Shown here one piece after another: positions 1-64,000 of a DNA stretch of 64,000 bases. The notes under the pieces were generated by a model that searched no databases, was not told the DNA's origin, and saw nothing but the letters and a program-made list of their open reading frames with translations. The stretch is taken from positions 11,006-75,005 of the forward strand of contig JBHENQ010000107.1 in NCBI GenBank assembly GCA_046261975.1, written 5' to 3'. The position numbers and the translations under genes are program-made. Position 1 is the first letter of the stretch, and each line of letters starts with the position of its first letter. The stretch is from Gemmatimonadaceae bacterium (GTDB taxonomy: Bacteria; Gemmatimonadota; Gemmatimonadetes; Gemmatimonadales; Gemmatimonadaceae).

Positions 1-14
1 GCACTTGGATCGCG

Positions 15-1928
15 ATGGGCACTTCGCTAATCTGCCGGACCGTGCCCTCATCGCGCCCCAAGGCGCCAAAGGCACCCGAGACACCCACTGGTCCCGTTAT
101 CCAGGAATCAGAGGGACGCGCAGCTCCCAATCGAACGTACCAGGATCTGCTAGGCTCGCCGTCGGACGAAGCGCTATTCGACCATTACTTCAGCAGTCAG
201 TTATCGCTGATCGGGCTTGATGGGAGTACGAGGCCCGTCGGGGCACCAGCGATATTCAACGCCGTGCAGCCTTCCCCCGATGGCCGTTACGTGCTGGTGG
301 AAATCACGCACAGGCCATTCTCTTACCTCGTTCCCATGGGTCGATTCCCATCCCGCGTTGAGGTGTGGGACCTAGATGGCAAGCTCGTCAAGCTGCTTGC
401 GGACCGGCCGCTACACGAGGAAGTCTCCACGTCGTTCGATGCCGTGCCGACAGGAATCCGAGATGTCGAATGGCGCTCCGATGTCCCCGCCACTCTGGTA
501 TGGAAGGAAGCGCTCGACCGCGGAGATCCTAAAGTCCAAGTGTCCAAGCGAGATCGCATTGCCACGCTGTCGGCACCTTTCAACACTCAACCCAAAACTC
601 TACTTGATGCTGAGACGCGACTTGGAAACGTAATCTGGGCAAGGCCTGATCTCGCGCTCGTTAACGAATCATGGTGGAAGACCCGCCGGACTAAGACCTG
701 GGCACTGGATCCCTCGAGTCCCGCCGCCACGCCACGGCTCCTTTTCGACCGCTCCTCCGAAGACCGTTACAACGATCCAGGACGGTTTTTAACAACGGTT
801 GGTTCCCTGGGCACTCCCGTGCTGCTAACCACCAGAGACGGACGCTCGGCATACCTTGCCGGCGGCGGAGCCTCGCTCGAAGGCGACCGTCCATTTCTGG
901 ATCGCGTGGACCTTGCCACCGGCAGGACAGAGCGGCTCTGGCGATCGGAAGCGCCATACTACGAGGAGGTGGTTTCTGTCCTGGACGGGGCCGGCAGGCG
1001 CGCAATAACGAGACGTGAATCCGTCCGAGACGTCCCGAATTATTTCCTGAGGGCAATCGACACCAGGAAAACAGCACAGCTCACCAAGTTCCGGGATCCG
1101 GCTCCACAATTCGCCGGCATCACATCGGAGCTGATTCGGTACAAGCGCTCGGACGGGGTGGACCTTTCGGCGACTCTATACCTGCCAGCAGGCTACAACA
1201 AGTCAAAAGGGCCGCTTCCGTTTCTCTTCTGGGCGTATCCTCGCGAGTTCAAGACCGCGGCAGCCGCCGCCCAGGTTCAGGGTTCGCCTTACCGGTTCAC
1301 GCGTCCGACAGCCGCGTCGCATCTGTTCCTGCTGACGCAAGGCTACGGAATCCTGGACGGTCCGACGATGCCTATCGTCGGCGAGGGGGACGCAGAGCCG
1401 AACGATACTTACGTGAAGCAGCTCGTGTCGAGTGCCCAGGCAGCGGTGGACAAGGTGGTAGAGATGGGAGTCGCGGACCGAGACCGAATCGCGATCGGCG
1501 GACATTCGTACGGCGCATTCATGACGGCGAATCTCCTGGCCCATTCCCGGATCTTTCGCGCCGGAATAGCACGCAGCGGCGCTTACAATCGTACTCTCAC
1601 GCCTTTTGGATTTCAGGCTGAGGAGCGGCCCTTCTGGCAGGCACGGGAGATATACATGGAGATGTCGCCGTTCACCTATGCGGACAGTATCACGGCTCCC
1701 CTTCTCCTGATACACGGCGCAGCGGATGACAACTCGGGGACCTTCCCCCTCCAATCGGAGCGTTTGTATTCGGCGCTCAAGGGGAATGGCACAAAGGTGC
1801 GGCTCGTGTTGCTACCCGCGGAAGCACACGGCTATCGCGCCCGCGAGTCAGTGGGTCACACGCTGTGGGAGATGGTGACCTGGTTGGATACGTACGTCAA
1901 GAACGCGCCGAAGCAGCGAGTGGACTGA
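15..1928 (+). CDS. S9 family serine peptidase (prolyl oligopeptidase / acylaminoacyl-peptidase-like); start may lie upstream of window
   Basis: 637-aa ORF. C-terminal alpha/beta-hydrolase catalytic residues visible: GGHSYGAF (GxSxG), HGAADDN (Asp), AEAHGY (His). Long N-terminal region fits a beta-propeller. Frame is open back to base 3. Confidence 0.75.
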   Translation: MGTSLICRTVPSSRPKAPKAPETPTGPVIQESEGRAAPNRTYQDLLGSPSDEALFDHYFSSQLSLIGLDGSTRPVGAPAIFNAVQPSPDGRYVLVEITHRPFSYLVPMGRFPSRVEVWDLDGKLVKLLADRPLHEEVSTSFDAVPTGIRDVEWRSDVPATLVWKEALDRGDPKVQVSKRDRIATLSAPFNTQPKTLLDAETRLGNVIWARPDLALVNESWWKTRRTKTWALDPSSPAATPRLLFDRSSEDRYNDPGRFLTTVGSLGTPVLLTTRDGRSAYLAGGGASLEGDRPFLDRVDLATGRTERLWRSEAPYYEEVVSVLDGAGRRAITRRESVRDVPNYFLRAIDTRKTAQLTKFRDPAPQFAGITSELIRYKRSDGVDLSATLYLPAGYNKSKGPLPFLFWAYPREFKTAAAAAQVQGSPYRFTRPTAASHLFLLTQGYGILDGPTMPIVGEGDAEPNDTYVKQLVSSAQAAVDKVVEMGVADRDRIAIGGHSYGAFMTANLLAHSRIFRAGIARSGAYNRTLTPFGFQAEERPFWQAREIYMEMSPFTYADSITAPLLLIHGAADDNSGTFPLQSERLYSALKGNGTKVRLVLLPAEAHGYRARESVGHTLWEMVTWLDTYVKNAPKQRVD

Positions 1929-1957
1929 GTCGGGAGTCGGGAGTCGGGAATCGGGAG
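1929..1957. repeat. tandem heptamer array (GTCGGGA x3, ATCGGGA x1) directly after the stop codon of the S9 peptidase gene
   Basis: gtcgggagtcgggagtcgggaatcgggag read directly. Confidence 0.9.
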
Positions 1958-1982
1958 ATCCGAACATCCGGCCTCTCCACAA

Positions 1983-2017
1983 TTCCCTAATCCCTAATCC
2001 CTAATCCCTAATCCCTA
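1983..2017. repeat. tandem heptamer array (TCCCTAA/CCCTAAT x5; complement of TTAGGGA, telomere-like) abutting the stop of the DUF4142 gene
   Basis: ttccctaatccctaatccctaatccctaatccctag read directly. Confidence 0.9.
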
Positions 2018-2020
2018 GCT

Positions 2021-2623
2021 CTACATTCCGAACTTCTTCTCAATCGCCTCGGCAGCAGCGAGGTGAGCCTTGAGGGTCGGCAGAGTCGCCTCGATGGCGG
2101 CCTTCAGCTCCGCATTTAGCGTCTTCTCCCGGGCATCCTCGAGGTCGTCGATCAGGTCCTTGTGCATCGCGATCTCGTGCTCGATGTAGGCTTCGTCGAA
2201 CGACTCGCCCTTGTCCTTCTCGGCCAAGTCCTTCATCGCCTCGTTGTGATCCTCGACGATCCCATCATCGCCTGTGGCGGGCGCGGTGATGTTGAGCTTC
2301 GTGGCAAGCGCTTCGACCTGCTTCAGCGCCGCACCGTGCTCCTTCACCATGCGCCGCGCAAACGCCTTGACCTCGGCATCTGTAGCTTTCTTCACGGCCG
2401 CCTCGCCACCCTCTATGTCGGTCTTGTTAGCCGAGACGAGGTAGCCGACTACGTTGGCGTCGTTCCATTCCCGTGTAATAACGGATGGCGCCATGCCGGT
2501 GTCTGCCATCATGCCCGTATCCGTGGTTGCCACGTTGTCATCCTTTGGTGCGCAAGCCCCGATCATGACGACTGCTGCAGCGGCGAACACGGCGCGTGCG
2601 GCCGGTGAAATCTGTATTGCCAT
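2021..2623 (-). CDS. DUF4142 domain-containing lipoprotein
   Basis: Signal peptide with Cys lipobox-like site (MIGACAP). Asp/Glu/Lys-rich helical protein with His-containing motifs (KEHGAAL, EHEIAMHKD) typical of DUF4142. GGAGG 8 nt upstream of the ATG at 2621-2623. Confidence 0.6.
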   Translation of the reverse strand: MAIQISPAARAVFAAAAVVMIGACAPKDDNVATTDTGMMADTGMAPSVITREWNDANVVGYLVSANKTDIEGGEAAVKKATDAEVKAFARRMVKEHGAALKQVEALATKLNITAPATGDDGIVEDHNEAMKDLAEKDKGESFDEAYIEHEIAMHKDLIDDLEDAREKTLNAELKAAIEATLPTLKAHLAAAEAIEKKFGM

Positions 2624-2756
2624 TAGTGCCTCCATTTTGAGCTTAGACGTTCAGCCGGAACGACCTATCGAACCGGCACACTGCCCCGGTTTGCAAGAAC
2701 CGTACTCCACTGGGTGTTCCGTGGGATTGAGATTCAGGTTGCACCCCGAATCATGA

Positions 2757-3003
2757 CCAGTGATTGCGGTCACTGTCGCTGAGGCCCACCTTGGGGCAGT
2801 GGACTCGAACCACTACTTCCGAATGTGCAGCCAGTAGCGATTGAGTGACGACGGAGGGCGCTACATAACCCGTCTTAGCTCTATGACTGCCGAGGAATCG
2901 AACCTCGCTCCAAGCTCCGACGCCCTGGACATTCACGGGAGTCGAACCCGCCGCGTCGGCCTTCTAAGAGGAAACCTATTCGCAGTCACTACCCAGAGCT
3001 CTC
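2757..3003 (-). other. cluster of tRNA T-arm-like hairpins and tRNA-like fragments; no complete canonical tRNA could be folded
   Basis: Three GGTTCGAnTCC T-loop motifs on the minus strand with 5-bp closing stems: GCGGG-TTCGACT-CCCGT, CGAGG-TTCGATT-CCTCG, AGTGG-TTCGAGT-CCACT. A fourth weaker one lies at about 2660-2680. A 106-nt unit has acceptor-like ends TGACTGC...GCAGTCA enclosing a 7-bp stem CCGACGC/GCGTCGG. None has the 5-prime acceptor strand at canonical distance. Confidence 0.3.
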
Positions 3004-3110
3004 CGGCCTAAACTTGCCATGGACGAGGATGGCGAAGAGTGCATTGCGCTCGGGCCGTAACCAGAGCGGAGCCCGAATGGGGAATCCGAGCGGTTTCTTG
3101 CTTCTACACA

Positions 3111-3183
3111 CTGGGGCGGGTGGACTCGAACCACCAACTTCCGGATTAACAGTCCGGCGGTCTGCCAGTTGACCTACACCCCA
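3111..3183 (-). tRNA. tRNA-Asn (anticodon GTT)
   Basis: Minus-strand sequence TGGGGTGTAGGTCAACTGGCAGACCGCCGGACTGTTAATCCGGAAGTTGGTGGTTCGAGTCCACCCGCCCCAG folds as a cloverleaf. 7-bp acceptor stem with one G-U. Anticodon stem CCGGA/TCCGG with loop CTGTTAA. T-arm GGTGG-TTCGAGT-CCACC. CCA not encoded. Confidence 0.8.
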
Positions 3184-3318
3184 AGAACACGAATCCCGCA
3201 GCCTCCTCAGGGATTCACGCCCCAAAATCTATCACAACATAGCGGAGAATACAGACACGAAGCCGAAACAGTCTTGACACGGGGGTCACACACAACTGCG
3301 ACTCCGGACTCCCGACAG

Positions 3319-4939
3319 TCAGCGCGTGCTCTGGGATGACGTACGCGCGGGCGTCACGCACTTCGGCCACTCGGACGGCTGCGGAAACCCTCCGGGCGCG
3401 GCTTGCGCAGGCGCGCCGGGCGAGAATATGCGCCGATCCCGGGGCACGCGGTCCGGATCCTCCGACGCCAGATAGACCAGCATGGCTACCAATGTCGCGT
3501 TGTTCTTGAGATCATCCCAGACGATCTTGTCGAAGGTGTCACGATTGGTGTGCCACGTATACGTTCCATACTCCCACGAGTTGGAGCCCAGTCCGAACGC
3601 GGGCGCTCCGTGACACACAAACGAGGCGCTATCGCTCCCGCCACCGCTGGGCGCGCCCGGAAAGATCCAGGAGATATGGCGCGAGATTTCGAGTGGGAGA
3701 TGAACAGCCCACCGGGTGAAGTTGGCTCCCGCGCCGGTGAATCCTTGCATCGAGATGTTCGAGACGCGCCCCGTTCCGTTGTCCTGATTGAACAACGCAT
3801 GCAGCCCGCGGACTACTTCGGGGTGATCCGCGGCGAACGACCGGGAGCCATTGAGCCGCTGCTCCTCCCCACTCCAATGCCCCACGAGGATCGTGCGCTT
3901 GGGCCGGGGATATACCGCTTTCAGAACGCGCATTGCTTCCATCATTGTAATGGTGCCGGTGCCGTTATCAGTTGCACCCGACCCCCCATCCCATGAATCG
4001 AAATGCGCGGACAGCATCACGTACTCGTCCGGCTTTTCGATCCCCTTGATTTCGGCAATGGTGTTGAACGCCGGCACCTCGCCCAGAAACTCGCTCTCCG
4101 CGCGAACGCGGACGATGGGTCCCTGGATGTTCTCCGCCAGTCGAAAGAGTAGTCCATAGTCCTCGCAGCTCAGGTCCAGCGCCGGAGCACGTTCGTTTTT
4201 CGTGTCGAAGATTTTGTTGACACCCCATCCGTTCGACCAGCGCGATGCGATTATCCCCGCCGCACCAGCTTGTTCGAGGCGCTTGCCAAGCGTCCCTGTG
4301 CCTAGCTGTAACAACGCCCCGGTAGCCCGCAGGCGAGCTGCCCACTTCTGTTCCGCGGCTGTGCGGTCAGCCCGCATCTTTTGCAAGTGACTCGGTGGTA
4401 GCGAACGCATGCCAGTTTGTGTCGGGCCTGCACGTCGGCTGTGGAAAGGAGACGAGCACAAATTTTCCTCTCGCCTGACCGCGTCCCAGCCAGGACGTGA
4501 AGGCATTGCTGTCCGCCACCTCCGGCAAGATCACTACCGGCGCTGTTACGTCCTTGCCGCCGGTACCAGGACTCCAAGCGAGCATGGTCCCTTCGAGCGT
4601 GCGCACTCGCGGTCTAAGCAAGTCGATATGTGTGATCCCACGTCGCCAGCCGCGCCACGTGCCGTACTGCTCGTTACGCGCGGAGATTCCCCATTTGGCG
4701 TACATCGCCACTGCCCAGTCGTTCGCTGCGTTCTGTCCGGGCGATCCAGTGAGCCGCGGTCCCACGGAGTCAAGGAGCGCCTGCGCGAGAGAGTATGCAT
4801 GCGAACGCTCCATTCCTTCGGCCCAGATTCGCCGGATCACCGTGTCTGCAGTCGGGAAGTTCTGTGCGCGAACGGTCACAGGGGTCCACAGTATTATGAA
4901 GCTGGCTGTGCAGACGAGAGCACGAAAAAGGGAGGGCAT
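3319..4939 (-). pseudogene. M28 family (PA-domain) aminopeptidase, frameshifted: N-terminal piece 4367..4939, C-terminal catalytic piece 3319..4506
   Basis: 190-aa ORF (4367..4939) has a signal peptide, M28 N-terminal region and the start of a PA domain (GKFVLV). The overlapping 395-aa ORF (3319..4506) in another frame continues the PA domain (AGAAGII) and carries the M28 zinc site HFDSWDGGSGATDNGTG. Together about 540 aa, the usual size of an M28 peptidase. Frame change lies in about 4370-4440. Confidence 0.55.
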
Positions 4940-5146
4940 GGCGTGCGCGATAGGCGAGGTTAAGGGGAAGGTCTGACAGTGGTAATGTCCCTATCAGGCA
5001 TCAATCGCTAACAGGTGGAAGTTATTCTAGTAGCAGGTAATCCGAGTAATCCGTTACATCCGCTGTAGCCGGATGACCTATCGTCCTTGATGCCAGTCCG
5101 GCCGGTTCGTTGCCGCCGCCAGACTGATTGAGATTGTTTGGGCGAG

Positions 5147-6100
5147 CTATGCCCACAGGTCGGCCGGGTAGGTTCCAGCTTCTGTAAGGCGGCGCAGCAT
5201 GGCGGCCACCGCAACCTTGTCATCCCGGTGCGTGATGCCGGACCACTGACCTTCAGCCCGCAACACTTTCACCTTCGCTTCGCGTCGGCGCACCAATGAT
5301 TGCACGGCTGACGGCAAGAGAAATTCCGCGTTCGGATCTGCAGCGAACTTCCGGAGAAACTCGCCGAACTGGGCTGCGAGCTGCGAGAATATGGCCCTCG
5401 TAAACCCCCACATGTTCATCGAAACTGGAAGTTCGCCCGCGAGAGTGCGACCGTCGCCCGTGACGCAGCGATTTCCTATTCCCGACGTGAAATTATCACC
5501 AGCGTCAGCAGAGTAAGTGGGTCCAGTGATAATTTCTCTCGGGACTATACCCGGAACCTCTTCGATATCAGTAAGCCATTGCTGATCGTCCGCGTGTAGC
5601 ACGGCACGGTTGACCGCGCCGGAGTGGCTCAGGGTTTTCCCGAGCGGGAAGCCCACTACGGCGTAGGCCGGCGCAGCCTCCTCCAGACGAGTGTCGAAGA
5701 ACGCTGCTAACTGGCCAAAGGCCTCGTGGCCGTAGAAGTCATCCGCGTTTAGAGTTGCAAACGGACCGCCGACGAACTCTGAGGCGGCTAGGAGGGCATG
5801 GCCGGTGCCCCATTGCTTGGTTCTGCCGGGTGATAGCGATAAGCCGCCGGGAAGGTCATCCGTTTCCTGAAATGCGACCTCCACGCAGAACCGTGATCGC
5901 CAGCGCGCAATCACGTTTTTCTCGAAGGCGCTGGCCATCTCGCGCCGGATCACGAGAATCGCCTTCCCGAACCCGGCTCGACGCGCATCGTGGATGGAAT
6001 AATCCAGGATTGTTGCACCACTCGGTCCGACCGCCTCTAGCTGTTTGGGCCCGCCGAATCGCGTGCCCATGCCCGCCGCCAGGATAACGAGATCACGCAT
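5147..6100 (-). CDS. sugar-1-phosphate nucleotidyltransferase family protein
   Basis: N-terminal LAAGMGTRFGGPKQL matches the G-x-G-T-R-x4-P-K signature of NDP-sugar pyrophosphorylases. 317 aa. Confidence 0.65.
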   Translation of the reverse strand: MRDLVILAAGMGTRFGGPKQLEAVGPSGATILDYSIHDARRAGFGKAILVIRREMASAFEKNVIARWRSRFCVEVAFQETDDLPGGLSLSPGRTKQWGTGHALLAASEFVGGPFATLNADDFYGHEAFGQLAAFFDTRLEEAAPAYAVVGFPLGKTLSHSGAVNRAVLHADDQQWLTDIEEVPGIVPREIITGPTYSADAGDNFTSGIGNRCVTGDGRTLAGELPVSMNMWGFTRAIFSQLAAQFGEFLRKFAADPNAEFLLPSAVQSLVRRREAKVKVLRAEGQWSGITHRDDKVAVAAMLRRLTEAGTYPADLWA

Positions 6101-6620
6101 GCCCGCGCGGGAGATTTCCCACTGCTGGCTCTCCTAAACGCTCGCCCTGAAGCTTGGCGATGTAGCGCTGCGCTTCCGAAATGCGTTCGACCTCGATGGC
6201 CATGGTGTCGACGGCCTGCTCGATTCGTCCAATCTGGGCGGCGACTTCCGGCCCCAGAGCTGGGGTGACGCCCTTGCGATCCAGCCGCCGCGCGAATGCA
6301 CGGGCCAGAGGAAGGCCGATTACGATGACGGCCACCATGATGAAAAACGTGACACCGAGTATGAGAGCTTCTTCAGGGATGGGATCCGGTCGGGGCGGTC
6401 TGCGCGAGGGGACTATGACAACCCCTTCCCTGCCTTGGCCGCGCATCATCGCCTGCTCGCGGGCAAGGTCGGCGCGCTCGCGAGCGATTTCAGCGCGTTC
6501 TTGGGCAATATCGACTCGCTCCTGAATCTCGGCCCGCGTCGCCGCCGTTGGCGCGCCAGATCGGGACGGAGGGGATTGTTGCAGAAGTCTTGAAGGGCTC
6601 TCCATGTCAGCTCCAATCAT
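6093..6620 (-). CDS. hypothetical single-pass membrane protein (start uncertain)
   Basis: 175-aa ORF with one hydrophobic segment (LILGVTFFIMVAVIVIGLPLA) and a charged coiled-coil-like N-terminal part. No recognisable domain. Confidence 0.35.
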   Translation of the reverse strand: MIGADMESPSRLLQQSPPSRSGAPTAATRAEIQERVDIAQERAEIARERADLAREQAMMRGQGREGVVIVPSRRPPRPDPIPEEALILGVTFFIMVAVIVIGLPLARAFARRLDRKGVTPALGPEVAAQIGRIEQAVDTMAIEVERISEAQRYIAKLQGERLGEPAVGNLPRGHA

Positions 6621-6807
6621 GGCTCACACGGCGTACGTGCCGTGAGTCGAACATCACATAATGACCTACGCGGCGGTACATCGGAAGATTCGGTGGATGT
6701 CGAGGAACTACTTCGGCGCACCCCTGCACAGCAGTATCTTACTCCACCGGGGATCGCGCTCACATTCGAGCATCCAAGCCGTTCTAAAGATGACAACGAC
6801 GTAGGGT

Positions 6808-8481
6808 ATGCGCGGTATTCTCGAGATACCATCCGGTGCCAAATTGCTGAACAGGATTGCTACTGTCGTCGCGGTCTGCGTGGTGACGCTGGACGCGCAG
6901 GCTCAGACGGTCCCAATTGCGATCGTTCCCAGGCCCGTTAGCGTCACATCACGGATCGGCTCATTCAACGTCACGGCGTCGACTGGTATCCAGACGGACT
7001 CCGCAACCGGAATGCTCGGCCGCCAGCTCGCGGACTATCTCAGGCCGGCGACTCGGTTTCCCCTCCCCCTGTCCGTTCACACCGGCGACGCAACCAGATC
7101 GAACAGCATCGTTCTCCGACGTGACTCATCGCTCGTTCGGTTGGGCCCTGAAGGGTACAGACTGGAAGTCTCGCCCGAGCGAGTTGTCATTTCGGCTCCG
7201 GAGCAGGCGGGGCTGTTCTACGGCGTGCAGACTCTACGACAGCTGCTCCCTCCGGAGATATTTCGGGCCTCGCATGCCCCTGAAGTGAGCTGGACGGTTC
7301 CCGCTGTACTGATCGAGGACTATCCGCGATTCAAATGGCGAGGCGCTCACCTGGATGTCTCCCGTCACTTCATGACGAAGGAATTCGTGAGGAAGTACAT
7401 CGACCTGCTAGCGCTGCACAAGATGAATTCGTTCCACTGGCATCTCACGGATGATCAGGGATGGCGGCTACAGATCAGGAAATATCCGAAGCTCACTGAA
7501 GTAGGCGCGTGGCGTCGAGAGACACTCATTGGTCGCTATAACAGCGACCCCAGCAAACGAGTATTCGACGGAAAGCGCCACGGCGGATTCTACACGCAGG
7601 ACGAAGTTCGCGAGATTGTTGCGTACGCAAAGGCGCGATTCGTGAACGTCGTACCCGAAATCGAGATGCCTGGCCACTCCCAGGCTGCAATCGCTGCATA
7701 TCCCTTTCTCGGCAATACGGACAGGCAGCTCGAGGTACTGACTCTATGGGGCGTGAGCGATGACATTCTGAATCCTAGTGAACAGACCGTGGCTTTCATG
7801 CAGGACGTTCTCGCCGAGGTGATCGAGCTCTTTCCGAGCGAGTTTATTCACGTGGGCGGAGATGAAGCAATCAAGACTCAATGGAGAAGAAGCCCGCGCG
7901 TTCAGGAGCAGATCCGCCGGTTGGGTCTCAAGAACGAAGAGGAGCTGCAGAGCTGGTTTATCCGGCAGATGGATACCTTTCTTTCCGCCCGGGGACGCCG
8001 GCTGATTGGCTGGGATGAGATTCTCGAAGGCGGACTGGCGCCCAATGCGACGGTGATGTCCTGGCGAGGCACACGGGGCGGAATAGCAGCCGCACGCATG
8101 GGACATGACGTGGTCATGGCGCCCACCAGCCACACGTATTTCGACTATTATCAGGCGAGGCCAGCTCGAACGGAGCCGCTGGCGATAGGTGGATTCCTGC
8201 CGCTCGACACCGTCTATTCGTTCGAGCCGGTACCGTCGTCACTGAAGCCGGAATTCGCCAAGCATATCCTGGGAGCCCAGTCTCAGGTCTGGACCGAGTA
8301 CATAAAGACGCCGGCACACGTAGAATACATGTCTTTCCCGCGGCTTTCAGCGCTTGCCGAGGTTGTCTGGACGCCAAGAGCACGCAAAAACCTTGACGAT
8401 TTCAAGCGGAGGCTGACGCCGCATCTCCGGCGGCTGAAGTTCCTCAGCGTGGACTACAGGCCGCTGAAAGCACGAGAATAG
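6808..8481 (+). CDS. beta-N-acetylhexosaminidase, glycoside hydrolase family 20, secreted
   Basis: Signal peptide. GH20 catalytic-domain motifs HWHLTDDQGWR and HVGGDE (catalytic D-E). 557 aa. Confidence 0.85.
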   Translation: MRGILEIPSGAKLLNRIATVVAVCVVTLDAQAQTVPIAIVPRPVSVTSRIGSFNVTASTGIQTDSATGMLGRQLADYLRPATRFPLPLSVHTGDATRSNSIVLRRDSSLVRLGPEGYRLEVSPERVVISAPEQAGLFYGVQTLRQLLPPEIFRASHAPEVSWTVPAVLIEDYPRFKWRGAHLDVSRHFMTKEFVRKYIDLLALHKMNSFHWHLTDDQGWRLQIRKYPKLTEVGAWRRETLIGRYNSDPSKRVFDGKRHGGFYTQDEVREIVAYAKARFVNVVPEIEMPGHSQAAIAAYPFLGNTDRQLEVLTLWGVSDDILNPSEQTVAFMQDVLAEVIELFPSEFIHVGGDEAIKTQWRRSPRVQEQIRRLGLKNEEELQSWFIRQMDTFLSARGRRLIGWDEILEGGLAPNATVMSWRGTRGGIAAARMGHDVVMAPTSHTYFDYYQARPARTEPLAIGGFLPLDTVYSFEPVPSSLKPEFAKHILGAQSQVWTEYIKTPAHVEYMSFPRLSALAEVVWTPRARKNLDDFKRRLTPHLRRLKFLSVDYRPLKARE

Positions 8482-8482
8482 C

Positions 8483-9103
8483 TTACTTCACAGGCCGCGC
8501 TGACACCCGCTGCCTGTAGGGGTTAAGGAGGGCGCGCAGCCCACGACGCATCGCCCTCCATGCCAGCCGGAGCATCACGATAAGACAGATGAGTAGAACG
8601 AGCGCTGCACCGAGAGTGAGGTACGGGTGCTGCCAGATGAAGTACGAGAGCGTTGCCACAAGCGACAGCTCCGCAAGATTGAAGGCAGCGTTGGTTACGG
8701 GCTCGGGCGAAACGTCGACGGCGTAGCGCAAGCCAAGCTTGGTGGTGTGCGTCGCGAGGCCGAGCCCCCCTCCGAGCAAACCCGCGGCAATGATCAAGGA
8801 AGCGTCTCCGTGCCACGCAACCAGTACGGCAAGCATCGCCGCGGCGGGCGGGCGGATAGCACTGTGGATCGTGTCCCATAGCGACGCGATTCCTGGAATC
8901 AACGTTGCAAGAAATTCAATCACCGCAAGCGAGCCCGCGAGAGCGATGACCCACGGCTCGCTGATCGGTGCCAGAGCCTCCGGCAGTGCACCGATCCAAC
9001 CCAGACGCGCAGCCAAACCCGTGAGGGCTACCGTCGCATAGAGGTTAACGCCCGCCGCATACGCGAGGCCCAGCGACTGCACCAGCGTCGTCAGTATCTC
9101 CAC
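8483..9103 (-). CDS. DUF4126-like integral membrane protein
   Basis: 206 aa, multiple TM helices, Gly/Ala-rich. Pattern resembles the DUF4126 family. Convergent with the hexosaminidase gene with a 1-nt gap. Confidence 0.45.
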   Translation of the reverse strand: MEILTTLVQSLGLAYAAGVNLYATVALTGLAARLGWIGALPEALAPISEPWVIALAGSLAVIEFLATLIPGIASLWDTIHSAIRPPAAAMLAVLVAWHGDASLIIAAGLLGGGLGLATHTTKLGLRYAVDVSPEPVTNAAFNLAELSLVATLSYFIWQHPYLTLGAALVLLICLIVMLRLAWRAMRRGLRALLNPYRQRVSARPVK

Positions 9104-9141
9104 ACTATCGCCCAGTTACCTGGTAAGTCGTCGAGCGCGCC

Positions 9142-10782
9142 TTACGGTCTACGCTGCCTCACGGAATTGGCCGAGCGGGGCGCAGCAGCCAGGGCGTATA
9201 GAAGGTCGACGTAGAACTTCTCCATTTCCGCCAAACCCGCGACGCGCGAACCAGCCCTGGGCTCAACGAGCAGGTACTCATTCGGTGCGTGAGCGCCTTC
9301 ACCGGTTCCCAGCCCGGTCGGTAACATCGGGAGCCCGAGGCGTTCTGTGAAGACGTAGTAGGGAGCGCTGCCGGCAAGCCTGGGCGACACGCTCAGCCTG
9401 GAAGCGTACTTGTTGAGGACAGCGATTGCGGCCTGCACCAACGGCGCCGAAACCGAGGTCTGTGCCGGGGGATAACCGGAGAGCTTACGAATCTCGATGT
9501 CGTTGAACCCTTTCGCATCGAGATGAGCGCGGATGAGACGCAGCGCCTCATCGGGCGTTTGATTGGGCACCAACCGGGAATCCAGCTTTGCGGTGGCCCT
9601 GTGCGGTAGTATCGTCTTCACGCCTTGCCCGGTGTAGCCACCCCAGATGCCGTCGATGTTTAGCGTTGTCGTGAACAGGAACTGTAAGAGCGACTCTCTG
9701 CCCGTCACGCCGCCGGCCCAGCGTTCGACTGCGAGGTCGCGCATCGTGACGCGCTCCTGTTCCGTCCAGTCAGCCAGGTATCCGTTGACCAAACGCTGTT
9801 CCTCGTCGGTAAGCGGGCGAATGGCATCGTGATATCCTGGAACGAGGACTGTGTTTCCATCGGCCGACGTTAAGGTCGCGAGCGCCTGAGTGAGACGCCA
9901 CGCCGGTGCATCGACAATCGCCTTTAGCGAACCGTGGACCTCGGATCGCGTCGGTCCGCCATGAGAACCGCCTCGCGCTTCCAGCTCGAAGTATACGATT
10001 CCCTTTACTCCCAGACTGAGCGTTACCGCACCAGTAGCGCTCTGCGAAGGAATTGGGAAGAAAACGCCGTCCGCAGTTCGCAACCGCGCCTCGTAGCGGT
10101 CGATGATTTCAGGGAAGTGTGGTGAGCCTAGCTCTTCTTCTCCTTCCGCTACGACCATCAAATTGACGGGTAGCTTTCCGGTGGTAGCCCGGATCGCTTC
10201 GAGCGCGTTGAGGAACGCACGCTCCGGACCTTTCTGATTTACCGCACCGCGGGCCATCAGGACGCGGCCCAACTCGTGATCCACCACGGCTCCGTCGAAG
10301 GGTGGTACTTTCCAGTCCTTCGGCTCCACTGGCTGTACGTCGTACATCATGTATACCGCGAGTGTCTTCTCAGCACCGGCGTCGAAGAATCCCCAAACTC
10401 CGGGGTGTCCGGCAGTGGGCACCAGCTCAGTCTCTTGAAAGCCCAGTTTTCTAAGATCGTCGATCAACATACCTGCCATCTCGGCGATTCCGATGTTTTG
10501 AGCACTGATAGAAGGTTGTTTCACCCAGCGCTTGAGATGCTCGAGGTGCGCCGCCTGATTCCGGTCGATGTACTCGTAGGCAGCCGTATGAGACCCGGTG
10601 TACCGCGGAACGTCAGCTGCGCTGAAGCTTTCGGTGCTGGTGACTACAGCACGGGAGGTAGGGCCAACCGGAAGGGGATCGCTTCGAGGCGTCGCGCACC
10701 CAACGTTCACAGCCAGGGTGACGCCGATGACGATGAAAGAACGGAGATGCGTGCTGTGTGCGGACGCTTGCCTACGAAGCAT
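9142..10782 (-). CDS. M20 family metallopeptidase (dimerisation-domain type), secreted
   Basis: VNLMVVAEGEEELGS metal-binding/catalytic Glu-Glu motif, GAVNQKGP, HGG motifs of the M20/ArgE/DapE family. Signal peptide after the Met at 10780-10782 (MLRRQ...). The longer ORF to 10890 overlaps the upstream gene and is probably not used. Confidence 0.7.
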   Translation of the reverse strand: MLRRQASAHSTHLRSFIVIGVTLAVNVGCATPRSDPLPVGPTSRAVVTSTESFSAADVPRYTGSHTAAYEYIDRNQAAHLEHLKRWVKQPSISAQNIGIAEMAGMLIDDLRKLGFQETELVPTAGHPGVWGFFDAGAEKTLAVYMMYDVQPVEPKDWKVPPFDGAVVDHELGRVLMARGAVNQKGPERAFLNALEAIRATTGKLPVNLMVVAEGEEELGSPHFPEIIDRYEARLRTADGVFFPIPSQSATGAVTLSLGVKGIVYFELEARGGSHGGPTRSEVHGSLKAIVDAPAWRLTQALATLTSADGNTVLVPGYHDAIRPLTDEEQRLVNGYLADWTEQERVTMRDLAVERWAGGVTGRESLLQFLFTTTLNIDGIWGGYTGQGVKTILPHRATAKLDSRLVPNQTPDEALRLIRAHLDAKGFNDIEIRKLSGYPPAQTSVSAPLVQAAIAVLNKYASRLSVSPRLAGSAPYYVFTERLGLPMLPTGLGTGEGAHAPNEYLLVEPRAGSRVAGLAEMEKFYVDLLYALAAAPRSANSVRQRRP

Positions 10783-10919
10783 GGCTAGTCTCCAGACGCT
10801 TGTGGCGCCACTACGCGAGCTGGCCGATGCTTCCAGGAAATAGCAACGGTGTCGTCTTGTGGCTGATCGAATCGTGGCGCATACTGGCAATATTCACAAG
10901 GCTAGCGAGAGTCAAAAAA

Positions 10920-12650
10920 ATGATGCTCTACGGAAAGTTCGTACAGTTGGCTGCGTTGGCGTTGCTATATGTTGCGCAGACAAGGGTTGCTTCGGCTCAG
11001 AATGTCCCAATAGACGCAGCTCACCCGGCCTTTCGCTGCGATGGTCAGCCGGTATCCAGCATCTCGATCAAGCGCGAGCCGCCCACAGTGATTGGACGAT
11101 CAGCTCCGCAATGGAGCCGTCCGATTCTGAGTTTCCTGCTTCAGCATCGCACTACGAGGCCGGAGGCGATCCGCCCCTTTCTTCTTCTGAAGGACGGATC
11201 CACCTGCACGGATTTTCGACGCGCCGAGTCGGAGCGCTTGCTTCGGGCGCAGCCCTATCTGGCGGACGCTACCGTGCGAGCAGTACCCGCCGGTGGCGAC
11301 AGCGTTGCTCTGGAAATCGAAACGATTGACGAGATTCCGATAGTTGTCGGCTTGCGCGTTCGCAATAGCAAGCCTTCCTCAATCAAGTTCGGGAACGCAA
11401 ATCTCCTGGGTCGTGGCTTGTATGCAGCGGTAGAGTGGGAGGATGGGTTTGCGTTTCGCGACGGCCTTGGGGTGACTTTCGTCAACTACCACATGTTCGG
11501 CGGCCCCAACCAGCTCGCAATGCAGGCGGAGCGGCATCCGTTGGGGGAAGAGTACGGAGTTGCGCTCACCAGCCCATTCCAGACGGAATTTCAAAGAGTA
11601 GCGTGGCACGCGGGATACGCCAATCGCGATCGCTTCGTTGCGTTCTTGCGGTCCAATAATCCCACAATCTCCCTGATGTTGAGGCGGGAGCTCTCTGACA
11701 TCGGAGGCGTCTTTCGGCTGGGACGCGGCGGCGGACGCGTGTTTGCCGGCGGAATCATCGCGCACGAACGAATCGAGCCGGCGGACCGCGGTGTCGTCGT
11801 CACCGACACGGCTTTGCTGAGCGATCCCGATCAGACGCTGGCAGGCCGGTATCATTCGTCACGCATGACGCGAATCGCGGCGGTGCTGGGTATGCGGGCG
11901 CTGTCGTTCAGAACGGTACGGGGGTTCGACGCGCTCATTGGCCCGCAGGACGTGGGTCGCGGCTTTCAGGCAGCCGTCAGCGCGGGTCCGGTTTTTGGAA
12001 CCAACGATGGCGAGTACGTCGGCACGGATGTATACGCAGCAGCCGGCGGGCAGGCATCGTTCCTGGCGTTTCGCCTCCGTAGCGAAGGTCGTCTCGACCA
12101 GACAGCTGATCGCTGGGTCGATGTAGTTCATGCCGGGCATCTCGCATTCTATTCCAAGGCTTCACCCAAGCGAACCGTCATTGTGAGCAGCGCATTCACC
12201 GGAGCATGGCGGTCCCGGGTTCCGTTCCAACTAACGATCGGCGATCGTGAGGGTGGTGTGCGTGGCTATGATGGCTCGCGCGTGGCAGGCGCGCGACGCG
12301 CTGTGCTTGCCGTGGAACACCGGTGGGTGGTCCGGGAGGTTGGTCGCTATGCAGGATTCGGGGTGGCCGGCTTTGCCGATGCAGGTCGCATGTGGCGTGG
12401 GTCGGTCCCATTCGGAACCCATGGTACCCGTGCGAGCGCTGGTATTTCGCTTCTCGGAGCAGTTCCCACTCAGTCGAACCGTTTGCTCCGGGTCGATTTC
12501 GCCGTCCCGATAGCCCCAGACAAGGACGCGCCGTCATGGGATCTGCGCTTCACGGCATCGCGGCCATTACGCACGTTCTGGCGAGAGCCGGGGGACATAA
12601 CACAGGCACGAGCGGGCGTACCGGCAACGGGCATCTTCGCGTGGCCGTGA
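10920..12650 (+). CDS. Omp85/ShlB-FhaC-like outer-membrane beta-barrel protein (POTRA plus barrel), tentative
   Basis: Signal peptide after MMLYGKF. Alternating amphipathic beta-strand pattern with aromatic-rich C-terminus (...RFTASRPLRTFW). Central LGRGLYAAVEWEDGF resembles POTRA/barrel junctions of the Omp85 superfamily. Start chosen at ATG 10920 preceded by an A-rich region. Confidence 0.4.
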   Translation: MMLYGKFVQLAALALLYVAQTRVASAQNVPIDAAHPAFRCDGQPVSSISIKREPPTVIGRSAPQWSRPILSFLLQHRTTRPEAIRPFLLLKDGSTCTDFRRAESERLLRAQPYLADATVRAVPAGGDSVALEIETIDEIPIVVGLRVRNSKPSSIKFGNANLLGRGLYAAVEWEDGFAFRDGLGVTFVNYHMFGGPNQLAMQAERHPLGEEYGVALTSPFQTEFQRVAWHAGYANRDRFVAFLRSNNPTISLMLRRELSDIGGVFRLGRGGGRVFAGGIIAHERIEPADRGVVVTDTALLSDPDQTLAGRYHSSRMTRIAAVLGMRALSFRTVRGFDALIGPQDVGRGFQAAVSAGPVFGTNDGEYVGTDVYAAAGGQASFLAFRLRSEGRLDQTADRWVDVVHAGHLAFYSKASPKRTVIVSSAFTGAWRSRVPFQLTIGDREGGVRGYDGSRVAGARRAVLAVEHRWVVREVGRYAGFGVAGFADAGRMWRGSVPFGTHGTRASAGISLLGAVPTQSNRLLRVDFAVPIAPDKDAPSWDLRFTASRPLRTFWREPGDITQARAGVPATGIFAWP

Positions 12651-12716
12651 ATGATTCGTCCTTGCCATCAAGGTGCGACGCGATCATACTTTTCGACCCT
12701 ATCTGAAGAAACCTCA

Positions 12717-13259
12717 ATGATCAGGATGGCAATCGGCCTGAGCATCAGCTTTGCCCTGACGGCGGCGGCAACACGAGTTGACGCTCAACTCACTGGAATG
12801 GAACAGGAAACCACGCCCCGCATGGTTCGCGTTGGTTTTGGCGGCGGCGTGAGCGTTCCGGTCAGCGATGCGAAAGACGCGCTCAAAAACGGTATAAACG
12901 GTCAGGGGTACCTTCCGTTCCGGCTTCCTGGCGGCCTGCCGGCATTCCGGGTAAACGTCAGCTATCAGAAGTTCGATTTTAAGGAAGCCGTGCTCCTGCC
13001 TGGACAGACTGGTGACAGGCCATACATCACGGCTGGATTGGGCGCGTTCAATGTGAGGAATGCCATAGAGACAGCTTCAACCACTTCCAAAGTCTCGGAC
13101 ACCAAGTTCGGGATCGATGGTGGTGCCGGTTTCGCGCTCAAGTTGGGACGCATCGATGGCTTCATCGAAGCGCGAATCCAGAATGTATATACAGACGAAG
13201 GGATAATCGACACCAAAGGCGTTCAGTTCGTTCCTGTCACGTTTGGCCTGGTGTTTTGA
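12717..13259 (+). CDS. outer-membrane beta-barrel (OmpW/OmpA-like porin family) protein
   Basis: Signal peptide MIRMAIGLSISFALTAAA. 8-strand-sized (about 180 aa) alternating-hydrophobic pattern ending in ...VTFGLVF (C-terminal Phe). ATG at 12717. Confidence 0.55.
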   Translation: MIRMAIGLSISFALTAAATRVDAQLTGMEQETTPRMVRVGFGGGVSVPVSDAKDALKNGINGQGYLPFRLPGGLPAFRVNVSYQKFDFKEAVLLPGQTGDRPYITAGLGAFNVRNAIETASTTSKVSDTKFGIDGGAGFALKLGRIDGFIEARIQNVYTDEGIIDTKGVQFVPVTFGLVF

Positions 13260-13324
13260 ATCACGAATTGCTCCATCGCGCGTACAGAGGCGCATGTGGT
13301 CGAAGAGATGAAACACCCTGAGCT

Positions 13325-14182
13325 GTGATCGATCGTCGCGATTTTCTCAGGACACTTGGCGCGAGTGCGCTAGGTGCGGTGGGCGTGGCTGAGTCGGCGT
13401 GCGCGCCCCGAAGCGTTGCTTCCGGTACGAGCCGCATCGAGAGAATCGGCGTTCAGCTCTACACCCTGCGCAACGAGTTGGGCAAGGACTTCGACGGGAC
13501 CCTCGCGCGCGTGGCAGAGATCGGTTTCAAGGAAGTGGAGTTCGCCGGCTACTACGATCGCTCACCGGCGGACGTGCGCGCCACGCTCGATAAGCACGGG
13601 TTAACGGCACCCTCAGCTCATGTGGGAACCGCTGCGAACGTCGTCACCGGCTGGGCACAAACCATCGAGAACGCAAAGCTCATCGGTCACGAGTATCTGG
13701 GGGTCGCGTATCTCACGGTTGAAGAACGCAAGACGCTGGACGATTACCGGAAGCTGGCCGACATATTCAATCGCGCAGGCGAAACCGCCAGGAAGCTTGG
13801 CGTCCAGTTCGCGTATCACAATCACGATTTCGAGTTTGTCCCGATCGACGGCGCTGTGCCTTATGACATTCTGCTCGATCGCACGGATCCCGCGCTCGTG
13901 AAGATGGAGATGGACCTGTTCTGGATCACCAAGGCTGGCCACAAGCCACTCGAGTATTTTTCGCGGTACCCGGGCCGATTTCCTCTGGTGCACGTCAAGG
14001 ACATGGACGCCCGCGAGCGCATGGTGGACGTCGGCCGTGGCGCAATAGACTTCAAGGGAATTTTCGCTTTGAGAGAGCAGGCTGGCATCAGGCATTTCTT
14101 CGTCGAGCACGACGAGCCCAAGCCTGACGGCCTCGCTAGCGTGAAATCGAGCTACGATCATCTCTTGCAACTGAGATTCTAG
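13325..14182 (+). CDS. sugar phosphate isomerase/epimerase (xylose-isomerase-like TIM barrel), TAT-exported
   Basis: Twin-arginine signal (DRRDFLRTLGASALGAVG). Family pattern of AP-endonuclease-2/xylose-isomerase-like TIM barrels. 285 aa. Confidence 0.7.
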   Translation: MIDRRDFLRTLGASALGAVGVAESACAPRSVASGTSRIERIGVQLYTLRNELGKDFDGTLARVAEIGFKEVEFAGYYDRSPADVRATLDKHGLTAPSAHVGTAANVVTGWAQTIENAKLIGHEYLGVAYLTVEERKTLDDYRKLADIFNRAGETARKLGVQFAYHNHDFEFVPIDGAVPYDILLDRTDPALVKMEMDLFWITKAGHKPLEYFSRYPGRFPLVHVKDMDARERMVDVGRGAIDFKGIFALREQAGIRHFFVEHDEPKPDGLASVKSSYDHLLQLRF

Positions 14183-14183
14183 C

Positions 14184-15074
14184 ATGACGCCCCTCTCGCG
14201 GCGCGCTATGCTCGCGACTACCGCGACAGCGGTCGTCGCGGCAGGATCGCTTGCCTTGGACGTCGCTGCTCAGAAGCAGCCGCGCGCGAAAGGAGTGGCC
14301 AGACGAGCGGCTGGGCGGCTACGGCAATCAGCCTCCCGCTGGTGTTACGATGGCATTCCTCTTCGTGAACTATGCAAAGCAGGCGCCAGGATGGGACTCA
14401 AGGGTATCGACCTCCTCCAGCCCACCGACTGGGAAGTAGTCCGCGAGTACGGTCTTGTTTGTTCGATGGGTTATCCCACCGCGCGCCCCGATTTTCTCAC
14501 CAACGGATTCAACAATCGTGCGAGTCACCGGATGCTGCTGTCCGAGCTCGAGCTGGCCATCCCGCGGGCGGCCAAGCATTCCGTGCCTAACGTGATCGCC
14601 ATGTTCGGAAACCGACAGGGCCGCGCTGATGCACAGGGCATCTCTGCGTGCATCGAGGGGCTGAATCGCATCAAATCCCTTGCCGAGGAACACAGCGTCA
14701 CCGTGTGCGTGGAGCTGCTGAACAGCAAGGTCGACCACAAGGACTACCACGGCGACAGTACGGCATTCGGCGTTGAAGTCGTGAAAGGCGTGGCCTCACC
14801 GAGGGTCAAGCTGCTATAGGATATCTATCACATGCAGATCATGGAGGGCGACGTCATCCGAACCATTCGAGCTAACATTGGCCACATCGCCCACTTCCAT
14901 ACCGGAGGCGTGCCAGGACGTAACGAGCTAGACGCGACACAGGAGCTGAACTGGCGTGCCGTAGCCAAGGCAATCGCCGATACCGGCTTCGGCGGTTTCG
15001 TCGCTCACGAGTTCGTGCCAACACGCGACCCGCTCACTTCGCTTCGAGAGGCTGTCGCGATCTGCGAGGTGTGA
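14184..15074 (+). pseudogene. hydroxypyruvate-isomerase-like TIM-barrel protein interrupted by an in-frame TAG (ORF pieces 14184..14819 and 14832..15074)
   Basis: Single continuous frame. Translation reads ...PRVKLL*DIYHMQIMEGDV..., where the family-conserved motif is LLYDIYHMQ. The stop (TAG, 14817-14819) replaces the conserved Tyr codon by a 1-nt change. TAT-type signal at N-terminus (SRRAMLATTATAVVAAGS). Confidence 0.55.
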
Positions 15075-15087
15075 TCGCTTCCGTCAG

Positions 15088-16854
15088 TTATTTCTCGGCG
15101 AGGTACTCTTTCACTTCCGCCTCCAGCACCAGCAGTGGCACAGACCCGTTGCGCAGGATCGCGTCGTGGAACTTCCTCACGTCGAAGCGATCCCCAAGTG
15201 AGCGCTCCGCGAGGGCGCGGAGCTCTCTGATCTTGATCTCTCCAAGCTTGTAGGCCAGCGCCTGGGCCGGCCACGAGATGTAGCGGTCCGTCTCGGTTCT
15301 CACCTCGTGCAGCGACAGCGCCGTGTGCTCGGCCATGTAGCTCAGCACTCGATCGCGCGTCCAGCCCTTTGAGTGAATTCCCGTATCTACAACCAGCCTG
15401 CAAGCACGCCACATTTCGTAGGTCAGACGTCCAAAATCACTGTAAGGGTCCGTGTAAAACCCCGCCTCGAGCCCGAGCCGCTCCGAGTATAAGCCCCAGC
15501 CCTCGCCGAACGCCGAGATGTACGTGAAACGCCGAAAGTCAGGCAACCCATCCAGCTCGCGCGCGAGGGAGATCTGCAGATGATGTCCCGGAACAGCCTC
15601 GTGTAGCGTGAGCGCTTCCAGCGCGTAGAACGGGCGGCTCGGCAAATTGTAAGTGTTCACCCAGTACTTGGACGACTCCGTGCTCCCTGGGGGCGCATTT
15701 ACATAACGGCCTGCCGTGTACTTCGGCGCAAGGTGAGCTGGCACCGGATCCACCCCATAGGGAGCACGAGGAAGGCGGCTAAAGAGCGATGGCAACTTGC
15801 CATCCATCCGCTTGGCGATCCATGATGCTCTCTCTAGCAGTTGTTCTGCCGATGTCGGATAGAACCGTGCATCGGTGCGAAGCATCTGGATGAACTCGGC
15901 CAGCGTGCCCGCGAAGCCTGAACGGCGCATCGCGGTTTCCATCTCGGCTCGAATACGCGCAACCTCCGAGAGACCGACTGTGTGGATCGAGTCGGCTGAT
16001 AGATCGAGCGTCGTATACTTCCGAATCTGACGCCTGTAGTAAGCAGCGCCGCCCGGAAGATCGCTGGCAGCGATGGTCTGTCTTGCACCGGGGATGTACT
16101 CGCCGCTCATGAAAGCGAGGAATTCACGGTACGCGGGTATGACGCTGTCGCGGATCACCGTGCGCGCCGCAAGCCGAAGTCTTTCTTTCTCACCGGAAGG
16201 CATGGCTTCCGGCAATTGGGTGAGCGGCTTGAAAAACACACTTGAATCGAGCGCGGTCACGATGTGCGTGCCGATGGTTACATCGTACCCGTCGAGGACC
16301 ACCCTCGGCATCGTGAATCCGGTCTCGAGCCCTCGCCTCATGAGGGCGATGTGCTCGCGAAAGTACCGGGGAGTTTGCCCCAGCCGCGCGATGTATTTCT
16401 CTACTTCCGTTGCGGTTTGATGCGGAGTCCGCGCTGGAAGTTGCGCAAGCGAAATGTGAAACCCGTCGTCCGCTAGGATGGGAATGCGATCGACCTCGCC
16501 CTCGATGTCGTCCAGCCACGTTCTAAGACGGTCTTCGAGCATGGCGGCGTTGATCCTGTCGTGGCGTGCAAGTGACCGGCGGTCGATCGTCCCGAGTCGC
16601 TTGAGGTAGAACGCGAGCGAGTCCTGCCTACGTTTCTGGTCGGCCTGCGACATTCCAGGCAAACGGTCATCGTAACGGCGGTCACCGACGCTGGTGGCGA
16701 GAAGAGGATTCTCCCGCAACTCGAACTCCCACGCTGCGCCTATGATTGCGTGCAGCCGGGCGGATGCCGGCGTTGCTCGCGTACGCTGCGCGCCCGCCGG
16801 CGACGATACGAGGAGGAATGTGAGCAGCACGAGAAGAGTACGAGTCGAGAGCAT
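15088..16854 (-). CDS. DUF885 family secreted protein (predicted metallopeptidase-like)
   Basis: Signal peptide. Hallmark DUF885 motif LHEAVPGHHLQ. 588 aa. Confidence 0.75.
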   Translation of the reverse strand: MLSTRTLLVLLTFLLVSSPAGAQRTRATPASARLHAIIGAAWEFELRENPLLATSVGDRRYDDRLPGMSQADQKRRQDSLAFYLKRLGTIDRRSLARHDRINAAMLEDRLRTWLDDIEGEVDRIPILADDGFHISLAQLPARTPHQTATEVEKYIARLGQTPRYFREHIALMRRGLETGFTMPRVVLDGYDVTIGTHIVTALDSSVFFKPLTQLPEAMPSGEKERLRLAARTVIRDSVIPAYREFLAFMSGEYIPGARQTIAASDLPGGAAYYRRQIRKYTTLDLSADSIHTVGLSEVARIRAEMETAMRRSGFAGTLAEFIQMLRTDARFYPTSAEQLLERASWIAKRMDGKLPSLFSRLPRAPYGVDPVPAHLAPKYTAGRYVNAPPGSTESSKYWVNTYNLPSRPFYALEALTLHEAVPGHHLQISLARELDGLPDFRRFTYISAFGEGWGLYSERLGLEAGFYTDPYSDFGRLTYEMWRACRLVVDTGIHSKGWTRDRVLSYMAEHTALSLHEVRTETDRYISWPAQALAYKLGEIKIRELRALAERSLGDRFDVRKFHDAILRNGSVPLLVLEAEVKEYLAEK

Positions 16855-16924
16855 GGCAGGCAGATGAGTAGTATGGATCTTATTTTCAATCGGAAAAGTG
16901 ATGTTTCGGATTTAAGAGCTACTA

Positions 16925-16957
16925 CCCCACACCCCACACCCCACACCCGATCCCCCC
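16925..16957. repeat. tandem CCCCACA heptamers (x3-4) in the divergent promoter region between DUF885 and the GMC oxidoreductase
   Basis: ccccacaccccacaccccacacccgatcccccc read directly; complement is GTGGGGT x3. Confidence 0.8.
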
Positions 16958-17055
16958 AAACGTTGGCACGCACGGCCGAAAATCGCCATTCTGGAGTTGG
17001 CACCCCCCGCCCTCTGGTAGTAGCTTGGCGCCAACCAGATACAGGAAGACACCGG

Positions 17056-18750
17056 ATGCAGGAAACCTCCAGGTCAGACCTCTACGACGTCTGCATAGTT
17101 GGCTCCGGTGCAGGCGGCGGAATGGCGGCCTATACCCTCGCCCACGCCGGTGCCAGGGTGGTGATGCTCGAAGCTGGTCCGATGTGGGACAACAGGAAAG
17201 ACTCGGCCATGTTCAAGTGGCCCTACGAATCTCCGCGACGCGGTGCCGCTACACGCGAGAGGCCGTTCGGCGAATTCGATGCATGTCCGGGCGGATGGAA
17301 TCTTGAGGGGGAGCCTTATACGCGCGCCGCCGGCACGAAGTTTGACTGGTGGCGTGCACGTATGCTGGGAGGCCGCACGAACCATTGGGGCCGGATCTCT
17401 CTACGCTTCGGACCCGATGACTTTCGAGGCAAGAGCATGGATGGCCTGGGCGATGACTGGCCCATCGGTTACGACGACATCGCTCCGTACTACGACAAGA
17501 TCGACCGGCTCATTGGGATTTTCGGCAGCAACGAAGGTCTTCGCCAGCATCCCGACGGAATATTTCACAAGCCTCCACGGCCGCGGTGCTACGAGCTGTA
17601 CGTGAAACAAGCCGCAGACAAGCTGGGTGTCACCTGCATTCCGGCGCGACTCTCCATAATCACGAAGCCGCACAACGGCCGCGCGCCGTGTCATTACTGC
17701 GGCCAGTGTAACCGCGGCTGCATGACGACGTCGAATTTTTCGTCGCCCAACGTGCTCATCTTTCCCGCGCTCAGAACAGGCCGGCTCAAGCTCATTACCA
17801 ACGCCATGGCTCGTGAGGTGACGCTCGGTACGAATGGGCTCGCGAACGGCGTTTCTTACATTGACACGAAAACCGGCGCTGATCGCAGCATTCGGGCCTC
17901 CATCGTCGTGTTGGCTGCGAGTGCCTGTGAATCCGCTCGGCTACTGCTCAATTCCAGGTCATCACTGTTTCCCAATGGCCTCGCCAATTCGAGTGGCACC
18001 GTCGGCAAGTACCTCACCGACACTACAGGTACCGACGTCGCGGGATTCATACCTCGTCTCATGAATCACGTACCACACAACGAGGATGGCGTCGGTGGCG
18101 GGCACCTCTACATGCCCTGGTGGCTCAACAACAAGAAGCTCGATTTCCCTCGCGGCTATCATATCGAGATCTGGGGGGGACTCGGCGTGCCATCGTACGG
18201 ATTCATGGGTGGCATTCAGTCATACGCGGAGGGCGGCGGTTACGGACAGCAGCTCAAGAACGATTATCGGCGCTACTACGGGTCCACGATCGGCTTCTCG
18301 GGACGTGGAGAGATGATTCCGAACGCGCAGAGCTATTGCGAGCTCGACCCCGAAACAAAAGACAAATGGGGTATCCCGGTGCTGCGGTTCCACTGGAGAT
18401 GGACGGACCATGAGTACAGGCAGGTCAAGCACATGCAGGAGACTTTCCGCGATCTGGTGTTCGAGATGGGCGGCGAAGTGTTCTCTCCCATGCCGACTTC
18501 CGAGCAAGGCTATGGCATCGCCAACGGTGGAGCAATAATCCACGAGCTCGGCACCACGCGTATGGGGACCGATGCCGGCACTTCAGTGGTGAACGCCAAC
18601 TGCCAGGCGCACGACGTGAGAAATCTCTTCATCGCAGATGGCGGGCCGTTCGTCTCGCAGGCCGACAAGAATCCGACATGGACGATCCTGGCGTTATCCA
18701 TGCGCACAGCAGACTATATCAGCGACCAGCGAAAGAAAGGGGCCCTGTGA
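17056..18750 (+). CDS. GMC family FAD-dependent oxidoreductase
   Basis: Rossmann FAD motif DVCIVGSGAGGGMAAYTLAHAGARVVMLEAG and C-terminal GMC motifs. Start ATG 17056 with AGGAAG 8 nt upstream. The longer ORF from 16750 runs through the promoter and repeats. Confidence 0.8.
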   Translation: MQETSRSDLYDVCIVGSGAGGGMAAYTLAHAGARVVMLEAGPMWDNRKDSAMFKWPYESPRRGAATRERPFGEFDACPGGWNLEGEPYTRAAGTKFDWWRARMLGGRTNHWGRISLRFGPDDFRGKSMDGLGDDWPIGYDDIAPYYDKIDRLIGIFGSNEGLRQHPDGIFHKPPRPRCYELYVKQAADKLGVTCIPARLSIITKPHNGRAPCHYCGQCNRGCMTTSNFSSPNVLIFPALRTGRLKLITNAMAREVTLGTNGLANGVSYIDTKTGADRSIRASIVVLAASACESARLLLNSRSSLFPNGLANSSGTVGKYLTDTTGTDVAGFIPRLMNHVPHNEDGVGGGHLYMPWWLNNKKLDFPRGYHIEIWGGLGVPSYGFMGGIQSYAEGGGYGQQLKNDYRRYYGSTIGFSGRGEMIPNAQSYCELDPETKDKWGIPVLRFHWRWTDHEYRQVKHMQETFRDLVFEMGGEVFSPMPTSEQGYGIANGGAIIHELGTTRMGTDAGTSVVNANCQAHDVRNLFIADGGPFVSQADKNPTWTILALSMRTADYISDQRKKGAL

Positions 18751-19358
18751 CCGACATCGACCGAAGGCACGCCATCACGTTGCTGGCGGCGACGCCGGTG
18801 GCTGTTCTGACTTTGTCGCGTGCCGAGCTGGATCGTGCAGCCCAGCATGCACGCCGTGCGCTGGAACGACTAGCCTCGCGTGGCGAAGCCTATGCCCCCA
18901 AGTTTTTCACCGCTCATGAATGGCGGACCGTGCGAATGCTCTCGGACCTGGTGATTCCTCGCGATCGCCGCTCCGGGAGCGCTACGGACGCCGGTGTTCC
19001 CGAATTCATGGACTTCATAATGACCGAGTACCCGGCTAGCCAGAAGAATATGCGGGATGGGCTGGCGTGGCTCGATTCCGAGTGCCAGAGGCGGCATGCC
19101 AATACGTTCGTTGCATCCACGCTGAAGGAACGTACGTTGGTGCTGGACGACATCGCCTGGCCTCGGCGTGCTCGCCCCGAAATGAAGGACGGTGTCACAT
19201 TCTTCAACAGCTTCCGTGATCTCACCGCCAGCGGTTTCTGGTCGAGCCGCATGGGGGTGAAGGATCTCCAGTACATGGGCAATACTGCGATCGCGGAGTG
19301 GAAGGGCTGCCCACCGTCGGCACTGCGTAAACTGGGAGTCTCCTACAGAACGAAATGA
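18747..19358 (+). CDS. gluconate 2-dehydrogenase subunit 3-like protein (TAT-signal small subunit partner of GMC dehydrogenases)
   Basis: GTG start overlapping the GMC stop (GTGA). Twin-arginine motif DRRHAITLLAATPVAVL. Family typical of small subunits paired with GMC flavoproteins. Confidence 0.6.
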   Translation: MTDIDRRHAITLLAATPVAVLTLSRAELDRAAQHARRALERLASRGEAYAPKFFTAHEWRTVRMLSDLVIPRDRRSGSATDAGVPEFMDFIMTEYPASQKNMRDGLAWLDSECQRRHANTFVASTLKERTLVLDDIAWPRRARPEMKDGVTFFNSFRDLTASGFWSSRMGVKDLQYMGNTAIAEWKGCPPSALRKLGVSYRTK

Positions 19359-19359
19359 C

Positions 19360-20601
19360 ATGAAAAACAACCGGCTCGGAATAGGCTTCGTTGGTAGCGG
19401 GTTCAATGCACGGTTTCATATCCAGGGCTTCACCGCCATCAGAGACGCTGACGTACTCGGCGTGTGGAGCCCCAACCGGAAGCGCGCGGAAGACACAGCC
19501 GCTTTTGCCCGCAACCTAGACGTTGGCGAGGCCAAAGCATTCGGATCCATCGAGGAAATGGTGGCCGATCCGGGCATCGATGCCATATGGCTTTGCGGGC
19601 CGAATCAGGCGCGCGTTGAGAACATGGAGGCGATCGTCGACGCGGTCGAGCGCGGACGGGGATCGCTTGTGGGAATCGCGTGCGAGAAACCGCTTGCCCG
19701 TAACGTCGCCGAGGCAAAGAAGGTGGCGGCACTTCTCAAACGCTCCGGCCTGATCGGTGGATACATGGAGAATCAGCTCTTTGCTCCACAGGTGGAACTG
19801 GGCCGCGCTCTCATCTGGGCTCGTGGTGCCGCGACAACCGGCCGCCCCTATCTGGCGCGTGCAGCTGAAGAACACAGCGGGCCGCACATGCCGTGGTTCT
19901 GGAAAGGCTCACTCCAGGGTGGCGGCGTTCTGAACGACATGATGTGTCACTCGGTACTCGTGGTACGCCACCTGCTCACTCGCCCGGGGGAACCTTTGTC
20001 ATCGGTACGTCCCGTACGCATTACGGGTCACGTCGCCAGCCTCAAGTGGACGCGTCCGGATTACGTGAAGCGCCTCAGCAAGATGATGGGCAGCGACGTG
20101 GATTACTCGAAGCAACCATCTGAAGACTTCGCCAGCGTCATGATAGAGTTTGAAACCGACGATGGCCATACGGTGCTGGGTGAAGCGACCACATCCTGGA
20201 GTTTCGTCGGCGCGGGCCTTCGACTCTCGGCGGAACTGCTGGGCCCGGAATACTCGATGTCGTGGAATACACTCGACAGCGGGCTACGGCTCTTCTTTAG
20301 CCGTGAGGTGAAGGGAAAGGCGGGCGAAGACCTCGTGGAAAAGCAGAACGCGGAGATGGGCCTGATGCCGGTGGTTGCGAGCGAAGCGGCTTTCTACGGG
20401 TACGAAGCCGAAGACCGTCACTTCGCGCGCGTATTTCTGGGGAAGGAAGCGCCGTTGCTGACTTTCGACGATGGGGTGGAGATCGTGACGCTGCTAATGG
20501 CGGCATACATGAGCGCTGAGCAGGGTGTCACCTTGAACTTCCCGCCCAAAGGGGTCGACAAATTCATCCCTGCTGTGGCAAAGGGGAAATGGAAGCCGTG
20601 A
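19360..20601 (+). CDS. Gfo/Idh/MocA family NAD(P)-dependent oxidoreductase
   Basis: N-terminal Rossmann RLGIGFVGSGFNARFH and GCEKPLA (EKP motif) typical of the family. 413 aa. Confidence 0.8.
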   Translation: MKNNRLGIGFVGSGFNARFHIQGFTAIRDADVLGVWSPNRKRAEDTAAFARNLDVGEAKAFGSIEEMVADPGIDAIWLCGPNQARVENMEAIVDAVERGRGSLVGIACEKPLARNVAEAKKVAALLKRSGLIGGYMENQLFAPQVELGRALIWARGAATTGRPYLARAAEEHSGPHMPWFWKGSLQGGGVLNDMMCHSVLVVRHLLTRPGEPLSSVRPVRITGHVASLKWTRPDYVKRLSKMMGSDVDYSKQPSEDFASVMIEFETDDGHTVLGEATTSWSFVGAGLRLSAELLGPEYSMSWNTLDSGLRLFFSREVKGKAGEDLVEKQNAEMGLMPVVASEAAFYGYEAEDRHFARVFLGKEAPLLTFDDGVEIVTLLMAAYMSAEQGVTLNFPPKGVDKFIPAVAKGKWKP

Positions 20602-20605
20602 CAGC

Positions 20606-22201
20606 ATGACAACAACGTTCAGGAGATTCGGCCGCATGTCGCGCTCGTCGGCCGGCATCCTTGGCATCGCCATCGAAGCAGCCTTTTTTCTCGTGCCGGC
20701 GCCCCACCGGCTGCAGGGCCAGACGCTTGGAACAATCCGTTTCCCCACATCGGGCAACAGTGAGGCGCAACCGCACTTCATTCGCGGCGTTCTCTTTCTG
20801 CACAGCTTCGAGTATGACGCCGCCGCCCGCGCTTTTCGTGAAGCACAGAAAAGTGATCCGGATTTCGCCATGGCGTATTGGGGCGAAGCCATGACATACA
20901 ACCACCCCGTCTGGAACGAACAGGACCTCAAAGCCGCGCGAGAAGCGCTCGGTCGACTGGGCCCTGCCCCGATGGCCCGCAGCGCCAAGGCGCCTACACC
21001 ACGTGAGCGCGCCTATCTTCAAGCCGTGGAAGTTCTCTACGGTGATGGACCCAAGCCAAAGCGCGATACCCTGTACTCGGAAGCGATGGCTGAGTTAGCC
21101 AGACAATACCCCGATGATCACGACGCCCAGACATTCTACGCGCTATCGCTGATTGGACTCGGTCAGGGCACACGTCACATTCCCACATACGAGCGCGCAG
21201 GGGTCATAGCATCCGAAGTGCTCAAGCAAAATCGTGATCACCCGGGCGCCGCACACTACATCATCCATGCCTACGATGATCCACTTCACGCTGCGCTGGG
21301 CCTCGAGGCAGCGCGAGCCTACTCGAAGATTGCACCCGACGCAGCGCACGCACAGCACATGACCACGCACATCTTCGTGGCACTGGGAATGTGGGACGAT
21401 GTCGTCTCGCAAAATGAGATAGCCTCGGGCCACGATCATTCGGCCTGGCGCCCGGGGCATTACACATCCTGGTTGGGTTATGGATACCTGCAACAGGGCC
21501 GCTACAGCGATGCGCGCAAGCAGTTGGAGACCGTACGTTCCAACGTGGGCGCTGCTGCAGCGCGCCCCGCGCGCGCGTCTCTGATCAGCATGCGCGCGCA
21601 CTACATCGTAAACACTCAAAGGTGGGACGATCCCGTCCTGAAGTGGGAGGTCGACACCACCGGAATCCACGGCATGCAGCTCGTTGACGCGTTTGTAAGG
21701 GGTATGGCCGCGCTGAGCAAGGGCGATCGTTCCGCCGCCGAAGGGCATCTGGCTCGAATTGCAGGTGCAAGCCGGAAGGCTTCGCCCGAAGATGATGATT
21801 ATCCGGTAATCCTCGAGAAACAGCTGCGAGCTTTGGTTAGACTCGCCGAAGGCAGTCGTGACGAGGCCGTTGCGTTGCTGCGCGAAGCGACGAAGCTGGA
21901 AGATGCGATGCCGTTGGAGTTCGGCCCGCCGGCCATAGCCAAGCCAACGCATGAGCTGCTCGGCGAGACCCTGATGAAGCTTGGGCGTCCGGCCGAGGCA
22001 GCCCGCGAGTTCGAGCGCGCACTCGAACTGACGCCGAAACGCGCCATCGCGCTATTGGGACTTGCTCGCGCGGCGGTCGCAACCGGGGACCGAGCGACCG
22101 CGGCCCGGACCTACTCGGAGCTGCTAGGAATCTGGCATCGGGCTGACGCAGATCTTCCTGCGCTTTCGGAGGCAGTGCGGATGTCAGCGTCGTCCCGCTG
22201 A
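20606..22201 (+). CDS. tetratricopeptide-repeat protein (function unknown)
   Basis: 531 aa. Repeated Ala/Leu/Tyr-rich helical pairs (AMAYWGEAMTYNHP...; KLGRPAEAAREFERALELTP). Signal-anchor-like N-terminus. 4 nt downstream of the Gfo/Idh/MocA gene. Confidence 0.5.
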   Translation: MTTTFRRFGRMSRSSAGILGIAIEAAFFLVPAPHRLQGQTLGTIRFPTSGNSEAQPHFIRGVLFLHSFEYDAAARAFREAQKSDPDFAMAYWGEAMTYNHPVWNEQDLKAAREALGRLGPAPMARSAKAPTPRERAYLQAVEVLYGDGPKPKRDTLYSEAMAELARQYPDDHDAQTFYALSLIGLGQGTRHIPTYERAGVIASEVLKQNRDHPGAAHYIIHAYDDPLHAALGLEAARAYSKIAPDAAHAQHMTTHIFVALGMWDDVVSQNEIASGHDHSAWRPGHYTSWLGYGYLQQGRYSDARKQLETVRSNVGAAAARPARASLISMRAHYIVNTQRWDDPVLKWEVDTTGIHGMQLVDAFVRGMAALSKGDRSAAEGHLARIAGASRKASPEDDDYPVILEKQLRALVRLAEGSRDEAVALLREATKLEDAMPLEFGPPAIAKPTHELLGETLMKLGRPAEAAREFERALELTPKRAIALLGLARAAVATGDRATAARTYSELLGIWHRADADLPALSEAVRMSASSR

Positions 22202-22256
22202 GCGCCTATCACGTGAGTCACGTGATCGCTGACGAGCGTGCTGGGAGGAGAACCCA

Positions 22257-23369
22257 GTGAAAGCTCCGTCTATTTTTCTGCTGCTCGCGTGGTGTTTACT
22301 GGTCGAACCGGATAGCGCGGTAGCCCAGACGGACCGGAAAACACGTAACGTTGTGCTGATCGTCACCGATGGCCTGCGCTGGCAGGAAGTCTTCGGTGGC
22401 GCTGATTCCTCGCTGATGAACCGGGAACACGGCGGCGTTGTAGACACAACGGCATTGCGTGAAAGATTCTGGCGCCGTACCGCCGACGCGCGGCGTTCCA
22501 TTCTTCTTCCGTTTTTCTGGAACGTGATCGCGACAAAAGGACAGGTCTACGGCAATCCCGCAAAAGCGAGCATCGCACGAGTCTCGAATGGCCTGAAGTT
22601 CTCGTACCCGGGCTACAACGAGCTCCTGACTGGATTTGTCGACGCCCGCATAACCAGCAACGAATTCGGCCCCAATCCCAACGTCACCGTATTCGAGTGG
22701 CTGGGCCGCCGTCCTGGTTTCAGAGGCAAGGTTGCGGCCTTCGGAACCTGGGACGCGTTCCGCGACATCTTCAACGACAAGCGCAGCGGCATCTTCATGC
22801 GCGTGGCCTGGGAGCAACCCATCACAGGCCCGCTTACGGGCTCGCAGGCCATGCTGGACAAGCTCTACCGCACGACTACGAGGCTGTGGGATGACGTCGT
22901 GTACGACTCCTTCATGCACGAGGCCTTGATGGATCACGTGCGCCGACATCGTCCACGGGTGCTGTTCGTCGGTTACGGCGAGACGGATATCTGGTCTCAC
23001 GATGGACGCTACGACTTGCTGCTTGGCGCTGCTCACCAGGTTGACGACTTTGTTTCGGATCTCTGGAGTACGATGCAGCAGATGCCGGAGTACCGCGGAA
23101 AAACGACGTTCATCATCACCACCGATCATGGTCGCGGGGACGGCCTTGCGAAGTGGAGGAATCACGGTCGAGACGTGGAGGGCGCTGAAGACATCTGGAT
23201 CGCCGTACTCGGCCCAGATACTCCTGCTCTCGGTGAGGTTAGGAATGCGACGCCAGTGACTCAGGGTCAGATCGCCGCAACCCTGGCGGCGCTGCTGGGA
23301 GAGAACTACGGGATGCACGTTCGCGCAGCTGCTCAGCCGATCTCTACCGCCTTGAGCGCGAAACCCTGA
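22257..23369 (+). CDS. alkaline-phosphatase superfamily protein (type I phosphodiesterase/nucleotide pyrophosphatase-like), secreted
   Basis: Signal peptide. N-terminal metal-ligand motif VVLIVTDGLRWQE (compare xxDGxRWD of NPP/AP enzymes). C-terminal ITTDHGRGDG His-metal motif. Confidence 0.6.
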   Translation: MKAPSIFLLLAWCLLVEPDSAVAQTDRKTRNVVLIVTDGLRWQEVFGGADSSLMNREHGGVVDTTALRERFWRRTADARRSILLPFFWNVIATKGQVYGNPAKASIARVSNGLKFSYPGYNELLTGFVDARITSNEFGPNPNVTVFEWLGRRPGFRGKVAAFGTWDAFRDIFNDKRSGIFMRVAWEQPITGPLTGSQAMLDKLYRTTTRLWDDVVYDSFMHEALMDHVRRHRPRVLFVGYGETDIWSHDGRYDLLLGAAHQVDDFVSDLWSTMQQMPEYRGKTTFIITTDHGRGDGLAKWRNHGRDVEGAEDIWIAVLGPDTPALGEVRNATPVTQGQIAATLAALLGENYGMHVRAAAQPISTALSAKP

Positions 23370-23391
23370 ACAGCAGCCTTCGGCTCATACC

Positions 23392-24024
23392 GTGATGGTA
23401 CGTCTCTACGATGTTTCGCAAGGAATCAGAGACGGTGGGCTCGCGTACCCCGGCGATCCACCCATCCGGATAACAGAGCACGAGTCTATCGCGGCCGGCT
23501 CGTCCGCCAACGTTTCAGCACTCAGTTTCGGCTCACATACAGGCACACACGTCGACGCTCCTTTGCACTTTATCGATGGAGGTGCGCCCGTCGACGCGAT
23601 TCCACTCGGTCATCTAATCGGGCCCGCGATTCTGGTGAGGTTCGAGGACAGTCTACGCGTCATCCGCAAGAGAGATCTCGAGCACAAAGACCTTCGAGGG
23701 CACCCGCGCGTCCTCCTGGCGACGCGCAATTCCGCTTTGCTACGCCAGCGTGAATTTCAGACGGATTACACTTATCTGTCCCCGGATGGTGCGGAATATC
23801 TTGCCAGTATCGGTGTCGTGCTTGTGGGCATCGACTATCTCTCCGTCGAACAGTTTCACTCTGGACATCACCGAACTCACCTGACGCTCCTGGAGCGCGG
23901 CATAGTGATAGTGGAAGGGCTCGATCTGTCGCAGCCTATGCCCGGCGAGTATGAGCTGATGTGCCTGCCTCTGAAGCTAGTCGGGCGCGACGGCGCACCG
24001 GCGCGCGCGGTGTTGCGAGGGTAG
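23392..24024 (+). CDS. cyclase family protein (kynurenine formamidase-like)
   Basis: GSHTGTHVDAPLHF motif of the putative-cyclase family (PF04199-type). 210 aa. Confidence 0.75.
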   Translation: MMVRLYDVSQGIRDGGLAYPGDPPIRITEHESIAAGSSANVSALSFGSHTGTHVDAPLHFIDGGAPVDAIPLGHLIGPAILVRFEDSLRVIRKRDLEHKDLRGHPRVLLATRNSALLRQREFQTDYTYLSPDGAEYLASIGVVLVGIDYLSVEQFHSGHHRTHLTLLERGIVIVEGLDLSQPMPGEYELMCLPLKLVGRDGAPARAVLRG

Positions 24025-24027
24025 CGG

Positions 24028-24927
24028 ATGCGACTCGCAATGATCGGACTGGGCCGCATGGGTGGCAACATGACGGAACGGCTGCTCCGCGGCGCTCATG
24101 AGCTTGTGGTATACGACCGGGATCCTGACGCGGCCATTCGTCTCGAGACGCTCGGAGCCACTGCCGCGACCTCTCTGTCCGACGTGGCCTCGCGACTCGG
24201 CGCGCCGCGCATAGTCTGGATCATGGTCCCCGCTGGTGATCCCGTCGAGCATACCGTTTCGGAGTTGACCCGTGTGCTCGGAAAGGGCGACATCATCATA
24301 GACGGAGGCAACTCCAACTTCCGCGACACCATGAGGCGCAGCGCTGGACTGCTCGAACATGGCATCGATTTGGTGGATTGCGGTACGAGCGGTGGAATCT
24401 GGGGACTCGAGAACGGGTACTGCTTGATGGCCGGGGGAGCCGATGGAGCTATCGCGCGCTGCGAGCCGCTCTTCCGGACGCTGGCACCCGCTGACGGCTA
24501 TGCGCATGTCGGTCCGTCCGGCGCGGGACATTTTGTCAAGATGATTCACAACGGTATCGAATATGGACTCCTTCAGGCGTATGGCGAAGGTTATGAGATG
24601 CTCCGGTCGAACCCCCATTTCGACCTTGACCTACCACAGGTCTCCGCCCTCTGGAATCACGGAAGCGTAGTGCGGTCATGGCTCAACGAGCTTGCTGCAT
24701 CCTCCTTTGCGGAGAATGCCACACTCGACGGCATCAGCGGTTATGTGGAGGACTCCGGCGAGGGACGATGGACGGTGCAGGAAGCCATCGCCATGAACGT
24801 TCCGGCGCCAGTAATCACATTGTCACTCCTCATGAGATTCCGTTCTCGGCAGAACGATTCGTTCTCCGCCAAGGTGATCGCCGCTCTCAGGAACCAATTC
24901 GGCGGGCACGTCGTGAAGAAGGAATGA
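24028..24927 (+). CDS. gnd: 6-phosphogluconate dehydrogenase (decarboxylating), short YqeC/Gnd-like form
   Basis: N-terminal NAD(P) motif MIGLGRMGGNM, 6PGDH C-terminal region. 299 aa. Stop overlaps the zwf start (ATGA). Confidence 0.8.
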   Translation: MRLAMIGLGRMGGNMTERLLRGAHELVVYDRDPDAAIRLETLGATAATSLSDVASRLGAPRIVWIMVPAGDPVEHTVSELTRVLGKGDIIIDGGNSNFRDTMRRSAGLLEHGIDLVDCGTSGGIWGLENGYCLMAGGADGAIARCEPLFRTLAPADGYAHVGPSGAGHFVKMIHNGIEYGLLQAYGEGYEMLRSNPHFDLDLPQVSALWNHGSVVRSWLNELAASSFAENATLDGISGYVEDSGEGRWTVQEAIAMNVPAPVITLSLLMRFRSRQNDSFSAKVIAALRNQFGGHVVKKE

Positions 24928-26576
24928 AACAGGACGGCGTGCGCCATGCAGTGCGCGCCACCAGAGATGAGCCGCGGGCACAGGCGCGCCGTGCCGATCC
25001 GTGCACCCTTGTCATTCTGGGCGCGGGTGGAGACCTGATGCGACGCAAGCTCTTGCCAGCGCTCTATAGCCTTGCCGCCAATAATCTGCTTCCAGACGAC
25101 TTTACGCTGCTGGGAGCCGCGCGGGCGCCGCTGACCGACGAGGAGTTCCGGACTTCGCTACTGGATGCGCTCGGCGAGTCGGAGGAGATTACGGCGGTGG
25201 ATGACGCCGCATGGCGGAAACTCTCTCGCGTGGTGTTTTACGTATCGGGTGACCTCACTGAGGACGATACCTATGTCCGACTCTCGGCACGGCTGAGTGA
25301 AATAGAAAGACCGCTTCCGGCTTCGACGCCGATAAACGATGCGAACCGTATGATCTATCTCGCATTGCCACCGAGCGTCTTTCCCACGGTTGTTCGGAAG
25401 CTTTCTTCGAGTGGCGTCGCTCCGCGCGCCATGGGTCCCGACTCACATCCATGGACGCGCATCGTAGTCGAGAAGCCATTTGGGCGCGACCTCGCCAGTG
25501 CCAGGCTCCTGAACCGCGCATTGCTGGAGCTCTTCGACGAGTCGCAGATATTCCGGATCGATCACTACCTCGGCAAGGAAACGGTTCAGAACATTCTCGT
25601 TTTCAGATTCGCGAATTCAATTTTCGAGGCCCTCTGGAATCGCAACCACATTGCGCACGTTCAGATCACGGCTGCCGAGAAGATCGGAGTCGGCGCGCGC
25701 GCGCAGTTCTACGAGGAGGCTGGTGTATTTCGCGACATGTTTCAGAACCACTTGCTGCAGCTCCTTGCCCTTACCGCGATGGAGCCGCCGGCTCGAGCGG
25801 ATGCCGGATCCATACGAGATGAAAAGGTAAAAGTCCTGCGATCGCTCGTGGCACCCTCCCTTGCGGGGGATTCTGTTCAAGCCACCGCCGCCCAATACGC
25901 CGCGGGACGGATCGACGGCGCGGATGTGCCGGGTTACCGGCAGGAGTCGGGTGTCGCTTCAGGTTCATTGTCGCCGACATTTGCAGCAGCTCGGTTCCTC
26001 ATCGACAACGCCCGGTGGAAGGGTGTGCCGTTCTACTTGAGGTCCGGCAAACGGATGGCCCGTCGCGTCACCGAAATTGCCATCCAGTTTCGCGATCCGC
26101 ACATGGCAATGTTCGGCAGTTACATGCGCGGGCCCAGATCCCCCAACGTGCTCGTACTTCGAATACAGCCTGACGAGGGGATCGGTCTTTCGATAGAGCT
26201 GAAATGCCCCGGACCGGCACTCGCTCTCACTCCGGAAGTCGAGGTCGGGATAGTATCCATGGACTTCGATTACTCAGAGGTGTTCGGTAGTACTAGTTTT
26301 CTGGCGTACGAAACGTTGCTACTGGACGTGATGCTGGGCGACGCGACCTTGTTCACGCGCAGCGATGAAGTTGAGGTGGCGTGGGGAATCGTCGATCCAC
26401 TCATCAGGCATTGGGATCGCCACCTAGGTGCACGCATCCCACTCTACGAGGCAGGAAGCTGGGGGCCTCCCGAAGCTCACGAGCTGATCGCGCTCGATGG
26501 TTTTGTTTGGCGAGAAGATTTCCCAGGCCCGGGCACACACGCAGTGCTGCCGCGGCAACCGACCTCACGGCCTTGA
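24924..26576 (+). CDS. zwf: glucose-6-phosphate 1-dehydrogenase
   Basis: NADP site ILGAGGDL, active-site RIDHYLGKE. 550 aa from ATG 24924 preceded by GAAGGA. Confidence 0.9.
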   Translation: MKQDGVRHAVRATRDEPRAQARRADPCTLVILGAGGDLMRRKLLPALYSLAANNLLPDDFTLLGAARAPLTDEEFRTSLLDALGESEEITAVDDAAWRKLSRVVFYVSGDLTEDDTYVRLSARLSEIERPLPASTPINDANRMIYLALPPSVFPTVVRKLSSSGVAPRAMGPDSHPWTRIVVEKPFGRDLASARLLNRALLELFDESQIFRIDHYLGKETVQNILVFRFANSIFEALWNRNHIAHVQITAAEKIGVGARAQFYEEAGVFRDMFQNHLLQLLALTAMEPPARADAGSIRDEKVKVLRSLVAPSLAGDSVQATAAQYAAGRIDGADVPGYRQESGVASGSLSPTFAAARFLIDNARWKGVPFYLRSGKRMARRVTEIAIQFRDPHMAMFGSYMRGPRSPNVLVLRIQPDEGIGLSIELKCPGPALALTPEVEVGIVSMDFDYSEVFGSTSFLAYETLLLDVMLGDATLFTRSDEVEVAWGIVDPLIRHWDRHLGARIPLYEAGSWGPPEAHELIALDGFVWREDFPGPGTHAVLPRQPTSRP

Positions 26577-26589
26577 GCCTGCGCAACTC

Positions 26590-27513
26590 ATGTTGCTAGC
26601 TCGGAGCATGATCCTCCGCGCTTCGCGCAGCCGTTTCCTGGCTGAGCAGTTTCGACGGCGTGCATTCGCTCGCCGCGCGGTGCGCCGGTTCATGCCGGGC
26701 GAAGATGTTTCCGCGGCCCTCGAAGCCTCCGTCGAATTCACCAAGCTTGGTATCGGCACAGTGCTCACCAACCTTGGCGAGCGAGTCACAACCAGGGCCG
26801 AGGCTACAGGAGTCCGGGATCACTACCTTGGCGTCCTGAATGCAGTGCGGGAACGTGGCCTTCCGGCGCAGATCTCGGTCAAGCTCACGCACCTGGGCCT
26901 GAACGTCGACCAAACGCATTGCGCCGACCACGTGTTGGCGCTCGCCGAACACGCTTCGGTCGACGGGTCTACGGTGTGGCTCGACATGGAAGAATCGCAG
27001 TACACCGATGCTACCCTCACCATCTTTCGGCAGGTCCGGGAGAGACACTCCAACATCGGAGTATGCTTGCAGGCCTATCTCCGGCGCACGGCAGCCGATC
27101 TGGCCGCACTGATGCCGCTGGACCCAGCTATTCGCCTGGTGAAAGGCGCGTACAACGAGCCTCGTGAGATTGCCTTTAGCGAGAAACGAGATGTCGACGA
27201 GAACTTTTTCTCGATCGCGACGCAGCTACTCTCGCTCGCTGGTGATCGGCAGGTAGTACCGGTGTTCGGAACTCACGATATGGGCCTGATAGGCCGCATA
27301 CGCCACCACGCCGGCACTGCCGGGATACCCAGGAGCAATTACGAATTCCACATGCTCTATGGCATCCGTTCAAACGAACAGAGATCGCTCGCGTTGGACG
27401 GTTGCACAGTCAGCGTACTGATCAGTTACGGCACCGCATGGTTCCCCTGGTACATGCGCCGGCTGGCCGAGCGCCCGGCCAATGTTTGGTTCGTGGTCAG
27501 GAATTTGTTCTAG
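26590..27513 (+). CDS. proline dehydrogenase family protein
   Basis: Motifs IRLVKGAY and EFHMLYGI typical of PutA-type proline dehydrogenase domains. Start ATG 26590. 307 aa. Confidence 0.6.
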   Translation: MLLARSMILRASRSRFLAEQFRRRAFARRAVRRFMPGEDVSAALEASVEFTKLGIGTVLTNLGERVTTRAEATGVRDHYLGVLNAVRERGLPAQISVKLTHLGLNVDQTHCADHVLALAEHASVDGSTVWLDMEESQYTDATLTIFRQVRERHSNIGVCLQAYLRRTAADLAALMPLDPAIRLVKGAYNEPREIAFSEKRDVDENFFSIATQLLSLAGDRQVVPVFGTHDMGLIGRIRHHAGTAGIPRSNYEFHMLYGIRSNEQRSLALDGCTVSVLISYGTAWFPWYMRRLAERPANVWFVVRNLF

Positions 27514-27610
27514 GGAAATCGGGAATCGGGAATCGGGAATCGGGAATCGGGAATCGGGAATCGGATCCCGACTCCCGACTCCCGACTCCCGACTCCCGAC
27601 TCCCGACTCC
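27514..27610. repeat. inverted tandem heptamer arrays (GGGAATC)x6 - GGATCC - (CGACTCC)x6 between convergent genes
   Basis: Read directly. Left arm begins at the stop codon of the proline dehydrogenase gene and right arm ends at the stop of the TonB receptor gene. Arms complementary except one position per unit (A-C on plus strand, G-U on minus-strand RNA). Confidence 0.95.
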
Positions 27611-30280
27611 CTAGAAGGTATACTGCGTGCGCGCGATCACTAGTCTGCCGATCGTGGGTGCGCCCACGAACTCCCGGTGTCTCTCGTCAAATATGTTCTG
27701 GGCGTTCACGGCAAGCATCAACCCGCGGGCAAACGGGAGACGATACGCAACGTTAATGTCGGCCAGCGTGTACGACTCCACACGGCCTATGTAAACGCCG
27801 GAGTTCATCGGGAAATCGTCAACGTAGCGACCGCGTATCTCGCCCGATAACCCGCTCGTCTGGTTGCGGTATCGAAGGGCCAGCGAACCCTTGCTGCCAG
27901 GCGCATTGAGAGCAAGATCGGAGTTGCCGCCGATTTCGCTCCTGGGGAAGAAGTCCTTACTGACGAATGAGACAGTAGCGGCGACAGACACCACATCTGT
28001 CATGAGCGCCTCGACAGCCAGATCAGCACCCCATAGATCCAGATCGCCGAAGTTCCGATACGTGAGAAAGAGATCGGGGCTGTTGGTGAGAGGATTGTCT
28101 GGTGTCGCAGTTGCAAGCGGAACAGGTCCAACAGCCTGGGCCATCGCTGTGGCCTCGGCTGTAGCGCGCGCCTGCGCCTGCGCCGGCGGCATACCGGCCG
28201 CGATGTACGCCTGCGTGAGCCTGGTCGCCATGTAGGTGCCGAAAGATGTTGGGTCGACAAACACGCTCGGTGTCTCAACGATCAACGGGCCCACGAAATC
28301 AGTCTTCTTCTCGTAGTACACGTCGGCAGCGAGCAGTACGCGCTTCCCCAGCAATCCTTTGTAGCCACCCTCGATCGTGCTGCTGATCGTGGGCCGCAAT
28401 TGGTCGACGTCGACCACGTCCGCCACTGTTGCGCTTGTGAACGGCGGCCCAGTTCCGCTGGTGTTCAGCTTACGCAGCACCGTCTGAACCTGAGCCGGCG
28501 TTGGAGCAGGAATTTGCGAGATATTGATATTTCGGGCGGCAAGCAGACGTACGATCGGTACCCAGAGTCCCGTGATGTCGCTGGCAAGAAAAGCTGTCTG
28601 GTCGGCAGCGAAGGGTGAGCGCACACAGAGTCCGCCGGCGCAATCGCGGCGGAAACGCAGTCCGCCTTCTGGAACCCCTACCGTGCGAATGAAATAGGGC
28701 AGCTGCGCGTTGAGGCGCTGCACCTGAAGATCGAGGAACAGATTGTTGCTGGTTGGAGTGCTGAACGCGCGGTTGTACGTAAGCCTGAAGTTCTGGTCCT
28801 CTACCGGCTTGAAGACGAGCGCCGCGCGCGGCGAGAAAACAGGATCCTCCAGTCGGCTATGGTTATCCACCCGCGCGGCGGCTATGAAATTAAACTTCGG
28901 CGACAGCCTTGTCTCCGTGTGCACGTAGCCGCCAATCTCCGTGATCTTGTCGTCGTCCTCGTTCCGCCCGTTAATCGTGCCATCCGTCCGCGGATCGGTA
29001 TGTTGCACGTCCAGTCCGTAAATGAAATCGAACCGGTCGGCGAAGCCCATCCCGTGCTGAAGCTGTCCGACGTAGAGACGCGACTTGTCGACGATCCTCT
29101 GGCCGGTGCGGAGAAGGAAGGTTGAGTCGGTATTGCTCTGGTTCAGGAAGACCTGGCCAAAGAGACGCTTATGCCGAGCGCGGCCCTGATAGTACGTATA
29201 GTCCCAGTCCCTCGCCTGCGCGGCGCCGATTCCGGTAAGCTCGATCGCGTTGCCGGCAGATGCCCGGCCGACGCCAAATATCACGTCGGTGTTCGTCCCG
29301 GGACGCCAGTCTGCCCGTGCCTCGCCCGTCCAGCGCTCGACCTTGAAGTCACGCTTGTTCACACCGATGCCGGGAAGCGTATCCGGCTCCGCAGGGTCGT
29401 CAAACTCCCAGTCGTCACCCTGCATGTATTGGCCGGAAATCTTGTAACCAAAGGTCTCACCGACCACACCCGCATGCCGTCCCGAGCCAAGGAAGACAGA
29501 GCGCTCTCCGCCACCCACGCTCAGAGTAGTGCCCCTCGACGTGAACGGTGAACGCGAGATGATATGTAGAACACCGTTCGCACTGTTCGGGCCGTAAAGC
29601 GCGGCGCCCGGGCCAAGCACGATCTCGATCTTCTCAATGTCCTCATTCGTTACGGGAATCAGAAACGGCGTGTTGACGCGGAGCGACGGTACGGATGTGT
29701 ATCTGTTGTCCGTCATCGTCAGTAGCGCACCAGAGAAAACATTGCTGAATCCGCGCGCCACCGTGCTACTCTGCATGAGACCGGTCGTCGCGACATCCAC
29801 CCCGGGCTCACCACGAACGTGCTCCACCGGAGTGAGCACCGGACGATCCTCGATTCGTTCGGTTGGAACCACTGAAACCGACGCAGGCGCATCCAGCGCT
29901 TTTTCGGTGGTTCTCGACACTGTGACGACTTGTGGATTGAGCAGCGCGGCGGTGCTGGTCATGGTAGCCGAAGCGACCGTGACTTCGCTCGCGCTCACAC
30001 GAATACCTGGCAGACGCTGTTGCTGGTACCCGATTCGGGAAATCACAACTGTGTAAACGCCGGGCTCCAGATTGACGAGCCGATACTCTCCGTCATCTCC
30101 CGAAAGTGTGGCCGCCGCGACACCGCCGAGCGCTCCGAACGCCTCCACCCGAGCCGCTGGAACGCCCGCGCCAGTCTCGTCGGTTACCTTGCCGCTGATG
30201 ACGCCAGTCTGAGCGCTCGCAGCCGAGGCCGCGAAGATACCAAGCAGTGCGGTTAACAGAAGTCTGATCCGCATGATCAT
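27611..30280 (-). CDS. TonB-dependent outer-membrane receptor with N-terminal carboxypeptidase-regulatory-like domain
   Basis: Signal peptide (MIMRIRLLLTALLGIFAASAASAQ). CarboxypepD_reg-like GKVTDETGAGVPAARVEA. Plug and 22-strand barrel-sized body. C-terminal ...YTF. Start assigned to internal Met (ORF extends to 30325). Confidence 0.85.
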   Translation of the reverse strand: MIMRIRLLLTALLGIFAASAASAQTGVISGKVTDETGAGVPAARVEAFGALGGVAAATLSGDDGEYRLVNLEPGVYTVVISRIGYQQQRLPGIRVSASEVTVASATMTSTAALLNPQVVTVSRTTEKALDAPASVSVVPTERIEDRPVLTPVEHVRGEPGVDVATTGLMQSSTVARGFSNVFSGALLTMTDNRYTSVPSLRVNTPFLIPVTNEDIEKIEIVLGPGAALYGPNSANGVLHIISRSPFTSRGTTLSVGGGERSVFLGSGRHAGVVGETFGYKISGQYMQGDDWEFDDPAEPDTLPGIGVNKRDFKVERWTGEARADWRPGTNTDVIFGVGRASAGNAIELTGIGAAQARDWDYTYYQGRARHKRLFGQVFLNQSNTDSTFLLRTGQRIVDKSRLYVGQLQHGMGFADRFDFIYGLDVQHTDPRTDGTINGRNEDDDKITEIGGYVHTETRLSPKFNFIAAARVDNHSRLEDPVFSPRAALVFKPVEDQNFRLTYNRAFSTPTSNNLFLDLQVQRLNAQLPYFIRTVGVPEGGLRFRRDCAGGLCVRSPFAADQTAFLASDITGLWVPIVRLLAARNINISQIPAPTPAQVQTVLRKLNTSGTGPPFTSATVADVVDVDQLRPTISSTIEGGYKGLLGKRVLLAADVYYEKKTDFVGPLIVETPSVFVDPTSFGTYMATRLTQAYIAAGMPPAQAQARATAEATAMAQAVGPVPLATATPDNPLTNSPDLFLTYRNFGDLDLWGADLAVEALMTDVVSVAATVSFVSKDFFPRSEIGGNSDLALNAPGSKGSLALRYRNQTSGLSGEIRGRYVDDFPMNSGVYIGRVESYTLADINVAYRLPFARGLMLAVNAQNIFDERHREFVGAPTIGRLVIARTQYTF

Positions 30281-30374
30281 TACGCACCTCGTTGATGAAG
30301 GTCTGAAGCCTTTATTTGCGTTCACAGTTCGCTTTGCGACATACGTAATTGTACGTAGTCATGGTCGTGAAGAG

Positions 30375-30458
30375 CGGGTGTGGGGTGTCGGGTGTGGGGT
30401 GTCGGGTCTGAGATTTGGTCTGTTTCCTGTTAGCTGTTCCCTGTGAGCTGTTCGCTGG
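30375..30458. repeat. GGGTGTG/GGGTGTC heptamer array followed by CTGTTNC-type repeats upstream of the TonB receptor gene
   Basis: gggtgtggggtgtcgggtgtggggtgtcgggtc then ctgtttcctgttagctgttccctgtgagctgttcgctgg read directly. Confidence 0.8.
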
Positions 30459-30459
30459 T

Positions 30460-31818
30460 TCAAAGGCTCCATCCAGCACGATAGACTGGACGCAAATACT
30501 CGTCAGGTATTTGTGCGTTCGTGATCTGGCCCGTGGCGGGGTTGAGTTCGAGGGTTCGCCCAACGCGTACTGCCAAGTTACCCAACAGTATCATCTCGGT
30601 GAGCGGACCAGCGTGGTCCACGAAATTCGATCCCGCCTTTGCGCCTCCTTTACAGGCGTCCACCCATTCGGAATAGACACCTTTGGTGCGGGCGAACGTC
30701 TGCTTCGGCGGAGTCGCCTTGAGCTCCATGTTCTGCTTCTCGTCTGAAGTTCGTGGATTATCGCCGTAGGTGCCCGCTACCAGAGTACCCTTGTCGCCGA
30801 CCCACAGCTGGCCGCTATCCTCGAACGGCCAGAGAGACTCGATAGGCCAGTCCGCCGGCCGGGAGGGCGTGATGCTTCCGTCTCGCCAAACAAGTTTGAC
30901 TGGTGGTCGACTCCCACGTGCGGGAAACTCGAACTCGATTCGCGAGGCTCTCGGCGCAGTCTCCGGATTCAGTTGCGTGCTTTCCGGGATTATGCGCGAA
31001 GGGTAGCGAAGGTCGAGCACCCAGAATGCGGCATCCATTATGTGGCACGCCATGTCGCCGAGCGCACCCGTCCCGAAGTCCCACCAGCCGCGCCAGTTGA
31101 AAGGAGAATAACCCGGATGATAGGGTCGCGCCGCTGCAGGTCCGAGCCACAAATCCCAGTCGAGCGTGGGCGGTACGTGATGCATGTCGGTTGGCCGGTT
31201 GACTCCCTGAGGCCAGATTGGACGATTCGTCCAGAATTGCACTTCGCTAACCGTACCGATGACCCCAGCCTCCACCCATTCCCGGATCTGGCGTGTACCC
31301 TCGTTCGCGTGACCCTGGTTCCCCATCTGCGTCGCGCCTTTCGAGCGCTTGGCCTGGTCCACGAGCGCACGCACCTCGCTCACGGTCCGCGCGAGCGGTT
31401 TCTGACAGTAGACGTGCTTACCCATCTTGAGCGCCATCATCGCGGCCACGGCATGAGTGTGGTCCGGCGTCGAGACCGTTACCGCGTCTATGTTCTTTCC
31501 GTCTTTCTCGAGCAGCTCGCGAAAATCGCGAAAGCGTTTCGCGCGTGGGTACGTTCCAAAGGCGTTCTGCGCCATGCGCCAGTCCACGTCACAAAGGGCG
31601 TAGATGTTCTCGCCGGCAACGCCGGTTACATCGTTACGGCCCATGCCGCCGACTCCGATGCAAGCGATGTCAAGCGTGTCACTCGGCGCCCGATATCCGC
31701 GTCCCAGCACGTGTCGTGGAACGATCGTGAATGCGAGTCCAGCCATCGCGACTTCGCTCACAAAGCTCCTGCGCGACACAGGATCGGCCTTAACCCCTCC
31801 TCGGGCTCCAGCGTGCAC
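30460..31818 (-). CDS. Gfo/Idh/MocA family oxidoreductase, TAT-exported
   Basis: Twin-arginine signal (SRRSFVSEVAMAGLAF), Rossmann GVGGMG, family EKP-type motif (CQKPLA). 452 aa. Confidence 0.8.
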   Translation of the reverse strand: MHAGARGGVKADPVSRRSFVSEVAMAGLAFTIVPRHVLGRGYRAPSDTLDIACIGVGGMGRNDVTGVAGENIYALCDVDWRMAQNAFGTYPRAKRFRDFRELLEKDGKNIDAVTVSTPDHTHAVAAMMALKMGKHVYCQKPLARTVSEVRALVDQAKRSKGATQMGNQGHANEGTRQIREWVEAGVIGTVSEVQFWTNRPIWPQGVNRPTDMHHVPPTLDWDLWLGPAAARPYHPGYSPFNWRGWWDFGTGALGDMACHIMDAAFWVLDLRYPSRIIPESTQLNPETAPRASRIEFEFPARGSRPPVKLVWRDGSITPSRPADWPIESLWPFEDSGQLWVGDKGTLVAGTYGDNPRTSDEKQNMELKATPPKQTFARTKGVYSEWVDACKGGAKAGSNFVDHAGPLTEMILLGNLAVRVGRTLELNPATGQITNAQIPDEYLRPVYRAGWSL

Positions 31819-31829
31819 GCGATACTCCT

Positions 31830-33062
31830 CTATTTGGCTGCCGCGATGGCGGTTTCGCCTGCCGCCCTAGAGGGCTCGCGAGGGCGAAACAGCACAGCGA
31901 ACACTACTAGGATCACGGCCGCACCCGCAGCAGGGACCAGCCAGATCGCACGCCAGTCGTGTGTCACTACTCCGGTGATACCGGTCGCACTGTACGCTTC
32001 CACCACCGCACCTGACACGAGCGCCCCTATGAACAGCCCCACACCCTGCGTGACGAACGCTATGAAACCCTGCGCCGCAGCGCGAATCTTCACGGACGCC
32101 TGTTGATCCACGAATATCTGGCCGGTCACGAAGAAAAAGTCGTAGCAGATGCCATGAAGGAGGATACCCAGGTAGAGCATCCAGGCGAGCGGACCCGCGT
32201 CCCCGTAGGCGAAGAGCGTATATCGCATTGCCCATGCGAGCATTCCAATGAGCAATAGCTTCTTCACGCCAAGCCGAATCAGAAACCATGGCATGAGAAT
32301 CATGAAGCCGATCTCGGACATCTGCCCCAGCGTCATCTTCGTCGCAGGCTCCGCCATTCCAATTTCGTTCAAAAATGGGTTCGTAAAGGCGTAGTAGAAC
32401 TGGAGCGGTATACAGAGCAGGAAGGACCCTACCACGAAGGTGGCGAAAGACCTGTCCTTGAGAAGCGACAGCGCATCCAGCCCCAGGACATCGCGCACGG
32501 CGAGCGGCTTCCCGGCGGCGTGTGGCGGCGTGTGCGGAAGTAGAAGCGAGTAGGCGCCCAGCGCGAACGATGCTCCCGCCGCAATGCGCATTGGAATCGC
32601 TGAAGCTTCCAGGCCCAAGCGGCCAACGATCAAACCGGCGACGATCCACCCGATGGTTCCAAGCACACGGATACGCGGAAACTCACGCGCGGAATCCTGG
32701 ACATTGTCGAACGATATTGAGTTGGTGAGGGCCAGAGTCGGCATGTAGCAGAGGGCGTACGCGATGAGCACGGGGTAGAGCGCCCCGAACGACGTAAGCG
32801 TCGAGGCATAGTAGAGTAGCAAGCCTCCGATGACATGAAGGGCGGCAAGAATCTTCTCGGTGGAGAAGAATCGATCCGCGATCATACCTACGAAAAACGG
32901 CGAGATCATCGCCGCGATTGCCGTGCTGCCGAAGACGAGTCCAACCTGCGTCCCGTCGAACTTGAGCGTCGTCCCCAGGTAGGTGCCCAAGGTCACGAAC
33001 CAGGCGCCCCATATGAAATACTGGAGAAACATCATGACTGAGAGCTTCGTGCGGTTGCTCAT
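31830..33062 (-). CDS. MFS transporter of the nucleoside:H+ symporter (NHS) type
   Basis: 12-TM pattern. N-terminal [26 protein letters not shown] resembles NupG/XapB-type MFS permeases. Start at internal ATG 33060-33062. Confidence 0.65.
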
Positions 33063-33064
33063 CA

Positions 33065-33799
33065 CTAAAGCTCTCGAATCATGATGTTGCGATAGGCCAC
33101 CCAATCCCCGTGATCCTGCAGGGCTATGTGGCCCTTGGGCTCTCGGCCGTATCTCGGTGTCTCGCTGAACTTTGTCTTGCGGACACGATCCTCCCAGTCG
33201 GGGCTGCCGAGTTCGTATTCAACTACCTTTGTCCCGTTGAGCCAGTGCTCGACGTGGTTACCATCCACCACTAGGCGTGCCTCGTTCCATTCGCCCGCGG
33301 GCCGTACTACACCGCGGGGTGCAGGATAAATAGCATACGCGGCTCCAGCGGATGTCTCAGGTCGCTTACCGTCGGCATGTTTGGCGTCGTCCAGAACCTG
33401 CATCTCCGGGCCGCTCTTGTGGACGCCGTCTTCGGCCTCGGTTACGCGAAAGAAGATCCCGCTGTTGCCGCCTGGCGCAACCTTCCATTCGAGCTTGAGC
33501 TCGAAATCGTCGAACTGCTCGGTGGTAATGATGTCGCCCCCTTGCGCTACCCGTGTCAACGCGCCGTCGACGACCTTCCAGCCGGCGGGCAAGGAGTCCG
33601 ATCGGAAGCCTCGCCATTGGCGAGTCGTCTGGCCATCGAATAGCGGCCGCCATTCACTCATTCGATTTTCCCGCGTAACAACTCCAGAATCAGCAGAAGC
33701 AGAGCCCACTTGCTGCGTGCTGCTGCACGAAGCAGTCGCTATCGCGATTCCACTCGCGACGATAGACGCTGCGATCCGAATGCCCGGATGATGACCCAT
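33065..33799 (-). CDS. DUF1080 (3-keto-disaccharide hydrolase / laminin-G-like) lipoprotein
   Basis: C-terminal [21 protein letters not shown] is the characteristic DUF1080 ending. Lipoprotein-like signal (IAIATASC). Start at ATG 33797-33799. Confidence 0.7.
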
Positions 33800-34237
33800 A
33801 TATCGTCTCCGGCGATTAAGAGCTGGCGAGGTCATGGAACGGAGATGAATCCGCGCCGTGGTTGAGGCTCGGAGCAGGGGCCAACATACGAAAGCGGTCC
33901 TGCGATGGGAAGACAAGCGAAATCGCCGCTGCCTTGCAGGTGTCTCGGCGTACGCCGGATCAGATCGGTTGAGAGTACGTCAACAGAACCGACCCTATTT
34001 CATTGGGATTGTTGTGCGTGAGGGTTGCCCAGTCGGACGAAAAGGCGTCCGCATGTTCGCGATGCTCCTTGCAGCTCGTTGGCCCCATGAAGTTGCCCAC
34101 GAGGTGCACTACAATTGCTGACGGAACACCCGCAATTCAGAATCGGTCGGGTAACGAGCTCATGTCCATCGTGAGACGTTGGGCGGCTCGGATCGCCGCC
34201 CCTGACAAAGAAATCACTGGATTGCGCTATGGACCAC

Positions 34238-34267
34238 CTATCATATATACTAGTTGATCTTTATAAT
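34238..34267 (+). promoter_or_regulatory. sigma70-like promoter in an AT-rich island (CTATCA - 18 nt - TATAAT) upstream of the ATPase gene
   Basis: Perfect -10 TATAAT at 34262-34267. Surrounding 60 nt are AT-rich with a near-palindrome TATCATATATA...TATAATGATATA, in an otherwise about 65 percent GC window. Confidence 0.35.
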
Positions 34268-34301
34268 GATATAGTTTCGAAACAGCCTCACCCTGCCTAA
34301 A

Positions 34302-35810
34302 TTGCGCGGTTCTGACAAAGGTCTCATAGCCCGACACAGGGAACTGAGTGATCTCCGAGCCATGCATGCCAAATCGGGGTTTAACTTGGTACTTGTACAT
34401 GGTAAGAGACGCGTGGGGAAGACCAGGCTTCTTTCCCACGTCTGGCCGCACGACCAGGTGTTTTACTTCGCAGCCGCCGATGCGACCGGGACGATTAACC
34501 GTCGGGAGCTAATTCTCGCCGCCAATCGCCGTTTCGAGCTCGAGCTCGATCCTGCGGACTTCCACTCCTGGGAGGCAGTTTTTCGTGCTCTGCTCGAATT
34601 CGGCTCACCGGCACCCATCGCGATTGTTCTGGACGAATTCCATCACGTCGTTGCCGCCGACGCTGGCGTCACAGAGCAGCTCGAGGCCGCGCTGAGGGTA
34701 AGACGAACTAGGCGTTCTTCCGCTCTCGTCCTTTGCGGATCAGCCGATCAGACCATGTCGGGTCTCCAGGCCGCGGATTCGCCGCTACGCAGCCGCTTTG
34801 ATACCGTTCTCGAGCTACAACCTTTCGATTACCGTGACGCGGCAGAGTTCACGCCAACGGCGAGCTTGCGCGAGTGTGCATACATGTACGGCATCTTCGG
34901 CGGAATGCCGGGCTACCTCAGCGCCATCGATCCGGAACGACGTCTCGCGGATAACGTGGCCGCAGAAATGCTCGCGTCCGAAGGCAAGGTACGCGTTCAG
35001 ATCGAAACCGGGATCGACCAGGAGCGCGGGCTGCGGCATCAACATGAGTACAAGGCCATCCTCCGGGCTATCGGAGCCGGAAGCAGAATGGCCAGCGAGA
35101 TCGCAGAAAACGCGGGCACAGAGCCTGGCACTTCCACCAAGGTCATGCTTGAAAAACTTGCCCGACTGGGCTACGTCACGAGCGAACGAAGCTTCGGGGC
35201 GAAACACACCCATGCGTTTGAGTACCATCTGGCGGACCCGGCCCACAGGTTTCACTACGAGCTCGTTGAACCCTTCCGCTCCGAGCTCACGATCCATGAA
35301 CCCATCACGGTATGGCTGGATCGCATTGCAGCCCGTGTTCCGGCTTACATGAGACGGGTTTTCGAGTTGATGGTCCGGCAGGCCTACCAGCGCCACCACT
35401 TACGGCTGCGGCTTCCACCGGTAGTAGAATGGGGTCGATGGGTTGGCTCATCCGGCAGTCAGAGGGGTGGAAGCCGCGATCCTCAAAGGAGCTCCCATGA
35501 GATCGGCATCGTGGCCAGGCTCCAGGACGGTCGCATGCTCACGGGCGCCGCAGTGTGGGGGAAGTTGACACCGGAGGCTCATGCACGGCATCTGAGCTCC
35601 CTGCGCGCCCTCGCGACCACAGGCTACGAGTGGGCGCGCGAGGCGCTGGATACCAAAGCCCTGTTGCTCTACGCTGCCAGCGATTCAGTTCCGGCCGACT
35701 TCGGTGAAAGCACTGCTGCCGGCCGTACAATCATCGCCTGGACACTCGAAGACCTCTATCACGGACGCGAAGCGCGACTGCTCGCACGTCCCTACCAGGC
35801 GATGCCGTAG
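34302..35810 (+). CDS. AAA-type ATPase of the archaeal-ATPase (PF01637-like) plus DUF234 family
   Basis: TTG start. N-terminal ARHRELSDL then Walker A LVHGKRRVGKTRLL, Walker B IVLDEF. C-terminal winged-helix-like DUF234 region. Confidence 0.65.
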   Translation: MRGSDKGLIARHRELSDLRAMHAKSGFNLVLVHGKRRVGKTRLLSHVWPHDQVFYFAAADATGTINRRELILAANRRFELELDPADFHSWEAVFRALLEFGSPAPIAIVLDEFHHVVAADAGVTEQLEAALRVRRTRRSSALVLCGSADQTMSGLQAADSPLRSRFDTVLELQPFDYRDAAEFTPTASLRECAYMYGIFGGMPGYLSAIDPERRLADNVAAEMLASEGKVRVQIETGIDQERGLRHQHEYKAILRAIGAGSRMASEIAENAGTEPGTSTKVMLEKLARLGYVTSERSFGAKHTHAFEYHLADPAHRFHYELVEPFRSELTIHEPITVWLDRIAARVPAYMRRVFELMVRQAYQRHHLRLRLPPVVEWGRWVGSSGSQRGGSRDPQRSSHEIGIVARLQDGRMLTGAAVWGKLTPEAHARHLSSLRALATTGYEWAREALDTKALLLYAASDSVPADFGESTAAGRTIIAWTLEDLYHGREARLLARPYQAMP

Positions 35811-37687
35811 TCCTCGCCGTGGTGGCTCGATGCCCCCCACATGGTGCCGTGCTTCCTGTCGAACATTATCGCGTTGATAGGCCCCGATGTGCGCTCCTCG
35901 AACTCCAGTTCGTAGCCCATCTTCCGAAGCTCGACCCGGACCGAATCGGGTGTGGACGACGACAGCAACATGCGGCCCGGCCGAGCTTCGTGCGCACCGA
36001 AGGAGGATCGCATCTGGTAACTGTTGATGTTTGCGGCTTCGGCCGACTGTTGCGGAGTCATCCCAAACTCCACGATGTTGAGAAAGAACTGCAGGAGATT
36101 CTGATCCTGCGAGTCACCACCCTGCACCGCGAAGGACAGGAACGGTAGTCCGTCCTTGAGCGCGATTGTTGGCGTGAGCGTCACTCGGGGACGCTTCCCA
36201 GGTTCTATCACGTTGTATGGACCATCCTTCACGTCCGTGACGAAACTCTGGGCACGCTGGCTCAAACCGATGCCTGTGCGCCCGGCTATCACCGCGGGGA
36301 CCCAACCCCCACTCGGCGTTATCGATACCACCCACCCTTCCTTGTCGGCGGTTTCGATGGAAGTAGTACCAGCATAGAACTGCCTCTTGAAGTCGGAATC
36401 CGAGAGGGTCGCATCACTCTGCGGGATGGGCCGGTCTTGTTCGCCGCTCTTCTTGAGCGTGTCGGGTGCCGGGATCACTGTCCATCTTGCCAAGATGTCC
36501 TTGAAAGGGTTCGTGCCGCCTTGAAAGGCGTACGGATCGCCTGGCTTGATCTCGGGATTGTTGCGCGACCAGTCGATCTCCTTCCCGCGCGACTGGGCAT
36601 ACTCCTTGGACAACAGCCCTTTCACCGGCTCCTCAGGGGCAAAATAAGGATCGCCGTAATAAAAATCCCTGTCTGCGAAGGCGAGGTTCATCACCTGATA
36701 CAGCGCATGGATGTACTTTGGCGAATTGTACTTCATCTCCTTCACATCCATGCCCTCGATCATGTTGAGCGCCTGAAGCATTGCCGGCCCCTGCTGCCAC
36801 ATTGGGAGTTTGTATACCGTTATGCCCTTGTACGTGGTGCTGAGGGGTTCCTCGATTCGCACCTTCCATTCGCTCAGGTTCTGGACAGTGATGAGCCCTC
36901 CTTCTTCCTGGACGCCGCGCGCCAGTTCGCGCGCAATGTCACCCCTGTAGAAACGATCGTTGGCAGCATATATCGCCTCTTTCCGGCTCTTTCCCTTTCG
37001 CAGCGCCTGGCGCTCCGCGTCCACGAGCTTTCGAAGAGTCGCCGCCAGAATTTTCTGGACGAACATCTCGCCAGCGTACGCCGCTTCTCGCTCTTCGCCT
37101 TTATGCGGTAGATATACGAGTTGTGAGTATTTCCACTGCTTTATCAACTCCTTATTCCGTTCAATTGAGTTCGCTGCCTGCGCTTCTATGGGATAGCCAT
37201 CAGCCATCTGGATCGCGGGAGCGAGCACATCCTCGAGCGACATCGTGCCATACTCGGCGAGCATCGTCATGAGTCCGCCTGGCGTTCCGGGCGTTACAGC
37301 CGCGAGCGGACCATACTCCGGCGGATAACGATGTCCCTTGCTGCGGTAGAACTCGGCCGTCGCACCCGTCGGCGCCACACCGAGCGCGTTGATGCCGATC
37401 ACCTTCCTGAGCTTTGGATGATAGAGAAGCGCCTGGGTCTCGCCGCCCCAGGACAGGACGTCCCACATGGTCGCGACCGCTCCAAGCATTGCGCACGCAG
37501 CATCCACCGCATTCCCGCCTTTCTGAAACATCATGGCCCCGGCAGTGGCGCCTAACGGCTTACCAGTTATGGCGATCCAGTGTCTGGCGTGCAGGGGCGG
37601 CTTTGCTGTGCGCTGCGCGGAAAGTGGCAGCGCGCTGAGCGATACCATTGTCACCGCAAGCGCGCCACATAGCTGATGTGTGTGCAT
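35792..37687 (-). CDS. ggt: gamma-glutamyltransferase
   Basis: Signal peptide. GGT N-terminal pattern (GGNAVDAACAMLGAV) and autoprocessing Thr nucleophile region AGTTSIETADKEGWVVSITPS. Start at Met 37685-37687. The longer ORF to 37939 is a translation of the repeat arrays. Confidence 0.85.
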   Translation of the reverse strand: MHTHQLCGALAVTMVSLSALPLSAQRTAKPPLHARHWIAITGKPLGATAGAMMFQKGGNAVDAACAMLGAVATMWDVLSWGGETQALLYHPKLRKVIGINALGVAPTGATAEFYRSKGHRYPPEYGPLAAVTPGTPGGLMTMLAEYGTMSLEDVLAPAIQMADGYPIEAQAANSIERNKELIKQWKYSQLVYLPHKGEEREAAYAGEMFVQKILAATLRKLVDAERQALRKGKSRKEAIYAANDRFYRGDIARELARGVQEEGGLITVQNLSEWKVRIEEPLSTTYKGITVYKLPMWQQGPAMLQALNMIEGMDVKEMKYNSPKYIHALYQVMNLAFADRDFYYGDPYFAPEEPVKGLLSKEYAQSRGKEIDWSRNNPEIKPGDPYAFQGGTNPFKDILARWTVIPAPDTLKKSGEQDRPIPQSDATLSDSDFKRQFYAGTTSIETADKEGWVVSITPSGGWVPAVIAGRTGIGLSQRAQSFVTDVKDGPYNVIEPGKRPRVTLTPTIALKDGLPFLSFAVQGGDSQDQNLLQFFLNIVEFGMTPQQSAEAANINSYQMRSSFGAHEARPGRMLLSSSTPDSVRVELRKMGYELEFEERTSGPINAIMFDRKHGTMWGASSHHGEDYGIAW

Positions 37688-37890
37688 GGAGTCGGGAGTC
37701 GGGAGTCGGGAGTCGGGAGTCGGGAGTCGGGAGTCGGGAGTCGGGAGTCGGGAAGAGCTTTGAAAGGAATATAAGGAGAAAGAGAATAGGGAATAGGAAC
37801 CATCCCTATTCCCTATCCCTATCCCGACTCCCGACTCCCGACTCCCGACTCCCGACTCCCGACACCCGACACCCGACACCCGACACCCGA
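37688..37890. repeat. nested inverted heptamer arrays: (GAGTCGG)x9 ... (AATAGGG)x2 / (TCCCTAT)x3 ... (GACTCCC)x5 (GACACCC)x5
   Basis: Read directly. About 200-nt two-level palindrome between the lipoprotein gene stop (37899) and the ggt start (37687). Confidence 0.95.
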
Positions 37891-37898
37891 CACCCGAG

Positions 37899-38351
37899 CT
37901 ACTCGATCTTGAACTCCTCCGATTCGACCACTGACCCATTCAGAAGGACCTCGAGCTTGTATTTCCCTTTTGGCAGTCCGCCCGGCTTGCTGATGTGAAA
38001 TTCCGTCACGGACGGCCCGGTTGGGGATACTGTTTGGCTGGTCTCCTCGACAACTTGACCGTCTTCGAAGGTCCACCGGGCTTTTAGCTCGGCGTTGGAG
38101 GCCGAGCCTGTCGTGGCGACGGACGCATAGACTACATCGCCTGGATCAAAGTCGTCAGTCTTGTCGACGACGCGCTTATCAGCGTCGACACCTTTGCCGA
38201 GTTCTACCTCGGTGACGGCCAGATTGGCCACCGTCGCCACAGCTCCGGCGTCTCTCTCCTCAGTCTTATCCGTCTTGCCGCAAGCCGCTGCAGCAACAAG
38301 CAAGCACAGGGCGAGCGCGCTAGCGCGCCCAGTTAGCGTGTAGTGCGACAT
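37899..38351 (-). CDS. hypothetical lipoprotein
   Basis: Signal peptide with lipobox LVAAAAC. 150 aa, Thr/Val/Glu-rich beta-type sequence, no known motif. Stop codon abuts the repeat array. Confidence 0.5.
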   Translation of the reverse strand: MSHYTLTGRASALALCLLVAAAACGKTDKTEERDAGAVATVANLAVTEVELGKGVDADKRVVDKTDDFDPGDVVYASVATTGSASNAELKARWTFEDGQVVEETSQTVSPTGPSVTEFHISKPGGLPKGKYKLEVLLNGSVVESEEFKIE

Positions 38352-38378
38352 TCCATGTCCTCCATCGAGCGTGACAGG

Positions 38379-38693
38379 TTACGGTAGCGTGAGCGTCTGA
38401 CCCGGATATATGAGATCGGGGTCTTTGATGATATTCCTGTTCGCTTCATAGATCTTGTGCCACTGCTGCGCATCTCCATACTCGTGCTTGGCGATCTTCG
38501 ACAGGCTGTCGCCGGCCTTCACGGTGTACGTCCGCTTGGAGATGACATCCGCAAGCGGTCCCTGCCCAGCCGGTCCGGCTGTCGTATCTCGCGCGGGTGC
38601 GGTAGACGAGCTGCCGCCCTGCACGTTCGAGAAATCGGCTGGACGCTTGTTCTTGTCGTCATCAGTGCCGAAAATCTTGTCCAGAAGTCCCAT
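38379..38693 (-). CDS. LysM peptidoglycan-binding domain protein
   Basis: C-terminal LysM: YTVKAGDSLSKIAKHEYGD...IYPGQTLTLP. 104 aa. Confidence 0.75.
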   Translation of the reverse strand: MGLLDKIFGTDDDKNKRPADFSNVQGGSSSTAPARDTTAGPAGQGPLADVISKRTYTVKAGDSLSKIAKHEYGDAQQWHKIYEANRNIIKDPDLIYPGQTLTLP

Positions 38694-38791
38694 GATTCAC
38701 CTCGTATTACTGGTCGTGGCCGTCTGTGCTGCCAGTGTGGCCATACAACGCTGCTTCTAAGTGCATGATTCGTTCCTCTTTTGCCTGGCGC

Positions 38792-40099
38792 TCAGCGTGA
38801 CGTGCGTCTCCCGCCCCGAATCCCGCGGCCTTTCCCCTTTTCACGCCCACGCTGCTCCGTCTGAGCTGCGTGGCGTTCCGCTTTAACCTTGGAGCGGGCC
38901 CGGTCTTCGGCCTTTTTCGAGCGGATCGCCGCGATTCGCTCGGCGAGCGGGACTTCGAGACTCACCTCGGGCCGAGCGCGATAGTTGAAGTCCGGCACGA
39001 TCACCCGCGGTAGCCGCTTGCCAATTGCACGCTCGATCTGACGAAGGTCCGGCTCCTCCTCTGGCGACACGAAGGTGAACGCATCGCCGGTCAATTCTGC
39101 CCGTGCCGTGCGACCGACGCGATGGATGTAGTCGTCCGCAACCGCCGGCACGTCGAAGTTCACGACATGCCCGAGCGCCTCCACATCTATCCCCCGGGCT
39201 GCGATGTTCGTCGCGACAAGGACACGGTACTTTCCGCTCTTGAACCCCGCGAGTGCCTCGGTCCGCTGCGGCTGAGATCGGTTGCCGTGAATGCGTTCCG
39301 CATTCACTCCGTGGCGAACCAGAAATTTCGCTAGGCGATCAGCACGGTGTTTCGTCCGAGTAAAGACCAGGACGTCCTGCATCTCGCCTCGTTCGAGCAG
39401 AGCGACCAGAAGCGAGGACTTGAGCTCTTGCTCGACGGGGTACACGGCTTGGGTAATGCCAACCGCAGGCGCCGCCTGGCGTTGAAGATTGATCTTCGCG
39501 GGGTTACGGAGCATCTCGCTGGTAAGCGTCGCGATGGGGGCAGGCATGGTAGCACTGAATAGGAGCGTCTGTCGCCGCGCCGGAAGGTGGCGCAGGATAC
39601 GGCGGATATCGGGGAGGAAGCCCATGTCGAGCATGCGGTCGGCTTCGTCCAGCACGAGGTACTCGAGCTTGTCGAGCTTGGCATACGGTGCCCTGAAATG
39701 GTCGATCAAGCGACCAGGCGTGGCAATCAGAACGTCCGCCCCACTCCGGAAAGCATGTTCCTGAGGACCCATTCCCACGCCACCGTAGATTGCCGCTCCG
39801 GTAAGCGGAGTATGCACCGCCAGATCATTTAGGTCCTCAAGAATTTGGGCCGCGAGCTCCCGGGTGGGTGTGATGACGAGTGCGCGTGTTACGCCACGTG
39901 GACGGCCAATCAATAGGTGCAGGATAGGCAGAAGAAACGCCGCGGTCTTGCCACTTCCGGTCATAGCGCACGCGAGCACATCTCGTCCTGCAAGCGCAGG
40001 CGGAATTGCGTCGGTCTGAATCGGCGTCGGGCGGGCGAAGCCAAGCTCCTTTAGGCTCTTGAGCAGGTCCGCATGGAGTCCGAGAGTGCTGAAGGGCAC
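38792..40099 (-). CDS. DEAD-box ATP-dependent RNA helicase (RhlE-like) with basic C-terminal tail
   Basis: Q motif, Walker A AMTGSGKT, PTRELA, DEAD (VLDEAD), SAT, HRVGRTAR. Arg/Gly-rich C-terminus. 435 aa. Confidence 0.9.
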   Translation of the reverse strand: MPFSTLGLHADLLKSLKELGFARPTPIQTDAIPPALAGRDVLACAMTGSGKTAAFLLPILHLLIGRPRGVTRALVITPTRELAAQILEDLNDLAVHTPLTGAAIYGGVGMGPQEHAFRSGADVLIATPGRLIDHFRAPYAKLDKLEYLVLDEADRMLDMGFLPDIRRILRHLPARRQTLLFSATMPAPIATLTSEMLRNPAKINLQRQAAPAVGITQAVYPVEQELKSSLLVALLERGEMQDVLVFTRTKHRADRLAKFLVRHGVNAERIHGNRSQPQRTEALAGFKSGKYRVLVATNIAARGIDVEALGHVVNFDVPAVADDYIHRVGRTARAELTGDAFTFVSPEEEPDLRQIERAIGKRLPRVIVPDFNYRARPEVSLEVPLAERIAAIRSKKAEDRARSKVKAERHAAQTEQRGREKGKGRGIRGGRRTSR

Positions 40100-40190
40100 G
40101 GTATCCTTGATTCAGATGATTGCCAGGTTCGCGCAAGCGAGAGCGGGCGCAACAGACTAGATTTAGGAAGACCAGCTGGCCGGAGAAACT

Positions 40191-40490
40191 ATGATCGGAG
40201 CGTTCCAGTTCGAAGAGAACGGCAAAACGTACAGTTGCCGTGTCGAAGGGCCAAGAGGACCAAGAACCGGGTCTTGGTGGTGGTTCGACGTTTCTGGGGA
40301 TGGACACCGTTATGCGCCGTTCCAGGCCCTTACGAGTGATACTCAGGCCTCAGTTCGGTCGCGAATCGTGACCTACTATAGTAATCATATCACGCTGCGT
40401 ACGATGCCCGCCGTCGCGCGGCAGCACTGGGCGCAGCGGCGCAAGGATGCAGCCGCGGCTGCAGCTCCGAGCACCCCTCCGGCAACCTGA
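40191..40490 (+). CDS. hypothetical small protein (99 aa)
   Basis: ORF with GGAGAA 5 nt upstream of the ATG. Trp/Gly-rich N-terminal half (MIGAFQFEENGKTYSCRVEG...WWWFDVSGDGHRY). Ends 1 nt before the convergent ettA stop. No homology recognised. Confidence 0.4.
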   Translation: MIGAFQFEENGKTYSCRVEGPRGPRTGSWWWFDVSGDGHRYAPFQALTSDTQASVRSRIVTYYSNHITLRTMPAVARQHWAQRRKDAAAAAAPSTPPAT

Positions 40491-40491
40491 G

Positions 40492-42168
40492 TTAGCGCCG
40501 AATCAGCTTTTTGTACGCGATTCGGTGCGGTTCAGCCGCGCCGGCTCCTTTGCGCTTCACCAGGTCAACCTCGTATTCCTGGTAGTTTCCCTCGAACCAG
40601 ACCGCTTCGCTGTCGCCCTCGAACGCCAACATGTGCGTCGCGATGCGGTCGAGAAACCAACGGTCGTGCGTGATTAATACGGCGCAGCCTGCGAAATCCG
40701 CAAGCGCGTCCTCGAGAGCACGCAGGGTGTCGACGTCCAGATCGTTCGTGGGTTCATCGAGCAGAAGCAGGTTGCCGCCACTCTTGAGCACCTTGGCGAG
40801 ATGCAGCCTGTTGCGCTCCCCGCCTGACAGGTCCTTCACTTTCTTCTGCTGGTCAGCGCCTTTGAAGTTGAAGCTCGCGAGATAGGCGCGTGAGTTGATC
40901 GTTCTTTTCCCGACCTGAAGCTCTTCCTGACCACCAGTTACTTCCTGCCACACGCTGTGCGACGCGGCCAATTCGCGCGACTGGTCTACGTAGGCGATCT
41001 GCACGGTGTCGCCGATGGTAAGAGTTCCAGCATCGGGCTTCTCCGCTCCCGCGATCATGCGAAACAGCGTCGTCTTTCCGGCGCCATTCGGGCCAATCAC
41101 GCCCACGATTCCGCCGCGCGGCAGGGAGAAGGACAAACCATCGAAGAGAAGATTATCGCCGTAAGCTTTCCGCAGGGCCTTCGCGATCACCACATCGTTC
41201 CCAAGCCTCGCCGGCGGCGGAATCACGATTTCTTGTTGCAACACACGCTCGGCCTGCTCTTGCCCGGCCAGCTCCTCGAATCGCTGGATCCGGGCCCTGC
41301 TCTTGGCTTGCCTCGCTCGGGGTGCCATGCGAACCCAGTCGAGCTCACGCTCGAGCGTGCGTTGTCGCGCGGATTGCTGTTTCTCCTCCTGCGCGAGACG
41401 CGTGCGTTTCTGCTCGAGCCACGATGAGTAATTCCCCTCCCACGGAATGCCGTGGCCGCGATCAAGCTCCAGGATCCACTTAGCAACGTTGTCTAGGAAG
41501 TATCGGTCGTGGGTGACTGCCACCACCGTTCCCGGAAACTCAGCGAGATGCCGTTCGAGCCAGGCCACCGATTCAGCATCCAGATGATTGGTCGGCTCAT
41601 CGAGCAGTAGCAGATCCGGCTGCTCCAGCAGTACTCGGCACAGTGCGACGCGGCGCTTTTCGCCGCCGGAGAGACGGATGACGTCCGCGTCGGCTGGTGG
41701 GAGTCTGAGCGCGTCCATCGCGATCTCGATCTTGCGATCCAACTCCCATGCGCCCGCGGCTTCAATTCTTTCCTGGACGGCGGCTTGCTCGTCGAGCAAC
41801 TTGGCCATCGCCGCATCGTCCATGGGCTCGGCGAATCTCAAAGAGATCTCTTCGAACCGGGCGAGAAGTGCGCGAGTTCCCGACACTGCTACTTCCACGT
41901 TTTCCCGAACGTTCTTCCGCGGATCGAGCTGAGGCTCCTGTGCTAGGTAGGCTACTCGAGTTCCCTCGGCAGGCCAAGCCTCGCCCTGAAAATCGTGGTC
42001 CTCGCCTGCCATGATCCGAAGTAGCGACGACTTGCCCGCACCGTTCGCGCCGAGCACACCGATTTTCGCTCCTGGATAGAAAGAGAGCCATATACCGCGC
42101 AAAATCTCCCTGCTGGGAGGAACGACCTTGCGCAGGTCTTTCATTACGTAAATGAATTGCGGAGCCAC
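40492..42168 (-). CDS. ettA: energy-dependent translational throttle protein EttA (ABC-F ATPase)
   Basis: 558 aa. Near-colinear match to the EttA pattern: [41 protein letters not shown], two ABC cassettes with LSGGE signatures, arm and P-site tRNA-interacting linker. Confidence 0.9.
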
Positions 42169-42175
42169 TGAGAAC

Positions 42176-42311
42176 TAGGGATTAGGGATCAGGGATTGGG
42201 GATTAGGGAACGGAAACTTGGGCCCTGTGCGTCGGGCCGGCTATGGAGAGTCCGCAGTGGTATTCCCTAATCCCTAATCCCTAATCCCTAATCCCTAATT
42301 CCTAATCCCTA
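42176..42311. repeat. inverted telomere-like heptamer arrays: (GGGATTA)x5 - 50-nt spacer - (CCCTAAT)x7
   Basis: Read directly. Between the ettA start and the TolB-like gene stop. The last 4 codons (G-I-R-N-stop) of the TolB-like ORF lie inside the right arm. Confidence 0.95.
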
Positions 42312-43206
42312 GCACCGCCGGGCTGCGGTCGTTGCTGGCGCGATTCACCAGGATTCGAGCCTGCGTGCCGGCGCCGGAATAGAAGACTATGTCGCCGTTG
42401 TCGCCATAGGCTCTGTTCACCGCGAGGCAACCATGATCGTAGCACGCGGGCTCGCCAAGACCGGCCGCGCTCGATGCATAAGGCGCGACCTCCAGCGTCG
42501 CGATATTGACCATCCGGACCTCAGTGACACCGCCGCTTGCGACGAAGTAGACATTGCCTCCGTCAGCACTCCACTGTGGATCGAAGGCACCGCCACTCTC
42601 CGACGTCAACTGCTGGGCGCTGCCCCCAGTCGACGGCACAATGTACACCTGCGATGTTCCCGTTCTGGTAGAGGTAAAGGCAAGTTGGTCACCCGCAGGA
42701 CTCCAGGCCGGCGATCTCTCCGGGACGTACTCCGTAGCGCCAGTTGCAAGCGGCGATGGGTTGGTCCCATCGGCTCGCATAGTCCAGAGTCTCGGCGTGC
42801 CACCCCGGTTGCTGACGAACGCTATGGTGCCACCTCCCGGTCCCAGCACCGGATGCTCATCGAGTCCCACGGACTCGGTGAGGCGACGCGGAGCTACTCC
42901 CTCAAGATCCGAAACGTATATCTCCGGGTCTCCATCCCTGTAGGATGTGAAGACGAGCCGGTCGGCCGCGACGTGAGGGTCACGATCGGTCATGTCACTG
43001 AACGTTAGCCGGACTATCGAGTCGTTTCGGAAGCGGTAGAGCTGGTCGTTACCGCTCGAGTCGGAGACGAAGATGAAGGCTGGAGACGCAGCGGCCGGCA
43101 TATGGTCTGGTGAAGTTGCGTCGCTACATGCCCCCCCCACAGGCATCGAAATCGCAGCTAGCAAGATGCAGCGAAGCGCCGTGTTTTTCCGGGAAGGAGC
43201 GGGCAT
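42295..43206 (-). CDS. TolB-like PD40 beta-propeller lipoprotein
   Basis: Lipoprotein signal (LLAAISMPVGGAC). Repeated PD40 units (..SPAWSPDG.., ..FVSNRGG.., ..DGTNPS..). Start at Met 43204-43206. Confidence 0.7.
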   Translation of the reverse strand: MPAPSRKNTALRCILLAAISMPVGGACSDATSPDHMPAAASPAFIFVSDSSGNDQLYRFRNDSIVRLTFSDMTDRDPHVAADRLVFTSYRDGDPEIYVSDLEGVAPRRLTESVGLDEHPVLGPGGGTIAFVSNRGGTPRLWTMRADGTNPSPLATGATEYVPERSPAWSPAGDQLAFTSTRTGTSQVYIVPSTGGSAQQLTSESGGAFDPQWSADGGNVYFVASGGVTEVRMVNIATLEVAPYASSAAGLGEPACYDHGCLAVNRAYGDNGDIVFYSGAGTQARILVNRASNDRSPAVLGIRN

Positions 43207-43382
43207 GTAGAGCTCCGAGAGAATCCAGTGCAGGCCTGCGGTGGGGTGGGGGGCACTTGAGGCCAACCCCTTCCCTCATCTGCGACGGACGGCTCTCCCG
43301 AACTGTCACATTATGGTCGCCTCATGAGCAAATCTTCATCGGGCGTACTCGAGCATGACGCGCCGAGAGACTTCATGCCCTC

Positions 43383-45647
43383 CTAAACAGGGAACAACAT
43401 CTCGCGGTATTTCGGGAGCGGCCAGAAATCATCACCGACCATGACCTCCAAGGCGTCCGAAGCTGCACGTGCGTTGGCCATTCGATCGGCCCCTTCCGAG
43501 GTGAGAAACTGCGCCTGCCCCACCAGATCGTCGTGCATGAATTCCGAACGTTCGATCGCCTTCCCCAACGCCGTGCTGCCTTTGCTCAGTTGCTCGATCA
43601 GCTTCCCTACCTTGTTGGCTGCTTCAACCTGCGGGATGACCTTGATACCCGCAGTCTTGGACTGCGCGGCAGCCGACGCGAGGCTACCGTGATAGGCGAA
43701 TGCACCTGGAAGGACCATCGTGTCTATGATCTGCTGTAGCGTGTGCATCTCGATGAGCATGTCCTTCACGTACCGTTCAAGACGCACGTGATAGCGCGAC
43801 TCGAGCTCCTCCTTGCTCAGAATTCCAAGATTGATGAGTAGGGCTCGCGATTGTTTCGTGACCAGCTGGGCTAGTGCCTCCGGCGTGCGCCGAAAATTGG
43901 GCAATCCGCGTTTGTCCGCCTCAACGACCCATTCCTCGGAGTAGTTGTTCCCTTCGAACCTGACTGCTGAAGTTTGCTTGAAGGACTTCGCCACAACTTT
44001 CAGAACGGCGTCATCCACCGACTTCGTGCGCTTCATGGTCTCGCGGAGGTCTGACGTAACCTCACCGATTGCCTCTGCGACCGTTGCATTCAGAAGCGTG
44101 ATCGGTGCGGCTATGGACGCGGAACCCCCGACCGCGCGGTACTCGAACTTGTTCCCAGTGAAGGCAAAGGGCGACGTGCGGTTGCGATCGGTGTTGTCCT
44201 TCTCGATCTCCGGCAGCTTCGCGACTCCGAGCTTGATTAGTTGTTGCGCAGCACTGACACCGCTTTTCGAGCTCTTCCCAGCGGCAATGTCCTCGATCAG
44301 GCGGGTAAGCATGTCGCCCATGAACACGGAGATGATCGCGGGAGGCGCCTCGTTGGCTCCCAGGCGGTGCTCGTTCCCGGAAGTCGCGATTCCCGCTCGC
44401 AAGAGACCGGCATGCTTGTGGACGGCCTTGAGTACCGCCGCGAGGAAAATCAGGAAGCGGAGATTTTGATGGGGCGTCTTTCCAGGCTTGAGCAAGTTGT
44501 TACCATCGAGCTCCGAGTTATCGGCGATGATCGCCATGGACCAGTTGCAGTGCTTGCCCGAGCCATTGATGCCCGCAAAGGGCTTCTCATGCAGTAGGGC
44601 CTGCAGGCCGTGACGCAGCGCAATGCGCCGCAGCGTTGCCATGACGAGCTGGTTATGATCGACCGCCAGGTCGGTCTCCTCGAAGATCGGGGCCATCTCG
44701 AACTGGCAAGGCGCCACCTCGTTGTGTCGCGTCATGATGGGCACGCCAAGCTTGTAGAGCTCGAACTCCACTTCTGAAAGGCACGCCTGTATACGCTCCG
44801 GAATCCCCCCGAAGTAGTGATCCTCGAGTTGCTGGCCACGTGGCGGCGGAGCGCCGATCAGCGTGCGACCCCCCATAACCAGGTCCGGCCGCAAGGCGAA
44901 GTGTTTCCTGTCGATAAGGAAGTACTCCTGTTCCGGTCCCAACGTTGTGAAGACGCGCTGGACGCCCTTGTCTCCGAGCAGTTCAAGCAGCTCGATTGCC
45001 TTCTCGGAAAGGACGTCCGAGCTCCGGAGAAGCGGCGTCATCTCGTCGAGTGCTTCGCCGTTGTACCCAATGAAGACGGATGGGATGCACAGCGTTCGGA
45101 GCCCTTGGCCCTCGACGATGAACACCGGGCTGGCGGGGTTCCAGGCGGTATAGCCGCGCGCTTCCCACGTGGCGCGCAGACCGCCCGACGGAAAACTGGA
45201 CGCATCGGGCTCACTCTGGATGAGCTGAGCTGCGGTGAATGACTCTATAGCCTGCTGGTTATCGTCAAAAGACAGAAAGGCGTCGTGCTTCTCAGCGGTG
45301 AGTCCGGTCTGCGGCTGGAACCAGTGTGTGAAGTGCGTCACTCCACGAGAGATAGCCCAGTCCTTGATCGCTTGCGCTACCGTCGGCGCAATGTCCAGGT
45401 CAAGCTTCTTACCCTGGCGGATGCAGGCTAGCAGTCGGGCGTAAACATCCTTGGGTAACTTGTCTCGCATCTGGCGCGCGCCGAAGGTATTGATCCCGAA
45501 ATACTCGGACGTTCGGCGATGTCCCATACCGTTGGATGTGTTCGTTCCATTGGCGGAAGGCAAGTGCGAAAGACGCCCTGCTATATCCTGCAGTACCGCT
45601 TTTCGGGGGTTCAATGCTGACGTGGGCATTTGATGAGACGACTCCAT
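43383..45647 (-). CDS. glnN: glutamine synthetase type III
   Basis: About 750 aa. N-terminal SEYFGINTFG...THFTHWFQP and catalytic-domain motifs of GSIII (GlnN). Confidence 0.8.
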   Translation of the reverse strand: MESSHQMPTSALNPRKAVLQDIAGRLSHLPSANGTNTSNGMGHRRTSEYFGINTFGARQMRDKLPKDVYARLLACIRQGKKLDLDIAPTVAQAIKDWAISRGVTHFTHWFQPQTGLTAEKHDAFLSFDDNQQAIESFTAAQLIQSEPDASSFPSGGLRATWEARGYTAWNPASPVFIVEGQGLRTLCIPSVFIGYNGEALDEMTPLLRSSDVLSEKAIELLELLGDKGVQRVFTTLGPEQEYFLIDRKHFALRPDLVMGGRTLIGAPPPRGQQLEDHYFGGIPERIQACLSEVEFELYKLGVPIMTRHNEVAPCQFEMAPIFEETDLAVDHNQLVMATLRRIALRHGLQALLHEKPFAGINGSGKHCNWSMAIIADNSELDGNNLLKPGKTPHQNLRFLIFLAAVLKAVHKHAGLLRAGIATSGNEHRLGANEAPPAIISVFMGDMLTRLIEDIAAGKSSKSGVSAAQQLIKLGVAKLPEIEKDNTDRNRTSPFAFTGNKFEYRAVGGSASIAAPITLLNATVAEAIGEVTSDLRETMKRTKSVDDAVLKVVAKSFKQTSAVRFEGNNYSEEWVVEADKRGLPNFRRTPEALAQLVTKQSRALLINLGILSKEELESRYHVRLERYVKDMLIEMHTLQQIIDTMVLPGAFAYHGSLASAAAQSKTAGIKVIPQVEAANKVGKLIEQLSKGSTALGKAIERSEFMHDDLVGQAQFLTSEGADRMANARAASDALEVMVGDDFWPLPKYREMLFPV

Positions 45648-45880
45648 TCTTCGGGTTGGTTGTTCAGGCGGGTGGTATCAGAAATTTGCTCAAAATGCAT
45701 CAGAGAATCAAGTTTTAGCGATCAGAAGGACGAAAAGCTGCAAAATGCGCCTGCAATATTGCGCTGGATGCATTATTCATGCGACGGTATCCGGCTGAAA
45801 TTGAGCACTTCAGGCCGCTAGGCGCGGCCTCCACACCGCGCCGCAAGTCGATCGTTGCACTGGCTCCAGATCGGAGTGTC

Positions 45881-45921
45881 TACACCCTACACCCCACACC
45901 CCCCACCCCACACGCGACACC
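45881..45921. repeat. CCCCACA-type heptamer array (single arm, about x5) between glnA and glnN
   Basis: tacaccctacaccccacaccccccaccccacacgcgacacc read directly. Confidence 0.75.
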
Positions 45922-45928
45922 TGGCTTG

Positions 45929-47293
45929 TCAATACTTGGCCAGATAATTGTCTAACTCCCACTGTGAAACCTGCATGATGTAATCCTTCCATTCCTGTCG
46001 TTTCGCTTGCAGAAAGTGAGCGGTGATGTGCTCGCCCAGTGCTTGGGCTATTACCTCGTCCTTCTCGAGCTCGTCACAGGCCTCATTGAGATCCCCGGGT
46101 AAGTCGTCGATGCGAAGGCGGCGCTTCTCGCGATGGGACATTTCCCAGATGTTGGTGTTCACCGGCTCGCGCGCATCCGCTTTCGTCTCGATGCCGTCCA
46201 GCCCTGCCGCCAGCATGACTGCGAGGGCCAGATACGGGTTCGCTGCAGGATCTGGCATGCGGAGCTCGCATCGCGTGCCGAGCCCGCGCCTGTCCGGGAT
46301 GCGGATCATGGGTGACCGGTTGCGCATGGACCAGGCTACGTTTACGGGGGCTTCGAAACCAGGCACCAGTCTCTTGTAGGAATTCACGAGCGGATTCGTG
46401 ATGGCGCTGTATCCTCGCGCATGACGCAACAGGCCGCCGATGTAGTGAAGAGCCACGTCCGAAAGCTCCCACTGCGCATTCTCATCCCAAAATGCGTTCT
46501 TGTTTCCCCTGAATAACGACTGGTGGGTGTGCATTCCGCTCCCGTTCTGGCCAAAAATCGGCTTGGGCATGAACGAGGCAATGAGCCCGAACTGCTCGGC
46601 AACGTATTTTACAACGAACCGAAAGGTTGCGATGTTGTCGGCCGTGGTGAGTGCGTCGGTATAGCGGAAGTCGATTTCGTGCTGGCCGTGAGCGACTTCG
46701 TGATGAGCAGCTTCGACCTCGAAGTCCATCTTCTCCAGAACGTCCACGATGGCCCGCCGGGCGTTCTCGCCAAGGTCGACCGGGGCCAGGTCGAAATACC
46801 CTCCCACATCGTGTGTGACAGTGGAAGCCTCACCGTCCTCATCTCGCTTGAACATGAAGAATTCGGCTTCCATCCCGGCCTTCATCGTGTAGCCGAGCTT
46901 CGCTGCCCTTGCTATCTGCCGCTTGAGCACAGCTCGCGGATCCCCTGGGAAGGGAGTGCCATCAGGGGTGTTGATGTCGCAAATAATGCGCGCAACGCGA
47001 CTCTCACCCGAGGTCCACGGAAAAATCTGAAACGTGCCCAGGTCGGGTGACAGCAACATGTCCGACTCCTCTATTCGGACGAAACCTTCGATGGAAGACC
47101 CGTCGAACATGATGTCTCCCTCGAGCGCCTTCTCAAACTGCGAGGCGGGAACTTCCACGTTCTTGTTTACACCCAGTATGTCGGTGAACTGAAGTCTCAG
47201 AAAGCGCACGTTGTTCTCGGAGGCGAGATTAAGGATTTCCTTTTTGCTTCCGATGTTTAGACTTCGCGCTGCCACGCGGGCTTTGGACGGCAC
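45929..47293 (-). CDS. glnA: glutamine synthetase type I
   Basis: 454 aa. GSI beta-grasp N-domain (FTDILG, MFDGSSIEG) and catalytic motifs FMPKPIFGQNGSGMHTHQS, NSYKRLVPGFEAP. Confidence 0.9.
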   Translation of the reverse strand: MPSKARVAARSLNIGSKKEILNLASENNVRFLRLQFTDILGVNKNVEVPASQFEKALEGDIMFDGSSIEGFVRIEESDMLLSPDLGTFQIFPWTSGESRVARIICDINTPDGTPFPGDPRAVLKRQIARAAKLGYTMKAGMEAEFFMFKRDEDGEASTVTHDVGGYFDLAPVDLGENARRAIVDVLEKMDFEVEAAHHEVAHGQHEIDFRYTDALTTADNIATFRFVVKYVAEQFGLIASFMPKPIFGQNGSGMHTHQSLFRGNKNAFWDENAQWELSDVALHYIGGLLRHARGYSAITNPLVNSYKRLVPGFEAPVNVAWSMRNRSPMIRIPDRRGLGTRCELRMPDPAANPYLALAVMLAAGLDGIETKADAREPVNTNIWEMSHREKRRLRIDDLPGDLNEACDELEKDEVIAQALGEHITAHFLQAKRQEWKDYIMQVSQWELDNYLAKY

Positions 47294-47453
47294 GTAAGGG
47301 CTCCTTGCAGTCGAGTAGACGCCGTTTCCCGCACCTAATCTTCCGGAAGGACTCGAAAAGGGAAGTCGGCGTGCCGGCAGATTCCGGTTGCGCGGTTCTT
47401 GCTACAGGAAATCCCAGCCATTGCAGTCTCATCAGACCCGGAGGTCACGACCA

Positions 47454-47882
47454 ATGAAAGCAAAGGAAATAATGACTCCAAATCCGCGCTGCGTAACGCC
47501 AGATACGCGGCTTCAGAACGCGGCCCGGCTCATGAAGGAGGAAGACGTCGGTATTCTGCCCGTGGTGGACGAGATCGGATCGACGCGGCTGATTGGCGTA
47601 CTCACCGACCGCGACATCGCGCTTCGCTGTGTTGCCGAGGGTCATGATTCGTCCAAGTGTTCGGTCCGGGAAGTGATGACGACGGAGCTGCGCACCGCGC
47701 GCCCTGACCAGGAGGTAGATGAGGTTATGGATCTCATGGGGCGAGAACAGGTGCGCCGAATACCGATCGTCGACGAGAAAGGTGGTGTGGTTGGCATCAT
47801 CGCGCAGGCCGACATCATGTTGGAAGCCAATGACCGCAAGGCTGGAGAAACCGTAGAGGAAATCTCCATGGATAGGAGCTAG
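47454..47882 (+). CDS. CBS-domain pair protein
   Basis: Two CBS motifs (IMTPNPRCVTPDTRL...GILPVVDE; VMTTELRTARPDQEV...RRIPIVDE). GGAGGT upstream of ATG 47454. 142 aa. Confidence 0.75.
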   Translation: MKAKEIMTPNPRCVTPDTRLQNAARLMKEEDVGILPVVDEIGSTRLIGVLTDRDIALRCVAEGHDSSKCSVREVMTTELRTARPDQEVDEVMDLMGREQVRRIPIVDEKGGVVGIIAQADIMLEANDRKAGETVEEISMDRS

Positions 47883-47998
47883 TTACAGGTCACAGCTGAC
47901 AGGTAACAGCTGACAGGTAACACCTAACACTTGTTGTCACCTGTGACCTGTTCCCTGTCACCTGTGACCTGTCACCTGTTCCCTGTTACCTGTAACTA
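47883..47998. repeat. inverted repeat built from ACAGGTN / CAGCTGA heptamer-like units (left arm about 38 nt, right arm about 62 nt)
   Basis: ttacaggtcacagctgacaggtaacagctgacaggtaaca ... tgtcacctgtgacctgttccctgtcacctgtgacctgtcacctgttccctgttacctgtaa read directly. Between the CBS gene and the zinc-ribbon gene. Confidence 0.9.
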
Positions 47999-48010
47999 GT
48001 CCCTGTTAGT

Positions 48011-48841
48011 TTGCTGCTGGTGACGAGTTCCGTAAGCACGTTCTGCCCGTCCTGTTCGTCTCCTGCCAGCGGTCACTTCTGCTCATCGTGCGGGGCGCCA
48101 CTTCAGGGTGTCGCCTGCAGTGCCTGCCGGGCGCCCCTCACACCGGGTGCGAAATTTTGCCATCGCTGTGGGACCCCGGTTGGGGCAGGGGCGAGCACTA
48201 CCGTCACGGCGAGTTCGGGGTCAGGTCACCTTACTTCCGCTCTGCCGTGGACCATAGCCCTGATTGCCGTCGTTGCACTCATCGCACTCTTGGCGGGCCA
48301 GCGCTTCAATCGGCAGACCGCCAGGTCCCTCGATGCACCGCTCAATGCTCTGCCTCAAACAGGGCTTGATGATCGCGCGGGGGCAGCGGGCGGAGCCACC
48401 CGGGCACCTGACATCTCGCGGATGACGCCGCGGGAGAGGGCAGATCGCCTCTTCAATATCATCATGGAACTCGATCAGCGCGGTCGCATTGACAGCGTGC
48501 AGTTTTTCGCGCAGATGGCGATACCAGCACATCTGATGCTCCCCGCCCTCGACGCCGACGCGCGATACCATATCGGACGCATCGAGCAGGCGGCCAGAAT
48601 ACCACCGTTTGGCTCTGGTCAGGCAGACACGATTCTGCAGGCGAATCCCACGCACCTTCTGGGTCTGATTCTCGCGCTCCAAGCTGCCCGCTCCGCTGGC
48701 AACGAGCGTGTCGCCCATGATTTCACATCCCGTCTCCTGGCAAGCGTAGCCGAGGAGCGGCGCAGGAAACTTCCAGAGTATGAGGGTCACAAGGCCGATA
48801 TCGAGCGTGCCCTGAGCATCGCGGGAACAGAACCCAAGTGA
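48011..48841 (+). CDS. zinc-ribbon membrane protein (hypothetical)
   Basis: N-terminal double CxxC zinc-ribbon (CPSCSS...CSSCGA; CSACRA...CHRCGT), one TM helix, helical C-terminal domain. 276 aa (start uncertain). Confidence 0.5.
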   Translation: MLLVTSSVSTFCPSCSSPASGHFCSSCGAPLQGVACSACRAPLTPGAKFCHRCGTPVGAGASTTVTASSGSGHLTSALPWTIALIAVVALIALLAGQRFNRQTARSLDAPLNALPQTGLDDRAGAAGGATRAPDISRMTPRERADRLFNIIMELDQRGRIDSVQFFAQMAIPAHLMLPALDADARYHIGRIEQAARIPPFGSGQADTILQANPTHLLGLILALQAARSAGNERVAHDFTSRLLASVAEERRRKLPEYEGHKADIERALSIAGTEPK

Positions 48842-49674
48842 GCAGGACCATTCATGTGGCTCACAGTCCTGACTCGGATGACGCCTTCATGTTCTACGCA
48901 CTTGCGGAAGGCAAGATCGACACCGGGGACATTCGATACATCCACGAGCTTCAGGACATCGAATCGCTCAACCAGAGGGCGCTTCGCGGCGAACTCGATG
49001 TCACAGCCGTTTCCTTCCATGCCTACGCCTATCTGGCGGACCGCTACGCGCTGTTGCCGCACGGTGCGTCCTTCGGGGACCACTACGGACCGCGACTCGT
49101 TGCCCGCGAGCCTTTGTCCCGAGTGGACGTCCGCGGCAAACGCATCGCGATTCCGGGTCCGCTCACTTCAGCGTTTCTGGCACTGAAGCTCTACGAGCCT
49201 GCGTTCGAACCCGTACCTATTGCCTTTGATGCGATCGAGGAGGCCGTGGCGGACAATACAGTAGACCTTGGACTCCTGATCCACGAAGGGCAGTTGACTT
49301 TCGGCGATCGCGGGCTTCATCTCATCGCTGATTTGGGCGAATGGTGGTTTGACGAAACTGGACTTCCCCTCCCACTCGGTGGGAATGTGATTCGCAAGGA
49401 TCTCGGCGCCGAAACGATGCTGGATGTATCGCGACACCTCCGGTCCAGCATAGCGTTTGCTCTAGACCACCGACCCGCGGCGCTCGACCATGCAATGCAG
49501 TATGCTCGCGGTCTGGATCGCACGAAAGCCGATACTTTCGTCGGGATGTACGTCAATGATTGGACGCTGGACTACGGCGAGCGAGGCCGGCTCGCCGTGA
49601 AAACTCTGCTCGATCGCGGATTCGAGGCGGGTGTCATTCCCCACCAAGTAAAGCTCGAATTCGTTCAGGATTAG
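48838..49674 (+). CDS. menaquinone (futalosine-pathway) MqnD/MqnA-family protein, probably 1,4-dihydroxy-6-naphthoate synthase
   Basis: N-terminal HVAHSPDSDDAFMFYAL matches the conserved SPCPNDTFIF region of MqnD (VitK2_biosynth / periplasmic-binding-fold family). 278 aa. No other mqn genes in window. Confidence 0.6.
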   Translation: MSRTIHVAHSPDSDDAFMFYALAEGKIDTGDIRYIHELQDIESLNQRALRGELDVTAVSFHAYAYLADRYALLPHGASFGDHYGPRLVAREPLSRVDVRGKRIAIPGPLTSAFLALKLYEPAFEPVPIAFDAIEEAVADNTVDLGLLIHEGQLTFGDRGLHLIADLGEWWFDETGLPLPLGGNVIRKDLGAETMLDVSRHLRSSIAFALDHRPAALDHAMQYARGLDRTKADTFVGMYVNDWTLDYGERGRLAVKTLLDRGFEAGVIPHQVKLEFVQD

Positions 49675-49723
49675 AAATCCTTCACGATGGTGACACGCCT
49701 TCGCCGCGAATCGTCCGTCCAAC

Positions 49724-52426
49724 GTGAGCACTACACTACCATTGATCGTTTCCGAAAGCCTGGACTCATCTTGCGCTGAGCCTGATCCCCTACCCGACCC
49801 ACAGCAAGAGATGGCTGCCGGGTTGGCAATTATCGATCTCGAGCTCGCAGAAGAAGGCCTCGAGCCCGGAGAAGCGCTGGCATTTCTGACATCCCAGGCC
49901 CAGACGCTGCTCCGGGCCGAGGGTGCTTGCGTGGTTCTCCTGGAAGAAAGCGAATATGTGTTCAGGAACGGCGTCGGCACTTTCGCGCAAGCCACAGGTC
50001 CGTTACCCCGCGCTAGACAGCCTCTCGCGTCCCTGGCGTCGGTGAGCCGCCACGCAGTCATCAGCAATGATGCAAGGGCTGACCCCCATGTAGACGCACG
50101 AATGGTCGCTCGGTTTGGCGCGAGACAGGTGGTGCTGGCGCCCGTGGTGGTGGACCACGCCGTGGTCGGTGCACTCATTGTCGTCAATAGTCACCGCGGT
50201 TCGTTCTCGAGCGACGAAGGAAGGCTTCTGGAGAAGCTGGCCGAACGGGCCGCACTAGTAATGCGAAGCAGCGCACTCCTCGAACATGTCGAGCGAAGAG
50301 CCATCGAGGTAAGAGCATTGCACGCCGTTGCCGTCAGAAAGACCCGTGATGCCAGCGTTCTCGCAGCGGCAGCCCGAAGCCTGACGCTCAGCGTCACTCC
50401 CCAGGAGATGTACGCCGAGGCGAGCCGCATAGCGCAGGAATCGCTGGAAGCCGACGGAGTGGAGATATACATCGCCGCTCCCCATGCTCGTCAGGCTGCA
50501 CTGACGGACGGCATTGGGAGCCCCTCAGTGTCTCTCACGCTCTCTTCGTTCTGGGAAACAGCTGACAATCACGCTGTCTCGGGCGGGCATGTGCAGTTTC
50601 GTAGCGAACTCAGAGACTTCAGAGACGAGCCAGGCGTGGAAGCACTTCTGGCGACTGGCGCCGTTTCAGGTGCAACCCTCCCGCTTGTCATGGAAGGACG
50701 TCCGCAGGGTCTGATTCATCTGCGCTTTGGCAAGCGGCAGGAATTCGATGCCGACCAACGAGAACTTCTTCTGCACTTCAGCGCGCTGATTGCGTCCGCG
50801 TTGCGGAATGCGCTTCTTTTCGCAGAGCTGGAACGACGCGCCACTCGATTGCGCGCGGTTGCCCAGGTCCAGCGGGCTATCACTGAAGTGATGGCCCTGG
50901 ACGAAGTCTACAATGAGATATACAAGGCGGTCGCTTCGGTGGTGGACTCTCCTTGTCTCGTGGTGATGGGGTACGATGAGAAGGAAAATGCGTTCTCGCC
51001 CCTCTACGTTGTGAACGATGGCGTTCGGATCTCGCACGATACCCTCCCTCACATACCACTCGCGAGTGGCGCCACAAGCCAGGCGTTCAGGACAGGTGAG
51101 CCAAACATTTCGGCGCGAACGCGTCAGGGGTGGAGCGGCCAATCATATCACGTGGCCGGCGTGCACGACATTGCCGTCATTCTGAGCGCGCCCATCATTC
51201 ACGGCGAACGTGTATTGGGCGTCATTCAGGCACAGTCGTACCAGCAAGATGCGTATGATTGGGACGACATGGATCTGATCATGCTCATAGCCAGACAGGC
51301 GGGAACAGCCATCGTAAACGCCCGTCTTCGTGACGAGGAGCGCGCGAATCAAGCCCGCCAGCAGACGCTGGCAACTGCACTCGAGATCATGCAGCAACCG
51401 ATTTTCATACTCTCGGCAGAGGCGAAGATACGTTATGCGAATTCCGCGGCCATCCGTGAATACCAGTACTCCGCTGAGGAGCTGTTGGGCATGCACGCGT
51501 CGCTGCTACGGCCGCACGGTAAAGTTCTTGACGAGGAAGTTGCCGAGGTCCTGAGCGATCTTGAAACCGGAAAGTTCGAGGCGGAACGTGTCCATCAACG
51601 CAAAGACGGATCGGAATTCCCCGTACTTCTAACACTGAGTGATATCCGCGATTCGAAGGGCGACCGGGTTGGAATAGTCGCATCCACGCGCGATCTCGCC
51701 GGAGAGAAGCAAGCGGCGGAGTACATGCGGCATTCCGAGAGGCTGGCAGCGCTTGGCGAGCTCGTGGCGGGAGTTGCCCATGAGTTGAACAACCCGCTCA
51801 CTGGTATCGCCGCGCTTGCCCAGATTCTCCAGGAAGAAATAGTCGACGCAGGTCAGACCGAGTCGGTCCGCATGATCAAGCGCGAGGTCGACCGCGCAAT
51901 TGCCGTTGTGCGGGACCTTCTCGCCTTTGCTCACAAGACTGGACCAAGAAGCGTTTCGGTCAACATCAACGAGCTCGTCCAGCAGATCCTTCGCCTCAGG
52001 AGTTATGGCCTTCGCGGTGCGGGAATCACGGTCGAGCTCGATGCAACCACGGAGCGGTGCTTCGTGGTTGGAGACGATCGCCAACTCCAGCAGGTGTTGC
52101 TGAATATCGTGTTGAACGCGGAGCATGCGATGACGGCGTCCGAGGAGCGCGTCCTGAGAATACGCACCGCGTACGAGCGCAACCGTATAGTCATCGAGAT
52201 CTCGGACACCGGCGTCGGAATGTCCGCCAAGACGCAGAAGCGCATCTTTGAGCCGTTCTTCACCACTAAACCTGAAGGTCAAGGCACCGGCCTTGGTCTG
52301 AGCGTCAGTTACGGGATACTCCAGGCGCACGGAGGAACGATATCCGTGCAGAGCGCGCCCAATAGCGGTACGGCTTTTCGCATTTCCCTTCCGGCCATGG
52401 ATCCCGTAGCAACCAACCTGAGCTGA
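49724..52426 (+). CDS. multi-GAF / PAS sensor histidine kinase
   Basis: Several GAF-like blocks, a PAS region, HisKA (VAHELNNPL) and HATPase_c (GTGLGLSVSYGILQAHGG). GTG start at 49724 (start uncertain). 900 aa. Confidence 0.8.
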   Translation: MSTTLPLIVSESLDSSCAEPDPLPDPQQEMAAGLAIIDLELAEEGLEPGEALAFLTSQAQTLLRAEGACVVLLEESEYVFRNGVGTFAQATGPLPRARQPLASLASVSRHAVISNDARADPHVDARMVARFGARQVVLAPVVVDHAVVGALIVVNSHRGSFSSDEGRLLEKLAERAALVMRSSALLEHVERRAIEVRALHAVAVRKTRDASVLAAAARSLTLSVTPQEMYAEASRIAQESLEADGVEIYIAAPHARQAALTDGIGSPSVSLTLSSFWETADNHAVSGGHVQFRSELRDFRDEPGVEALLATGAVSGATLPLVMEGRPQGLIHLRFGKRQEFDADQRELLLHFSALIASALRNALLFAELERRATRLRAVAQVQRAITEVMALDEVYNEIYKAVASVVDSPCLVVMGYDEKENAFSPLYVVNDGVRISHDTLPHIPLASGATSQAFRTGEPNISARTRQGWSGQSYHVAGVHDIAVILSAPIIHGERVLGVIQAQSYQQDAYDWDDMDLIMLIARQAGTAIVNARLRDEERANQARQQTLATALEIMQQPIFILSAEAKIRYANSAAIREYQYSAEELLGMHASLLRPHGKVLDEEVAEVLSDLETGKFEAERVHQRKDGSEFPVLLTLSDIRDSKGDRVGIVASTRDLAGEKQAAEYMRHSERLAALGELVAGVAHELNNPLTGIAALAQILQEEIVDAGQTESVRMIKREVDRAIAVVRDLLAFAHKTGPRSVSVNINELVQQILRLRSYGLRGAGITVELDATTERCFVVGDDRQLQQVLLNIVLNAEHAMTASEERVLRIRTAYERNRIVIEISDTGVGMSAKTQKRIFEPFFTTKPEGQGTGLGLSVSYGILQAHGGTISVQSAPNSGTAFRISLPAMDPVATNLS

Positions 52427-52433
52427 GTCTGTC

Positions 52434-53546
52434 ATGACAGTAACGATGCCCGAATCCGCAGTACCACCTCCGTTCCGGCCCAAGAGCCCGGACTCTTCGC
52501 TCCGGCGCATCCTCGTTGTGGACGATGAGGACACCATTCGACACGCGCTTTCCAGGTACCTCCGGTTACGCCAGTACGAGGTGGACACGGCCGAGAGCGG
52601 AAAGGTGGCGATGGAACGGCTTGCGGAATCACGATACGCGGTGATGGTAAGCGATGTGCGCATGCCAGGAATGTCGGGTCTTGAAGTGCTGCGGTTCGCC
52701 CGCGAGCTCGACGAGGATATCGGAGTCGTGATGCTCAGCGCAGTCAACGATGCGCCGACCGCTACGGAGGCGCTCGCCGGTGGAGCCTTGGACTACCTCA
52801 CCAAACCGATCGACCTGGGCGACTTCCAGAAAGCCATCGAGGCGGCAATACGGAAGCGAGAGCTCCTCATGGCGCAGCGCCACGTGGAGCGCCAGATCCG
52901 CGATGAGGTAGCGCTTCGCACCGAAGAGCTCGAAAAGGAGAAGCTAGCACTTCGAAATCTTACCGTCGCGGTCGCCGAGGCTCTCGTCAATGCCATGGAG
53001 GCCAAGGACCTCTATCTGCTCGGCCATTCACATCGTGTGGCGGAGCTGGCAGCCTCCATGGCGAGCGCTCTCAAGCTCGATGAGGACACCATCGAGGCCG
53101 TCCGGCTAGCCGGCCGAATTCACGACATCGGAAAGATAGGAATCCGCGAGGCCGTGCTTCACAAACCCGGAAAGCTCGATACCCAGGAGTTCGAACACGT
53201 AAAGGAGCACGTTAGAATAGGAATGGATATCCTGGCTCCCCTCAAGCACATCGGTCAAACGTTACAGTTCGTCCAGGATCACCACGAGCATGTTGACGGC
53301 ACCGGCTATCCGCGCGGGCTCGCCGGGGACGCCATCTCAATCGGAGGCCAAATCCTTTGCGCCGCCGACGCATTTGACGCTCTGACCTCCAAACGGCCTT
53401 ACCGAGAACCGATGACCCCACTGGAGACGGTAGATTATCTCAAAGGGGTGGTCGGCACTCTCATCAGTTCACGGGTTTACAACGCTCTGCGCTCCGTCGT
53501 TACGCGTCGCAAAAGCCTGATCTTCCTGGAGAACACGGTCCCCTGA
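52434..53546 (+). CDS. two-component response regulator with HD-GYP phosphodiesterase output domain
   Basis: Receiver domain (ILVVDDEDTIRHAL..., conserved Asp in MVSDVRMPGMSG). HD-GYP (HSHRVAEL...HHEHVDGTGYPRG). 370 aa. 8 nt after the kinase stop. Confidence 0.85.
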   Translation: MTVTMPESAVPPPFRPKSPDSSLRRILVVDDEDTIRHALSRYLRLRQYEVDTAESGKVAMERLAESRYAVMVSDVRMPGMSGLEVLRFARELDEDIGVVMLSAVNDAPTATEALAGGALDYLTKPIDLGDFQKAIEAAIRKRELLMAQRHVERQIRDEVALRTEELEKEKLALRNLTVAVAEALVNAMEAKDLYLLGHSHRVAELAASMASALKLDEDTIEAVRLAGRIHDIGKIGIREAVLHKPGKLDTQEFEHVKEHVRIGMDILAPLKHIGQTLQFVQDHHEHVDGTGYPRGLAGDAISIGGQILCAADAFDALTSKRPYREPMTPLETVDYLKGVVGTLISSRVYNALRSVVTRRKSLIFLENTVP

Positions 53547-53656
53547 CAGCTTAAGGCGCGGATAGCCGTCGCTCGAGAGGGGACCTTTTACACACCGAGA
53601 CGTCGCCGGTCCTAGGCAGTCGGCGCCCTCCTCGGCGAGTCTTTTGGCTTGCTGGC

Positions 53657-53685
53657 TTGACGGAATGGGTAAGCGGTTGTATTGG
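53657..53685 (+). promoter_or_regulatory. sigma70-like promoter (TTGACG - 17 nt - TATTGG) upstream of the H1-like protein gene
   Basis: Hexamers read directly at 53657-53662 and 53680-53685. AGGAGG RBS precedes ATG 53774. Confidence 0.35.
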
Positions 53686-53773
53686 GGAGGGCGGACAGAA
53701 TGTCCGGCATGTTGCGTGCATCCGGCCATAGGAATCCGATCGACCACAGCCCGTTCGCGCACAACACAGGAGG

Positions 53774-54418
53774 ATGAAAATGCCGCGGGGTGACGAGTTT
53801 AACGACGACAATCCCTACGATCGGGATGAAGAGGAAGATCTGGGCTTCGGAGGCGGAGGCGCGTCCTACGACGACGAAGATGAGGAGGGCAGTACCAGCT
53901 GGACGATAGCGAAGAGTCCAGCCGAAGGGTTGTGGGACACGACCGACGATGACGATGATGATGAGGAGCTCGTCGGTACTGGCGAGGAGGATCCGGCATC
54001 CGCCGGCTCAGAGGATGACGATGACATGTCAGGCGGGCTGTTGAGCTCGACTCCCGCACGTCGCGGACGGCCTCGTGGATCGAAGACTGTCCAGCGCTTT
54101 GCAACGTCGAAAGGGGCTGCGCCTTCTTCTCCCGCCAACAGCGCTTCTCAGCTCCCCCTGGCAGCCGCCAGTAAGGCTGCACCGGCAACTTCGGCCCCCA
54201 AGACAGCATCCGCACCCAAGGTGAAGAAGAGCCCAAGCAAGAAGCCAAAGAAGAAGACTGCACCAGCGAAGAAAGCCACAGCGCTCAAGGCCAGACCGAA
54301 GAAGAACAAGAAGACCACCTCGGCTACGGGCCGCAAGGGCATCAGCAAGGCGGGCGCTAAAAGAAACGGGCGCGCTGGGTCCCGAACAAAAACGACCCCG
54401 AAGAAAGGCAAACGCTAG
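53774..54418 (+). CDS. low-complexity DNA-binding-type protein: acidic N-terminal half, AT-hook (RRGRPRGSK), histone-H1-like Lys/Ala/Pro-rich C-terminal tail
   Basis: 214 aa. Residues 1-110 are Asp/Glu-rich (DDDDDDEE runs). Then RGRP AT-hook core. Last 90 aa are KKxxAPAKKA repeats (PKVKKSPSKKPKKKTAPAKKATALKARPKKNKK). Strong RBS. Confidence 0.6.
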   Translation: MKMPRGDEFNDDNPYDRDEEEDLGFGGGGASYDDEDEEGSTSWTIAKSPAEGLWDTTDDDDDDEELVGTGEEDPASAGSEDDDDMSGGLLSSTPARRGRPRGSKTVQRFATSKGAAPSSPANSASQLPLAAASKAAPATSAPKTASAPKVKKSPSKKPKKKTAPAKKATALKARPKKNKKTTSATGRKGISKAGAKRNGRAGSRTKTTPKKGKR

Positions 54419-54540
54419 AAGAGCCGGAGGCCGGCGGTAGGCTCTTGGGAATCGGGAGTCGGAAACGCGAAGCGTTCCGATTCCCGGCTCTTGACCTCCC
54501 TTCCCACGCTCTCCGCTCCGAGTTAAGGTATTCACCGGAC

Positions 54541-55086
54541 ATGTCAGATTCTCCCGTCGCCCTGTTGCGCGCGCACGCCCGTCATGCACCCTGGAATGCT
54601 CGCGGACTCGCCGCGCATACCACGGCGCTAGTGGATGCGGCAGCTATGCGCCCGACGAACGCAGCGGCCCGGGCATCCCCGAGTGCACGTGCCGTACGAT
54701 TCTACGTCGCAAACGGACTGCTGCATCGTCCCGAGGGAACAGGAACCGCGGCGACTTACAACTACCGCCACTTGTTACAACTTCTCTTCATCAAGATCCG
54801 CCAGCGCGAGGGAGTAACGCTGGACCGCATTAAGACCGAGCTGATCGAACAAACTGGTGATGCACTGGAGCGCCGCGTCGCGGTATCGCTGGCACCGACG
54901 CTGGGTGCCGGAGCGGAAAACGTCACAGCACAGATTGACGGCTCCGAGGCCGTTTGGAGGCGCGTTCAGGTAGCGGAAGGCATCGAAGTCCACGTGCGAG
55001 ACGACACACCAGCGGCTCGGGAGCACGCTATGCTGGCGATCCGCGAAGCTGTGAGAGCCGCTCTTGGTCGCGAAGATATCAGATAA
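54541..55086 (+). CDS. MerR-family-like transcriptional regulator (tentative)
   Basis: RAVRFYVANGLL...YNYRHLLQLLFIKIRQREGVTLDRIK resembles the MerR HTH-plus-wing-plus-coiled-coil pattern (RYYExxGLL ... L..I...R..G.SL.EI). Start at ATG 54541. Confidence 0.45.
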   Translation: MSDSPVALLRAHARHAPWNARGLAAHTTALVDAAAMRPTNAAARASPSARAVRFYVANGLLHRPEGTGTAATYNYRHLLQLLFIKIRQREGVTLDRIKTELIEQTGDALERRVAVSLAPTLGAGAENVTAQIDGSEAVWRRVQVAEGIEVHVRDDTPAAREHAMLAIREAVRAALGREDIR

Positions 55087-55090
55087 AGCT

Positions 55091-55193
55091 AGGGATTAGG
55101 GATTAGGGATTAGGGATTAGGGAAAATGGCAGTGCCATTTGTAGTCCTCTAGTCCTAGTCCCTAATCCCTAATCCCTAATCCCTAATCCCTAG
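55091..55193. repeat. inverted telomere-like heptamer arrays (AGGGATT)x4 / (TCCCTAA)x5 flanking a central 8-1-8 palindrome AAATGGCA-G-TGCCATTT
   Basis: Read directly. Between convergent MerR-like (+) and cls (-) genes. Confidence 0.95.
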
Positions 55194-55195
55194 CG

Positions 55196-56494
55196 TCAAA
55201 GTATTCGGCTGAGCATCACTGCTCCCCTTTCGCGCAGCTTTTCTCTCAGAGGGCGTTTCAGGAAGGATTCGAGCTTCAGTTCTTCCGAGAAGCGCAGGTC
55301 CTCCAGAAACATTGCGTCCATCTGTTTCCCGATGGCGATGTCGTGCACCATTAGAACCGATTCGTCGTTGAAGACCATCGAGCGGTTGTCGAAATTCATC
55401 GTTCCAATGGACGACCAGATACCATCTACCACAATCGTCTTGGCGTGGACCATGGTAGGCTGGTATTCATAAACCTTCACACCGCCGCGCAGCAGTTCTT
55501 CGTAATTGGCCCTGCCTGCAAAACGAGTCATTGGGACATCGGTCTTGTCACTGGCGGATAGTATCCGGACGTCCGCACCCCTCTTGGCCGCCTCTACCAG
55601 CAATCTGCGAAAATCGTCGTCGGGAACGAAATACCCGCTAGTCACGTACAGGGTCTTGCGGGCCCCTGCTAGCGTCAGTGCCAGGTAGCGCTCAGCTGGG
55701 GTGCTACCTATTGTAGGCGCGGCATGCATGAGACCCGACAGGCGCGATGCATCGGTATGGTATTGCTCAGGATGGAAAAAACCTTCCCCGGCCAGAAGCT
55801 CACCCGTTGCCTCAGCCCAACCAGCGGCGAATGTGGCCTGAAGCTGGCTTACCGCCGGGCCGCTGAACCGCACGTTGGTCTCACGCCATTGGTCGTCGTG
55901 CCGTCCATCGCCGTACCACTTGTCAGCTATGCCAAATCCGCCGGTGTAGCCGACATGACCATCCACCGTGACCACGCGTATGTGTGACCGCGACTGCGCC
56001 TTGTGAAGCGAGTACCAGTGCACCGGCCGAAACCTGGCGACCTCAATGCCTGCCACTCGGAGACTGTCGAAGTATTCGCTCTCCATGTCGCTTGATCCCA
56101 CCGCATCGACGAGTACCAGTATCCGCACCTTTGCCTGGGCACGTTCGATCAGAATCTTTTTGAGCGCTTCAGCCATCTCGCCCGGCTCATAATAGTACAT
56201 CTGTAGCGTGATCGAGCGCTTGGCTGACTGAAGGTCTTCCCAGAGTTTGGGATAAGTACCGTCTCCGTTGCTCAGAACCTCGATCGAATTCCCCGCAACC
56301 ATCATGGTCCCGCTAAGCAGTTGTATCGTTTGGACGAAACGTGGATCCGACGCTGCATACGGTTCGTCCTTGGCGCCTATGCCGCGCAAGCTCGAGACCG
56401 GCGTGCCCCGAGTCACATATAGGATTCCGATGAAGGCAAGTCCGAGTACCAGCAGACCGAGAACGATCAGACCCACGATCTTGCTCACTTGCAA
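55196..56494 (-). CDS. cls: cardiolipin synthase (phospholipase D family)
   Basis: N-terminal TM helices. Two HKD motifs (HIRVVTVDGHVGYTGGFGI...; HAKTIVVDGIWSSIGTMNFDNRS). 432 aa. Confidence 0.85.
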   Translation of the reverse strand: MQVSKIVGLIVLGLLVLGLAFIGILYVTRGTPVSSLRGIGAKDEPYAASDPRFVQTIQLLSGTMMVAGNSIEVLSNGDGTYPKLWEDLQSAKRSITLQMYYYEPGEMAEALKKILIERAQAKVRILVLVDAVGSSDMESEYFDSLRVAGIEVARFRPVHWYSLHKAQSRSHIRVVTVDGHVGYTGGFGIADKWYGDGRHDDQWRETNVRFSGPAVSQLQATFAAGWAEATGELLAGEGFFHPEQYHTDASRLSGLMHAAPTIGSTPAERYLALTLAGARKTLYVTSGYFVPDDDFRRLLVEAAKRGADVRILSASDKTDVPMTRFAGRANYEELLRGGVKVYEYQPTMVHAKTIVVDGIWSSIGTMNFDNRSMVFNDESVLMVHDIAIGKQMDAMFLEDLRFSEELKLESFLKRPLREKLRERGAVMLSRIL

Positions 56495-56589
56495 TTCTCC
56501 CTTGCACTGGCGTTGCGGCGCCGTGCCCTCTTGCCTTACGGTAAGGACGTGGCCATCGTCCGCGCTAACCTAACGGTGAGTGCCGAGCT

Positions 56590-57297
56590 TTGCGATTTGA
56601 CGAGCGCGTTGTGATAGTAACGGGTGTGGGACGTAAAGGTCAGGTAGGGGATTTCGTCGCGCGCACGTTTGCTACTCTTGGCGCGTTCGTCGTCGCTGTC
56701 GATCACGACGGCTCGGAGGTAAATGCCCGGGTGGACGAGCTGCAAGCTGCCGGATTGAAGGGCCAAGCGTACGAGTGCGATCTGACCAGCGAAGCTGCCG
56801 TGTCTACCCTCGCCTCGGCAATCTTGAACAAGTTTGAACGAGTGGATGCCCTGATCAATCTGGCGGGCGGCTTCTCCATGGGCGGGCCCCTTGCGGACAG
56901 CGACTTCCAGCTGTGGCAGAGGCAATTCGCGATCAATCTCACCACCGCCTACCTTGCGACACGGGCGCTGCTCCCATTGCTGCGGCCGGCTCGCGGCAGC
57001 ATTGTCTATATGTCCTCCGCTGCCGCGCTGCCTGGCGCCAAAGTCGCAGAGATGTCCGCTTACGCGGCGGCGAAAGGCGGTGTGATCACCCTGATGCGGG
57101 CAGTCGCGGAAGAAGAGCGGGAGCGTGGTGTTCGAGCGAACGCCCTGGCGCCCTCGGCCATTCGCACTGCGGCCAACGTTGAAACGATGGGCGAGAGCCG
57201 GAGCTACGTGTCACGCGAAGAGGTCGCCGCAACTATCACGCTCCTATGCTCGGAAGAAGCGCGGCCGATCACGGGGCAAGTGATAGCTATGGGCTGA
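56590..57297 (+). CDS. SDR family short-chain dehydrogenase/reductase
   Basis: Gly-rich NAD(P) motif VVIVTGVGRKGQVG, catalytic YAAAKGG (YxxxK). 235 aa (alternative start codon). Confidence 0.8.
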   Translation: MRFDERVVIVTGVGRKGQVGDFVARTFATLGAFVVAVDHDGSEVNARVDELQAAGLKGQAYECDLTSEAAVSTLASAILNKFERVDALINLAGGFSMGGPLADSDFQLWQRQFAINLTTAYLATRALLPLLRPARGSIVYMSSAAALPGAKVAEMSAYAAAKGGVITLMRAVAEEERERGVRANALAPSAIRTAANVETMGESRSYVSREEVAATITLLCSEEARPITGQVIAMG

Positions 57298-57302
57298 CAT
57301 TT

Positions 57303-58154
57303 ATGACCACTACGGCGCGGCGCCGGACAGTCACGCGAACGATCCTCCTCGATCGGTCCCTGGAGGCCCTTCCAGTCTTCCGTCTGAGCGACTCGGCCGA
57401 CGAAGCCGCAATCAACTACTCGCCCGCGGGCGGTGGACGCTGGCGCGTCCTCCCCAGCCCCGGCGACAGACTTCCCGGCACTTTCGACCAGGACGTTTAC
57501 GTCGAGATCTGGCACAGATACCTGGACGCGGGCATGCCCTCCGACGGCACTGTCTCTTTCACTCTGCACGCATTTCTGCGCTCGATGGGCCGGCGTGTGG
57601 ACGGACGGACCTATGAGCAGCTTCGGTCCGCGCTCTCGCGGCTGGAACACACCACGCTCGAGTCCCAGGGTGCGTACCGGGACGCTGTCACCGGCACGGT
57701 CCTGGACGGACGTATGGCCCTTTTGGCAGCAGTGATCGTCGAGCGGCGTCGCGTTGCCGACCGGGACCAGTTCACGCTGTTCTCCACCCTCACCGCTTCC
57801 GAACCCGGCGAGGCTCGCGTCATTGTCTCCCCCGCGGCGCGATCAAACATCGCGGCAGGCCACGCGATAACGCTGTCAGCGCAACAATATCGAGCTCTCT
57901 CCTCTCCTGTCGCGCGCAGGCTGTATCGTCTACTCGAGGTCGCGCGTGAAGAAGGAAATCTATTGTGGCACGTTTCGCTGGAGCAACTTGCGGGACAATT
58001 GCCTCTCGCGCAGCATTACCCATCGCATCTGCAGCGCGTTCTCCAGCCCGCGCATGAGATGCTTCTGGCAACCGGACTTTTGCGCGAAGCGACGATGGGC
58101 CAACATATGCGGGACTGGTACGTCGATTACCTGCTGGCACCCAGAGTAGCGTAG
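57303..58154 (+). CDS. hypothetical protein (possible winged-helix / replication-initiator-like fold; unassigned)
   Basis: 283 aa from ATG 57303, 5 nt after the SDR stop. Arg-rich, predicted helical C-terminal half (ITLSAQQYRALSSPVARRLYRLLEVAREEGN). No motif I can assign. Confidence 0.5.
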   Translation: MTTTARRRTVTRTILLDRSLEALPVFRLSDSADEAAINYSPAGGGRWRVLPSPGDRLPGTFDQDVYVEIWHRYLDAGMPSDGTVSFTLHAFLRSMGRRVDGRTYEQLRSALSRLEHTTLESQGAYRDAVTGTVLDGRMALLAAVIVERRRVADRDQFTLFSTLTASEPGEARVIVSPAARSNIAAGHAITLSAQQYRALSSPVARRLYRLLEVAREEGNLLWHVSLEQLAGQLPLAQHYPSHLQRVLQPAHEMLLATGLLREATMGQHMRDWYVDYLLAPRVA

Positions 58155-58274
58155 AAAAATCAGTGCAGTGCGTGTAGTGTTCGGGTGCGCACCTGGCGGC
58201 GGTGGCGCTGGGCCACCAAGCCCGAACATTGCGTTACCCGTTTGCTGTTTCCTACACCACCAACGGAGCGTGAA

Positions 58275-58481
58275 ATGACGACAAAGCTCGACAAGATCCT
58301 CAAACGTGAGATCGATATCGATGGCGAGCCGTACACAGTGGCATTGTCGCCGCAGGGTGTGAAACTGACACAGAAGGGGTTTCGCAAGGGTCGCGAGATG
58401 AGCTGGCGTTCGTTGTGGGCTGGTGCTACTGAAGGGGGGAATGAGATGGGTGGCGGAAGTACGGAACCTAGTGCCTTCTGA
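58275..58481 (+). CDS. hypothetical small protein (68 aa)
   Basis: ATG 58275 with GGAGCG upstream. MTTKLDKILKREIDIDGEPYTVALSPQGVKLTQKGFRKGREMSWRSL..., basic with a Gly-rich tail. Confidence 0.4.
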   Translation: MTTKLDKILKREIDIDGEPYTVALSPQGVKLTQKGFRKGREMSWRSLWAGATEGGNEMGGGSTEPSAF

Positions 58482-58595
58482 ATCGTATTCTATACGGACA
58501 GGTCCTGTAACAACCTGCAGGTTTGTGCGTCACACACGTGGTTGATTGGCTGTGCACAGCATGCGTCCAAGCTGCGTAGTCCTTATTCCTAACCG

Positions 58596-60194
58596 GTGGC
58601 TCCTATGCGTCGCGTTCGCCCGAAAATCATAGCTCTCAGCCTGCTGTTTCCCCTCCTGATAGGCGGTTTCGTCGTTCAGGAGCGGGCTACACGCGATGGC
58701 GCTCGGCTCTTCGATCAAGTACTCTCGCTTGTCGGCGACCGTTTCGTGGACACCGTCGATGCGGCCGCACTCTATGAGAAGGCCGCCCGAGGACTCGTTC
58801 AGCAGCTGGGGGATCCCTATTCAGAGCTTCTTTCGCCCAAGCAACTCCAGCGCTTTTCGACCAGCTCGACAGGCCGTTACAGCGGGATCGGAATGCAGAT
58901 TGAGAACCAGGAAGGTAGCATCACCGTGGTGCGCGTCTTCCCAAACACCCCCGCGGAGAAGGCTGGCGTTGTCGAGGGCGACCGAATCGTGGGAGTGGAC
59001 ACCGCTTCCACTCGCGGCTGGACCACACAGCAGGTTTCAGACGCACTTCTGGGCGTGCCTGGCACCAAAGTAACGGTTCGGTTCGCGAGACCCGGCGTGG
59101 CGCAGGTGATCGAGCATCGCGTGCAGCGCGCCGAGATACATATACCCGCGGTTCCCTACGCTCTGATGTTGGACGATCAGATCGCGTACATCCCGCTCCA
59201 GACCTTCAACGAGACAGCGACACAGGAGCTTCAGGAAGCTATCCGGCGTTTAACGAACGCCGGAGCTCACGGAATTATTCTGGATCTCAGGAACAACCCT
59301 GGCGGAATTCTGGACCAGGGACTCGCCGTCGCCGATCTTTTTCTGAAGGAGGGTCAGCAGATCGCGCAGGTGCGTGCTCGCCAGGGCCAGAGCCAGTCTT
59401 TCCTGGCGCGGGGCCGTGTTCACATCGCGAGCAGGCCGCTGGTCGTCATGGTGGACAATAGCTCGGCCTCGGCGGCCGAGATTGTGGCCGGCGCTCTCCA
59501 GGATCACGATCGGGCGCTCGTAGTCGGCACTACATCATACGGTAAAGGACTGGTGCAGACTGTCTTTCCACTGGACGGGGGGTATGCCCTCAAGATGACT
59601 ACCGCCAAGTGGTTCACGCCTAGCGGAAGAACCATCCAGAAGGACCGGACGGCTGAAACACCGAGCGCGACCGCTGCAGACGAGCCTCCGGATTCCCTGG
59701 AAAGGGAGTCGGTGAAGAAGGATCGTCCGGTATTCAAGTCTGACGCCGGCCGCAACGTTTACGGGGGCGGCGGCATAACGCCTGACGTCATAGTGCCCGA
59801 AGACACGCTAAGCACCGCCGAGCAGGAGTTTGCCCGCGCGCTCGCTCCGAAGTCGGCGGTCGTCCGGTCGGTACTGTATAACTACGCTCTCGACCTCAAG
59901 TCCAAGGTGAGTCGCGGGTTCACACCTCAACCCGCGTGGCGCGAGGAGTTCTTTCAGAGACTCGATTCCTCCAAAGTGGCCATTAACCGGAAACAGTATG
60001 ATTCAGCGGCAACACTGGTGGATCGTTGGATCTCGACACAGGTGACGCGGTTCGCCTTCGGTGACTCGGCAGAGTTTCGCCGCAGCATTCCGCGCGACCC
60101 CCAGCTGCTTCGAGCGATCGAGCTGCTGAAGAAAGGACGTACACAGCAGGATCTCTTCACGCTCGCACAGGCAGCACAGAGGCAAACGAAGTAG
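58596..60194 (+). CDS. carboxyl-terminal processing (S41, tail-specific) peptidase with PDZ domain
   Basis: Signal anchor. PDZ (GIGMQIEN...ITVVRVFPNTPAEKAGVVEGDRIVGVD). S41 Ser/Lys dyad regions (LDLRNNPGG...; SASAAEIVAGALQ; TSYGKGLVQ). 532 aa. Confidence 0.85.
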   Translation: MAPMRRVRPKIIALSLLFPLLIGGFVVQERATRDGARLFDQVLSLVGDRFVDTVDAAALYEKAARGLVQQLGDPYSELLSPKQLQRFSTSSTGRYSGIGMQIENQEGSITVVRVFPNTPAEKAGVVEGDRIVGVDTASTRGWTTQQVSDALLGVPGTKVTVRFARPGVAQVIEHRVQRAEIHIPAVPYALMLDDQIAYIPLQTFNETATQELQEAIRRLTNAGAHGIILDLRNNPGGILDQGLAVADLFLKEGQQIAQVRARQGQSQSFLARGRVHIASRPLVVMVDNSSASAAEIVAGALQDHDRALVVGTTSYGKGLVQTVFPLDGGYALKMTTAKWFTPSGRTIQKDRTAETPSATAADEPPDSLERESVKKDRPVFKSDAGRNVYGGGGITPDVIVPEDTLSTAEQEFARALAPKSAVVRSVLYNYALDLKSKVSRGFTPQPAWREEFFQRLDSSKVAINRKQYDSAATLVDRWISTQVTRFAFGDSAEFRRSIPRDPQLLRAIELLKKGRTQQDLFTLAQAAQRQTK

Positions 60195-60203
60195 ATTTCT
60201 CGC

Positions 60204-61262
60204 ATGCGATTTACGAGATCTCTTGCAGCGGCCACTCTGGTGGCCGCTGTCGCATGCGTGGGCACAAGCTCCTCTTCTTCAGGCCCCGGCATGTCCGTGG
60301 TGCCTCAGGCCGGCGAGAGGCATCTGGCGAACATTCGGCAGATCACCTTCGGCGGCGAGAACGCGGAAGCCTACTTCAGCCCTGACGGAAAGAAGCTCAT
60401 CTTTCAGTCCACACGGGACGGACGCACCTGTGACCAGCAGTACGTCGTCGATATAGACGGTAGTCACTTGCGCCGCGTCTCCACCGGCGCGGGCAAGACA
60501 ACATGCGGCTTCTTTTTTCGCAGCGGCAACCGTATCCTCTTCTCGTCGTCGCACGAAGCCGACACTGCCTGCCCGCCACGCCCCGACTATTCCCGTGGCT
60601 ATGTCTGGCGTCTTGATCCGTTTGACATCTTCACCGCTGATGCCGACGGCGCCAATCTGCGCAGGCTGACGAAATACGGCAGGTACACGGCTGAGGCAAC
60701 TCTCTCACCCGATGGCAGTTTCATCGTCTTCACTTCACTGAAGGATGGAGACCTCGAGATCTACACCATGCGTTCCGACGGAAGCGGCGTGCGCAGGCTT
60801 ACCAACACACCCGGCTACGACGGCGGCGCTTTCTTTTCGCCGGATGGCAGGCAAATCGTTTACCGCGCATCGCATCCATCCGATTCGGCCGAGTTGGGCG
60901 ACTACCGCCGGCTGCTGAGTGAGCGGCTAGTCCGGCCCTCTAGGATGGAAATCTGGATCATGAATGCCGACGGCAGCGGGCAGCGGCAGGTGACCAGTCT
61001 GGGAGGCGCCAACTTCGCCCCTTACTTCACGCCTGATGGGAAACAGATAATCTTCGCCTCTAACCATACGAACGCGCGTTCGCGAAACTTTGATCTCTAT
61101 CTGATCAACAGGGACGGCAGTGGACTCGAACAGGTAACCACGAGCGCGGAGTTCGACAGCTTCCCAATGTTCAGTCCGGACGGGCGAAAGTTGGTGTGGG
61201 CTTCGAACCGAAACGCGGCTGCGCCAGGGGAAACGAACATCTTCATTGCCGACTGGAGATGA
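60204..61262 (+). CDS. PD40/TolB-like beta-propeller protein, secreted
   Basis: Signal peptide. Five or more PD40 repeats (YFSPDGKKLIFQS, TLSPDGSFIVFTS, FFSPDGRQIVYRA, YFTPDGKQIIFAS, MFSPDGRKLVWAS). 352 aa. Confidence 0.8.
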   Translation: MRFTRSLAAATLVAAVACVGTSSSSSGPGMSVVPQAGERHLANIRQITFGGENAEAYFSPDGKKLIFQSTRDGRTCDQQYVVDIDGSHLRRVSTGAGKTTCGFFFRSGNRILFSSSHEADTACPPRPDYSRGYVWRLDPFDIFTADADGANLRRLTKYGRYTAEATLSPDGSFIVFTSLKDGDLEIYTMRSDGSGVRRLTNTPGYDGGAFFSPDGRQIVYRASHPSDSAELGDYRRLLSERLVRPSRMEIWIMNADGSGQRQVTSLGGANFAPYFTPDGKQIIFASNHTNARSRNFDLYLINRDGSGLEQVTTSAEFDSFPMFSPDGRKLVWASNRNAAAPGETNIFIADWR

Positions 61263-61333
61263 CACTGGTGAGCAGCGCGTCAAGTCTGTAACATCAGGTG
61301 GCTTGCGGCGGTGGTAGTGAAGATCGCGAAGTA

Positions 61334-61405
61334 GGGGGTGTCGGGTGTGGGGTGTCGGGTGTGGTGTAAACCCCGACACCCTACACCCGACACCCCACAC
61401 CCGCC
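61334..61405. repeat. inverted heptamer arrays (GGGGTGT/CGGGTGT)x4 - TGTAAA - (CCCGACA/CCCCACA/CCCTACA)x5
   Basis: Read directly. Between the TolB-like gene and the SPFH gene on the same strand. Confidence 0.9.
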
Positions 61406-61444
61406 CTCTTATGCTCCGGATGATTCACGAAAGCTGAGGTACAC

Positions 61445-62542
61445 ATGATCGGACTGATCTTTTTGGGGGTCCTCGCGCTGCTGGGGATCATGGTCGTTGG
61501 AAAGTCGTTCAAGATCATCGGCCAGGCGGAGGTGATGATCATCGAACGACTGGGCCGTTTCAACCGCGTCGCACGCTCTGGCTTCAACATTCTGATACCG
61601 TTCATCGAGGCGCCACGCGGAATCGATGTCAGGTATTTCGAGGCCGATGTTAGTGGGGTAAAGCGCATCACGGCCGGCCATACATCCCGAATCGATCTGC
61701 GCGAGCAGGTGCTCAACTTCCCGAGCCAGCCTGTAATCACCAAGGACAATGTGACCATAGACATCGACGCTGTGCTCTACTATCGCGTCGCCGATCCGCA
61801 GAAGGCCACTTACGCGATCCAGAATCTTCCATACGCGCTTGAGACGCTCACCCGCACCACGCTCCGCAACATCGTCGGCGATATCGAGTTGGACCAGACT
61901 CTGGCCAGTCGCGACATGATCAACAAGAAGATGCGAGAGGTGATCGAAGAAGCATCTATCGGATGGGGTGTTGATGTCACGCGTGTCGAGCTTCAAGCCA
62001 TCGAGCCGCCACGTGACATTCAGCAGTCGATGGAGCTGCAGATGCGCGCCGAGCGCGAACGGCGCGCCGCGGTCACAAACGCAGAAGCTGGAAAGCGTGC
62101 GGCCATTCTCGAGGCGGAAGGCGTTCGCGAATCGCAGGTGCGCAGGGCGGAAGGTGAAAAGGACGCGGCCATCCTTCGCGCCCAAGGACTAGCTACCGCC
62201 CGTCTGGCGATGGCCGAAGCGGAGGCGCAGGCTATCGAACGCATCGCGGCCGCGTTGCCGCATGGTGAGGTCGCTACTTACCTACTCGGCCTTCGCTACC
62301 TGGAGGCACTACCGGCTGTCGCTCAGGGTAAGGGGACTACGATCTTTCTCCCTAGCGAGGCGACGGGCGTCATGGGAGCACTTGGTGGACTTAGAGCCAT
62401 GTTGCAGGCCGGTGGCGCCGCTCAGGGCCAGTCCGATCAGCCTACTCCACGTTCCAAAGCTGGCAACACGGAAGAAATTCCACGAACCCTCGCGGCGCTG
62501 ACCGGTCAGCCATGGGTACCACCGGAGAAGAAGGAGCGCTGA
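61445..62542 (+). CDS. SPFH / band-7 (stomatin-prohibitin-like) family membrane protein
   Basis: N-terminal TM helix. SPFH core (IIERLGRFNRVARSGFNILIPFIE...ITKDNVTIDIDAVLYYRV). Long Ala/Glu/Arg coiled-coil C-terminus. 365 aa. Confidence 0.8.
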   Translation: MIGLIFLGVLALLGIMVVGKSFKIIGQAEVMIIERLGRFNRVARSGFNILIPFIEAPRGIDVRYFEADVSGVKRITAGHTSRIDLREQVLNFPSQPVITKDNVTIDIDAVLYYRVADPQKATYAIQNLPYALETLTRTTLRNIVGDIELDQTLASRDMINKKMREVIEEASIGWGVDVTRVELQAIEPPRDIQQSMELQMRAERERRAAVTNAEAGKRAAILEAEGVRESQVRRAEGEKDAAILRAQGLATARLAMAEAEAQAIERIAAALPHGEVATYLLGLRYLEALPAVAQGKGTTIFLPSEATGVMGALGGLRAMLQAGGAAQGQSDQPTPRSKAGNTEEIPRTLAALTGQPWVPPEKKER

Positions 62543-62769
62543 GTTTGGAGCAGAAGATTACGCGTGAGCGCGCCGAACGGATAGCTCGTGGGCACGCTTG
62601 CGAACATTGCGGTGAGTACACCTATAAGAAGCTTACCGTCAAGCCTGCATCAGCCGAGCACGCCAAGGAGTTCGGCGAAGTGTGGCACGCCACGAGGATC
62701 TGTGGTGTCTGCGGAATGCATCAGGAAATGGGAATGGATGCGGAGGGAGACATCGTTTATTCGGGGTAG
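62512..62769 (+). CDS. small zinc-ribbon protein (hypothetical), overlapping the SPFH gene end by 31 nt
   Basis: 85 aa with CEHCGE...CGVCGM (two CxxC pairs). Different frame from the SPFH gene. Confidence 0.4.
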   Translation: MGTTGEEGALSLEQKITRERAERIARGHACEHCGEYTYKKLTVKPASAEHAKEFGEVWHATRICGVCGMHQEMGMDAEGDIVYSG

Positions 62770-62791
62770 GGGCAGTCGGGAATCTTGAATC

Positions 62792-63853
62792 GTGGAAATC
62801 GTGACGCTGGTTGGTGGAGGAGCGCCAGTGGAGCAAACCGAGGTTGCGCTGGCAGGTGTTGAGCGGCCGATGAAGCGTGCCGGCCTCATCGATTGCGCCG
62901 CATATTCGCACGGCCGCCGAGTAGCGGACGTGGAGATCGCTGACATAAGCGAGGCTCTCAAGAACGAAGACTGGTTCGTATGGGTGGGATTGTTCGAGCC
63001 GGATGAGGAACTGCTGCGCGAAGTTCAGAATGAGTTCGGCCTCCACGACCTGGCGGTGGAAGATGCCCACCTCGCGCACCAGCGGCCCAAAATCGAACAG
63101 TACGAGGATTCGCTGTTCCTAGTCTTGCGAACAGTCCAGATGAGTGGAAATCCGCGCCACATCGACTTCGGCGAGACACATCTTTTCGTGGGGCCACGCT
63201 ATGTGGTGTCTGTTCGCCACGGATCGCTGCGGTCGCACGTGGGATTGCGGGCCCGATGTGAAGCGTCCCCCAATCTGCTCGCCAAGGGACCAGGCTTCGT
63301 TCTGTACGCGTTGATGGATTTCGTTGTCGATCAGTACTTCCCAACTGTGGAGGCACTGGAGGAAGAGCTGGTCGCGCTGGAGGAGAGCATCTTCGGTGAA
63401 AAGTTCAGCCGCGAAACCACCGCCCAGATATACAACCTCAAGCGCGACCTTCTTGGGATCAAGCGCGCTGTCTCACCTCTGGTGGACGTCTGCAACCGGC
63501 TAATGAGATTCGATATCGAGCTCGTGCCGGACGACGCGCGACTCTACTTCCGGGACGTATACGATCATGTTGTGCGAGTCAACGAGATGGTCGACACCCT
63601 TCGTGAGCTCCTTACCACCGCGCTCGAAGCCAACCTGTCGCTGATATCGGTGTCACAGAACGAAGACACGAAGCGCCTTGCAGCATGGGCCGCGATCATC
63701 GCCGTACCGACAGCAATTGCCGGAATTTATGGCATGAACTTCACGTTCATGCCTGAGCTCGGTTGGCGATTCGGTTACGCCCTGGCCGTCGGAATAATGC
63801 TTTCCATGTGCACCGGGCTCTACGTAGGATTCAAGCGCTCGGGTTGGCTGTAG
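62792..63853 (+). CDS. corA: magnesium/cobalt transporter CorA
   Basis: C-terminal two TM helices with the diagnostic YGMNF...MPEL (GMN) motif. 353 aa. Confidence 0.9.
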   Translation: MEIVTLVGGGAPVEQTEVALAGVERPMKRAGLIDCAAYSHGRRVADVEIADISEALKNEDWFVWVGLFEPDEELLREVQNEFGLHDLAVEDAHLAHQRPKIEQYEDSLFLVLRTVQMSGNPRHIDFGETHLFVGPRYVVSVRHGSLRSHVGLRARCEASPNLLAKGPGFVLYALMDFVVDQYFPTVEALEEELVALEESIFGEKFSRETTAQIYNLKRDLLGIKRAVSPLVDVCNRLMRFDIELVPDDARLYFRDVYDHVVRVNEMVDTLRELLTTALEANLSLISVSQNEDTKRLAAWAAIIAVPTAIAGIYGMNFTFMPELGWRFGYALAVGIMLSMCTGLYVGFKRSGWL

Positions 63854-64000
63854 AAGCTAAGGGACTAGCAGGTTGCTGAAAAAGTAGCGATTGGGGATGG
63901 TGCAAAGGATGTTCGATGTTTATCATGGCGCATCCCAAGCCCAAGGTGATCGCGATGCGTGGTTCCGAGCGGCAGCAAGGCACGATGTTCAGCTACGTTT

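Follow-up and report, generated by a model that had tools for sequence, protein, structure and literature searches.

What might a palindrome built of short tandem repeats do when it occupies the whole space between two genes? In a window of 64 kb (the whole stretch of DNA analysed here) from a Gemmatimonadaceae MAG, the gap between a lipoprotein-like gene and ggt, two genes on the minus strand, is filled completely by such an element, just where the original prediction had placed it. This element consists of heptanucleotide simple-sequence-repeat (SSR) arrays that form a composite inverted pair. Its parts and neighbours, in the direction of transcription, are as follows.

37899..38351, minus strand: lipoprotein-like upstream gene, an ORF of 150 aa without a Pfam match
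37688-37897: whole element, filling the complete gap from the stop codon (37899) to the ggt ATG (37687)
37864..37897, minus strand: outer part of the G-rich arm (5' on the sense strand), (GGGTGTC)x5
37822..37863, minus strand: inner part of the G-rich arm (5' on the sense strand), (GGGAGTC)x6
37783..37819, minus strand: inner 17-bp hairpin of GGGAAUA/GGGAUAG-type units, followed by the tail CUUUCUCCUU
37754..37782, minus strand: unpaired spacer, pyrimidine-rich on the sense strand
37688..37753, minus strand: sense-strand 3' (C-rich) arm, (CCCGACU)x9 + CC
35792..37687, minus strand: ggt, gamma-glutamyltransferase (PF01019)

Anatomy and predicted fold of the element upstream of ggt

The array (GGAGTCG)x9.4 at 37688-37753 is 100% perfect, and it faces (TCCCGAC)x6 at 37822-37863, which is followed by (ACCCGAC)x4.9 at 37864-37897. 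The outer arms are 66 nt long, 94% complementary and separated by 68 nt. The inner GGGAGTC block is perfectly complementary to the 3' arm, and the GGGTGTC block has one U.U mismatch with it in each unit. Between the arms, a 31-nt unpaired stretch lies beside the 17-bp inner hairpin, which contains the 100% complementary inverted pair ATAGGGAATAGG / CCTATTCCCTAT (37786-37797 / 37805-37816) and has a loop of 3-7 nt. The sequence bears out the nested two-level palindrome of the original prediction, including a right outer arm of five GACTCCC and five GACACCC units, as well as its rank as the window's longest array locus. The predicted inner inverted pair is also present, but its left arm reads aatagggaatagg, with one G fewer than claimed, and the A-rich stretch ggaatataaggagaaagaga, which had been taken for the core of this pair, lies off-centre, with the left outer arm on one side of it and the inner hairpin on the other.

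Both flanking genes touch the element closely. The lipoprotein-like gene ends with a TAG at 37901-37899 (minus strand), from which the TRF array edge (37897) is separated by 1 nt (37898) and the first full GGGTGTC unit by ~3-4 nt. At the other end, the C-rich arm runs straight into the ggt AUG with a gap of 0 nt. On the minus strand, ggt truly begins with the ATG at 37687-37685. In homologues, a signal peptide ~35 residues long comes ahead of the HWxAxTGKP motif, consistent with the ATG at 37687, and ggt starts at the same array-adjacent ATG in the Logan assembly L081, in which the gene is 91% identical. L081 is the only close relative that we found, and a protein search of JGI data returned nothing closer than 81%. 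Exact-sequence look-ups with the lipoprotein-like protein, the EttA-like protein and the NCBI ggt product returned no record. Because both the signal-peptide length of the homologues and the L081 start fit this ATG, the extension of the ggt reading frame through the array is an artefact, as had been suspected. A coding repeat was rejected, given that the ggt homologues are without the extension. The array yields a false 715-aa 'ggt' ORF. The NCBI start of ggt is mis-called, 13 codons too far downstream.

No Shine-Dalgarno (SD) motif precedes the ggt ATG, and a loose SD-like motif is found in just 17 of 44 genes. A sigma-70-like promoter scan of the sense strand returned no site for ggt. The spacer contains TATATT at 37773-37768 and the motif TCCTTTC, and we infer that TATATT is a candidate -10 box for ggt; inspection by eye found no convincing -35 box ahead of it.

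How strongly would the element fold? The minimum free energy is -178 kcal/mol for the minus strand and -168 kcal/mol for the plus strand, with z-scores against dinucleotide shuffles of -16.4 and -17.7, respectively. For both strands the predicted minimum-free-energy structure is a long hairpin enclosing a smaller hairpin, in agreement with the original prediction. The window has 10 perfect period-7 runs of 25 nt or more, compared with 0 in 20 mononucleotide shuffles, and a scan of periods 4-12 in the window detected perfect tandem runs at period 7 only. The array and the hairpin are far beyond chance. The C-rich leader alone is predicted to be near-unstructured (-8.9 kcal/mol across 116 nt). 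On the sense strand, the intergenic gap has a single terminator-like match, the inner hairpin with its tail rich in pyrimidines: this structure has 17 pairs and 6 U among the 10 nt of CUUUCUCCUU, and it passes a simple terminator scan. No U-tract follows the outer stem. At the Rfam gathering score, the element has no match, and the sole match in the window is a tRNA at 3111-3183.

Heptamer arrays at the gene ends of the window

Does the element serve ggt alone? A one-off ggt regulator was rejected, since the element is one copy of a genome-wide repeat class known in other phyla (PMC4692102). The window holds 15 arrays at about 10-11 loci. The loci other than that at ggt are listed below, with flanking genes assigned by Pfam checks of the flanking ORFs.

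A1, 1927..2017: (GAGTCGG)x4.4 ... (TCCCTAA)x4.9, between convergent peptidase S9 and DUF4142 genes
A10, 16924..16948, plus strand: single (ACCCCAC)x3.6 array in the divergent promoter region of DUF885 and GMC oxidoreductase genes
A2, 27517..27611: (AATCGGG)x6.9 adjoining (TCCCGAC)x6.6, between convergent proline dehydrogenase and TonB receptor genes
A3, 30375..30457: (CGGGTGT/GGGGTGT) and (CTGTTNN) arrays between tandem minus-strand genes
A5, 42176..42311: (TAGGGAT)x4.9 ... (TCCCTAA)x6.9, between tandem minus-strand PD40 and EttA-like ABC-F genes
A6, 45880..45921, minus strand: single G-rich (sense strand) array of the GGGGTGT type, 8 nt past the glnA stop
A7, 47885..47993: (ACAGGTA/ACAGCTG) ... 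(TGTCACC/TGTGACC), between tandem plus-strand CBS and zinc ribbon genes
A8, 55088..55194: GC(TAGGGAT)x5 ... (TCCCTAA)x5GC, between convergent MerR and PLD genes
A9, 61336..61403: (GGGTGTC/GGGGTGT) ... (CCCGACA/CCCCACA), between tandem plus-strand PD40 and Band 7 genes

The arms at A8 are 36 nt long and 100% complementary, with the palindrome AAATGGCA-G-TGCCATTT in their spacer. A1 has heterologous arms, with 5 of the 7 positions in each unit matching, and the arms of A3 are not complementary (minimum free energy -7 kcal/mol on the sense strand, z 0.3). Poor hairpin formers make up 3-4 of the ~11 loci (A3, the single arrays A6 and A10, and the weak A1). GC3 is only about 0.7.

Nearly all of the pairs lie next to stop codons. 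The boundary TAGs of A2 are the stop codons of both flanking genes, and at A5 the array supplies the TAG that ends the PD40 ORF and the C-rich arm stops 8 nt ahead of the GTG start. A10 is the sole array in the window that does not adjoin a stop codon. Across the window and its relatives, the stop of a long ORF lies within ~20 nt of an outer edge in 24 of 26 pairs. All three convergent gaps with room in the window hold a gap-filling pair and five tandem gaps carry pairs, and no pair occurs between divergent genes of the window. The arm with more G than C comes first in 20 of 21 heptamer pairs from the window and 81 related loci, the pair at ggt included, and in all five nonamer pairs. This G-first rule means that the element has an orientation relative to transcription, on both strands. 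The longest inverted repeats of the window are array pairs; the remaining listed ones are shorter, less complementary and located inside called genes. Canonical hairpin-plus-U terminators are not enriched (6 found versus 14.3 expected, 19 kb).

REP/BIME (REPIN) sequences and hairpin-only ('I-shaped') terminators likewise occupy 3' ends in convergent and tandem gaps, where their stable hairpins are able to stabilise the upstream mRNA, and REPs are copies of one conserved imperfect palindrome that is mobilised by RAYT transposases. Could the arrays be a mobile element of the MITE or REP/REPIN-like kind, or an artefact of assembly? Their placement in convergent and tandem but not divergent gaps is REP-like, all seven ends of TAGGGAT-type arrays have the outer boundary (G)CTAGGGA in common, and the Logan contig of L081 breaks inside the array region. 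However, in contrast to REPs, the arms are locally generated SSRs with units that vary both from one locus to another and inside a locus, and their spacers are unrelated across loci; there is consequently no conserved element body and there are no terminal inverted repeats beyond the SSR. A MITE or REP was rejected for want of a shared body, and a CRISPR was rejected because the repeats have no spacers between them. No transposase was detected among 20 window proteins scanned against Pfam. Furthermore, typical reads exceed the arms of 66 and 76 nt in length, and the same architecture recurs in numerous independent MAGs, which stem from different studies and different assemblers. A mobile or artefactual origin is thus scarcely credible.

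Relation to known heptamer repeats

In many bacterial genomes, no long repeats are commoner than heptamer SSRs. In 1990, Mazel et al. reportedly described cyanobacterial STRR (short tandemly repeated repetitive) heptamers as intergenic, dispersed tandem arrays, which we take to be the same as Rehm's Nostoc repeats. The arrays of the window resemble the STRR in being tandem heptanucleotide arrays dispersed in intergenic regions, whereas the STRR are mostly single arrays of other units in low-GC genomes. A literature search on heptamer repeats or G-quadruplexes (G4) in Gemmatimonadetes found nothing relevant.

The element belongs to the class of G-rich heptameric SSRs that Rehm et al. (2015, PLoS One) described in Xanthomonas (GGGAATC) and Nostoc (GGGGA(C/T)T), inverted pairs termed 'convergent' among them (PMC4692102), and it represents this class in a new phylum and in an unusually dense and nested form. 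Arrays of the class are G-rich on the coding strand where they lie within 50 bp after a stop, and on the non-coding strand where they lie within 50 bp before a start; Xanthomonas has 70-75 inverted pairs per genome with converging G-rich arrays, among roughly 186 arrays per 5-Mb genome, and Nostoc has few inverted pairs (PMC4692102). The likeness extends to the 7-nt unit with a G3-4 tract (GGGAGTC and GGGTGTC at the ggt locus; GGGAATC, GGGATTA and GGGGTGT elsewhere in the window, with GGGAATC at 27517-27564) and to the number of units, which is at least 4 in the class and 9.4 and 10.9 at the ggt locus. The element is also intergenic, with the G-rich strand after the TAG at 37899-37901 and the other arm, G-rich on the non-coding strand, before the ggt ATG. 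As in the class, pairs are inverted with converging G-rich arrays (20/21 heptamer pairs), divergent gaps are under-represented among their sites, close relatives differ in array length and sequence, as with (CCCGACT)9 here and (CCCGACT)2 in L081, and neighbouring genes share no functional theme. In contrast to the class, the host is a Gemmatimonadaceae MAG, several units coexist (GGGAGTC, GGGTGTC, GGGATTA, GGGAATC, GGGAATA and ACAGGTA), even inside one pair, and the arrangement is nested on two levels at the ggt locus and at one relative locus, L004. The density of 15 arrays per 64 kb is ~6x that of Xanthomonas, and the arms come within 0-4 nt of stop and start codons.

Do the arrays work as G-quadruplexes? 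G3N4 arrays would fold G4 in the non-template DNA or in the nascent RNA after the stop, and possibly also in the template strand before the next start, so that RNA polymerase is paused or terminated or expression is tuned, with the complementary arm as competitor or switch. With at least 11 GGG tracts spaced by 4-nt loops, the sense-strand 5' arm conforms to a canonical G4 motif, all window arrays contain no fewer than 3.6 units, which suffices for four G-tracts, and the G-first rule puts G-rich RNA behind every stop codon. For the Rehm class, in which the coding strand after the stop is likewise G-rich, G4 formation by GGGAATC and GGGGAYT oligonucleotides was observed by CD (PMC4692102); here G4 was assessed from the motif and an energy model. 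That model does not favour the G4 tracts that the original prediction offered as an alternative fold: G-quadruplex-enabled ViennaRNA still chooses the hairpin for the full element (-177 kcal/mol), where both arms are present, and G4 is only marginal, in truncated RNA. Moreover, A7 lacks G3 runs and is therefore not G4-competent, and many pairs in relatives (for example ATTGACG/CAATCGT, AGTCGTT/ACTAACG and GGCATTA/TAATGCC) have no G-runs, yet these loci share the architecture and orientation, so G4 is not the common denominator. In addition, an hmw1A mutant of Haemophilus influenzae with an altered G-rich sequence but an intact hairpin had the wild-type phenotype (PMC12721329). G4 action is thus an unlikely account of the element. 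The first interpretation of the locus is in sum partly supported, by the fold, the placement and the ORF artefact.

Two further systems are instructive. TAACTGA heptamer direct repeats occur in Beggiatoaceae, Cyanobacteria and Bacteroidetes, and a post-transcriptional role has been proposed for them (PMC4679880). They too are abundant and intergenic and often end 1 nt before a start codon, but they consist of one fixed AT-rich unit in 2-6 copies, are almost never inverted and lie upstream of starts rather than after stops. In H. influenzae hmw1A, a 5'-UTR hairpin containing (ATCTTTC)n is cut by RNase III and sets expression (PMC12721329). The ggt locus shares with hmw1A a transcribed heptamer SSR upstream of the gene, a long hairpin with a G-rich partner arm and a variable copy number, and the competition between G4 and hairpin has been discussed by the hmw1A authors (PMC12721329). 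In hmw1A, however, only the pyrimidine-rich arm on the 5' side is an SSR, and a single virulence locus rather than a genome-wide family is concerned; RNase III cleavage has been demonstrated there, and at the ggt element it is our inference.

The hmw1A precedent, in which expression drops as (ATCTTTC)n lengthens (PMC12721329), raises the question of whether the element is a contingency (phase-variation) locus, at which the C-rich copy number between promoter and ATG tunes ggt expression in the population. The array is immediately upstream of the ATG, and its copies differ between relatives (9 versus 2). Nevertheless, arrays also flank housekeeping genes of every class (EttA-like ABC-F, glnA and proline dehydrogenase) and convergent 3' ends, where promoters do not exist, and Rehm et al. 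argued against phase variation for the G-rich heptamer class (PMC4692102). We consider phase variation highly improbable.

A possible role at gene ends, and turnover of the arrays

We tentatively propose, with a confidence just short of even, that the element acts at the RNA level as gene-end punctuation. The inner hairpin, the 66-bp outer stem or both would end the upstream transcript or protect its 3' end; as a terminator, the element would be of the hairpin type without a U-tract. In read-through RNA, the long duplex would bury the ggt start codon and would be long enough to serve as a substrate for the double-strand-specific RNase III. A promoter in the spacer would generate a ggt mRNA with the C-rich arm only, and this arm, which is G-poor and predicted to be unstructured, may be a suitable leader for SD-less translation. 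Replication slippage would let the arm length drift.

In favour of this proposal stand the predicted folds, the placement and G-first order at gene ends, the lack of enrichment of canonical terminators, the near-unstructured C-rich leader with the scarcity of SD-like motifs, and the precedents of hmw1A and of the Rehm class. The comparison with L081 bears on it as well. The L081 contig begins inside the array region and has its other end ~70 nt inside a GFO gene, and the structural comparison is confined to the inner hairpin, as the repeats scramble the MAFFT alignment across the arrays. All 17 pairs of the inner hairpin are kept in L081, with one compensatory change (A-U to G-C) and three one-sided changes, and the spacer motif TATAT(T/A)..TCCTTTC is kept as well. 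The junction (CCCGACT)nCC-ATG is also retained, with n=2 in L081 versus 9 in the window. Counting against the punctuation proposal, the tail after the inner hairpin, with only 6 U in 10, is not kept in L081, and variant units such as (GGGTGTC)5 are uncompensated in the partner arm. The outer stem without a U-tract, the TATATT without a convincing -35 box and the loci that form poor hairpins count against it too. The fast turnover and the usual lack of arrays in the orthologous gaps of relatives at 80% identity fit weak or no selection.

Are the arrays then a tolerated by-product without function? Heptamer SSRs would arise and grow by polymerase slippage, template switching at quasi-palindromes would partly copy one arm onto the other, and the product would build up in the least constrained DNA, the 3' ends of genes, until coding sequence is reached. 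Such an origin is consistent with the restriction of arrays to period 7, which fits a proposed heptamer slippage bias (cited in PMC4679880 and PMC4692102), with the difference between nine units here and two in the 91% relative, with the uncompensated blocks of variant units, and with the heterologous or non-complementary arm pairs of A1 and A3. It also fits the mostly array-free orthologous sites noted above and the arrays that overlap or supply stop codons (A2, A5 and the relative locus L037), as if halted by selection on the protein. However, strand-neutral slippage does not predict the G-first order, which extends to all convergent-gene cases. The by-product account is likewise at odds with the conservation of the inner hairpin with a compensatory change, with the absence of pairs from divergent gaps, yet their presence in every roomy convergent gap, and with an architecture that recurs with unrelated units in two phyla, related arrays being found in Acidobacteriota MAGs. 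We therefore regard a functionless origin as doubtful, and retain gene-end punctuation as our working proposal.

A broader form of the punctuation proposal, which we offer as speculation and hold to be quite improbable as a whole, is that gene ends in this Gemmatimonadaceae lineage might be punctuated mainly by paired SSR arrays. The elements might be self-extending hairpins, in which layers grow outward from a small core hairpin by slippage. The G-first orientation might reflect a co-transcriptional choice between G4 and hairpin, leading to termination or RNase III processing on the one hand and read-through on the other. G-rich 3'-UTR arrays and C-rich 5' leaders could, moreover, pair in trans and couple neighbouring or distant genes; trans pairing of separated arms is conceivable because units are common to different loci.

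In practical terms, the arrays make false ORF extensions, accompany a mis-called start and can break short-k assemblies. The present analysis extends the phenomenon of paired heptamer arrays to Gemmatimonadota and Acidobacteriota, at very high density, and adds a sharp G-first rule, arms that touch stop and start codons, and a core hairpin that is conserved while the arrays turn over. The models of hairpin termination or RNase III processing, of G4 and of neutral slippage thereby become directly testable, in a system in which a large proportion of gene ends carry such elements.

A nested repeat pair between a lipoprotein-like gene and ggt

The gap upstream of ggt is occupied by element A4 (37688-37897), in which two heptamer arrays face each other across a 68-nt spacer and pair over 66 nt with 94% complementarity.

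Features of A4 and its flanks (arm coordinates on the plus strand)
37687-37685, minus strand: ATG of ggt, the downstream gene
37688-37753: left arm, (GGAGTCG)x9.4, perfect
37786-37797 and 37805-37816: inner inverted pair ATAGGGAATAGG / CCTATTCCCTAT, inside the spacer and adjoining the right arm
37822-37897: right arm, (TCCCGAC)x6 then (ACCCGAC)x4.9
37899-38351, minus strand: upstream lipoprotein-like ORF, 150 aa, with TAG at 37901-37899 and no Pfam match

The two-level nested palindrome of the original prediction is thus real, as both the arrays and the inner inverted pair are found in the sequence. The A-rich stretch, which had been taken as the core, is instead a bulge that lies asymmetrically, left of the inner pair. 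On the sense strand, the stop codon is followed by 3 nt, (GGGUGUC)5(GGGAGUC)6, an inner hairpin of 17 bp, an unpaired, pyrimidine-rich stretch of 31 nt with UAUAUU, and (CCCGACU)9CC directly before the ggt AUG. Folding of the minus-strand transcript, a check that had been suggested for the element, yields a predicted energy of -178 kcal/mol (z -16.4); the plus-strand value is -168 kcal/mol (z -17.7). Ten perfect runs with a 7-nt period and a length of 25 nt or more occur in the window, against none in twenty shuffles; periods 4-6 and 8-12 yield no such run in the window. A4 is not a chance structure. It is probably not an assembly artefact either, given that its arms (66 and 76 nt) are shorter than a typical read and that the same architecture recurs in many independent MAGs.

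Where does ggt begin? The longest reading frame, of 715 aa, extends too far upstream across the arrays, and its dismissal as an artefact holds, since homologue N-termini match the ATG at 37687: homologues carry approximately 35 residues, which form a signal peptide ending in AQ, ahead of the HWxAxTGKP motif. The ggt of L081, a Logan contig and the one close relative (91% identical), begins at the equivalent array-adjacent ATG. The NCBI call P0001 (100% identical, 618 aa) places the start too far downstream, by 13 codons relative to the homologue-supported one (window 37649-37687), and truncates the signal peptide. P0001 also shows that the source is a Gemmatimonadaceae MAG. At its other end, ggt converges on an AAA/ATPase_2 gene (plus strand, 34302-35810) with a 19-nt overlap at 35792-35810, a junction that has no array and no room for one.

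L081 is syntenic on the other side of ggt and begins inside the inner G-rich region (L081 1-95), continuing through the 17-bp inner hairpin, TGCATCCTATATACTCCTTT and (CCCGACT)2CC-ATG. Its C-rich arm is identical to that of the window in unit, phase and junction, with two units versus nine. All 17 pairs of the inner hairpin are kept in both sequences, the differences being one compensatory A-U to G-C exchange and three changes confined to one side (G.U to A-U or similar); TATAT(T/A) and TCCTTTC are also conserved. As a comparison of only two sequences, this is suggestive rather than proof. Heptamer arrays probably cause breaks in short-k assemblies, so counts of them in MAGs are likely to be too low.

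Heptamer arrays at gene ends in the window

Tandem Repeats Finder (TRF) and direct reading of the sequence identified about ten heptamer-repeat loci in 64 kb, whose gene contexts were assigned by Pfam checks of the flanking ORFs.

Heptamer-repeat loci in the window
A1, 1927-2017: pair, convergent genes
A2, 27517-27611: pair, convergent genes
A3, 30375-30457: pair, co-directional genes
A4, 37688-37897: pair, co-directional genes (element under study)
A5, 42176-42311: pair, co-directional genes
A6, 45880-45921: single array, 3' of the glnA stop
A7, 47885-47993: pair, co-directional genes
A8, 55090-55192: pair, convergent genes
A9, 61336-61403: pair, co-directional genes
A10, 16924-16948: single array, divergent region

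The units are GGGAGTC, GGGAATC, GGGATTA, GGGTGTC/GGGGTGT, GGGAATA and ACAGGTA/ACAGCTG. Each of the three pairs in convergent gaps fills its gap entirely; the other five lie between co-directional genes. The arrays sit 0-4 nt from stop codons. At A2, the boundary TAGs are themselves the stops of both convergent genes, and at A5 a PD40 beta-propeller gene (42295-43266, minus strand) runs 16 nt into a (TTAGGGA)n array that supplies its terminating TAG (42295-42311). As 7 is not divisible by 3, three units of an array like this one place a stop in all reading frames.

A common outer phase, (G)CTAGGGA... / ...TCCCTAG(C), was observed at 7/7 outer ends of the TAGGGAT-type and A2 arrays (2012-2020, 27509-27517, 27605-27614, 42174-42182, 42305-42313, 55088-55096 and 55186-55194). 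At A8 and the right end of A1, the in-frame boundary TAG lies one codon past the real stop (TAA AGC TAG, TGA CGC TAG, TAG AGC TAG). This phase could reflect a shared seed, a back-up stop codon or chance.

The array pairs are the longest inverted repeats in the window, and the remaining listed ones are shorter, less complementary and located within called genes. Canonical hairpin-plus-U terminators are not enriched (6 versus 14.3 +/- 5.2 in shuffles of 45001-64000, 19 kb), which suggests that this organism does not depend on intrinsic terminators of the classical type. Two tandem glutamine synthetase genes on the minus strand (type I glnA, 45929-47293; type III, 43383-45647) are separated by 281 nt that open with a single G-rich array and hold an AT-rich stretch. 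The single Rfam match in the window is a tRNA gene (3111-3183, minus strand).

Repeat pairs and their polarity in relatives

For comparison, 80 ggt loci were retrieved from species genomes in GTDB. Most of these genomes are MAGs of Gemmatimonadota and Acidobacteriota, and the best identity is 80%. Among the arrays of at least three copies there, heptamers are the commonest (117, against 61 with period 9 and 33 with period 6). These loci contain 22 heptamer inverted pairs with quite different units (for example, ATTGACG/CAATCGT, AGTCGTT/ACTAACG, GGCATTA/TAATGCC and GAGGAGT/TCCTCAT) and five nonamer inverted pairs. For 24 of the 26 pairs from the window and its relatives, a long-ORF stop lies within approximately 20 nt of an outer edge. 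In one relative (L004, ggt 78% identical), a nested pair that was built independently lies immediately before ggt (6095-6262), arranged as (GGGAGGA)4 - (GGCATTN)4 - small core hairpin - (NAATGCC)4 - (CTCCTCC)4, behind a different upstream gene that appears VOC/glyoxalase-like by eye. Pairs or arrays also precede ggt at L037, L035, L010 and L015, and none was found at the relatives' ggt loci where the upstream neighbour is divergent.

The nonamer pairs, such as GGTCCTCAG / CCCTGAGGA, resemble the heptamer pairs in gene-end placement and in having the G-rich arm first, so the phenomenon is not strictly heptameric in relatives.

Nonamer pairs
L010: 9110-9222 and 9721-9831
L014: 3178-3269 and 5909-6044
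L018: 17892-18002

In 20 of 21 distinct heptamer pairs, and in all five nonamer pairs, the leading arm is the one with more G than C. Since a pair reads alike from both strands, this polarity is intrinsic, and every transcript runs through the G-rich arm before its partner. Other facts count against the functional reading proposed below and suit a product of slippage that the genome tolerates without selecting for it: the A3 arms are non-complementary, A6 and A10 are single arrays, A1 pairs at only five of seven positions per unit, the (GGGTGTC)5 block of A4 lacks compensation in its partner arm, and array turnover is rapid, with arrays invading the ends of genes. However, slippage leaves the G-first polarity in convergent gaps unexplained.

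Proposed gene-end punctuation and a known repeat class

What is the function of A4? The pairs sit at the 3' ends of genes, their polarity is related to transcription, the core hairpin is conserved and canonical terminators show no enrichment; together, these observations argue that A4 is most likely an RNA-level gene-end punctuation mark, for which we infer all functional steps. On this model, the transcript of the upstream gene would be terminated or shielded by a hairpin. Where transcription reads through, the ggt AUG would be hidden in the 66-bp duplex, which would be a natural substrate of RNase III. As a precedent, a heptamer-repeat hairpin at H. influenzae hmw1A is experimentally proven to be cut by RNase III and to control the downstream gene (PMC12721329). 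If a ggt promoter lies at the conserved TATATT, the leader would consist of the C-rich arm alone, which the energy model predicts to be nearly unstructured (-8.9 kcal/mol over 116 nt). Such a leader would suit a genome with few Shine-Dalgarno-like motifs, which even under a loose definition precede 17/44 genes.

A G-quadruplex mechanism fits the G3N4 units of the arrays and what Rehm et al. measured by circular dichroism (PMC4692102). It does not account for pairs of the same architecture without G-runs (A7 and many relatives), and the energy model favours the hairpin whenever both arms are present.

Rehm et al. (2015) described intergenic heptamer repeats (GGGAATC in Xanthomonas, GGGGA(C/T)T in Nostoc), with the G-rich strand coding within 50 bp after a stop or non-coding within 50 bp before a start; the repeats are rare between divergent genes, form 70-75 convergent inverted pairs per Xanthomonas genome, vary between close relatives and form G-quadruplexes in vitro, and their function was left unresolved (PMC4692102). 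A4 shows every sequence-level feature of this class. It differs in phylum (a Gemmatimonadaceae MAG), in its nesting and in the mix of units; array density in the window is approximately six times that of Xanthomonas, and the window arrays contact stop and start codons directly. We found no literature report of heptamer arrays in Gemmatimonadota and no paper later than Rehm et al. that settles the function of such repeats. A4 is a real and striking structure, rightly described in the original prediction, that belongs to a known repeat class in a new lineage; it is neither a new kind of element nor a ggt-specific regulator. Its main value lies in a dense, rule-rich system in which the function of heptamer repeat pairs could be tested.

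What the first reader, a model, noticed from the sequence alone, without database searches (positions are those of the whole stretch)
53774..54418. Small protein with acidic N-half, AT-hook and histone-H1-like Lys/Ala/Pro tail
Residues 1-110 are about 40 percent Asp/Glu. Then comes RRGRPRGSK (AT-hook core RGRP). Then a 90-residue tail of KK(P/A)xxAxKKA-type repeats like eukaryotic H1 C-terminal domains and bacterial H1-like proteins such as Hc1 and AlgP-type tails. It has its own promoter (53657-53685) and strong RBS, and an array-type hairpin follows it (54447-54487). It could be a nucleoid-associated protein with an auto-inhibitory acidic domain. It might bind the AT-poor, G4-rich repeat elements of this genome.
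Basis: seen in the sequence. Interest (0 to 1): 0.55.

Follow-up and report, generated by a model that had tools for sequence, protein, structure and literature searches.

The report
Disordered acidic-head, basic-tail protein of Gemmatimonadota
This is a real, separately transcribed gene for a fully disordered protein found only in the soil phylum Gemmatimonadota, with a conserved acidic front half and a histone-H1/HMGA-like basic back half, and it most likely binds DNA, though nobody has studied it.

Summary
The gene is real. Its start is ATG 53780, not 53774, giving 212 aa. It has an acidic head (34 D/E in residues 1-82) and one HMGA-type AT-hook (RRGRPRGSK). Its Lys/Ala/Pro/Ser/Thr tail has no acidic residue.

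It belongs to an unannotated family: 92 clusters among 1.84 billion representatives. All 11 taxon-labelled loci are Gemmatimonadota, and no Pfam, NCBIfam or PDB match exists. AlphaFold2 predicts no fold (pLDDT about 50).

The head is conserved by position (49% identity against 24% for shuffled controls; invariant W41 and L51-W52-D53). The tail is conserved only in composition. The AT-hook is present in about 60% of members.

A 13-nt palindrome in the leader, an AGGAGG site and a terminator-like hairpin complete a single-gene unit.

The best reading is a disordered DNA-binding architectural protein that resembles a free-standing CarD C-terminal domain. Its head would be a regulatory or partner-binding module. 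Binding to polyphosphate granules, binding to RNA, or acting as a condensate scaffold remain open. Binding to G4 repeats is unsupported.

The parts
53657..53685 (+). Promoter: -35 TTGACG (53657-53662), 17-nt spacer, -10-like TATTGG (53680-53685)
   Evidence: The same TTGACG-N17-TATT(G/C)G lies 72-195 nt upstream of the start codon in 10/10 loci with enough upstream DNA. Variants TATACT and TACTAG occur at the same spacing in L011 and L012. It is the only strict match in the 64-kb window (0.13 expected) and in 77 kb of related loci. The generic scanner missed it because the second hexamer lacks the final T.
53707..53719 (+). Conserved 13-nt palindromic element in the 5' leader (GCATGTTGCGTGC; family consensus GCAYRCGNCGTGC)
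   Evidence: It is found in the leader of 10 loci, 52-105 nt before the ATG. The outer three pairs GCA/TGC are invariant. Covariation is not significant, so an RNA hairpin cannot be told apart from a DNA operator. There is no Rfam match.
53768..53773 (+). Shine-Dalgarno AGGAGG, 6 nt before ATG 53780
   Evidence: Read directly from the sequence. AGGAGG or GGGGG lies at the same distance in all relatives. The leader is not unusually structured (z = +1.25).
53780..54418 (+). CDS, 212 aa plus stop (corrected start; the listed ORF begins at 53774)
   Evidence: Homologues start MPRGDE.
53780..54025 (+). Acidic, aromatic-studded head (residues 1-82; 34 D/E). Positionally conserved motifs: MPRGDE, RF/PY, LGF, SYDDEDEE, W41, L51-W52-D53, poly-D
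   Evidence: Alignments A1-A4 and A7. Head pairwise identity is 49% against 24% for shuffled controls. pLDDT is 50-59 with no secondary structure except one helical turn at the LWD motif.
53930..53938 (+). Invariant L-W-D motif (residues 51-53)
   Evidence: It is invariant in the 12-sequence alignment A2. W52 and D53 are also invariant in the 20-31-sequence alignments, where L51 is 90% or more conserved. It is the only helical turn in both AlphaFold2 models.
54059..54085 (+). AT-hook RRGRPRGSK (residues 94-102)
   Evidence: It matches HMGA1 hook 2 at 10/14 positions. A GRP core at the equivalent place occurs in 51 of 85 sufficiently long family members.
54086..54415 (+). Basic Lys/Ala/Pro/Ser/Thr tail (residues 103-212), no acidic residue
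   Evidence: All 12 complete family members have 27-46% K+R and 0-2% D/E in the last 90 aa. Their sequence identity (30%) is no better than that of shuffled tails (27%).
54447..54490 (+). Terminator-like GC-rich hairpin (16-bp core at 54452-54487, GAA loop), no U-tract
   Evidence: It is unique in the window. Most other complete loci (clearest in L005, L008, L011, L012 and L013) carry a strong but unrelated GC-rich hairpin 10-50 nt after the stop codon.

Best explanation
The gene encodes a Gemmatimonadota-specific protein that is disordered along its whole length and has two oppositely charged halves.

Inferred: the basic half binds DNA electrostatically and through the minor groove, with some preference for A/T tracts. 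This half is one HMGA-type AT-hook followed by a tail that resembles the C-terminal domain of histone H1. The protein would act as an architectural chromatin or transcription cofactor.

Inferred: the acidic, aromatic-studded head is a regulatory module. It either folds back on the tail to tune its affinity, as the acidic tails of HMG-box proteins do, or it docks onto a conserved partner protein, or both.

The layout (acidic segment, then AT-hook/H1-like basic region, all unfolded) is that of the C-terminal DNA-binding domain of myxobacterial CarD. Here it stands alone, without an RNA-polymerase-binding domain.

Shown: the gene and its family, the disorder prediction, the motif content, the two modes of conservation, and the single-gene transcription unit. 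Not shown: any binding activity, cellular location or partner.
For: 1. Real, conserved gene. The profile search finds 92 clusters, 66 of them at E<=1e-10. Thirteen genomic loci share synteny.
2. The AT-hook is authentic. RRGRPRGSK matches HMGA1 hook 2 at 10/14 positions. Many relatives read RGRRGRPKGS. It recurs at one fixed place in 51/85 members.
3. All 12 complete members end in a tail of 27-46% K+R with 0-2% D/E. Net charge is always positive, +2 to +37 in the 11 complete members for which it was computed.
4. Tail repeats expand and contract, as in known bacterial H1-like proteins. L005 has 15 nt x 14. L012 and L013 differ, 308 against 318 aa.
5. Disorder. Mean pLDDT is 50 and 49, pTM 0.17, with no secondary structure. 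Both halves lie on the disordered side of the charge-hydropathy plot.
6. The head is conserved by position: 49% against 24% for shuffles, with W41 and LWD invariant.
7. Precedents. CarD's unfolded C-terminal domain is 'an acidic segment followed by ... RGRP or AT-hook repeats' (PMC4374960). H1-like and HMGA-like versions occur among CarD orthologues (PMC9304148). Acidic tails occlude the DNA-binding surfaces of HMG-box proteins (PMC4207994).
8. A conserved promoter, a strong SD, an unstructured leader and a terminator hairpin fit a well-expressed, independently controlled gene.
Against: - There is no experimental or database evidence of DNA binding for any member.
- There is one AT-hook only, whereas high-affinity HMGA binding uses two or three. 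About 40% of members have none.
- In some lineages (L009, L010) the tail is Ser/Gly/Arg-rich rather than Lys/Ala/Pro-rich. That composition fits RNA or general polyanion binding just as well.
- A/T tracts of 6 nt or more are depleted in this window: 70 against 163 expected. AT-hook targets are therefore scarce.
- H1-like tails also bind polyphosphate (AlgP, PMC9239181).
- The alignments used for structure prediction were shallow (27-31 sequences), so low pLDDT alone does not prove disorder.
Confidence: 0.5

Rival explanations
1. It is a polyphosphate-granule protein or a granule-to-nucleoid tether that works like Pseudomonas AlgP. The basic tail would bind polyP, and possibly DNA as well, and the head would control spacing or recruit polyP enzymes.
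For: The H1-like C-terminal domain of AlgP is needed for polyP granule localisation and spacing (PMC9239181). The type species of the phylum was described as a polyphosphate-accumulating organism (Zhang et al. 2003, cited in PMC9530729). The tail is conserved only in charge and composition, which suits any polyanion.
Against: No ppk or ppx gene lies in the conserved neighbourhood. The AT-hook is a DNA minor-groove motif and has no known role in polyP binding. No sequence comparison with AlgP itself was run; the family has no Pfam or NCBIfam match of any kind.
Confidence: 0.15
2. It is an RNA- or ribosome-associated disordered protein, such as an RNA chaperone or an assembly or hibernation cofactor. 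The basic tail would bind RNA.
For: In L009 and L010 the tails are Arg/Gly/Ser-rich with GGRSGGRS-type repeats. That composition is typical of RNA-binding disordered regions (established knowledge). The strong SD and conserved promoter suggest high expression.
Against: The RGRP AT-hook and the K/A/P tail are best known from DNA binders. No ribosomal or RNA-processing genes lie in the conserved neighbourhood.
Confidence: 0.12
3. It is a self-associating diblock polyampholyte that forms condensates, or acts as a protective disordered protein under desiccation or osmotic stress, without a specific nucleic-acid target. Head-to-tail electrostatic and cation-pi contacts between molecules would drive assembly.
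For: The charges are fully segregated and nearly balanced in about half of the complete members, with net charge +2 to +7 in 6 of 11. Aromatic residues lie at regular, conserved positions in the head. Disorder is predicted throughout.
Against: Net charge reaches +12 to +37 in other members, which argues against simple self-neutralisation. The conserved AT-hook is not explained. Positional conservation of the head exceeds what sticker-and-spacer models usually need.
Confidence: 0.1
4. It is a chance ORF in GC-rich low-complexity DNA, or a secreted low-complexity protein.
For: Overlapping antisense ORFs of 154-186 aa exist. Many database relatives are truncated or frameshifted.
Against: The family is conserved at the protein level across 13 loci with conserved synteny, promoter, SD and start codon. 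There is no hydrophobic segment that could serve as a signal peptide.
Confidence: 0.03

Closest known systems
C-terminal DNA-binding domain of Myxococcus xanthus CarD, and its H1-like variant in Anaeromyxobacter and Vulgatibacter CarD
   Same: It is intrinsically unfolded. The order of parts is the same: an acidic segment first, then RGRP AT-hook(s) and/or a K/A/P-rich H1-like region (PMC4374960, PMC9304148). Within one family, hook-containing and hook-less, purely H1-like versions coexist.
   Different: CarD has a folded N-terminal CarD_CdnL_TRCF domain that binds RNA polymerase and CarG. This protein has no folded domain and no Pfam hit. It has one hook rather than 3-4. Its acidic segment is conserved by position with invariant Trp residues. 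It occurs in a different phylum.
Eukaryotic HMGA1/HMGA2
   Same: It is small, fully disordered, and has an RGRP AT-hook with the GS(K) flank of hook 2 (10/14 identical) plus a strongly acidic segment.
   Different: HMGA has three hooks and a short acidic C-terminal tail. Here there is one hook, the acidic part is N-terminal and makes up 40% of the protein, and a long H1-like tail follows.
Bacterial histone-H1-like proteins: Pseudomonas AlgP, Chlamydia Hc1/Hc2, Streptomyces DdbA
   Same: They have a Lys/Ala/Pro-rich, repeat-prone basic region that binds DNA, and polyP in the case of AlgP (PMC9239181, PMC2848022, PMC3643593). Repeat copy number varies between close relatives.
   Different: None of these has a conserved acidic-aromatic head or an RGRP hook. 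There is no Pfam or NCBIfam match of any kind, the Hc1 family included. The window's own tail has no regular repeats.
HMG-box proteins with acidic tails (HMGB1, HMG-D)
   Same: An acidic disordered segment in the same chain as a DNA-binding region. In those proteins it occludes the DNA-binding surface (PMC4207994).
   Different: There is no HMG box or any folded domain here. The regulation is inferred by analogy only.

Membership tests
AT-hook / HMGA proteins | GRP core flanked by Arg/Lys (R-G-R-P) | tested here: met
   RRGRPRGSK at residues 94-102. It matches HMGA1 hook 2 at 10/14 positions. By composition 0.007 are expected.
AT-hook / HMGA proteins | Two or three hooks per polypeptide and a short C-terminal acidic tail | tested here: not met
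   There is only one RGRP in the protein. The acidic segment is N-terminal and 82 residues long.
AT-hook / HMGA proteins | Binds the minor groove of A/T-rich DNA | not testable with these tools
   This needs EMSA or footprinting.
Linker histone H1 | Winged-helix globular domain (linker_histone, PF00538) | tested here: not met
   No Pfam hit at E<=0.1 and only chance-level hits (best 0.11) at E<=1. AlphaFold2 predicts no folded domain.
Linker histone H1 | Lys/Ala/Pro-rich disordered C-terminal domain | tested here: met
   The last 90 aa are K 27%, A 20%, P 10%, D/E 0%. Lys content is lower and Ser/Thr content higher than in typical H1 C-terminal domains (comparison from established knowledge).
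Chlamydial Hc1/Hc2 and other catalogued bacterial H1-like families | Match to the family profile | tested here: not met
   Only chance-level Pfam or NCBIfam hits (best E 0.11) and no PDB relative.
CarD (myxobacterial) | N-terminal CarD_CdnL_TRCF RNA-polymerase-interacting domain | tested here: not met
   No Pfam hit. The family match always begins at residue 1 with the acidic head.
CarD (myxobacterial) | Unfolded C-terminal region made of an acidic segment followed by AT-hooks or an H1-like region | tested here: met
   The order of segments was read from the sequence. The definition comes from PMC4374960 and PMC9304148. This is a resemblance in layout; homology was not tested.
AlgP-type proteins | Long array of KPAA-type tandem repeats | tested here: not met
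   The window has no array. Some relatives do have AKKAP-type arrays.
H-NS / Lsr2 / MvaT-type xenogeneic silencers | Folded oligomerisation domain plus a folded DNA-binding domain with a Q/RGR hook | tested here: not met
   There are no profile hits and no predicted fold.

The most novel reading that the evidence does not exclude
A phylum-specific chromatin protein that joins an HMGA-type hook and an H1-like tail to a built-in, sequence-conserved acidic-aromatic 'chaperone' head. The head would act as a DNA mimic for the protein's own tail and as a docking site for a conserved partner such as RNA polymerase or another nucleoid protein. One disordered chain would then switch between a closed, self-neutralised state and a DNA-bound or polyP-bound, condensate-forming state. 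This would be a bacterial, single-polypeptide counterpart of the eukaryotic prothymosin-alpha/H1 or HMGB1/H1 pairs. Its expression would be controlled through the ultra-conserved promoter and the leader palindrome.
Probability: 0.2. Interest if true: 0.7.

Novelty: new variant of a known kind. Interest (0 to 1): 0.5.

Why it matters
Gemmatimonadota are abundant in soils but are almost unstudied at the molecular level, and no chromatin protein specific to them has been described. This family would add a fully disordered, oppositely charged two-block design to the known bacterial DNA-organising proteins.

It would also be a second, independent case, after myxobacterial CarD, in which eukaryote-like HMGA and H1 modules appear together in bacteria. 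That bears on the old question of where K/A/P-rich H1 tails and AT-hooks came from.

The positionally conserved acidic head is the new element. It gives a direct handle for finding a partner and for testing intramolecular auto-inhibition in a bacterial disordered protein.

The invariant promoter and leader element give a defined regulatory target in a phylum whose promoters are uncharacterised.

Tried and rejected
- Profile libraries (Pfam, NCBIfam, PHROGs) gave nothing consistent. The only hits were isolated, weak, low-complexity ones that were not shared between members, such as phrog_20988 at E 9e-4 and SOG2 at E 0.68.
- PDB sequence searches with the protein and with the family profile found nothing.
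- Rfam on the locus and on the whole window found only one tRNA, at 3111-3183.
- Exact look-ups of the window's protein, in both the 214-aa and 212-aa forms, found no record.
- The metagenome scan added only 3 loci.
- The consensus promoter/terminator scanner found neither the promoter nor the hairpin. Both were recovered by comparing loci and by folding.
- The covariation test on the 5-bp leader palindrome was not significant: 124 of 500 shuffles scored as high. No RNA-structure claim is made.
- The hypothesis that the hairpin after the gene belongs to the window's repeat arrays was rejected. It is unique in sequence.
- The hypothesis that TTGACG-N17-TATTGG is a general promoter of this genome was rejected for this window, which holds a single occurrence.
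- A functional link to neighbouring genes could not be established. The gene between this one and the MerR-like gene varies (alpha/beta hydrolase, histidine kinase or none). The rest is shared synteny.
- The beta-clamp-like 'EADLF' motif seen in one subfamily is not conserved in the window and was dropped.
- Fold searches were not run, because both models are unstructured.
- The García-Heras 2009 paper (PMC2726384) is not held.

Full report
**What is in the sequence**

The ORF 53774..54418 (+) exists. AGGAGG lies at 53768-53773. It touches the first ATG (53774) and sits 6 nt before the second (53780). All homologues begin MPRGDE or MPSGDE. I therefore place the start at 53780, which gives 212 aa.

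By composition, 0.007 RGRP motifs would be expected in this protein. The motif aligns with the second AT-hook of human HMGA1, TPAR-RGRPRGSKT against TPKRPRGRPKGSKN, at 10/14 positions.

The last 90 residues are K 27%, A 20%, P 10%, S+T 21% and D/E 0%. That composition is like an H1 C-terminal domain. There is no regular repeat: TRF finds only two copies of a 12-mer.

**It is a real gene family, restricted to Gemmatimonadota and unannotated**

A first protein search gave 3 relatives. A genome scan gave 8 loci, all from Gemmatimonadota MAGs. A profile of the N-terminal halves gave 90 proteins.

An exhaustive HMMER search of 1.84 billion cluster representatives gave only 92 hits, 66 of them at E<=1e-10. 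Nearly all are short stand-alone proteins, and in most the match begins at residue 1 (a few gene calls start upstream of the true start). The one long hit (P0143, 622 aa) is an unrelated acidic repeat protein.

Every name attached to a member is 'hypothetical protein'. There is no match in Pfam, NCBIfam, PHROGs or PDB.

Many database members are truncated or frameshifted. This is probably because the GC-rich low-complexity DNA assembles badly. I therefore relied on the 12 complete members: the window, L004, L005, L008-L012, P0098, P0101, P0124 and P0130.

The window itself is chromosomal. The order GS-CBS-zinc ribbon-MqnA-[HK-RR(HD)]-X-[variable gene]-MerR-like-PLD-(SDR)-RPA-like-S41 protease recurs on contigs of up to 1.8 Mb.

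**Two modes of conservation**

From M1 to the LWD motif, the head has 49% mean pairwise identity among the complete members. Composition-matched shuffles give 24%. W41, L51, W52 and D53 are invariant. Near-invariant aromatic residues lie at about positions 13, 23 and 30.

The tails share 30% identity against 27% for shuffles, so they are conserved in composition only. K+R is 27-46% and D/E 0-2% in all 12.

Tail chemistry drifts between lineages. It is Lys/Ala/Pro with true tandem repeats in L005 (15 nt x 14) and in L011-L013. L012 and L013 differ by one repeat block, 308 against 318 aa. In L009 and L010 it is Ser/Gly/Arg-rich.

Net charge is always positive, +2 to +37 in the 11 complete members for which it was computed. 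A GRP hook at the equivalent position is present in 51 of 85 members long enough to judge. It is absent from the L003-L008 group.

**Disorder**

AlphaFold2 was run with family alignments of 27 and 31 sequences. It gives mean pLDDT 50 and 49, pTM 0.17, and no secondary structure except one helical turn at the LWD motif. This holds for both the window protein and P0098.

Both halves fall on the disordered side of the charge-hydropathy boundary. No 19-residue window exceeds a mean hydropathy of 0.39, so there is no signal peptide or membrane segment.

**The transcription unit**

The generic scanner did not report it.

The same -35 hexamer, the same 17-nt spacing and TATT(G/C)G occur upstream of the gene in 10 of 10 loci with enough sequence. 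L011 and L012 carry TATACT and TACTAG at the same spacing. The strict motif occurs once in the 64-kb window (0.13 expected) and nowhere else in 77 kb of related loci.

The leader holds a conserved 13-nt palindrome, with consensus GCAYRCGNCGTGC and the window copy at 53707-53719, in 10 loci. Covariation is not significant, so I cannot say whether it acts as RNA or as DNA. The leader as a whole is not unusually structured (z = +1.25).

A 16-bp hairpin at 54447-54490 follows the stop codon. Most other complete loci also have a strong GC-rich hairpin there, with unrelated sequence. This fits a terminator.

The next gene is the MerR-like one. It most likely starts at 54541, giving 181 aa as in its homologues.

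**Mechanism**

What is shown is a disordered, charge-segregated protein with an authentic AT-hook, an H1-like or otherwise basic tail, and a head conserved by position.

From established knowledge of AT-hooks and H1 tails, I infer that the basic half binds DNA. The closest known layout is the unfolded C-terminal domain of CarD: 'an acidic segment followed by ... RGRP or AT-hook repeats' (PMC4374960). Among CarD orthologues, the hook region is replaced by an H1-like region in some species (PMC9304148). The same hook-or-no-hook alternation is seen in this family.

The head could fold back on the tail, as acidic tails do in HMG-box proteins (PMC4207994). Its positional conservation, however, suggests a specific contact or a partner protein. 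I give this DNA-binding architectural reading a probability of 0.5.

**Rivals**

- A polyP-granule role like AlgP (PMC9239181) is plausible because the phylum's type species accumulates polyP (Zhang 2003, cited in PMC9530729). No polyP genes are nearby. Probability 0.15.
- RNA binding is suggested by the Arg/Gly/Ser tails of some members. Probability 0.12.
- A self-coacervating or protective disordered protein is suggested by the near-balanced charges in half of the members. Probability 0.10.
- A chance ORF or a secreted protein is rejected. Probability 0.03.

The window does contain inverted arrays of the heptamer GGGATTA. One lies at 55092-55190, just past the MerR-like gene. The arrays are absent from all 13 related loci, while the protein family is phylum-wide. 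The hairpin after this gene is not one of them. Nothing supports a link.

**Verdict**

This is a new, uncharacterised variant of the bacterial H1/HMGA-like class. Its distinctive features are the conserved acidic-aromatic head and a tightly conserved promoter and leader.

Noticed in passing
window 1932-2015, 27513-27611, 37694-37895, 42178-42309, 55092-55190, 61334-61406: Several intergenic gaps carry inverted arrays: G-rich runs, a spacer, then C-rich runs. At 1984-2015, 42178-42309 and 55092-55190 the unit is the heptamer GGGATTA, as (GGGATTA)n followed by (TAATCCC)n. The 18-mer GGGATTAGGGATTAGGGA has 17 hits with up to 2 mismatches, against 0 expected. It is absent from all 13 related loci. 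The other three sites were found only as paired G-run/C-run motifs. These elements look telomere-repeat-like, could form G4 structures or hairpins, and appear lineage-specific.
   Followed up: partly
window 53657-53685 and the equivalent positions in L001, L003-L012: The promoter-like motif TTGACG-N17-TATT(G/C)G has an invariant -35 hexamer and invariant spacing across the family. Its -10 element lacks the usual final T. It occurs only before this gene in 141 kb examined. It may reflect an unusual sigma-factor preference or gene-specific control in Gemmatimonadota.
   Followed up: partly
window 53707-53719; L001 1696-1708; L005 5913-5925; L011 about 82 nt before its ATG: A conserved 13-nt palindrome (GCAYRCGNCGTGC) lies in the 5' leader of the gene in 10 loci. 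Its role is unknown: it could be an operator or an RNA hairpin. The covariation test was not significant.
   Followed up: partly
window 57246-58154 (+): A protein matches plasmid Replication initiator protein A (PF10134, E 4.6e-19). It sits in a conserved chromosomal neighbourhood and has a 74%-identical counterpart at the same place in L010. The listed ORF overlaps the preceding SDR gene by 52 nt, so its true start is probably later.
   Followed up: no
window 54445-55086 (+): A MerR-family regulator lies downstream in every locus with enough sequence, at 72-79% identity. Its likely true start is ATG 54541, giving 181 aa as in its homologues. Only the HTH region matches known MerR subfamilies, and weakly. 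The gene between it and the target varies: alpha/beta hydrolase, histidine kinase or none.
   Followed up: partly
L012 4001-4927 compared with L013 4001-4957: Two near-identical metagenome loci differ by 10 residues in the number of APPAK repeats in the tail, 308 against 318 aa. Repeat number therefore varies between close relatives, as in chlamydial Hc2.
   Followed up: no
whole window: A/T tracts of 6 nt or more are depleted: 70 observed against about 163 in mononucleotide shuffles. Only five tracts reach 8 nt.
   Followed up: no
window 43383-45647 (-) and 45929-47293 (-): A type III glutamine synthetase and a type I glutamine synthetase are encoded side by side. The type I gene is 78-79% identical to counterparts in four related loci (L006, L009, L010 and L011).
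   Followed up: no
proteins P0096, P0103, P0107, P0102 and others: Many database entries of this family run into frameshifted or chimeric C-termini, or are cut at contig ends. Automated catalogues therefore under-represent the basic tail of this family.
   Followed up: no
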